A stretch of DNA of 32,000 nucleotides from an uncultured archaeon (GCA_964591795.1 CAZQEL010000002.1:1-32000), one strand, 5' to 3'; positions 1 to 32,000 are shown, numbered from the stretch's first letter. The notes: generated by a model from the letters alone, not told the origin. Numbers and translations: made by a program.

Positions 1-2043
1 TCTAGTACTACTCCTAGTACTCAAATTTATTATACTTTAGATGGTAGTGATCCAACTAGTACTATAGGAACTATTTATTCTAGTGCTTTAACTTTAACCA
101 GCACTACAACTTTAAAGGCTGTTTGTTATGCACCTGATTATTCTACAAGTTCAATTTTTACTCAAAATTATACCTTATTAGAAAATGTTGCTCCAGTAAC
201 TTTTAATCCAACAAATGGTTCTTTTAATAATGATGTTTCGGTTACATTAGCATCATCAACAGCTGGTACAAGCATAAGATATACTCTTGATGGTTCTACA
301 CCAACTGAAACCATAGGTACTTTAGTTTCTTCTCCTACATCTATTATTATAGGTGCAAGTGGAAGTATTAAGGCCATAGCTTTTAGAACTGGTATGGGTC
401 CTTCTACAGTTTCAACATCTGGTTTATTTAGTTTTAGTGCTGGAACTCCAACAAGTACTCAAGCAGCTTCAACTTATACTAGTGCTATAACTGTTCCATT
501 AACAAGTGTAACTAGTGGTAGTACTATAAGATATACTATAAATGGTGTTGATCCAACTAGCACAACTGGGAGTGTTTACTTAACTCCAATTTCTTTAAGC
601 ACAACTGGAACTTATGTAATTAGAGCTAAGACATTCAAAGCAGGTTATACAGATAGTGCTGTTTTTAATAATATTTATGTAATTAATTTGCCTGCTGCTA
701 CACCAATATTTAATCCAGCTGGTGGTAACTTTCCAATAAGTGTTTCTGTTTTAATAAGTTGTACTACTCCATCTTCAAGTATTAGGTATACTACTGATGG
801 ATCTGTTCCAACTAATTCTTTTGGAATAATATATAGTGGATCTTTTATTTTAACAAGTACAGCGACTGTTAAAGCTGTTTGTTATGCATCTGGTTATTCT
901 ACAAGTCCAGTTGTAACTCAAACTTTTAATGTTCAAGAAAAAGTACCTTCTCCTACTTTTAGTATTCCATCAGGAGAAATCGTATTTGGAACTAATGTAA
1001 CAATTAATTCAGCAATTGCTGATGTTATTTATTATACTATTGATGGAAGCACACCAACTACATCATCTATTAATCAAGCAATTACTCCACTTGTAATTAA
1101 TGCTGAAATTACAGTAAGAGCAATTGCAGTAAAAGCAGGTTATCTAAATAGTGATATTGTTTCTGAAAGTTATATTCAAGTTTCAGCTCGTTTAAATAAT
1201 TTAGTTTTAACAAACTATACTGGTAATTATAATTTTTTAAGTACAACTTATACTTATAATGATATTTTAATATTAAATACTCTTTCATCAATTACTGCAA
1301 CTCCAACTGGTCCTGGTACAATAACTGTGAATGGAAGTAGTGTGTCTTCTGGTACTGCATCTGGACAAATAGATTTGAGTGATGGTACTCAAAAAACAAT
1401 TACTGTAGTTTCTTCTGCAATTGGTATGAAGACAGTTACTTATAATTTATATGTTACTAAAATAATAACTACTGGTGGTTATATTACTGATGGTGCTGGA
1501 TATCGTATTCATAGATTTGCATCTGGAAGTACATTTACTTTAAATACACCTTTGACTACTCAACTTTTAGTTGTTGGTGGAGGCGGTTCTGCTGGTGCTT
1601 ATAATGGTGGTGGTGGTGCTGGTGGAGCTTTATATTATAGTAGTGCCTATTCAATATTATCAGGATCTACATCTGTAACTATTGGTGCTGGAGGTAAAAA
1701 AAGTTATTATGTTAATGGATTTAGCGGTGGAACATCAATATTTGGAGCTATTAGTAGATCTGGTGGTTATGGTGGATTAAAAGGTGGTCAAGGTAGAGGT
1801 GGTAATGGGGCAGGTGGTTCTGGATCTGCTTATAATGGTAGTATTGCATATGGAAAAGAAGGACCTGGTTTATCTTATTCAATAGCTGGTTCTTCAGTTG
1901 AATATGCTCGTGGAGGTAGAGGAGGTCAATTTGGAAGCACAGGACCAAGTAACACTGGTTGGGGTGGTGGTGCTTCTACTCGTTCAACCCAAGGATATCG
2001 TGGTGGTTCTGGAATAGTTGTTGTAAGAATAAGTGTTTCTTAA
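1..2043 (+). CDS. Partial (5' end outside window) secreted/surface protein with at least 5 tandem ~80-aa Fn3-like 'chitobiase/hexosaminidase C-terminal'-type repeats, one cadherin-like beta-sandwich module and a C-terminal glycine-rich domain
   Basis: Frame 1 is open from nt 1 and continues in frame into tracked ORF 394..2043. The motif [IV]RYT.DGS.PT...G..Y..P[IL]...[IV][KR]A.a...GY..S recurs 5 times. 'ARLNNLVLT...SITATP..ITVNG...TVTYNLYV' resembles a cadherin-like beta-sandwich. The tail 'LLVVGGGGSAGAYNGGGGAGG...GGSGIVVVRI' is typical of glycine-rich-domain proteins. Confidence 0.7.
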   Translation, partial: SSTTPSTQIYYTLDGSDPTSTIGTIYSSALTLTSTTTLKAVCYAPDYSTSSIFTQNYTLLENVAPVTFNPTNGSFNNDVSVTLASSTAGTSIRYTLDGSTPTETIGTLVSSPTSIIIGASGSIKAIAFRTGMGPSTVSTSGLFSFSAGTPTSTQAASTYTSAITVPLTSVTSGSTIRYTINGVDPTSTTGSVYLTPISLSTTGTYVIRAKTFKAGYTDSAVFNNIYVINLPAATPIFNPAGGNFPISVSVLISCTTPSSSIRYTTDGSVPTNSFGIIYSGSFILTSTATVKAVCYASGYSTSPVVTQTFNVQEKVPSPTFSIPSGEIVFGTNVTINSAIADVIYYTIDGSTPTTSSINQAITPLVINAEITVRAIAVKAGYLNSDIVSESYIQVSARLNNLVLTNYTGNYNFLSTTYTYNDILILNTLSSITATPTGPGTITVNGSSVSSGTASGQIDLSDGTQKTITVVSSAIGMKTVTYNLYVTKIITTGGYITDGAGYRIHRFASGSTFTLNTPLTTQLLVVGGGGSAGAYNGGGGAGGALYYSSAYSILSGSTSVTIGAGGKKSYYVNGFSGGTSIFGAISRSGGYGGLKGGQGRGGNGAGGSGSAYNGSIAYGKEGPGLSYSIAGSSVEYARGGRGGQFGSTGPSNTGWGGGASTRSTQGYRGGSGIVVVRISVS

Positions 2044-2056
2044 AATTAATTTTTTT

Positions 2057-3334
2057 TCAAAATAATTTAGTTTGAATATCTTTTAAATAAAGATTTTTAT
2101 TAATTTCTTTTTGTTTTTCTTTTTTTTCTTTTTCTGAAAAACATATTACTGGAACGCCATATTGTCCTGCACCACCTGGTTTAAAAACAATAAAGTTTTT
2201 TCTAAATGCAATTATATATTTTGCAATAGTTTCATTTATTTTTTTAAGTTCTTCAAAAGATGTTTCTTGCATGATTTTTATTTCAGTATGTTTTTCAATA
2301 AATTTATCATAAACCTCAATCACTCTCTTGTGATTAATATTTTTTTCATTAATTGCAAGTTGTATTACTTGTGCTAGTGGAATTAAATATTTATATTCTG
2401 GTCTATTAGTTATTTGTTTAAGATCTATATTGCCTTGTGCTACTGCAATTTCTTCACACCTTTCAGAAACTCCTTTTTTAATAATTCCTTTACAAACAGA
2501 ACATTTCCATTTATATTCTTTTGCTTGTTTTAAAGTAAACAATTGATGGCATTTACGACATGCTGTTTTATTATATTTGCCTTCAAGTGGATTATATCCT
2601 ACATTATAATTAATTTTATTTTTGTTTTTATTTTCTAAAAGATTTTTTAAATTTTTAAAGTTAGGTTTATCAAGTGATAAAGAAACATATTCTCTACCTA
2701 TTCTATAACTAAATTGAGAATGAGAATCTGAATTTGAGAAAAATTTAATATTTTTAAGTTCAGGTATTAAATTTCCAGAATAAGTGTCAGCTGATAACCC
2801 TAGTTCTATAAATTTTATATATTTCCAATTTTTACCATAAGCGTCTTTTAAAGAATCATAATGTCCATATACTCCAAAGTAAGGTGTAAAAGCATGAGCT
2901 GGTCCGATGATTATATCTAATTGTTTACAAATATTTAGTATATTTTCAGAAGTTGTTTTAAACTTAGTTCTTCCGCTACCATAAACTGACATATCTTGGC
3001 AGAACTCTTTTGTTTCTATTATAAATTTTTCAATTTGTTTAAAATTTTTAAAATATAATAAATTATGGATTCTTTTTTCAGTTTCTATTTCAGTTCCAAG
3101 AATAAAATATATTTTTTTATTATTTATTACTTCTTTATATCTATAACACTCATCTTCTTCTATTATTTCATTTTTCACATGCTGTTGCCATTTTGGATGC
3201 AAAATATCAGCTGTAGTTAACACGTCTAAACCTTTTTTCACAGCTTCTTTTGCAAGTATTTCTATAGATATATTTTTTGAACATGCAGCTGCATATGGAG
3301 AGTGATAATGAAGATCACAATTATATGTTTTCAT
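2057..3334 (-). CDS. Endonuclease Q-like PHP-domain nuclease (TIGR00375-type)
   Basis: The N-terminal 'CDLHYHSPYAAACS...KGLDVLTTADILHPKW' is a PHP metal-binding signature as in archaeal EndoQ. There is an internal CxxC-x16-CxxC zinc finger (CRKCHQ...CSVCKG). The ~425 aa length matches my recollection of Pyrococcus EndoQ. Confidence 0.65.
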   Translation of the reverse strand: MKTYNCDLHYHSPYAAACSKNISIEILAKEAVKKGLDVLTTADILHPKWQQHVKNEIIEEDECYRYKEVINNKKIYFILGTEIETEKRIHNLLYFKNFKQIEKFIIETKEFCQDMSVYGSGRTKFKTTSENILNICKQLDIIIGPAHAFTPYFGVYGHYDSLKDAYGKNWKYIKFIELGLSADTYSGNLIPELKNIKFFSNSDSHSQFSYRIGREYVSLSLDKPNFKNLKNLLENKNKNKINYNVGYNPLEGKYNKTACRKCHQLFTLKQAKEYKWKCSVCKGIIKKGVSERCEEIAVAQGNIDLKQITNRPEYKYLIPLAQVIQLAINEKNINHKRVIEVYDKFIEKHTEIKIMQETSFEELKKINETIAKYIIAFRKNFIVFKPGGAGQYGVPVICFSEKEKKEKQKEINKNLYLKDIQTKLF

Positions 3335-3418
3335 AATTATTTTAATAATTTATTTTATTTTTATTATAAAAACCTAGTTTGATTGGTTTTTATTTGTTTT
3401 GGTGTTTATTTTTTATTT

Positions 3419-4003
3419 ATGGTAGATACTAATCAAAAAATATTAGTTCATATAAAAAAAATAGTTAAGCAAAAAATGCCAACTTATAAATATCATAATT
3501 ATAAGCATGCAATAAATGTATATAACGCCGTTAAATGTATTGGTGAAAAAGCACAAGTTATAGATGATGCTCAATTTTTATTGTGTGTTGCTGCGCTTTT
3601 GCATGATGTGATATATGTGCATAACAAACAAGATAATGAAGAAAAATCGTGTGCTTTTGCTGAAAAATTACTTTGTAAACTTAATTTTAAGGTACAAGAT
3701 ATTTTAATTATCAAAAAATTAATTATGGCTACCAAAATGCCAGTAAAACCAAAAACTAAACTTGAAAAAATTATTTGTGATGCAGATATTTTTTTAATCG
3801 GAACTGCATCTTATTTTAAAGGTGAAAATCAGTTGAGAAGAGAATTGAAATTAAATAAAAAGGATTTTTATTCTAATGTGTCAAAAGCGTTTTTTAGTAA
3901 TTTTAAGTGGCACACTTCTGCTGCAAGTGAACTTGGTGCTCCATATTATTTAATAAATAAGAAAAAGGTGCTTGAGTTAATTAATTATTATTCAGATGAT
4001 TAA
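3419..4003 (+). CDS. HD-domain metal-dependent phosphohydrolase
   Basis: 'HNYKHAINV' and 'AALLHDVIY' form the H...HD signature, with a downstream 'CDADIF'. I place the start at ATG 3419; the track ORF begins at an upstream TTG (3383). Confidence 0.6.
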   Translation: MVDTNQKILVHIKKIVKQKMPTYKYHNYKHAINVYNAVKCIGEKAQVIDDAQFLLCVAALLHDVIYVHNKQDNEEKSCAFAEKLLCKLNFKVQDILIIKKLIMATKMPVKPKTKLEKIICDADIFLIGTASYFKGENQLRRELKLNKKDFYSNVSKAFFSNFKWHTSAASELGAPYYLINKKKVLELINYYSDD

Positions 4004-4293
4004 ACTATTCCGAAGAATTTTAAAACAAGCATAACTCCAAGTCCAGCTGGACCGAATATAGCTGTTATTACAAGTGTAATTAAAAAAGGTAATTTTATTT
4101 TTAAAACATAATATAAGAATAATAAAGCAACTACTCCAATTATACTATTTACAATTACGTTTTTTAAAAATTTAATTAATATTACTGTAATTATAATTAA
4201 AATTACACCGTAAACTAAAAGCATTGGATCAAATGCAATTATTTTAGTTGTACTTTCTTTTGTAACTTCAGTTGCTAAAAATAATAAATTCAT
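4000..4293 (-). CDS. Small integral membrane protein, BofA-like
   Basis: 97 aa with three hydrophobic spans. 'NSIIGVVALLFL...ITLVITAIFGPAGLGVMLVL' resembles the BofA-family pattern. Its stop overlaps the HD gene stop in a shared TTAA. Confidence 0.45.
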   Translation of the reverse strand: MNLLFLATEVTKESTTKIIAFDPMLLVYGVILIIITVILIKFLKNVIVNSIIGVVALLFLYYVLKIKLPFLITLVITAIFGPAGLGVMLVLKFFGIV

Positions 4294-4404
4294 ATTTTTT
4301 CTTTTTTTCTTTATTCTATAGATATTATTAAGGGATATTAAAAATATATATGTTTTGTTTTAAACCGTTTTGTTTAAATAACATATCTATTAACAATTAT
4401 TTAT

Positions 4405-5295
4405 ATGGCTATACCAAAAATACCTATTAGATTTATAAAAAAACCAATTGAAACATATGTGCGTCCTAAATTTAACTTACATGTTTCAAAGAAAGGACGA
4501 ACTGTAATTTTAAAAGAAAGAATTCTTGCAAATATTAAAAAGTCTAGATTTTTGCCACTTAAACGAAGTACAAATCTTTTTGATATTTTAAATAAAAAAA
4601 TCTTTGTAAAAGAATCTTTTCAAAAAGTAGATGTTTTTCAATTAAAAGATTATTTAAAACAAAGAAAGCTAGTTTCCTGTATTCCTGAAGTTTATGGTTC
4701 TTTAAAGCTTAAAAGTGGTAATGTTTATATTTTTTCAAAGTTTGTACCTGATTCAATTGAATTGTGTGATTATTTAAAAAAACTTAAAACAAAGAAAGAT
4801 GTAAAAAAACTAAAATTTGAAGTTAATCAAATAGGTGATAAACTAATCACCGCAGGATTACTTCCTTGGGATTTTAAATTAAAACAATTCTTTTATAGCC
4901 CTAGAAATAAAAAAATATATCTTTGTGATAATGCTGTTGCTTTTTATAACCCAAAAGTACTTTTAATGTATTATAAGAAAGCAAACTTAGAGGTACCTTC
5001 AAAACTAAGAAGGCTTAATCTATTATTTTCTTTACATCCTATTGAATTAATTTTAGAAGGTGCAAGAATGGCTAGGCGTAATTTAAAGAAAGAAACTATT
5101 TTTTCTGCAGATGAAATGACTGGTAAACTTAATTCCTTTAGAAAGAAAGGACGTAAGTTAATTGAAAGAGACACAGATAAAATCATTCTAAATACAATTA
5201 ACTATTTTAATTCTTTATCATTAGGCACAAAACAACTAATTCAAAGAGAAGTTTTAAAGGATGCTTTAAAGGAAATAGATCATTATAGTAGATAA
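4405..5295 (+). CDS. Lys-rich hypothetical protein, possible atypical kinase-like fold
   Basis: Long ORF with no competing frame. 'WDFKLKQF' matches the D-x-K-x-x-N catalytic-loop pattern with N replaced by Q, and is followed by 'KKIYLCDNA' (DFG-like Asp). The function is an inference only. Confidence 0.45.
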   Translation: MAIPKIPIRFIKKPIETYVRPKFNLHVSKKGRTVILKERILANIKKSRFLPLKRSTNLFDILNKKIFVKESFQKVDVFQLKDYLKQRKLVSCIPEVYGSLKLKSGNVYIFSKFVPDSIELCDYLKKLKTKKDVKKLKFEVNQIGDKLITAGLLPWDFKLKQFFYSPRNKKIYLCDNAVAFYNPKVLLMYYKKANLEVPSKLRRLNLLFSLHPIELILEGARMARRNLKKETIFSADEMTGKLNSFRKKGRKLIERDTDKIILNTINYFNSLSLGTKQLIQREVLKDALKEIDHYSR

Positions 5296-5400
5296 TAATT
5301 ATTAATTTTTAGTTAATATTCTTTTTTTTAAATTAATAATTCAATTTATATTATTTTTGTATTTTATAATATATATTATAATAAGGAAGCAAGATTAATC

Positions 5401-6069
5401 ATGGATGAAAGTACAAGTTTTAGAGAAGAAGAAATTAAAAAGCAATATAACTTAAAAGAATTAAGAGAAGTAATAGCTAAATCACTATCCAAAGGACCAA
5501 AAACAGATAATGATTTAAGAAAAGAAATCCCAGAAGCTAAGTATGAAGAAATTTTAAATGTTTTAAAGAACATGCTTTCTTTAAAGTTAATTAAAAAAGA
5601 TGGATTTCCAGTTAAATATTCTTTATCTGAAGGTATTTTAAAAACTTTAGAAAAAAGAAAAGAATTGTCTGACACTGATAAACACATTATTAGAGCAAAT
5701 CTAATTATTGAATCAAAATCAAACGATAAGGGTCTTTTAAGAACCGCTATGGAAAAAATACTTGATTCTTTAAAAAAGGATGAAAATTATTTTATTTATG
5801 AATCATCTTTAGCAGATATAGTTGTTCATGATGATCTTTTTTCAACATATATATCAGCTGAGGTATCTTGTTCAGATTTATTTAATTTATTTAGATTAGT
5901 TTATTTTTATGGAGTTACTTCAATAGATATAATTAAACCAGATAAACTAAACGTTCCAGTATCAGATCTTCAAAGTTCATTAACTACAATTGTTGATATG
6001 ATACATGGTTATGCTGATATGATCTATGAACTTAAAAATAAAAATGATGTTTTGTCTAAAAAAAAATAA
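5401..6069 (+). CDS. Hypothetical protein with an N-terminal winged-helix-like segment
   Basis: ATG start. 'LREVIAKSLSKGPKTDNDLRKEI...ILNVLKNMLSLKLIKKDGFPVKYSLSE' has the helix-turn-helix plus wing (hairpin) pattern. I do not recognise the C-terminal half. Confidence 0.45.
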   Translation: MDESTSFREEEIKKQYNLKELREVIAKSLSKGPKTDNDLRKEIPEAKYEEILNVLKNMLSLKLIKKDGFPVKYSLSEGILKTLEKRKELSDTDKHIIRANLIIESKSNDKGLLRTAMEKILDSLKKDENYFIYESSLADIVVHDDLFSTYISAEVSCSDLFNLFRLVYFYGVTSIDIIKPDKLNVPVSDLQSSLTTIVDMIHGYADMIYELKNKNDVLSKKK

Positions 6070-6108
6070 ATACACTTAATGGTTTTTAAAAAAAATGTAT
6101 GATTGCCT

Positions 6109-6822
6109 ATGAACTTAAAAGTAATTAAACAAAATAAATTAACTGAGAATAAAATAAGTTCTTTAAGAAAAAAGATTTCTTCAAAAAAAGTAGTTTCTGA
6201 ACAAGTACGTATTGAAAATAGACTTACTAGACAAAGAGATATTTTAAGTTTAAAAGCATTTTTACTTAGTGTAGAAAGAAAAAAGTTATCTTCAAAAGGG
6301 TTAATCAATATTTTAAAGTTAAACAAATTTAAAAAACCAGAACATTATTCTTTTGCATTCAAGAAACTTGGATTTAAAGAGCCGTTTGAGTTTGTTCGTT
6401 TGTTTTCTTATGCTGGATTTAAATCTCCTTTAAAACTCGCTAATTGTTTAAAGGTTTCAGGTTTTAAAAAATCAAAGGATTTTTCACATATTTCTAAAAG
6501 TTTAGATTTAACAGTTAAACAACAATCTAAATTTTTAAAAAAATTAGGTTTTACAAAAATTGAAGATTATGTGTCAGGTGTTTATTTAAGAAAACCAAGT
6601 ATTGGTGTTTATGCTGAGTTATTTAAAATATCAGGTTTTAAGTATCCTTCAGTAATTGCAAGTGGATTTATTAAGGCAGGATACATAACACCTAAAGAGA
6701 TTGTAAATGGCTTAAGATTTTATGGTTTTTCTGAAAAACTTACATTTTTAACTGCTCTTCAAAATGTTGGTTTTAATGGTCACGAAGCAGTAAACACTTT
6801 AAAAGAACTAAATCTTTATTAG
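6109..6822 (+). CDS. Tandem-repeat protein: basic N-terminal region plus ~10 copies of a 15-aa 'h...L...GF..P..' repeat
   Basis: G-[FY] dipeptides fall at residues 90, 105, 120, (135), 149, 178, 193, 208 and 223 of the tracked ORF, giving a 15-residue period. I place the start at ATG 6109 (track start 6103 is TTG). Confidence 0.55.
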   Translation: MNLKVIKQNKLTENKISSLRKKISSKKVVSEQVRIENRLTRQRDILSLKAFLLSVERKKLSSKGLINILKLNKFKKPEHYSFAFKKLGFKEPFEFVRLFSYAGFKSPLKLANCLKVSGFKKSKDFSHISKSLDLTVKQQSKFLKKLGFTKIEDYVSGVYLRKPSIGVYAELFKISGFKYPSVIASGFIKAGYITPKEIVNGLRFYGFSEKLTFLTALQNVGFNGHEAVNTLKELNLY

Positions 6823-6853
6823 TTTTTTTTAATTGCTTGATCAACAAGCAATT
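6823..6853 (+). terminator. T8 tract followed by a 9-bp stem / 5-nt loop hairpin
   Basis: tttttttt (6823-6830) is followed by aattgcttg-atcaa-caagcaatt (6831-6853), immediately after the stop at 6822. Confidence 0.3.
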
Positions 6854-6902
6854 ATTAGTTATTATTATAAACTAGTTCTCTTATAATTATTTTAGATTAA
6901 GT

Positions 6903-7691
6903 ATGCCTTTATTTAAATTATCTAAAATAAATTCTTTTTTTAAAAAGAAAAGTACATCTAAAAACAACAACTCTAATATAAGTAAACTTAATATAAAAAA
7001 TAAACATCTAATTACTTTTGCGCCTCATTTTGAAAAAAAAATAACAAGTGAACAAATTTCTAATTTTTGGAATAGATATTTATCAAATGGTTTTAAGGAA
7101 CTACTAAAAACTAGATTAGCTAATAAAAAAACAAATCATATCTCACAGTATAATTCAAAAATGAAGATTTTACCTTTCTCATCATCTGTTGGTGTGACTG
7201 TTAGAATTTTGGATTTTATTTCTCATGCCAAATATATTAAAAGATATGAAATTTTAAGTAAATATTTTAAAAATAAAAAATTAAGATATTCTAAAGTGGT
7301 TTTAGTTGACCTTTTAAGTTCCAGAAAATTAAATGATCTTCATTATGGTGTAGTAGAAAGAGTGTTTCCTTCTCTAACCATAAATGATTTAGAAATAATT
7401 TTAAAAGAGCATACTGTTTTCAGGCCAGAAGATGTTTACTATAATAGATATAGTTCTTCTTTTATAAATAAACTTAAAGTTAATGAAATAAACCCTGCGC
7501 TTCTTTTAAAACATCTTAAACGTGCTACTAAAGAATTATATAAAAATTCTAAAATTATTGAAAATTTTGATACTGCTAACAATAATATAGTTATTTTAGA
7601 CTATAATAAATCAAAAGGAAAATTTAAGTTTGGTTTAATTGATTTTTATGGTTCAGGTACATCCAGTTTTAGAAAAGATATTTTTAAATAG
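6903..7691 (+). CDS. Lys-rich hypothetical protein, possible atypical kinase-like fold
   Basis: The C-terminal 'IENFDTANNNIVILDYNKSKGKFKFGLIDF' resembles a kinase catalytic loop (D....N) plus an 'IDF' (DFG-like) motif, as in Kdo/RIO-type small kinases. This is an inference. Confidence 0.45.
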   Translation: MPLFKLSKINSFFKKKSTSKNNNSNISKLNIKNKHLITFAPHFEKKITSEQISNFWNRYLSNGFKELLKTRLANKKTNHISQYNSKMKILPFSSSVGVTVRILDFISHAKYIKRYEILSKYFKNKKLRYSKVVLVDLLSSRKLNDLHYGVVERVFPSLTINDLEIILKEHTVFRPEDVYYNRYSSSFINKLKVNEINPALLLKHLKRATKELYKNSKIIENFDTANNNIVILDYNKSKGKFKFGLIDFYGSGTSSFRKDIFK

Positions 7692-8186
7692 TTTTATAAG
7701 TAGTACTAAGTAACTTTCTTGATTTGCTTCTTTTATTGTACATTTAGCTAGTCTTTTCTTATTTTATTATGCTTTTAATCATTATTCCCTTACCTATGGG
7801 TAATAAGTGCTAATAAGGTTATTTTTAAAGACTTTTTATATATATTATATGTATAACTAATATAGGTATAAGAAGATGAATTTAACTAATTTTTACTCAG
7901 TGATTTTTAGACTATTTATTACTTTTAGTGAACAGTTATTTTCCGAATATATCTCTTTAAAAACCTATTGTTTATTTTTCGAAAAAGAAAGCTTTTTAAA
8001 CAAAATTGTTCCTTAATTATCTTACAGAAGACATCAGTATCCGTAATTACAAATATACAGATATTTGATCGTAAAGAATCTGCTGTATTTTTTTAACATT
8101 ATTTTTTTGTTAGAAATAAAATCAATATCAAAAAAACAGATTCAGTCTTTGTTTTAAAAAAAACAAAATAAAAAGGTGAATAAAAA

Positions 8187-10652
8187 ATGAAAAATATAAA
8201 TACGAAAAAAGTCATTGCTGGCGTTGCTGCATTAGGACTTTCTGCATTACTTGCAGGTTCCGTTGTTGCTGCTAACGTAGGTGCTGATAATTTCAGTATG
8301 AATATCACAAAAGACACAATGTTTAATAATGGTGTTCCTGCTGTTAGTGTTGTAGTTGGATCTATGGCACAACCAGTTGATGTAGTATGGGCTGGTAACA
8401 TAGCTGCTGCAATCGGAAAGAAAGCTTACACAACTGCAGGTACAGTTGGCGGAGCTGTTTTACAAGATGTAACAGTTGAAGTTGGTTCTTCAAGTTCTTC
8501 AACAATATCAGGTGATGGAAAATTAACTGATGATTGGACAATTGGTAGTACAAGTGTAACAGAAACAATAGATGATTCTGATTATTCATTACTTGGTGAC
8601 TACGATGTATCTGTTGATGATGATATATTTGGTGATGATAGTATAAATGTAAAAGAATCTATTATATTAAAAGCAAATGTTTCTTTTGATGATGATAAAG
8701 ATGTTGCTGATTTAACTGCTGCAATACCTAAATCTGCTATAGAATACGCATTAGAATTTAATCCAGGTATTAATGATGATACAAATGATTCAGGAAGTCC
8801 AGATTTTAAATTCAATTTAATGGGTAAACAATACACATTAGAAGATTATTCTAGTGGAACAATGACTTTAGTTCAAAATAAAGCTACAGTTCCTTACATG
8901 GTTGGAGATACTTTTGAAATTGAAGGTTATACAATTGAAGTAAAAACAATCCTTGAAAAATCATCTGAGGGTGCAACTTACGAATCTGAAATGTCTATTA
9001 GTAAAGATGGTTCTGTATTAGCTACAAATATTTATGCTGATGGAGATAAAATTTTTGATGATTACTTAGAAATAGATACAGAAATAGATACAGTATATAA
9101 TACTAGAGTAACTGTAATTTCTGGAACTAGTGCTAGAGTTAAATTAAAAAGCGGACAAGTAATTAAAGATTTCCCTAATATCGGAGACGAATTATGGAAA
9201 GTTGCATTTACTGGTTCTGATCCTGTTACAGTTATCACAATAACTAACGATGATTCAGATGTACAATGGAAAAATGAAGATGCATTAAGAGTTGGAGATT
9301 CAGTTGAATTACCATTCGGATTTGCTAAAGTTGAATTTTTAGGTTTAACTAAAGAAGATTCAAAGACATTAACTGTTGAAGATGGTATGTTATCATGGAC
9401 AGATTCATCAGATGATGATCACTCAATATTTTTCTATGAACAAGATACTTCTGATTATGAAACAGGAGATAATTACACTACATCTGCTGAAATAGATGGT
9501 AAAAATCTTTACTTCGATTTTAATACTACTGATGATCTGACTCAAGCAGATGTTGCAGAATCTGGTTATTTTACAGTACAATTAGAAGATGAAGATGGTA
9601 AATATTTATCAACTACAGATTCATGGTCATGGGATTCTTTAGCAGCTCCAACAGCTACTGAAAAATTCTATTTTGATGGTGATGCGGTAGAGGATACTGC
9701 AACAGATTATGTTGGTTTCACAGATATAATTGTTCCATTATATAATGATGAATCAGTAAAAATTGCATATGGTGTCTATACTAAAGAAGTATCTGATGTA
9801 ATTGAACAAATTGCAATTTCATTAAAATCAACTGCAACAGGTAGTATAAACGCAAGTCCTGTTCAAAACTGGACTGTTGGAAAAACATATTACCAAATAG
9901 GTACAGATGATTTAAATGTTTCAACTTACGTTGGTGTTTCTGATATATCTTCAATTACAGTTGCTGATGAAGATATGGATTCTATGTTTGAATTAGTTGT
10001 TACTGATAGTGTGGATACTTTTACAGCACATATTGATGCATACACTGGTGATTTAGTTAATACTGATGATTCAGATTATGATGGTGGATTAAATCAAGTT
10101 GTTTCTGCATCTGCTAATTTAGATCAAGAAAATTCAGACGATTTAACATGGGCTTATACTGCTTTCGGTACAAAGTACATGGTAGATGGTGGAATTTTTG
10201 AAGCTGAAATGCCAGAATCAAGACTTTACGGACAAATTTTCATTGGTGGAGGAATTTCTGAAGAAATGACTCTTAACGGTGGAGAATTAGTTTTAACTAC
10301 TCCCGGTACAGTTGTTTCAACAGAAGACGGTATGGTTTCAGCTAAGTTAGTTTCTTCTAATGTTATAGGATCAGACGCAACTGTTGCTATGACTCCTGCT
10401 GCATGGAATGTAAACACACAAAGATTAGTATATCTTGACAATGAAGCTATGGTTCCAACTGGTGCTAAAATAATTGTTGGTGGACATTTAGTTAACTCTT
10501 TAGCTAACGGTGTTACAAACGATTACTTAACACAAGCTGGTCAATATGTTGTAGGTTCAGATGCTACTGGTAACGTTCTTGTTGCTGGTTACACTGCTGA
10601 AGATACAGCTGACGCTGCAAAAGAATTAATAACTGTTATAGAAAACATGTAA
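8187..10652 (+). CDS. Candidate S-layer / major cell-surface protein (acidic, Thr/Ser/Asp-rich, signal peptide)
   Basis: It has an N-terminal signal peptide 'MKNINTKKVIAGVAALGLSALLAGSVVAANVGA'. The 821-aa protein is rich in D/E/T/S and lacks Cys. A GGTGA Shine-Dalgarno-like element (8175-8179) lies 7 nt before the ATG. The gene has a 495-bp upstream intergenic region and a long T-rich terminator region. Confidence 0.65.
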   Translation: MKNINTKKVIAGVAALGLSALLAGSVVAANVGADNFSMNITKDTMFNNGVPAVSVVVGSMAQPVDVVWAGNIAAAIGKKAYTTAGTVGGAVLQDVTVEVGSSSSSTISGDGKLTDDWTIGSTSVTETIDDSDYSLLGDYDVSVDDDIFGDDSINVKESIILKANVSFDDDKDVADLTAAIPKSAIEYALEFNPGINDDTNDSGSPDFKFNLMGKQYTLEDYSSGTMTLVQNKATVPYMVGDTFEIEGYTIEVKTILEKSSEGATYESEMSISKDGSVLATNIYADGDKIFDDYLEIDTEIDTVYNTRVTVISGTSARVKLKSGQVIKDFPNIGDELWKVAFTGSDPVTVITITNDDSDVQWKNEDALRVGDSVELPFGFAKVEFLGLTKEDSKTLTVEDGMLSWTDSSDDDHSIFFYEQDTSDYETGDNYTTSAEIDGKNLYFDFNTTDDLTQADVAESGYFTVQLEDEDGKYLSTTDSWSWDSLAAPTATEKFYFDGDAVEDTATDYVGFTDIIVPLYNDESVKIAYGVYTKEVSDVIEQIAISLKSTATGSINASPVQNWTVGKTYYQIGTDDLNVSTYVGVSDISSITVADEDMDSMFELVVTDSVDTFTAHIDAYTGDLVNTDDSDYDGGLNQVVSASANLDQENSDDLTWAYTAFGTKYMVDGGIFEAEMPESRLYGQIFIGGGISEEMTLNGGELVLTTPGTVVSTEDGMVSAKLVSSNVIGSDATVAMTPAAWNVNTQRLVYLDNEAMVPTGAKIIVGGHLVNSLANGVTNDYLTQAGQYVVGSDATGNVLVAGYTAEDTADAAKELITVIENM

Positions 10653-10654
10653 AT

Positions 10655-10702
10655 GTTTTCTTAAACTTTTATTTTTCTTTTTTTTCTTTTTTTTTATTTT
10701 TT
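10655..10702 (+). terminator. Archaeal-type oligo-T terminator region
   Basis: Successive T5-T10 runs (ttttatttttcttttttttcttttttttttatttttt) lie directly after the stop codon at 10650-10652. Confidence 0.5.
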
Positions 10703-10826
10703 AACAAACTTTAAAATTCTTTATCTTTATTATTTTAAAAAAATCTATTTATAAATCTTATCTTCTTATATATTTTTTAATAAGTATTTTTACTTTTTAA
10801 AATTAAATATTAAAGAAAAATTAATC

Positions 10827-11183
10827 ATGTTTACAAAAAAACAAAAAGGTCAAGTTTCAGTTGAAATGTTAATTATTTTAGGTGTAATTATACTTGTTGC
10901 TGTTGTTTTTGTATCATATTATTTATCAGTAATAAATAAAAATATAGATAAAACAAGTAATGTTCCTACTGGAGTTCAAGTTAATAATTTAATAGAAAAT
11001 AGTTTTAATAATCCTAACCTTACTTCTGCACCTACAAGTTTAGCTACTTGTGGAAATGGAACTATTGATCCTATGGAAGTTTGTGATTATCTTATTTTCC
11101 CATTTGGATTAACTTGCGATAATATAACTGGTGCAGGTACAACTTTAGTGTGTACTGATTGTCTTGAAATTACTTGTACTTAA
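10827..11183 (+). CDS. Archaeal type IV pilin-like protein (class III signal peptide) with a C-terminal 6-Cys module
   Basis: 'MFTKKQKGQ|VSVEMLIILGVIILVAVVF' has a basic leader, a KGQ cleavage-type motif, Glu at about +4 and a hydrophobic helix. The C-terminus 'CGNGTIDPMEVCD...LTCD...LVCTDCLEITC' contains 6 Cys. Confidence 0.7.
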   Translation: MFTKKQKGQVSVEMLIILGVIILVAVVFVSYYLSVINKNIDKTSNVPTGVQVNNLIENSFNNPNLTSAPTSLATCGNGTIDPMEVCDYLIFPFGLTCDNITGAGTTLVCTDCLEITCT

Positions 11184-11613
11184 ATTTTAATTATTGCTTT
11201 TTATTAAAAAAAGAAAAATCGTTTTTACTAATATTAGTTTTAATCAAATAACTAGTTTATTAAAATTAGTAATTGTTAAAAAAAAGTAATTGTGAAGAAT
11301 AAAATTATTTTTCTTCTTCAACTCTATTTTCTTTTATTCTCTTCATTGTTCTTGGAGAGAATGATTCTTTATACCATTTTTTCCAAATGATTAAAATATC
11401 ATCATAATTAGTTTTACCGTGTTCTTGAAGATATTCTTCTTTTATAAGTAATAATTTATTATGTGCATAAACTGTGTTTTTAGCTTCCAAAAGTTCAATA
11501 CAATCATTTTCGTTTGCAAAATCTACTTGGTATTTTTTTTCTTTTGCACGCATACTGATGTTATTCCACATCTCTTCAATTGTCATACCAGTAAGTTTTG
11601 ATATTTTTGAAAA
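11063..11613. repeat. Direct repeat copy A (pilin 3' end + intergenic + 3' end of ATPase gene)
   Basis: It aligns to 13388-13937 at an offset of 2324-2325 nt. The core 11189-11613 versus 13513-13937 shows only 2 substitutions by eye. The 5' part (pilin coding) is mosaic and partly diverged. Confidence 0.9.
11305..11586 (-). pseudogene. Duplicated 3' fragment (last 93 codons) of the FlaI/GspE-family ATPase gene
   Basis: The 93-aa translation is identical to the C-terminus of ORF 13629..15944 except for one residue (WNN vs WDN). Homology stops abruptly at 11613 and there is no ATPase core. Confidence 0.85.
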
Positions 11614-11665
11614 TATAGGTGTAAATTCCTTTTTTATTAACTTATATTTATATTTTTCCTTTTCT

Positions 11666-11716
11666 TGACTAGTAATACCTCCAAAAAACTCCTTTTTCTG
11701 ACTAGTATACTAGTCA
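11666..11716. promoter_or_regulatory. TGACTAGTA half-site plus a perfect 18-bp palindrome TGACTAGTATACTAGTCA upstream of the AAA ATPase gene
   Basis: The half-site is at 11666-11674 and the palindrome at 11699-11716. Both are preceded by CCTTTT(T)CT. They lie 43 nt upstream of ATG 11759 and just inside the left junction of the insert. Confidence 0.4.
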
Positions 11717-11758
11717 ACTTTTAGAAAGTATTATATACTATTCGGTTATAGTATTATT

Positions 11759-13096
11759 ATGCTTGACTGGAAAAACATAATTTTACAAAATCCTTGGTGG
11801 CAAGGTAAAGAAGATTATGATATTTCTAAACTTAAAAATAATAATTATTCTATTTCTAGAAAAAGTATACTTATAGCTCCTAATAAAATATATTTAATTA
11901 AAGGACCTAGAAGAGTTGGTAAAACTATTTTTTTAAAAAAAATAGCACAAGAGAATCCAAATATCTCTACTTATATAAATTTTGACACTCTTTTAAATGT
12001 TAGAATTTCTGAATTAATTAAAACTATCGAACATGATATTAAAATAAACAATAAAAAAATAATTTTACTAGATGAAATACAATCTTTAAAAGAAGGATGT
12101 TTATTTTTAAAATCTTTAAAAGATCTAAACTTATTAAAAGATGTTTGTGTAATTGTTACTGGTTCTGATCCAAGAGCAATTGATCGTTGTAAACAATATT
12201 TAATAGGTAGATCTGAAAAACTAAATATAATGGCTCCTTTAACTTTTAGACAATATATTTTAACTATTTTAAAAAAAGAAAATTTAATTTTGTTTAATAT
12301 TATAAATAACATTACAATTGATGCTAGTGAACCAAATTTAGATATATTTAAAAAATATAAATTAATAGAAAATTATTTTGAAGAAATTAATGATTATTTT
12401 TTTAATTATCTTTTAACAGGTGGGTTTCCTGAAGCTATTAATTCTTATTTTGAAAAAGGGTATGTAGATGAAAAGTATTATGAAGATATTGTTGAAAAAA
12501 TATTTGAAAAAATGGATAAATCTAAATCAATATCTATTTTAAAAGTTATTATTGATTCTTTATCAGGATCTATTAAATATTCTACCATTGAACAAAAAAC
12601 AGGATATTCTAGAGATACAATTAAAAGTTATTTAAAAACTTTATCTGAGCTTCTAGTTGTTTTTGAAGTTAAAGAAAATAGTTCTTCAATTCTTAAAAAG
12701 TTTTATATAAAAGATCCTTTTATTATCCATTCAATTGCTAATTTATATAAAAATACAAATTATTTTGATCAAAGTAAACAACTTTTATTTAATGAACAAA
12801 AATTAGGTGTTTTTGCAGAAAATATTGTTGCTAGTCATTTACATAATCTTTACAATCTCGATCTTTCTTATTATAACGTAGATAAAAAAGAAATTGATTT
12901 TATTGTTTTAAAAAAAGCAATAGAAGTAAAATATAGGAACACATTAGTTAAACCAAATTATGTTGATTTTATAGATGAATACTTGATATTATCAAAATCA
13001 GTTTTGCCACCCGGAGATGTTATGATAGAAAATAGATTAGTTATACCTGTTTGTATTTTTTTAAGTCTTTTGGAAGTTCCAAAATATTTTTTGTGA
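11759..13096 (+). CDS. AAA+ ATPase of the COG1373 type (AAA_14 + DUF4143-like)
   Basis: It has Walker A 'GPRRVGKT' and Walker B 'ILLDEIQ'. It also has the 'LLTGGFPEA' motif and a C-terminal 'EIDFIV' segment characteristic of this archaeal/bacterial ATPase family. Confidence 0.75.
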   Translation: MLDWKNIILQNPWWQGKEDYDISKLKNNNYSISRKSILIAPNKIYLIKGPRRVGKTIFLKKIAQENPNISTYINFDTLLNVRISELIKTIEHDIKINNKKIILLDEIQSLKEGCLFLKSLKDLNLLKDVCVIVTGSDPRAIDRCKQYLIGRSEKLNIMAPLTFRQYILTILKKENLILFNIINNITIDASEPNLDIFKKYKLIENYFEEINDYFFNYLLTGGFPEAINSYFEKGYVDEKYYEDIVEKIFEKMDKSKSISILKVIIDSLSGSIKYSTIEQKTGYSRDTIKSYLKTLSELLVVFEVKENSSSILKKFYIKDPFIIHSIANLYKNTNYFDQSKQLLFNEQKLGVFAENIVASHLHNLYNLDLSYYNVDKKEIDFIVLKKAIEVKYRNTLVKPNYVDFIDEYLILSKSVLPPGDVMIENRLVIPVCIFLSLLEVPKYFL

Positions 13097-13313
13097 TTTT
13101 AAATGGGTTTAAATTCAATTGTATTTAAAATATTTTTTTTATTTTTTTTATTAATAAACTGATTAGTTGAATTATTATAATACTTAATTTTAGGAGTAAT
13201 TAGTATTTGTTCATAATAATGAATAAAAAATAGTGTATTTTGTTCACCCCTCTTGATCAATTTTAAAACTTTTTGTTTATATATATCTTTTATAGATTAA
13301 GATATATTGGTAA

Positions 13314-13508
13314 AACTGTTCTGTTATTACAATTATTTTTAATTTAATAGATTTTGATTTAATTTCAACTAATTATATAAATAAAGTTATTGATCCTATG
13401 GAAGTTTGTGATGATACTAATTTTCCAATAGGTATTACTTGTACTTATGTTGTTAGTTCTGGTACAACTTTAGTGTGTACTGATTGTCTAGAAATTACTT
13501 GTAGTTAA
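13314..13508 (+). pseudogene. Promoterless, 5'-truncated pilin paralog fragment (C-terminal Cys module only)
   Basis: The open frame from 13314 has no Met or class III signal peptide. '...VIDPMEVCDDTNFPIGITCTYVVSSGTTLVCTDCLEITCS*' is homologous to the C-terminus of pilin 10827..11183. Confidence 0.75.
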
Positions 13509-13937
13509 TTATAATTATTGCTTTTTATTAAAAAAAGAAAAATCGTTTTTACTAATATTAGTTTTAATCAAATAACTAGTTTATTAAAATTAGTAATTGT
13601 TAAAAAAAAGTAATTGTGAAGAATAAAATTATTTTTCTTCTTCAACTCTATTTTCTTTTATTCTCTTCATTGTTCTTGGAGAGAATGATTCTTTATACCA
13701 TTTTTTCCAAATGATTAAAATATCATCATAATTAGTTTTACCGTGTTCTTGAAGATATTCTTCTTTTATAAGTAATAATTTATTATGTGCATAAACTGTG
13801 TTTTTAGCTTCCAAAAGTTCAATACAATCATTTTCGTTTGCAAAATCTACTTGGTATTTTTTTTCTTTTGCACGCATACTTATGTTATCCCACATCTCTT
13901 CAATTGTCATACCAGTAAGTTTTGATATTTTTGAAAA
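13388..13937. repeat. Direct repeat copy B
   Basis: This is the partner of 11063-11613. It overlaps the pilin fragment, the intergenic spacer and the genuine 3' end of the ATPase gene. Confidence 0.9.
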
Positions 13938-15944
13938 GATTTCAGAATCTTTAAGTGCATCTTCATTTAAAACAAGTGTATCTTTAGCAGCATCGTATTC
14001 CATTAAATTAAGAATACCTCCTTCTGATTCTGGATCTGTATTCCAATGTTTACGTACTTCTGTTATTTGAACAATTCTTTTATGACTCTTAAGTGAGCCT
14101 TTAAATCTAATTGGCTTAGCTACAACAATAATATCTGTTGCTTTAAATGAAGTGGTAGGTACTCCTAAATCATTAACTACACGATCCCACACAGCATAAG
14201 CTGAGTCAGCGTGTATGGTTCCCATAACTACATTCCCTGCAGCACCAATTCTCATAGCTTCATATAGTACTTTTGCTTCAACTGACCTTACTTCTCCTAC
14301 AATTAATGCAGAATCACCTAATCTAAGAGCTGTTCTAAGTGCATCTTCAGGTTTCATTTCAGTTGTTGCTGTTTCTCCAGTTCCACCAATGGCTGATCTT
14401 GTTTTAAGTCTTTGAGCATTAAAACCAATATCTTTCATATACATTATTGGTAGTTCTAAAGTGTCTTCTTGAACAATTATTCTTGCATTTTGTAAAATTT
14501 CAAGCATTAAAGCAGTCATTAATGATGTTTTTCCTGCACCACGTGATCCTGCTACTAAAAGAGTTGAATTGTTATCAATAAAAAAACTTAATAAACCAGC
14601 TGCTAATGGGTTTAATGAGTTTACATTTATTAGTTGTGGAAGTGTCCACGGTGTATCCTTATGTAATCTAAATGCAAATGCAATACCGTCTGTTGCTAAA
14701 GGATGACCAATAATTGCAATTCTTGTGTTTAAATCAGGCATATCAAAATCAAGAACAGGATGTGCATCATCAAATGGTCTTCCTGACATTGCTCTTATTT
14801 TTCCAACAAAACTTTCAGCGTCTTTTTCTGGATAGTGTATGTTTGTTTGACACTGTCCATATTTTGAATGAACTACGTATATTGGTTTTGCTCCTAGTGG
14901 AGAATCTAAATATACATCAGTTAATTGTCTATCTGATAATAATAATTCTAAGATACCATAACCAATAGTGTATCTTGTAACTATTTCTGATAGTGAATAA
15001 ACATCATCAGGTGATAATTCAATACTATATTTTTTAGCAATATCAATTATTGTTGATTGATATATTCTTTGGAAATATTTTCTAGTACTCTCTCCTGTTG
15101 TAAGAGTTACTTTTCCTGGTTTGTAATTAGCAACAGTATCTTTTGTTTTTGTTAATACAAAATAATGATCTGGAGACAATGTATATTCAGGTGGATTAAT
15201 TAAATAAATATATTCTACTTTTTCTGGATGTCTAAATATTTGTACTGATGTGTTAAGTACTTGGTATTCATCAATTAACTCTAAAGTATCCATGTCTTTA
15301 AAAGTTAATTTTGATCCAATAAATGCTGGTTTTATTTCTACATCAAATATTGTTCTATAGATGTCTGTAACTTCAGAAAAATCAGTTATTTTTAATAAAA
15401 TTGGTTTTATTTTTTTTAAAAATGTAGTTTTTTCATACATTTCTTTAAGTCTTAAAAGATGTTTTGTATTTTGTGTAAAACAGATTTCACAAGGTTGACC
15501 GTTTCTCTCTTGTGCTCGGTTTTTTGTATTTTCTATTTCTTTTAAAAGGCTAATGTATGAAGCTATTGGATCATAGGACAATAATTCTTTTGCAAATTTA
15601 ATAATGTTATTATGTCTTTCTGGATAACATTCATCACAGTCAATTTCTTTAACACCTAAGTGTTGAGATACCCATACTGCTCTATTTTCAAACTCTAAAA
15701 GTAAATTCACCATTTCTTTTAAATATTTTGTTTGTTCTTCATTATAATTTCTTTCATAAACTTCAGCTAATATAATTTCATCAGCATCAACAGTTTCTAG
15801 TATTTTCATTGCATGATATCTACATCTAGGATCTTCAGCAATGGATGTATTATAAGGGCAATTTCTACAATCAAAAACTAGTTTTTTTTTAGAGCCTTCT
15901 GTTGTAACAACATAATCTCCAACTGTGAATTTTCCTATTTTCAT
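13629..15944 (-). CDS. Type IV pilus/archaellum-type secretion ATPase (FlaI/ArlI/GspE/VirB11 superfamily) with a long Cys-containing N-terminal extension
   Basis: It has Walker A 'GSRGAGKTS', 'IIVQEDTLEL', 'LIVGEVRSVEA' and 'GTIHADSA' (His box), which are the canonical T2SSE motifs. The N-terminal ~320 aa carry the clusters CRNCPY...CRYH, CDECYPERH and CEICF. Confidence 0.8.
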   Translation of the reverse strand: MKIGKFTVGDYVVTTEGSKKKLVFDCRNCPYNTSIAEDPRCRYHAMKILETVDADEIILAEVYERNYNEEQTKYLKEMVNLLLEFENRAVWVSQHLGVKEIDCDECYPERHNNIIKFAKELLSYDPIASYISLLKEIENTKNRAQERNGQPCEICFTQNTKHLLRLKEMYEKTTFLKKIKPILLKITDFSEVTDIYRTIFDVEIKPAFIGSKLTFKDMDTLELIDEYQVLNTSVQIFRHPEKVEYIYLINPPEYTLSPDHYFVLTKTKDTVANYKPGKVTLTTGESTRKYFQRIYQSTIIDIAKKYSIELSPDDVYSLSEIVTRYTIGYGILELLLSDRQLTDVYLDSPLGAKPIYVVHSKYGQCQTNIHYPEKDAESFVGKIRAMSGRPFDDAHPVLDFDMPDLNTRIAIIGHPLATDGIAFAFRLHKDTPWTLPQLINVNSLNPLAAGLLSFFIDNNSTLLVAGSRGAGKTSLMTALMLEILQNARIIVQEDTLELPIMYMKDIGFNAQRLKTRSAIGGTGETATTEMKPEDALRTALRLGDSALIVGEVRSVEAKVLYEAMRIGAAGNVVMGTIHADSAYAVWDRVVNDLGVPTTSFKATDIIVVAKPIRFKGSLKSHKRIVQITEVRKHWNTDPESEGGILNLMEYDAAKDTLVLNEDALKDSEIFSKISKLTGMTIEEMWDNISMRAKEKKYQVDFANENDCIELLEAKNTVYAHNKLLLIKEEYLQEHGKTNYDDILIIWKKWYKESFSPRTMKRIKENRVEEEK

Positions 15945-16094
15945 GATTTATCTTATTTTTATTTATTTCTAAAATATTATATACTAAAATAGTGGTCTAT
16001 AGATTATTTAAATCTTTTTATTTATTGTTTGTGAAATTCAATTTATTTTATTATGTGTTAATTTTAGATTGAAAAATATTCTTTTGAGCTAAAG

Positions 16095-16144
16095 TATAAC
16101 TTACCCTGGATATTAAGAAATTGGTTTGTCCAGGGTAAGTTATA
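16095..16144. repeat. Perfect 16-bp inverted repeat with an 18-nt spacer (TATAACTTACCCTGGA-N18-TCCAGGGTAAGTTATA) upstream of Fic
   Basis: The arms 16095-16110 and 16129-16144 are exact reverse complements. The core TTACCCTGGA/TCCAGGGTAA recurs downstream of the same gene. Confidence 0.8.
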
Positions 16145-16170
16145 TAAATCCTTTCACTCTATATATTTAT

Positions 16171-17154
16171 ATGGCATATATATATGTTAAGCAAATTGGT
16201 TCTAAAAAATATTATTATTTAAGAGTTGATAAAAGGGTTAATGGTAAGAAAATCGTAAAAGATATTGCCTATCTTGGTTCTGATTTATCTAAAGTAGATG
16301 TAAAAAAACTAATTAGTTCTTCTAAATATGGTAAGGAGATAACTAAAAGTTATAAACAAATAAATCATCTAATTACTTCTAACTATTATTATAGGAAAGC
16401 AGAGCTTTTAAAATATAAAAAAAACACTTATTTAACTAAAGAACAATTAATACGATTAAATGCTATTAGTTTTCATTTTTCTTCAAATTTTAAAAAATTG
16501 CATCAATTAACTGCTGCTGATTTTTTAAATAATTTTGTAATTTCTTATACTTATAATACTACTTCAATTGAAGGAAATACAATTGCTCTGGCTGATGTTA
16601 AAAAAATATTAACTGATGATTCAATTTATTTAAAAAATAAAACTTTAAGAGAGATTTATGATTTAAGAAATACAAAAGATACTTTTAATTATATTTTTAA
16701 AAACACTCTAAAATTAAGCCTTAAGGTTATTATTGATATTCATAAAAAATTAATGAAAGATGTTGATGATAGAGTGGGTTTTAGAAATTTTGATGTTAGA
16801 GTTTTTAAATCTCATTTTAAGTCTTCTCTTTATTTTAGGATTGATAAGGAAATTAACGATTTACTTTCTTGGTTTAATATATCTAAAGAAAATATTTTTG
16901 TAAGGGCAGTTATTTTTCATCATAAATTTGAAAAGATACATCCTTTTGGAGATGGTAATGGACGGACAGGAAGAATGTTATTAAATTTAATTTTATTAAA
17001 TAATAATTTACCTCCTTTAATTATTACTAAGAAAAACAAAAAATTTTATTTTGATTCACTTTCAATTGCAGATAAAAAAGAAGATTATTCATTTTTAATT
17101 TCTTTTTTATTAGATGAGTATGAAAAAGGTTATTGGCAACATTTTATTTCTTAA
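16171..17154 (+). CDS. Fic-domain protein (AMPylase/adenylyltransferase family)
   Basis: It carries the canonical Fic motif 'HPFGDGNGRTGR' (HxFx[DE]GNGRxxR). I place the start at ATG 16171 (MAYIYVKQIG...); the track ORF begins at an upstream TTG inside the hairpin. Confidence 0.8.
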   Translation: MAYIYVKQIGSKKYYYLRVDKRVNGKKIVKDIAYLGSDLSKVDVKKLISSSKYGKEITKSYKQINHLITSNYYYRKAELLKYKKNTYLTKEQLIRLNAISFHFSSNFKKLHQLTAADFLNNFVISYTYNTTSIEGNTIALADVKKILTDDSIYLKNKTLREIYDLRNTKDTFNYIFKNTLKLSLKVIIDIHKKLMKDVDDRVGFRNFDVRVFKSHFKSSLYFRIDKEINDLLSWFNISKENIFVRAVIFHHKFEKIHPFGDGNGRTGRMLLNLILLNNNLPPLIITKKNKKFYFDSLSIADKKEDYSFLISFLLDEYEKGYWQHFIS

Positions 17155-17170
17155 TAAGGATTGTGTGTTT

Positions 17171-17210
17171 TTACCCTGGATAAACTTATTTTTTAAATGT
17201 CCAGAGTAAG
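17171..17210. repeat. Second copy of the hairpin (TTACCCTGGA-N19-TCCAGAGTAA) downstream of Fic
   Basis: The arms are 17171-17180 and 17200-17209 with one C/A mismatch. The arm core sequence is the same as in 16101-16140. Confidence 0.7.
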
Positions 17211-17247
17211 ATTGTAATTTTTGTCCTTTTTTTAAATTAACATTTAA

Positions 17248-17277
17248 AGATATATTTTAGATATCTTTTAGATATCT
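17248..17277. promoter_or_regulatory. Putative RHH-antitoxin operator: AGATATCT palindromes phased at 11 bp
   Basis: The sites are AGATATAT (17248), AGATATCT (17259-17266) and AGATATCT (17270-17277). They are spaced 11 nt apart and lie 30-60 nt upstream of ATG 17307. Confidence 0.45.
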
Positions 17278-17306
17278 TTGAATATGTGTTGTTTTATAAT
17301 TATATT

Positions 17307-17558
17307 ATGGATGAATTTATAGTTAGATTAAAAGGTAAGCCAAAAGAATACCTTGATATTCTACTTAAGGAAGGATATTTTAATACCAAAAGTGAAATTG
17401 TAAGACATGGTATTTTAGCTCTTGCTAATAAATACAATGTAGAACAAGATTATGTTGTAGATAAAGATGAACTAATAAAAGTAGGTAAGGCTGTAAAAAG
17501 AGAATTAAGAGATATTCAAAAAAAAAAAGTAAATTATATACTGAAGATGAATTTTTAG
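17307..17558 (+). CDS. Ribbon-helix-helix (CopG/RHH) antitoxin-like protein, apparently frameshifted at an A11 run
   Basis: 'FIVRLKGKPKEYLDILLKEGYFNTKSEIVRHGILAL' has the beta-alpha-alpha RHH pattern. After the A11 run (17518-17528), the +1 frame reads 'SKLYTEDEFLELFPHLKKVK*' and ends at 17590, 9 nt before the toxin start. Confidence 0.55.
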   Translation: MDEFIVRLKGKPKEYLDILLKEGYFNTKSEIVRHGILALANKYNVEQDYVVDKDELIKVGKAVKRELRDIQKKKVNYILKMNF

Positions 17559-17599
17559 AATTATTTCCACATTTAAAAAAAGTAAAATAGTGGTATTTA

Positions 17600-17821
17600 T
17601 TGTATGATTATAAGTTAACTGAATCATTTAAAAAAGATTTTGAAAAATTAGATGTTTCTTTTCAAATTATTATTTTTAAAAAAATAAAATATATTCTTTC
17701 GAATGATATTTCAAGAAAGCATTTAAAATATGGTTATCCTTATTTTGTATTAAAACTTAACATTTCTTCTAGACTTGTTTGTATGATTAAAAATGGTGTT
17801 CTTCTTTATAATTTATTTTAA
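17600..17821 (+). CDS. RelE/ParE-superfamily toxin-like protein (short)
   Basis: The N-terminal 'YDYKLTESFKKDFEKL' is typical of RelE/ParE/YafQ-type toxins. It sits directly downstream of the RHH gene. It starts at TTG. At 73 aa it may lack the usual C-terminal catalytic residues. Confidence 0.45.
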   Translation: MYDYKLTESFKKDFEKLDVSFQIIIFKKIKYILSNDISRKHLKYGYPYFVLKLNISSRLVCMIKNGVLLYNLF

Positions 17822-17854
17822 GAAAACTTATTGTTTTAAGTTTGTTAAAATTAA

Positions 17855-18985
17855 TTATTTTATTTTTTTAATAACTTCTTCGAAAAATAATTTAATTAAA
17901 TAACCTAAACAAGGAGATGAGATGTAATTTGTGACTTCTGATATTTTTATCCATTTAAAATTAATGTGTGCTGGGATTTTTAGTTCTTCAGAATCTGTGG
18001 TAACATAGTAATATTCAGTATATATTTTTTTAAATGTGTTTTCTGATTTTTCGTACCAGTGGTGGCAACCGCCCATTTTTTTTTCAATTATTTTTAAATT
18101 AGTAAGACCAGTTTCTAATTCAATTTCTTTTTTAATAACTTTAAGTGATTTTTTTATTTGTTTTTCTGATGGTTTTCCTTTTGGAAAACTCCAAAAACCA
18201 CAACTGGTTTTATTGTCTTCAAGTAAGAGTATTTTTTTAATTTTAGGATTGTATATTATTTTTCCTTTTGCATAATTAAATTTTATTTTTAATAATTTAT
18301 TTTTTATATATATGTCTTCAAGATTTGTTTTATTTAGAGTTAATTCAAATTTTAAAATTTGATTTAAAATTATATCTTTATTAATTTTATTGTAATTTTT
18401 AATTTTTGAAAGCATTTTTTGTGTATCTTTAATATCTACTTTTAATTGATTTAAAAGTCTTGCATATTTATCTAAATTGTAATACATTTTATATTTGTTA
18501 TTTTGAAAATAATTTTCTAAAAACTCAATTCTTATTTTTGAAAAAACACTTGTAGTTTCAAATGAGAATTCAAAATAGGTTTTTGATTTAAGTAGGTTTA
18601 AAAGATCATCTTCAATTCTGTACCCATATATAAAAAAGCTATTAAGTATGAAATCATAAAGATAAGGGTAAAATAGATCTGTGGATATATTTTTTAAATT
18701 ATTTTTATCTTGTGCATTTATTTTAAATTCAATTTCTATTTGGTATTTCTTACTTACATCTTCTTTAATTTTAGCTAAAGCATTAATATCTGTTTTTTTA
18801 AGTTCTTTATTTTTTGTAAAAACCATAACATTAAGGTCACTTTCTTTAGGAGTTACTTCTCCTCTTGCAAAAGAACCGTGAATATATACTGATTTTATAA
18901 ATGGAAATTTTTTCTTATTAAAAATTGTTTTTAAATAGTTTGTTAATGTATAATATTCTTCTAGATTTTTATTTATAATATCCAT
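17855..18985 (-). CDS. Fusion protein: N-terminal Pol-beta-superfamily nucleotidyltransferase + helical linker + C-terminal Nudix-like domain
   Basis: 'IHGSFARGEVTPKESDLNVMVF' matches the G[SG]-x9-13-DxD NTase motif, here with DLN in place of DxD. The C-terminal 'WSFPKGKPSEKQIKKSLKVIKKEIELETGL' is a degenerate Nudix box: KEIELETGL versus REUxEExGU. Confidence 0.5.
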   Translation of the reverse strand: MDIINKNLEEYYTLTNYLKTIFNKKKFPFIKSVYIHGSFARGEVTPKESDLNVMVFTKNKELKKTDINALAKIKEDVSKKYQIEIEFKINAQDKNNLKNISTDLFYPYLYDFILNSFFIYGYRIEDDLLNLLKSKTYFEFSFETTSVFSKIRIEFLENYFQNNKYKMYYNLDKYARLLNQLKVDIKDTQKMLSKIKNYNKINKDIILNQILKFELTLNKTNLEDIYIKNKLLKIKFNYAKGKIIYNPKIKKILLLEDNKTSCGFWSFPKGKPSEKQIKKSLKVIKKEIELETGLTNLKIIEKKMGGCHHWYEKSENTFKKIYTEYYYVTTDSEELKIPAHINFKWIKISEVTNYISSPCLGYLIKLFFEEVIKKIK

Positions 18986-19188
18986 ATCTTCTCAATATTT
19001 AGATTGTTATTTATATATTTTCTAGTATGTTTTTTAAAGGTATTTATTTTAGTGGTTTTTATTAAAACAAATTTTTTGTGTACACATAAAAAGATGATCT
19101 GTTTATAAATATTATGTACTTTCATATTTTGAATACAAAAAAGAAACTTCTTTTTAAAAAAGAGATAATCATACAAGGATGGTACACA

Positions 19189-19521
19189 ATGAACAAAAAA
19201 TATTTAATTGCAGGTATACTGTTAGTAATAGCTGCATCTTTTCTCTTAGCTGTTCAAATGAATTTTTCAGCTAATAAAAACAATAGTGATTTTATTGCAA
19301 AAAAAGATAATACAGTAAACATGTATGTTTTTTCAAAAACAACTTCTTTTGATCAATCACTTTATTTTGCAAATCAAAACCAAATTAAAAAGTGTAAATC
19401 TAGTCCACGTTGTATTGGTAACACTTGTGGGATTTGTAATACAGCATCATATGGTGCATTTTCTGCAAAACTTGCAAAAGATATTAACTGGGTAACAAAA
19501 GGTGTTATTACGTCTGTTTAA
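19189..19521 (+). CDS. Small secreted or membrane-anchored Cys-containing protein
   Basis: I place the start at ATG 19189 (MNKKYLIAGILLVIAASFLLAV, a signal/anchor sequence), preceded by AAGGATGGT. It has the C-terminal cluster 'CKSSPRCIGNTCGIC'. Confidence 0.45.
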   Translation: MNKKYLIAGILLVIAASFLLAVQMNFSANKNNSDFIAKKDNTVNMYVFSKTTSFDQSLYFANQNQIKKCKSSPRCIGNTCGICNTASYGAFSAKLAKDINWVTKGVITSV

Positions 19522-19562
19522 CTTACAAAACCAATAAAATCTGTTTCTTTATAATTAAATAG

Positions 19563-19602
19563 GATTAAAACTACATAACACATAGTTTTAATCTTTATTT
19601 TT
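19563..19602 (+). terminator. 11-bp perfect stem / 9-nt loop followed by a T-rich tail
   Basis: gattaaaacta-cataacaca-tagttttaatc (19563-19593) is followed by tttattttt. Confidence 0.4.
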
Positions 19603-19660
19603 AATATTTTAGTTCCCTTTATTAATATTTTCCTTCATTAATTATATTTGTGAAGTACAT

Positions 19661-20989
19661 ATGGATATAAATAACTCAAAAGAAATATTTGGAAAAGTAA
19701 TGAAAGAAACAGGTAAATCTGAATCAGAACTACTTGATCTTCTTGAAAAAATAAAAGAAAAATACCAAGGTCTATTGTCTGAGGTTGGAGCAAACATAAT
19801 GCTCGCTAAGCAATTTGGTATTAATTTAGAAGCAAGTCATCCTACTTCTGCTATTGTAAAAATAAATGATTTAGAAAACATAACTGATGCTTCACTTTAT
19901 GCAAGAGTTAAATTTATACCAGCTCCTAGAGGTTATACTCAAAAAGATGGAACCAAAGGAAGAATACAAGCAATATATGTTTTTGATGAAACAGGTGAAA
20001 TAAAAGTAAATCTTTGGAATGATCAAGCAGATTTAGTACATTCACTTAAACTTGATAAAAATTCAAAAATTTTAATAAAAGACACATATATTACAACTTA
20101 TAATGATAAAAAAGAACTTTCTTTAAGACAGGGTGGAATGATTACAAAAGATCCCGTTGATTTTCCAGTAATTGTACCAAAGGAAGAAAATTTAGTTGAT
20201 GTATCTAACATAAATCAAACTGAAAGTTTAATTGATGTTATTGGAAGAATAACAGTTATTTATAATAAAAATTCATTTAAAGATAAAGACGATAAAGATC
20301 GTTTTGTTTTAAACTTTGAAGTATCAGATGGAATTAAATCTTTAAAGTTTGTAGCATGGGATCCTTGGCCAGATTATATTTTAGAAAACTTTGGAAAAGG
20401 TGATTTAATTAAAATGTCTGATTTAAGAGTTAAAGAAGGCCTTTATGATTTAGATATTAATCTAAATTGGTTTTCAACAGTTATTAAAGACCCAGTTACT
20501 ACTAAAAAAATACCATCCTTAACTGAAATTTTAGCACTAACTAAATCTTTAGAAGAAGGAAAGATTGAATCTTTAGAAGATGGACGTAATTATTCTTTAG
20601 ATGGTTTAATTGTTTCAATTAATAGAAATAATTTAAGATATTTTAAATGTAAAGATTGTAATGAAAAAGTACAAATAATTAATGGCGACTTCATTTGTGA
20701 AAAATGTAGTAAAATTGTTGATGTTTCAGTTAATTTATTTGGAAGTGTAGATATTGATGATGGTACAGGAATTTTAAAGGTTGTTTTCTTTTCTGAGCTT
20801 GCTGAAAATGTATATAAGTTAAAGAAAGAAAATTTAAAGAAAGAACTAACCGAAGAAGACAAATTAACAATATTTGATAAACTTGAAAATGAACTTCTAG
20901 GTAAAAAAGTTAAAATTTCAGGAAGAGCAAAACTCAATAGTTTTTCTTCAAGAATTGAATTTTTAGCTGATAGCTTTGAAGTTTTATAA
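19661..20989 (+). CDS. rpa: Replication protein A (archaeal RPA, OB-fold ssDNA-binding protein with zinc finger)
   Basis: The N-terminal 'LLDLLEKIKEKYQGLLSEVGANIMLAKQFGINL' is typical of archaeal RPA. There are several OB-fold-like segments ('RIQAIYVFDETGEIKVNLWNDQA', 'FVLNFEVSDGIKSLKFVAWD'). It also has a CxxC-x11-CxxC finger (CKDCNEK...CEKCSK). Confidence 0.7.
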   Translation: MDINNSKEIFGKVMKETGKSESELLDLLEKIKEKYQGLLSEVGANIMLAKQFGINLEASHPTSAIVKINDLENITDASLYARVKFIPAPRGYTQKDGTKGRIQAIYVFDETGEIKVNLWNDQADLVHSLKLDKNSKILIKDTYITTYNDKKELSLRQGGMITKDPVDFPVIVPKEENLVDVSNINQTESLIDVIGRITVIYNKNSFKDKDDKDRFVLNFEVSDGIKSLKFVAWDPWPDYILENFGKGDLIKMSDLRVKEGLYDLDINLNWFSTVIKDPVTTKKIPSLTEILALTKSLEEGKIESLEDGRNYSLDGLIVSINRNNLRYFKCKDCNEKVQIINGDFICEKCSKIVDVSVNLFGSVDIDDGTGILKVVFFSELAENVYKLKKENLKKELTEEDKLTIFDKLENELLGKKVKISGRAKLNSFSSRIEFLADSFEVL

Positions 20990-21000
20990 AAAGATTAAAT

Positions 21001-21810
21001 ATGCGTAAGTTTAGTGATTTGTTTCATCTTAGAAAAAAGAAGCCTCGTAAGTCAACTAAATGGAGTTTAACTTCAGATAAACCTTTAGGTATTAAAGATA
21101 AGTTAAAGCAAGTTATTGGTAAAAGACGACAATTAATTTATTCTGCTGAAGCTAAAAAGAATATTTCAGAAAACAAACATTTAATTAAAATTTTTCTAGA
21201 ATTATTTAAATCCAATTCAATTGAAGCTAAAACTATTACTTTAAAGTCTGGAAAAAAAGTTTTAATTTCTTTAAAAGAAATAAAGGATTCCATATCTAAT
21301 TCTTATCATACTAATAACTTTTATTTATTTAGTATAAAATCTAAATCTGAAACTAAAAAGTATTTTGTTAAATTTGTAAAGGATTCTTTAGATATTAAGA
21401 AAGGGTTTAATGGTATTAATGAGATTACTGCACTTGATATAATTAAAAAGATTGGTTTTAATGTTGTTCCTGCTCATTTTTCATATGTGGATTATAATGC
21501 AAATAAATCTTTTATTTTTTATGAGTTTCAAGATAAATTAATTGATGCTGAAAAAGCCTATAAGAAAAAAATCATTGATGGTGATGATGTTTTAAAAATA
21601 AAACAAAAATTAAAAAGAGCAGAATTAAAAATTAATAAAGAATTAAGTACTTATCAAGGTTTAAAAGTACATCCTAAAAATAAAATATATAATGTTTATC
21701 CAAATAAATTTAAAGATTTTTCTGCACTCCCTGTTTTTATTGATCCTAAAACTAAAAAACTATATATTTATGATCCTTTATTGTCAAGTTATAAAATGTC
21801 TGGTTTTTAA
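21001..21810 (+). CDS. Lys-rich hypothetical protein, possibly related to ORFs 4405 and 6903
   Basis: Long ORF starting 11 nt after RPA. 'KYFVKFVK' resembles the beta3 Lys, 'FIFYEFQD' is hinge-like, and the C-terminal 'VFIDPKTKKLYIYDPL' is kinase-like. The assignment is weak. Confidence 0.4.
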   Translation: MRKFSDLFHLRKKKPRKSTKWSLTSDKPLGIKDKLKQVIGKRRQLIYSAEAKKNISENKHLIKIFLELFKSNSIEAKTITLKSGKKVLISLKEIKDSISNSYHTNNFYLFSIKSKSETKKYFVKFVKDSLDIKKGFNGINEITALDIIKKIGFNVVPAHFSYVDYNANKSFIFYEFQDKLIDAEKAYKKKIIDGDDVLKIKQKLKRAELKINKELSTYQGLKVHPKNKIYNVYPNKFKDFSALPVFIDPKTKKLYIYDPLLSSYKMSGF

Positions 21811-21930
21811 GATTTATTTAAAAAGTATTTGTATCTTAGATATATATTGTTTAGCTTTTTTTTATATTAAAAAATTAATTTTTTTATAAATATCAAGAGC
21901 TTATTATTTTAAAGAAAACTGTGATATTTT

Positions 21931-22875
21931 ATGATTGAATTTTTAAAACCAACTTCTACTGATTTATTAGAATTAAAACAACCAGAAAAGAACATATGGA
22001 TAAACCTAGTTCATCCTGATGAAAAAGAGGTTGTTGAACTTTCAAAAATACTTGATCTTAAGGTTCAAGATTTTGAAGATTTAAAACTAGATATTGAATC
22101 TATTTCTGATGATGATGAAATTCCTATTTATGAAAAAAAGGATAATGGTTTTATCTTTATGATTATTAAAACTCCTCAAGATTCAACAGGGTCTTTAAAT
22201 CAAGACTATGTAACTGTTCCTTTAGGTATTATTATTACAAAAGACTATGTTGTTACTATTGTTTCTAAGAAAAACACAGTTATTAATAGAATGAAACAAA
22301 AAACATTTGCTTTTGATAGAATTTATTTTACATTAAGACTTCTTTTAGTAACTTCAAGATCCTATCTTTATTTCTTAAAAGAAGTTAATAGACGTTTAAA
22401 GAAAATAGAACATTCATTAGAACTTGATCAAAACAATAAAGAAATTGCTGATCTTTTAGATATTCAAAAATCCTTAGTTTATTTTAATACTTCAATTATT
22501 AACAATCAAATTCTTTTTGAAAAGATCTTTAGAACACCTATGTTTATAAAAAGTAAGAAAAATAAAGAAATTATTGATGATTTGTTAGATGAAAATAGAC
22601 AAGCTATGCAAACAACTCAAATTTATTCTGATAATATTACACACACATTAACTGTGGTGTCATCAATCATTTCAAACAACTTGAACCGGATTGTTAAATT
22701 TTTAACCTCAGTATCAATTGTTATTGCAATACCGACTTTAGTTGCAAGTCTTTATGGTATGAACGTGCCTCTTCCTTTACAAACTAACCCCCAAGCATTT
22801 ATTTTAGTACTTACAATCTCTGTGATTGTGTCTGTATTGATTGGTGTGTTCTTATGGAAAAGAAAGTTATTTTAA
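21931..22875 (+). CDS. corA: CorA-family magnesium/cobalt transporter
   Basis: It has the signature 'LYGMNVP' (GMN motif) between two C-terminal TM helices. The length and architecture are typical of CorA. Confidence 0.85.
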   Translation: MIEFLKPTSTDLLELKQPEKNIWINLVHPDEKEVVELSKILDLKVQDFEDLKLDIESISDDDEIPIYEKKDNGFIFMIIKTPQDSTGSLNQDYVTVPLGIIITKDYVVTIVSKKNTVINRMKQKTFAFDRIYFTLRLLLVTSRSYLYFLKEVNRRLKKIEHSLELDQNNKEIADLLDIQKSLVYFNTSIINNQILFEKIFRTPMFIKSKKNKEIIDDLLDENRQAMQTTQIYSDNITHTLTVVSSIISNNLNRIVKFLTSVSIVIAIPTLVASLYGMNVPLPLQTNPQAFILVLTISVIVSVLIGVFLWKRKLF

Positions 22876-22902
22876 AATAAAAAGGAATAAACTAATTTTA
22901 GT

Positions 22903-23844
22903 TTATTCTAATATTCTTTCAACTTGTTCTTTATTATTTATTATTTCTAGTACCCCTTTACTTAAACTTCTTGGACTAAAGTTAGGGTATACTGATTTTA
23001 ATCTTTGAATGTCTGTTCTTTTCTCAAAAGTACCATCTGGTTTAGATGCATCCCATTTAATTTCTCCAGACCAACCAATTTCTTTTCTAATTATTTCTGC
23101 AATTTCTTTTATTGAATAATCAAAACCTGTGCCTATGTTTATTATTTGTTCTGAAGAATAATTATTCATTAAATACACTAATGCATCTGCACAATCATCA
23201 CTGTATAATGCTTCACGTCTAGGTGTACCTGTTCCCCATAGCATTACTTCGTTACCTTTTTCTTTTGCAAGTAATATTTTTTTAATTAATCCTGGAATCA
23301 TATGCCCATTTTCAAGATCATATGTGTCATTAAATCCATAAAGGTTAGTTGGCATAGCACAAATTGTATCAATATTATATTGTTTTCTATATAATTGGCA
23401 TGCAACTATTCCAGTTCCTTTAGCAACTGCATATCCTTTGTTTGTTTCTTCAAGTTTACCTGCCATGAATCTATCTTCGTTTATTGGTTGAGGATTTTCT
23501 CTAGGGTATATACATGTAGACCCAGTGAATAATACTTTTGCTTTAGGGCAATTATTTTTAGTCGCTTCTAATAAATTTAAAATCATTGTTGTATTTTGAT
23601 ATAAAAAATCAGCTGGTCTTTGACTATTTCCTTGTATTCCTCCAACAAGACCTGCAACCATGAAAATATACTCTGGGGTTTCTTTTTTTAAATATTCTTC
23701 AATTTCTGATTTTTCTAATAAATTAAGTTCCTTACTTCTTGGTTTTAGAATATTATTGTGTCCTTGTTTTGTTAATGTTCTATATACTGCACTTCCAAGT
23801 AATCCATTCCCACCTAAAAGTAATATTTTTGATTCTGTTTTCAT
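22903..23844 (-). CDS. fcl: GDP-L-fucose synthase (GDP-4-keto-6-deoxy-D-mannose 3,5-epimerase/4-reductase)
   Basis: It has the Rossmann motif 'LLLGGNGLLGSAV'. It also has 'GSTCIYP', 'YAVAKGTG' (YxxxK) and 'PTNLYGFND...HMIPGLIKK', and it is adjacent to gmd. Confidence 0.85.
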   Translation of the reverse strand: MKTESKILLLGGNGLLGSAVYRTLTKQGHNNILKPRSKELNLLEKSEIEEYLKKETPEYIFMVAGLVGGIQGNSQRPADFLYQNTTMILNLLEATKNNCPKAKVLFTGSTCIYPRENPQPINEDRFMAGKLEETNKGYAVAKGTGIVACQLYRKQYNIDTICAMPTNLYGFNDTYDLENGHMIPGLIKKILLAKEKGNEVMLWGTGTPRREALYSDDCADALVYLMNNYSSEQIINIGTGFDYSIKEIAEIIRKEIGWSGEIKWDASKPDGTFEKRTDIQRLKSVYPNFSPRSLSKGVLEIINNKEQVERILE

Positions 23845-23854
23845 TATTTATCAC

Positions 23855-24910
23855 CTAGTATAATATTTTGTCATTATTTTTAATTAAATCATAATCAGAT
23901 TTAACCATTAGCTTTACTAACTCTTCAAATTTAGTTTTTGCACTCCAACCTAATTTTTCTTTAGCTTTAGATGCATCTCCTAAAAGTATTTCAACTTCAG
24001 TTGGTCTGAAGAATCTTTCATTTATTTTAATTATTGTTTTTCCTGTGTTTGAATCAATTCCTATTTCATTAACTCCAGTTCCTTTCCAGGTAATTTCAAT
24101 ATCTAATTCTTTACAAGAAAGTTCAATAAATTCTCTAATAGAGTGGGTTTCTCCAGTTGCAATTACAAAGTCATCTGGTTTTTCTTGTTGGAGCATAAGA
24201 TGCATTGCTTCAACATATTCTTTTGCATATCCCCAATCTCTTTTTGCATCTAAATTTCCTAATTCTAGGTTTTCTTGTAATCCTAATTTTATTTTAACAA
24301 GCCCTATTGTTATTTTTCTAGTTACAAAATTAAATCCTCTTCTTTCTCCTTCGTGATTGAATAGAATTCCATTACAAGCATACATGTCATATGCTTCTCT
24401 ATAGTTTTTAACCATCCAAAAACTATATAATTTAGCAACACCATATGGACTTCTAGGGTAGAAGGGTGTGTTTTCAGTTTGAGGTGTTTCTAAAACTTTT
24501 CCAAATAATTCTGAGGTTGATGCTTGATAAAATTTAGTTTGTTTTTCAAGACCTAATACTCTTATTCCTTCAAGTAACCTTAAGGTTCCAATTGCATCTA
24601 TTTGTGCTGTAATTTCTGGAATTTCAAAAGAAACTCTTACATGGCTTTGTGCTGCAAGATTATAAACTTCGTCTGGTTGTATTAGTTTTAAAAGATTTAG
24701 GATAGATGTAGTATCTGTTAAATCTCCATAGTGTAAAAATAGTTTTTTATCTAATATTTCTTTATTATTATACAGATGATCAAGTCTCCATGTGTTAATT
24801 ACACTTGCTCTTCTAATTAGTCCGTGGACAATATATCCTTTTTCTAAAAGCAATTCAGTTAAATGAGATCCATCTTGTCCTGTTATTCCAGTTATCAATG
24901 CTGTTTTCAT
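23855..24910 (-). CDS. gmd: GDP-mannose 4,6-dehydratase
   Basis: '[31 protein letters not shown]', '[13 protein letters not shown]', '[10 protein letters not shown]', 'SPYGVAKLY' and '[13 protein letters not shown]' give a near-canonical Gmd motif set. Confidence 0.9.
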
Positions 24911-25005
24911 ATATTATATGTTAATTAGATATTTTTTTATAACTATTTATTTTCATTTAATTTTATTTAGATATGTTTTTATATATTTTAATATATATAT
25001 ATAAT

Positions 25006-25683
25006 ATGCAAAAGTTACTTTTTTCAAAAGAAAATCCTTTAAAATTAATTAATACTAATAAGAAAGTTATTTTTAATTTTTTAAACGTTGAAAGTCTTTG
25101 GCATTTTAAAAACACTAAATATTATAACTCTCTTATTTTAAACAAAAATAATATTAATTTTCCTGATGGTAAGTTTGTTTCTAATAAATTAAAAGTACCT
25201 CAGCAAAGAGGCCCTTCATTTACTAAAAATTATTTAAAATCTCTTGAAGCTAAATCTAAAAAGCATTTTGTAATTGGAAATTGTACTGGTAAAGAATTAT
25301 CTGTTGTTACAAATATACCCTTAAAGAATATTAAAGTATATTCTCCTTCCTTTATTAATAAAATTATTTTTTCAGACGTAGAAAAAAATAAAATTGCATC
25401 TTTATTGGCTTTATTTAAACCTGATTTTGTGTGGGTTGCTATTGGTGCACCTAAGCAAGAAATTTTATCTAATCAATTATATTTAAAATATGCATGTAAT
25501 TATATAAATATAGGCGCTGCAATTGATTTTTTAACTAATAAAAAATTAGAGGCTCCTAAGTTTTTTAGAATTTTATATTTAGAATGGTTTTATAGGTTAA
25601 TTACAGATTTTAAAAGATCTAGAAAAAAAGTTTTTAGAAGTATAGTTGGTTTGAGATATTTAAAATATATTTCAGTTAAATAA
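25006..25683 (+). CDS. WecG/TagA/CpsF-family glycosyltransferase (GT26)
   Basis: 'FPDGKFV', 'VWVAIGAPKQE' and 'LEWFYRL' are characteristic GT26 motifs. I place the start at ATG 25006. Confidence 0.7.
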   Translation: MQKLLFSKENPLKLINTNKKVIFNFLNVESLWHFKNTKYYNSLILNKNNINFPDGKFVSNKLKVPQQRGPSFTKNYLKSLEAKSKKHFVIGNCTGKELSVVTNIPLKNIKVYSPSFINKIIFSDVEKNKIASLLALFKPDFVWVAIGAPKQEILSNQLYLKYACNYINIGAAIDFLTNKKLEAPKFFRILYLEWFYRLITDFKRSRKKVFRSIVGLRYLKYISVK

Positions 25684-25700
25684 ATAATAAATTGAATGTT

Positions 25701-26813
25701 ATGATTATAAAAAAAAGAGTATTATTTTTAGTTAGATTACCTCCTCCTATGCATGGGGCTGCAAAAATGAATTCTTTGTATTTAAATAGTAAAATTTTAA
25801 AAAATGAATTTAATATTCATCATATTAAATTAAACTCTTATTCTTCATTAGTGAATAATATTTTTAAATATTTTTTAGTATTATTTGGTTTTTTCAAAGT
25901 TTTGTTATTATTATTATTTAAACTAATTTTTTTTAAACCTAAATTAGTTTATTTTGAAATTGCACCTAAAGGAGGTGCATTTTATAGAGATAGTATTTAT
26001 TTATGGATTTGTAAATTATTTTTTAAGAAAGTTGTTTGTCAATTTCATGCAAAAGGGGTTTATTCAGAATTAAGTTTAAAATTTAAAATTAAATATTATA
26101 AATCAGTTTTTAAAAATGTTAAAGTTATATTGTTATCTGAAAGTTTATACTCTGATGTTTCTTTAGTTATACCTAAATCAAATATTTTTTATTTGCCAAA
26201 TGGTATTAAAGATGAGCTTACAGATATTGGTTTTAAGAAGTTATGTTCTATTAAAAAAGATTCAAAAATATTAAATTTATTATACTTATCAAATATGATC
26301 GAAACAAAAGGGTCTTTAGATGTATTAAAAATATGTGATTTATTAAAAAATAAGGGTATTAAATTTAAATGTAATTTTGTAGGTAATTGGGATTCAGATG
26401 TTTTTAAAGAAAAATGGTTTTTAACACTTAAAAAATATAATTTAACTGAAAATTGTTTTTATTTAGGTCCTAAGTATGGTTCTGAAAAAAATCAATTATT
26501 AAGTAATGTTGATTATTTGGTTTTCCCTACTAAATATCCAATGGAATGTTATCCACTTGTAATTTTAGAGGCTTTTATGTTTGGGGTGCCTGTCTTGTCT
26601 TATAATAATGGTGCAATTAAAGATATAATTAACCAAAACTATTTAGGCTTTGCGTCTTTAAATAATAATTATATTGATTTATATAAATATATAATAAATA
26701 ATAAATTTACTTTGTCTCAAAAGATAAAAATTAGAAATATATTTATACAGAATCATTTATTAATTAAATATGAAATAACTTTAAAAAATATATTTTTAAG
26801 TGTGATTAAATGA
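25701..26813 (+). CDS. Glycosyltransferase, GT4/GT1-type (GT-B fold)
   Basis: It has the C-terminal 'FPTKYPMECYPLVILEAFMFGVPVLSYNNGAIKDII' (E-x7-E-type motif). Its stop overlaps the next start in an ATGA. Confidence 0.7.
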   Translation: MIIKKRVLFLVRLPPPMHGAAKMNSLYLNSKILKNEFNIHHIKLNSYSSLVNNIFKYFLVLFGFFKVLLLLLFKLIFFKPKLVYFEIAPKGGAFYRDSIYLWICKLFFKKVVCQFHAKGVYSELSLKFKIKYYKSVFKNVKVILLSESLYSDVSLVIPKSNIFYLPNGIKDELTDIGFKKLCSIKKDSKILNLLYLSNMIETKGSLDVLKICDLLKNKGIKFKCNFVGNWDSDVFKEKWFLTLKKYNLTENCFYLGPKYGSEKNQLLSNVDYLVFPTKYPMECYPLVILEAFMFGVPVLSYNNGAIKDIINQNYLGFASLNNNYIDLYKYIINNKFTLSQKIKIRNIFIQNHLLIKYEITLKNIFLSVIK

Positions 26814-27646
26814 GTTTTAAAAAAATTATAACTTCAATTAAAATTTTAAGAGATATTGTTGTATTCTGTTATAGATTAAAAATAGTTTTTAACAATATTA
26901 TTAATAATCTATATTTATCTTTTAAATGGTTATTTATATCTCGAGAAACAACTAATTTTACTTATGATTTAACTAAGCTTAACAAAATTTATTTAGCTCA
27001 AACAATTTCTCATATAGTTGACAAATCTTTTGATGAAATTTATAATTACATTTTAGAGGTTGAAAATGATAATTCTTTAAAAAAACATATTATAACTGAA
27101 ACTAAAAAAAGTGATCAAAGATTTAAATCTAATAAAACCGTCTATTTTGGAAGAAGAATAGGTTGGTATGCTATAGTACGGGCTATTAAACCAAAGGTTA
27201 TTGTAGAAACTGGTGTTGATAAAGGTCTAGGTGCTTGTATATTAACTGCTGCATTAATAAAAAATAATTCTGAAGGTTATAAAGGTTATTATTACGGAAC
27301 GGATATTAATCCAAAAGCAGGTTTTTTACTTAAAAATAAGTATAAAAATTTTGGAGAAATTTTATATGGTGATTCTATTAAGTCTTTAAAACATTTGTCT
27401 AAAAAAATTGATTTATTTATTAATGATAGTAATCATTCTGCAGATTACGAATATAATGAATATAAAGTCATTTTAAATAAACTTTCTAAAAATTCGATTA
27501 TATTAGGTGATAATGCTCATTATAATTCTAAATTATTTTCTTTTTCAAAAAAATATAATAGATCTTTTTTATTTTTTTCTGAAGATCCTAAAAATCATTT
27601 TAAAAATGGAGCAGGAATTGGTTTTTCATATATTATAAATAAATAG
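26810..27646 (+). CDS. Class I SAM-dependent methyltransferase-like protein (CmcI/TylF-type)
   Basis: 'VIVETGVDKGLGACIL' is motif I. 'DLFINDSNHSADYEYNEY' is typical of this sugar O-methyltransferase-like group. Confidence 0.5.
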   Translation: MSFKKIITSIKILRDIVVFCYRLKIVFNNIINNLYLSFKWLFISRETTNFTYDLTKLNKIYLAQTISHIVDKSFDEIYNYILEVENDNSLKKHIITETKKSDQRFKSNKTVYFGRRIGWYAIVRAIKPKVIVETGVDKGLGACILTAALIKNNSEGYKGYYYGTDINPKAGFLLKNKYKNFGEILYGDSIKSLKHLSKKIDLFINDSNHSADYEYNEYKVILNKLSKNSIILGDNAHYNSKLFSFSKKYNRSFLFFSEDPKNHFKNGAGIGFSYIINK

Positions 27647-27654
27647 TGATGTAA

Positions 27655-28344
27655 ATGGATGTAAAAAAGTTATATAATAATATTGTAATTAAAAAGGATA
27701 GTTCTTTTTTAAAGTTTAATTTAAATAGTTGGCCTAAAACTAGATATGAAGCAGCAGTTAAATTTATAAATATTAAACCTACTTCAAAGGTATTAGATGT
27801 TGGTTTTGGGAATGGAGATTTACTTAATTTTATTTTTCAAAAAACAAAATATACTTATGGTGTAGAAGTTTCTAAAAAAAAATTAATGTATGTGAATAAT
27901 TTATTACCATTAAAAGCTAATTTATCTTTACAAGATATTAGTAATAAAACAAATTTTAAAAATGATTTTTTTAATATTATTTTTTTAACTGATGTTTTTG
28001 AACATATTATAGATAGATATTCTGTAATGAATGAATTAAAAAGAATATTAAAAAAAGATGGAATTATAGTTATTATTACACCTAATATCGCTAAATTAAA
28101 ATCCAGAATAAGATTATTATTTGGAATTTATCCTTTTACCTCAGAAGATAGAGTTTCAGAGAAAAAAAAGTTCATTTATGATGGTGGACATATTCAATGG
28201 TATACTTTTAAAACCATCTCTAGTTTAGCAAAACAATTTGATTTAAATATTGAAAAAAGATTTGGATATGGGTTATTTGGACAGCTACATAACATTTATC
28301 CTTCTTTATTGTCAGGTTCTATAGCTATTATTTTAAAAAAATAA
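27655..28344 (+). CDS. Class I SAM-dependent methyltransferase (Methyltransf_11/23-like)
   Basis: It has 'VLDVGFGNGDL' (motif I), 'FNIIFLTDVFEHI' and 'LKKDGIIVIITPN'. Confidence 0.7.
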   Translation: MDVKKLYNNIVIKKDSSFLKFNLNSWPKTRYEAAVKFINIKPTSKVLDVGFGNGDLLNFIFQKTKYTYGVEVSKKKLMYVNNLLPLKANLSLQDISNKTNFKNDFFNIIFLTDVFEHIIDRYSVMNELKRILKKDGIIVIITPNIAKLKSRIRLLFGIYPFTSEDRVSEKKKFIYDGGHIQWYTFKTISSLAKQFDLNIEKRFGYGLFGQLHNIYPSLLSGSIAIILKK

Positions 28345-28356
28345 ATTTTGATATAT

Positions 28357-29277
28357 ATGACTTATAATATACCTATTTTGTTTTTAGTTTTTAATAGACC
28401 AAAAGAAACTAAAAAATCTTTGCAAGAAATAAAAAAAATAAAGCCTACTAAATTATATGTTGTTGCAGACGGGCCAAGAAAAAATAATTTAAATGACGAT
28501 TTAAATTGTAAATTAGTGAGACAAATTATAAATGATGGTGTTGATTGGGATTGTGAAGTTAAAACTATTTTTAGAAATAAAAATTTAGGTTGTAGAAATT
28601 CAATTTCTTTAGGAATTACTTGGTTTTTTAAAAAAGAAGAGATGGGAGTCATTTTAGAAGATGACTGTATACCTAATAACACTTTTTTTACATTCTGTGA
28701 AATGATGTTATTAAAATATAGACTCAATAGTCCAGTTATGCATGTTTCTGGCAATTCATTTATAGATGATAGTATTAGAAATAATTATTTAGATGGAGAT
28801 TATTTTTTTTCTAAATTTCCACATATTACTGGATGGGCTACTTGGAGAAGAGCTTGGGATTTATATGATGCGGATTTAATTGATTATAATAAAAAAAGTG
28901 CTAATGTAATATCAAAAAACAACACTCAAATTTTAGAAAAATTTTATTGGAAATTTATTTTTAATTCAGTTTATTCTAAAAAAATTAATTCTTGGGGTTA
29001 TATTTGGTTATATAGTATTTGGCAAAATAATGGGTTGTCTATCCAGCCAAAATATAATCTAGTGAAAAATATAGGTTTCGGTGAAAATGCACTTCATACT
29101 AAAAATAGTATTAATGGTTTGTTAAAAAATTATGATTATCGTTTAAAAAAACATCCTAAATTAATTAAATCTAATAAATTAATAGATGATTTTATTTCTA
29201 AAACTTATTATAACATATCTATAAAAGGTTTATTTTTAAAAGTTATAACTAATTTTAAATTTTTATTTAAAAAATAA
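28357..29277 (+). CDS. Nucleotide-diphospho-sugar transferase (GT-A fold, GnT-I/'HlpA-like' group)
   Basis: The N-terminal 'PILFLVFNRPKETKKSLQEIKKIKPTKLYVVADGPR' and the 'ILEDDC' (DxD-like) motif support the call. I place the start at ATG 28357. Confidence 0.5.
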   Translation: MTYNIPILFLVFNRPKETKKSLQEIKKIKPTKLYVVADGPRKNNLNDDLNCKLVRQIINDGVDWDCEVKTIFRNKNLGCRNSISLGITWFFKKEEMGVILEDDCIPNNTFFTFCEMMLLKYRLNSPVMHVSGNSFIDDSIRNNYLDGDYFFSKFPHITGWATWRRAWDLYDADLIDYNKKSANVISKNNTQILEKFYWKFIFNSVYSKKINSWGYIWLYSIWQNNGLSIQPKYNLVKNIGFGENALHTKNSINGLLKNYDYRLKKHPKLIKSNKLIDDFISKTYYNISIKGLFLKVITNFKFLFKK

Positions 29278-29286
29278 TCTTTTTAA

Positions 29287-30129
29287 TTATTCTTTTTTAA
29301 AAATATAGTATTTTAATTGAACTTCAATTTCTTGAAGTATATCTTTAATGAGTATAATTGGTTTTAAATATATTTCATTAGTAAATCTTTTTGATTCTAT
29401 TAAATCATATAATTTATTTTTTATAAAATTTATTTTTTTAAATATGTTATTAGTTTTGGGTGGCGAGATGATATTTGTTGAAGTATAATACCCATATATA
29501 CTTCCTTGATGCACTAGTGGTTTATTAATCCAATATATTTTTAATTTATTTTTTTTGCAAACGTATTTAAATTCCTCATCCATAGGGATAGTAAACTGAT
29601 ATGTTTGTTTTAAAATTGTATTCAAACATTTTTTATTTATTAAATATGCTCCTGTTCCCCAAGATCCTCTTTTATTTTTAAATAACCCTTTTTTTTTAAA
29701 GGTTCTATATTTATTGTCATTTAGTAAATCTAGAAAACAAACATCTCAATCCAATCTGTTTAATTTTAAAATACATTCTTTTATTTTTTTTAAAAAGTTT
29801 GGTTCTATTATTACATCATCTTCCAAAATTAATGCATAGTTATAATTTGATTGGTATATTTTCATCCATATTTTGTAATGATTTAAATTTAGATTTATAC
29901 TTGCTTTTGATAAATTATAAAATGGGGTATTCTTTTTGTTTAAGTATTTAAATTTATTTAACCATATTTGTTTATTTGGTATGTATCTTTTTTTAATTGT
30001 GTCTTGAGTATGTTCATTTTTGTTTTGAATAATAAAATTAACCTTTTGTTTAATTGATTTAAATGTTTTGTTTAAATAATTGTATCTTTCAACTAAGGGT
30101 TTGTAATTAATAATATATATTTCAACCAT
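29287..30129 (-). pseudogene. GT25-family glycosyltransferase interrupted by one in-frame TGA (29746-29748)
   Basis: Track ORFs 29746..30138 and 29287..29625 are in the same frame, and the 120 nt between them has no other stop. The joined sequence reads '...ALILEDDVIIEPNF...LNRLD*DVCFLDLLNDNKYRTFKKKGLFKNKRGSWGTGAYLINKKCLNTIL...'. 'ILEDDV' and 'GTGAYLI' are GT25-like. Confidence 0.6.
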
Positions 30130-30215
30130 ATTTTTCAAAATTATTTTTATTTTTTTAATTGTTATTTAAAGTATAATCCTAATAGTTTTTATATTTATTG
30201 GAGTTATATTATTTC

Positions 30216-31049
30216 ATGAGGATTGTTAAAATTACAAGTGGGTTAGGAAATCAGTTGTTTCAATATGCATTTGCAAGAGTTGTGTCTATAGAAACTAATG
30301 AAAAAGTAATGTTAGATATTAGTAATTATAAATTTTATAGTGATAGATTATTTTCATTAAATTTATTTAATTTATTTGAATTTAAATATATAAATTCGTA
30401 TTTTTATTTTATTTTATTCATTTTTATTTATAAGCTTAATAAATTTTGGCCTTATTTATTTAAAAATATTTATTTTGAAAAATATCCTTGTAATTATAAT
30501 TCAAAATTGCCTTCTAATAAGTTTTATTTTCAAGGTTATTTTCAATCAGAAAAATATTTTAATAAATATAGACCTTTACTTTTAAATGAAATTACTTTAA
30601 AAAAACCATTAAATTCAAAATATATTTCAATATTAAATAATAATAATAACACAGTTTCTATTCATGTTAGAAGAGGTGATTATTTAAATGAATTAAATAA
30701 ATCTATCTTTATTACTTTTTCTTCTGATTATTATTTTGATGCAATTAAATTAATAGTTAAAAAAGTTAAAAATCCATTCTTTTTAATTTTTTCTGATGAT
30801 ATTGTGTGGTGTAAAAAAAATTTAAATATTGATTATCCTCATCTTTTTATAAATTCTTCTTCGCCAGAACAAGACTTAATTTTAATGAGTAAATGCAAAC
30901 ACAATATTATTTCTAATAGTTCATTTAGTTGGTGGGGTGCTTGGTTAAATAAAAGTAGAAATAAAATTGTAATTGCTCCTAAAAAATGGATGAATAAAAA
31001 TTTAATTTATTATAAAGATATTTGTCCAAATTATTGGGTTAGAATTTAA
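30216..31049 (+). CDS. Alpha-1,2-fucosyltransferase (GT11)
   Basis: 'ITSGLGNQLFQYAFAR', 'SIHVRRGDY' and 'ISNSSFSWWGAWL' are the conserved GT11 motifs. I place the start at ATG 30216. Confidence 0.8.
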   Translation: MRIVKITSGLGNQLFQYAFARVVSIETNEKVMLDISNYKFYSDRLFSLNLFNLFEFKYINSYFYFILFIFIYKLNKFWPYLFKNIYFEKYPCNYNSKLPSNKFYFQGYFQSEKYFNKYRPLLLNEITLKKPLNSKYISILNNNNNTVSIHVRRGDYLNELNKSIFITFSSDYYFDAIKLIVKKVKNPFFLIFSDDIVWCKKNLNIDYPHLFINSSSPEQDLILMSKCKHNIISNSSFSWWGAWLNKSRNKIVIAPKKWMNKNLIYYKDICPNYWVRI

Positions 31050-31825
31050 TTTTTAGTAAACCAGAAAAGGCCTGTTCCATAATTCCTATTTTTGGTTCTA
31101 TATTTATCCTGGAGTTTTCCATTATAAATATATTTTTCTTCTACTAATTTGCAATTATGAAATTTTGTTAATATATATTCTTTTGTAAATGCTCTGTGTG
31201 CATTAAAATAAATAGTGTTTTCATTATGCACAGGGACACTTATAAATATATTTCCTTTTTTTGATGTTACTCTTATAATTTCTTTAATTGCTTTTTCACT
31301 CCCTAATTCATCTAATTTATCTCCATATCTTCCTAATCCAATATGTTCTATGACACAAAGACTAGAAATTGATTTTATGGAATTATTTTTAAATGGAAGA
31401 GTTGTAATATCTCCTTTTATGAAATTTAAATTTTTTAATTTTATTGGTAATGGTCTTATATCAACCATATATGTTTTTGTGAATTGAGATATTATGCCAA
31501 TTGTTTTTGCATTACTACCGACATCGTAATGTTCTTTTGGATTAAGTTCAAATATTTTTTTTGCAGCCCATGTATCTTGATAAAAATAGTCTATGGCCAA
31601 AGGAGTTTCTTTAGTATTATCATTTATACAAGGAAAAAGGTATTTTATTTTAAACTCTTTATTTTTTTTAGTTAATATTAAATCTTTTAAATATTTACTA
31701 TTTTTTTTTAAATAAGTAATTATTTTAAATTTAAAATTTTCTTTTATTGACAGATATATAAAATATGTGGATAATAATATTTTTGAGTTTTCAATTTTTG
31801 ATTTAATTTTATATTTTATTTTCAT
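31046..31825 (-). CDS. Class I methyltransferase-like protein (DUF268-type)
   Basis: It has 'HYDVGSN' and 'GDITTLPFKNNSIKSISSLCVIEHIGLGRYGD'. Its stop shares a TTAA with the GT11 gene stop. Confidence 0.55.
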   Translation of the reverse strand: MKIKYKIKSKIENSKILLSTYFIYLSIKENFKFKIITYLKKNSKYLKDLILTKKNKEFKIKYLFPCINDNTKETPLAIDYFYQDTWAAKKIFELNPKEHYDVGSNAKTIGIISQFTKTYMVDIRPLPIKLKNLNFIKGDITTLPFKNNSIKSISSLCVIEHIGLGRYGDKLDELGSEKAIKEIIRVTSKKGNIFISVPVHNENTIYFNAHRAFTKEYILTKFHNCKLVEEKYIYNGKLQDKYRTKNRNYGTGLFWFTKN

Positions 31826-32000
31826 TTCGTATCTTTCCTATAATTATTTAAATATATTTTCTGGGTTAAATTTTTGATATGAATCTTTGCCACAAGTTAT
31901 TTTTTCGTTATAAAAATCAACCGATTCTTTAGCAAATAATAGTTGTTTATTTTTTTCCCCATTGATGTTTGAGTATTGTGCACTCTATAATGAAATAAAA

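Follow-up and report, generated by a model that had tools for sequence, protein, structure and literature searches.

How did a segment carrying one AAA+ ATPase gene come to lie between two direct copies of the same 0.55-kb block, next to the pilin and pilus ATPase genes of an uncultivated Iainarchaeia (DPANN) archaeon? The locus lies in a 32,000-nt stretch of DNA, referred to here as the window, within an island in which an S-layer gene, a pilin gene, variable cargo and a pilus ATPase gene follow one another. A reading made from the sequence alone (the sequence-only reading) had taken the arrangement as the product of Campbell-type homologous integration, with the AAA+ gene brought in by a circular element.

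Anatomy of the duplication

The segment at 11063-11613 occurs again at 13388-13937, exactly where the sequence-only reading had placed both copies, with a repeat period of 2324 nt. The 425-nt core had been described as differing at two visible positions, and exactly two mismatches were found between 11189-11613 and 13513-13937 (423/425 identical): G at 11557 versus T at 13881, and T at 11565 versus C at 13889. In copy A, this near-identical core consists of a 116-nt spacer and an orphan ATPase 3' end. The older, diverged part of copy A, the pilin 3' end at 11063-11188, matches 13388-13512 in copy B at 104 of 126 positions with one 1-nt indel. Its 82% identity follows a conserved, variable, conserved pattern, and the differences, which change the amino acid in 14 codons and are synonymous only in 4, are clustered in two loops between conserved Cys residues. 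Copy B (13388-13937) comprises the spacer, flanked by the 3' ends of a second pilin allele (pilinB') and of the intact ATPase gene. Each copy stands in its native context on one side only. The unique middle, 11614-13387, measures 1774 nt, and the repeat-insert-repeat anatomy is confirmed. The flanks of the AAA gene share an exact match of up to 369 nt, compared with a maximum of 24 nt in a control set of non-AAA ORFs of at least 250 aa from the window and related loci, and the repeat is therefore far beyond chance.

The conserved left flank of the variable island is an S-layer protein gene (8187-10652, + strand; Pfam S_layer_C, E=2.4e-14), which occupies the same position in the related loci L003, L004, L005, L011 and L018. 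Directly after it, in ancestral position, lies pilinA (10827-11183, + strand), a full-length archaeal type IV pilin-like gene with a class III signal peptide (Class_IIIsignal, E=1.6e-6) and a Cys-rich C-terminal domain. PilinA aligns with the pilins of L003, L004, L018, L021 and L024, and DNA homology with L018 extends from the S-layer 3' end into pilinA. A homologue search with the pilinA protein returned the query itself as the only match. The conserved right flank is a full-length FlaI/TadA-like T2SSE ATPase gene of 771 aa (13629-15944, - strand; Pfam T2SSE, 6.7e-17), whose NCBIfam FlaI score of 1.8e-44 is below that family's cut-off and whose relatives in Iainarchaeia MAGs have 71-91% amino acid identity.

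The orphan ATPase 3' fragment in copy A (11305-11613, - strand) corresponds to the last 103 codons of this gene (tblastn, 99% to residues 669-771) and is marked by N686. The 93-codon ORF at 11305-11586 that had been read as an ATPase remnant starts from an internal ATG within this 103-codon piece. Exact-protein look-ups with the window ATPase, the 93-aa orphan and the sibling ATPase allele P0156 returned no record. The truncated pilin fragment reported before copy B is also present, and can be extended to an open 64-codon frame at 13314-13508 (+ strand), compared with a mean stop-to-stop length of 9 codons in shuffled local sequence. This 5'-truncated allele, pilinB', is without a signal peptide and without the first Cys, and its sole start codon is an internal ATG at 13398; its pilin homology can probably be traced as far as about 13341 if a 30-nt deletion is allowed for. 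Between the AAA gene and pilinB' lies a remnant of the C-terminus of an AbiEii toxin gene (13099-13260, - strand), which matches an AbiEii fragment of L003 (BLASTP, E=4e-8) and the AbiEii of L005 (BLASTP, 1e-4), the latter matching Pfam at 4.4e-22. Apart from the AAA gene, the middle segment is debris, consisting of an AbiEii remnant and a 5'-truncated pilin, and it contains no mobility genes.

The AAA_14-DUF4143 gene and its upstream region

The AAA+ ATPase gene and the palindromic upstream element that had been assigned to the middle segment are both there. The gene (11759-13096, + strand) is intact and encodes an AAA_14 + DUF4143 protein of COG1373 and of the PADLOC PDC-S01 type. The N-terminal AAA_14 match (PF13173, E=6.3e-21) is accompanied by a Walker A motif, GPRRVGKT (residue 49), and a Walker B motif, LLDEIQ (residue 103); the C-terminus matches DUF4143 (PF13635, E=7.2e-16), with a PD-(D/E)XK-like EIDF..IEVKY at 378-392. 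DUF4143 has been classed as PD-(D/E)XK (PMC3424549; PMC12988326). Matches of the protein to the PADLOC PDC-S01 models reach 3.5e-26, the others being weaker, and among relatives of solved structure there was only a marginal P-loop match. From these sequence features, the gene is a candidate defence gene of the PDC-S01 type, a type whose defence activity is unvalidated (PMC12988326). The AAA_14-DUF4143 family has undergone massive expansion, and a single locus can contain several paralogues, four in the case of L018.

The region upstream of the AAA gene (11614-11758, + strand) was aligned with those of L018, L021, L022 and L005. It contains a dyad, GACTAGTATACTAGTC, at 11700-11715 with a half-site at 11667-11674, and a conserved TTTTAGAAAG..TATATA box at 11719-11737. 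The box is invariant in the alignment, and the dyad keeps its position between lineages while its sequence changes. The AAA gene appears to have its own promoter and operator, both predicted.

The AAA gene is a long-term resident of the island

The proposal that a circular element carried the AAA+ gene into the locus is not supported by the related loci, since orthologues hold the same interval in seven related Iainarchaeia lineages. These orthologues adjoin the same ATPase gene and are convergent with it, with amino acid identities of 83% in L018, 83% in L023, 80% in L021/L022, 80% in L024, 64% in L025 and 58% in L005; a pilin gene is visible on the far side of the orthologue in L018, L021 and L024. 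The TATA-proximal upstream region is common to L018, L021/L022, L023 and L005. In L005, the divergence of the AAA gene (58%) is in line with that of its neighbours (S-layer 53%, RPA-like 54%, ATPase 80%). The insert is not foreign, and the AAA gene has long been resident at the locus. The pilin/ATPase-tail duplication is absent from all seven related lineages that have the AAA orthologue; what is new in the lineage of the window is the extra pilin-tail, spacer and ATPase-tail copy upstream of the AAA gene.

Among relatives, the island is hypervariable, with AbiE, PIN, RHH, AAA_14 paralogues and p195-family genes. An empty site, with a pilin gene directly convergent on the full ATPase gene, was seen in none of the 25 related loci and on none of the contigs with an exact pilinA or S-layer protein, although this is a weak test. 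Neither two pilins nor a compact pilin/ATPase pair occur in any relative, and the postulated parental arrangements are therefore unobserved.

The absence of a transposase, an integrase and a short target duplication from the locus, as given in the sequence-only reading, was borne out and extends to terminal inverted repeats. A transposon or IS was rejected on the grounds that there is no transposase domain and no inverted repeat at 11614/13387, and that the repeat, at 425-550 nt, includes a diverged part. An integrase-mediated element was likewise rejected, as no integrase domain was found in the window ORFs scanned and no tRNA in the 32 kb. There was no plasmid match in PLSDB (blastn), no phage match in INPHARED (tblastn with the AAA protein), no match in IMG/VR by protein or by junction 30-mer, and no Rfam match to a known RNA element in the window. 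Periodicity over 2874 nt, not 4648 nt, excludes a simple full tandem duplication. A long target-site duplication is ruled out because the pilin part is only 82% identical and the join cuts the conserved upstream region.

It is highly improbable that the AAA_14-DUF4143 gene is itself a mobile cassette, whose ATPase and PD-(D/E)XK nuclease would cut DNA and drive insertion, in the course of which a copy of the 3' end of the convergent downstream gene would come to lie ahead of the cassette's promoter. The same topology does occur in a second lineage, L005, where a perfect 53-nt direct repeat surrounds the orthologue, and both the expansion of the family, as in the four paralogues of L018, and the PD-(D/E)XK classification of DUF4143 would suit such a cassette. 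However, flanking repeats in five other orthologue contexts are at most 17 nt, below the 24 nt reached by the controls, there is a tenfold difference in repeat length, and conserved cassette ends are absent. Moreover, the window junction cuts the conserved upstream region, the unit includes unrelated pseudogene debris, and the orthologues keep their synteny and have diverged to a degree consistent with that of neighbouring genes.

The L005 repeat, which is separate from the window duplication, includes the last 9 codons of the neighbouring convergent gene. Its distance from the ATG downstream is 122 nt, and the corresponding distance in the window is 145 nt. The repeat around this orthologue hints that the bracketing of the AAA gene by neighbour-tail copies may recur. 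As a general hallmark of AAA_14-DUF4143 genes, flanking repeats were rejected: of about 17 family members, three stand out, namely the gene of the window, that of L005 (53 nt) and one further case, a weak one of 26 nt, and the others are at background.

Junctions and their presence in other assemblies

The illegitimate junction at 11613/11614 (GAAAA/TATAG; 11610-11618) lies on an A-run common to both parental sequences. To the left of TATAG, L018 and L021 have at least 70 nt more of the region upstream of the AAA gene, in place of which the ATPase fragment is found in the window. The left border of the extra copy is homology, and its right border is an abrupt AAAA join that cuts the conserved upstream region. 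The A-run microhomology is without statistical weight, being only 4 nt long in a genome of 76% A+T.

Both junctions on which the sequence-only reading turned were found in L001 (ENA, MEGAHIT k141), L002 (Logan), and L019 and L020 (two JGI samples), showing that the window arrangement is not a one-off chimera. The junction of the ATPase fragment with the AAA gene is physically present in five assemblies, including as 141-mers in L001. Every short-read contig except the window stops or cycles within the repeat: L017 ends within it, and L001, L002 and L020 begin or end within it. The link from pilinA through the orphan fragment to the AAA gene is therefore carried by the window contig only, and L017 is consistent with it.

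L019, a 2955-nt contig with both ends in the same 42-nt stretch, has the order pilinB', ATPase fragment/AAA gene and covers the cycle exactly once. This is the junction order expected of an excised circle or a tandem copy, and a graph cycle is equally possible. Its ends differ at 4 of 42 positions, with an exact overlap of only 22 nt. The L019 repeat contains a p195 gene that is absent from both window copies, and at least one further event is therefore needed under any model. An apparent 9% divergence of the L019 core was discounted, the mismatches being located in the replaced spacer (the p195 gene) and a 5-SNP patch, not across the ATPase fragment.

These contigs bear on whether the arrangement could be a matter of assembly path, with a chromosome that reads pilinA, spacer, ATPase and an AAA segment that is an extrachromosomal circle, a tandem amplification or part of another strain. 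The window contig would then thread once through an assembly-graph cycle. An empty site together with a circle gives the same de Bruijn graph as a repeat-insert-repeat chromosome, and the termination of L017, L001, L002 and L020 in the repeat, as well as the single passage of L019 around the cycle, would fit. We nevertheless regard this explanation as improbable: the junction of the ATPase fragment with the AAA gene recurs in five assemblies, the core SNPs of the window are linked to the correct exits, with the junction-side linkage of copy A seen again in L001, L019 and L020, a 2.3-kb circle that has no replication gene would not be maintained from sample to sample, and the AAA orthologues are chromosomal at this locus in relatives.

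A strict Campbell event is unlikely. Such a model has a 2.3-kb circle (AAA gene, AbiEii stub, pilinB', spacer and ATPase tail), closed at 13937/11614, entering a compact pilinA-spacer-ATPase site by a single crossover in the shared 0.4-0.55 kb. The topology, with each copy native on one side only, fits it exactly, two pilin alleles would come naturally from two different strains, the order and the ends of L019 are of the circle type, and strain-level recombination is rampant in the region. Yet the empty site was not found on the exact pilinA/S-layer contigs or in any relative, and the donor must already hold the arrangement of the intragenomic model, so that a second genome type is added. In addition, the circle would be without a replication or integration gene and has no plasmid or viral counterpart, the differing L019 ends with 22 exact bases are not a closed-circle signature, and the p195 gene means that the window cannot be derived from L019 in one step.

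Sequence exchange between the copies

Natural variants of the locus show patchy mosaicism. The orphan marker N686 is present in the full-length ATPase gene of L001 (P0032), and the L019 orphan fragment (P0154) has the patch E714/V726/Q729 of the full-length allele P0156; the two window copies have K714/I726/E729 in common. All four combinations of copy type and patch type therefore exist, on a junction identical to the base, and the orphan fragment and the full ATPase gene exchange sequence. Part of the shared polymorphism could reflect exchange between strains rather than within a genome. P0156 equals the window ATPase over residues 1-713, all five differences being in the last 60 residues, and the ATPase tail is a crossover zone.

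A segmental duplication, probably by one homologous and one illegitimate join

The explanation that we favour, at a probability of roughly 0.6, is a segmental duplication in a hypervariable surface/defence island, produced by one homologous exchange and one illegitimate join between two island versions. The locus looks like the outcome of ordinary recombination between island versions, not of the arrival of a mobile element. The 1.8-kb middle is old cargo, made up of the PDC-S01-type gene, the dead AbiEii stub and the 5'-truncated second pilin allele, and the new event would have placed a second block of pilin 3' end, 116-nt spacer and last 103 ATPase codons just upstream of the AAA promoter. 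One join would be a homologous exchange between the pilinA and pilinB' blocks, in or just after the pilin 3' end. The other would be illegitimate, from the equivalent of 13937 to 11614 on the AAAA run, and would have separated the AAA gene from its ancestral upstream sequence. The two island versions may have come from sister chromosome copies or from sibling strains, or one of them may have been a circularised fragment; no transposase, integrase or foreign replicon is involved.

Several routes may have led there: templated repair of a break at an ectopic site, illegitimate recombination facilitated by homology, or a tandem duplication that was later reduced by deletion between pilinA and pilinB'. 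The same product could also arise by Campbell integration, with a chromosomal segment that had been circularised as the incoming molecule, and the sequence by itself cannot tell this route from ectopic repair or from duplication and deletion. Homologous recombination as the process and sequence exchange between the repeats thus survive from the Campbell-type reading, and the import of the AAA gene by a circle does not. RadA-type recombination between the 425-550-nt repeats could also delete the middle scar-free, leaving pilin and ATPase intact, and such deletion would make the defence gene a gain/loss polymorphism.

A bolder interpretation, to which we give little credence, is that pilinB' and the 425-nt repeat form a pilS-like silent cassette, from which gene conversion would exchange the two Cys-bounded surface loops of pilinA, and that the repeats also allow the PDC-S01 gene, as a defence cassette, to be switched on and off reversibly and without a scar. 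Neisseria pilE/pilS is a pilin variation system, and pilinB' resembles its silent copies in being promoter-less and 5'-truncated, with a conserved Cys framework and variable loops, and in having a downstream repeat in common with the expressed pilin locus. Unlike that system, the window has one silent copy only, with an internal deletion that removes the first Cys, and no initiating structure is known here. No expressed pilin with pilinB'-type loops was among the matches to the pilinA protein search, and a pilinA-type patch (13490, 13504) within the pilinB'-type copy of L019 runs opposite to the silent-into-expressed direction. If true, the silent cassette would amount to pilin antigenic variation in a DPANN archaeon, an organism attached to host cells and exposed to viruses.

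Relation to known systems and significance

The locus is a known kind of event and reveals no new kind of element. Replacement and additive flexible genomic islands have conserved flanking genes and are exchanged by homologous recombination. As in such islands, variable defence, toxin-antitoxin and surface cargo, different in every relative, lies here between an S-layer gene and an ATPase gene, and divergence is concentrated at the flank edge, in the last 60 ATPase residues of P0156. In contrast to a clean replacement, illegitimate resolution left a 0.55-kb duplication and an orphan gene tail. Campbell-type integration and homology-facilitated illegitimate recombination, both from the bacterial literature, share with the window a direct repeat of a homologous segment around added DNA and one homologous and one illegitimate border. 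To our knowledge, neither has been documented for DPANN archaea. The window differs from Campbell-type integration in that no independent circular element or donor was found and the 'added' gene is a long-term resident. The AAA gene itself is like PDC-S01 (PADLOC; PMC12988326), a single-gene AAA ATPase fused to a PD-(D/E)XK-superfamily domain. A setting among AbiE, Fic/SoFic and other candidate defence genes is a further point in common, and has been described as typical of DPANN genomes (PMC12988326).

For annotation, the 93-aa 'hypothetical protein' of this locus is an orphan ATPase tail, and contigs from the island break or cycle for structural reasons. If our reading holds, the locus offers a compact and clear example from nature of gene turnover in a reduced DPANN genome without dedicated mobile-element machinery. 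Conserved surface-structure genes would serve as recombination arms for single-gene candidate defence cargo, and a mis-resolved exchange would leave behind a repeat that evolves in concert with its parent gene and is able to delete the cargo again.

Anatomy and gene content of the repeat

The ~550-bp direct duplication described in the sequence-only reading was recovered by both a repeat finder and direct alignment (copy A, 11063-11613; copy B, 13388-13937), in a window with a G+C content of ~24% throughout. Its 425-nt core (11189-11613 versus 13513-13937) likewise carries just the two reported mismatches (11557 G/13881 T and 11565 T/13889 C). Left of the core, 104 of 126 positions match between 11063-11188 and 13388-13512, with a single 1-nt indel and in the pattern of 24 identical bases, a ~55-nt block at about half identity and 47 nearly identical bases. 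The two copies recur at a period of 2324 nt around a unique middle of 1774 nt. Between the left and right flanks of the AAA gene, exact matching extends over as much as 369 nt, against a control maximum of 24 nt for non-AAA ORFs of at least 250 aa from the window and related loci.

The locus comprises genes for an S-layer protein (8187-10652, plus strand) and a pilin with a class III signal peptide (pilinA, 10827-11183, plus), an orphan piece holding the last 103 codons of the pilus ATPase gene (11305-11613, minus; a 93-codon ORF from an internal Met), the AAA gene (AAA_14 + DUF4143; 11759-13096, plus) and the gene for the 771-aa T2SSE/FlaI-like ATPase itself (13629-15944, minus). A 53-codon AbiEii toxin C-terminal stub (KIKYYNNSTNQFI; 13099-13260, minus; E=4e-8 to a fragment in the related locus L003) abuts the AAA stop codon, and in L003, L005 and L024 this island contains AbiEi/AbiEii pairs, intact or frameshifted. 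A second, 5'-truncated pilin (pilinB', 13314-13508) keeps an open frame of 64 codons, compared with an average of 9 codons for random frames in its sequence context. It differs from pilinA at 14 amino-acid-changing codons and at 4 synonymous only, and these differences lie in two loops flanked by invariant Cys residues. The long open frame and the confinement of the differences to Cys-bounded loops indicate that pilinB' descends from a functional pilin allele rather than from random decay. With its silent truncated pilin and shared downstream repeat, the window does resemble pilE/pilS in anatomy, and hypothetically in function; it differs in having one silent copy, with the first Cys lost, and a pilin homologue search, which returned its query alone, gave no expressed variant.

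The AAA protein retains intact Walker A, Walker B and PD-(D/E)XK-like (D..EVK) motifs and matches the PADLOC candidate system PDC-S01 (3.5e-26). DUF4143/COG1373 is counted among PD-(D/E)XK families (PMC3424549), and PDC-S01 is described as a defence candidate of the ATPase-nuclease type, unvalidated and abundant in Archaea (PMC12988326). Beyond the ATPase gene, positions 16126-18985 hold a defence/toxin-antitoxin-type cluster with genes for a Fic protein (SoFic/PDC-S04), an NTase-NUDIX fusion (PDC-S09/PDC-S07 hits) and an RHH protein paired with a 73-aa partner; surface-glycosylation genes come further out. This neighbourhood fits the published picture of DPANN genomes, which are reportedly enriched in AbiE, SoFic and candidates of the PDC-S01 kind (PMC12988326). 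Neither tRNA genes nor Rfam matches were found in the window. Two pilus ATPase homologues of 1260-1290 aa (P0123 and P0148), one from a Candidatus ainarchaeum MAG, contain intein domains (PF14528, PF14890).

The AAA gene as long-term cargo

On the evidence of its ATPase, the organism belongs to Iainarchaeia (Diapherotrites, DPANN), with best genome matches of 91% and 89% aa identity. The interval from the S-layer gene to the ATPase gene differs in content in every relative: L003 holds an AAA-like gene, a pilin, an RHH gene and a frameshifted AbiEii/AbiEi pair; L004 a pilin, small ORFs, a p195-family protein, RHH and PIN; and L005 AbiEi, AbiEii, p191, an AAA orthologue, p208 and HTH. AAA orthologues lie beside the ATPase in L018 (83%), L023 (83%), L021/L022 (80%), L024 (80%), L025 (64%) and L005 (58%). 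Those directly adjacent to the ATPase gene are convergent with it, and in L018, L021 and L024 a pilin flanks the orthologue on the opposite side. No orphan ATPase piece or second pilin occurs at any of these loci (L018, L021-L025 and L005). In L005, the 58% identity of the AAA protein is in line with that of its neighbours (S-layer 53%, RPA-like 54%, ATPase 80%), and the region upstream of the gene (TTTTAGAAAG..TATATA, dyad just ahead) is conserved in L018, L021, L022, L023 and L005. Taken together, the ATPase-adjacent orthologues, the neighbour-like divergence and the conserved upstream region show that the AAA gene is long-term cargo of the island rather than an arrival.

In every AAA_14-DUF4143 gene examined, a conserved TATA-like box is immediately preceded by a dyad or tandem palindrome (window 11667-11715; L005:14672-14735; L023:38-99; L011:18513-18570). 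Its position is conserved and its sequence varies between lineages, suggesting a putative autoregulatory operator that co-evolves with the HTH region of the AAA protein. Four AAA_14-family paralogues occupy 13 kb around the ATPase gene in L018 (8509-21293), and two stand in tandem in L021. In L003, a 19-nt unit repeated four times in tandem (AATAAACTAATAGATAAGG; 16528-16624) adjoins an N run between the S-layer and AAA-like genes.

Sequence exchange between the copies

Asp686 of the ATPase (13889 C) is ancestral, being present in every outgroup; residue 686 is Asn in all orphan copies and also in the full-length gene of contig L001 (P0032). P0156, a sibling full-length allele on a 24,271-nt JGI contig, equals the window protein as far as residue 713; its five differences all fall among the last 60 residues (residues 714-759; window 13629-13800), a distribution that marks the 3' end of the ATPase gene as the island's crossover zone. 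Three of these changes (E714, V726, Q729) recur in the orphan fragment of contig L019 (P0154), which keeps the orphan marker N686, and K714/I726/E729 are common to both copies in the window. Each copy type thus occurs with each patch type. The junction is identical to the base and hence has a single origin, so that the four combinations require passage of sequence between an orphan and a full-length copy.

Five SNPs cluster within 37 nt (13339-13375) in L019 and L020, compared with one or two over the other 1.7 kb. L019 also has a 590-nt p195 gene (L019:274-861) between its pilin and ATPase fragments. The two window copies have one and the same spacer, which lacks this gene; among relatives, a p195-family gene convergent on the ATPase is the more common arrangement. 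The family consists of basic proteins of ~190-208 aa (N-terminus MP..K..FKEKR) that recur beside the ATPase, usually convergent, and have no Pfam match; further members are at L016:972-1589, L024:5071-5664, L004:6233-6802 and L005:12653-13279 and 14814-15389. Copy exchange, clustered SNPs and spacer variation show the region to be a recombination hotspot whose repeats evolve in concert, making loop-out of the middle between them plausible.

Independent assemblies

Exact-protein look-ups located independent contigs covering window 11535-19451 (L001; ENA ERZ27316756, MEGAHIT k141; 4 mismatches), 11584-13541 (L002; Logan SRR8862237; identical), 11337-13480 (L020; JGI 3300039187), 11201-13381 plus 13340-13526 at the other end (L019; JGI 3300039186) and 2351-11303 (L017; ERZ27316756). 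Both novel junctions (11613/11614 and 13387/13388) are present in four further assemblies, and real 141-mers span the junction in L001. All five contigs end or cycle within the repeat; the linkage from pilinA through the orphan fragment to the AAA gene is carried by the window contig alone, and the assembly graph is identical for an integrated state and for an empty site plus circle. L019 runs pilinB', p195, ATPase fragment, AAA gene and start of pilinB', with both ends in one 42-nt stretch, an order expected alike from an excised circle, a tandem copy or a single turn round the graph cycle. Since its ends have just 22 exact bases in common before 4 differing positions, it bears no closed-circle signature.

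Origin of the duplication

The left border is formed by homology between two pilin alleles, with identity perfect only from ~11191, just past the stop codon. At the right border, the window reads GAAAA/TATAGG, the ATPase gene GAAAA/GATTTC, and L018 and L021 AAAAAAT/TATAG. The latter two remain mutually homologous for at least 70 nt further left of TATAG, where the window has the ATPase fragment; 11613/11614 is thus an illegitimate join on an A-run, at which the ancestral upstream sequence was cut short.

Several routes could combine a homologous join with an illegitimate one to yield this product. In (a), a break arising between pilinA and the AAA promoter would have been healed with the pilinB'-spacer-ATPase block as template and finished by end-joining. 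In (b), sibling-strain DNA of compact pilinA-spacer-ATPase order would have paired by homology at its left end and been ligated illegitimately at its right. In (c), sisters would have exchanged illegitimately to produce a tandem copy of 11614-13937, and a pilinA x pilinB' deletion would have come next. The sequence-only reading had proposed (d), Campbell-type integration of a circle, which would have closed at 13937/11614. All four would require a pre-existing pilinB'-spacer-ATPase arrangement. We rank first, at a probability of roughly 0.6, homologous plus illegitimate recombination between island versions in its generic form. Strict Campbell integration, a sub-case of it, seems unlikely: repeat anatomy and homologous recombination speak for it, but it additionally needs an empty recipient (pilin directly convergent on the full ATPase), and none was found in 25 related loci or on contigs carrying exactly pilinA or the S-layer protein; the long residence of the AAA gene also counts against it. 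Overall, the earlier observation is confirmed and its interpretation partly supported. Transposon, integrase element, plasmid and virus are all rejected for this locus, the last two on searches of PLSDB, INPHARED phages and IMG/VR; the sequence-only reading, too, had seen no transposase or integrase.

In L005, a second species, the AAA orthologue is bracketed by the two copies (13251-13303 and 14760-14812) of a perfect direct repeat of 53 nt. The repeat forms a terminator-like hairpin (ATGCTTTTTCAAAAAGCAT) and takes in the final 9 codons of p208, the convergent neighbour, as well as the end of the AAA coding sequence with its stop; its upstream copy lies 122 nt ahead of the AAA ATG. This topology parallels that of the window, but five other AAA orthologue contexts show no flanking repeats above background, and the case is a lead rather than a rule.

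In summary, the repeat is probably the leftover of a single mis-resolved exchange, an event of an already known kind, and in its behaviour the locus resembles a flexible genomic island that uses its conserved flanks as arms for recombination.
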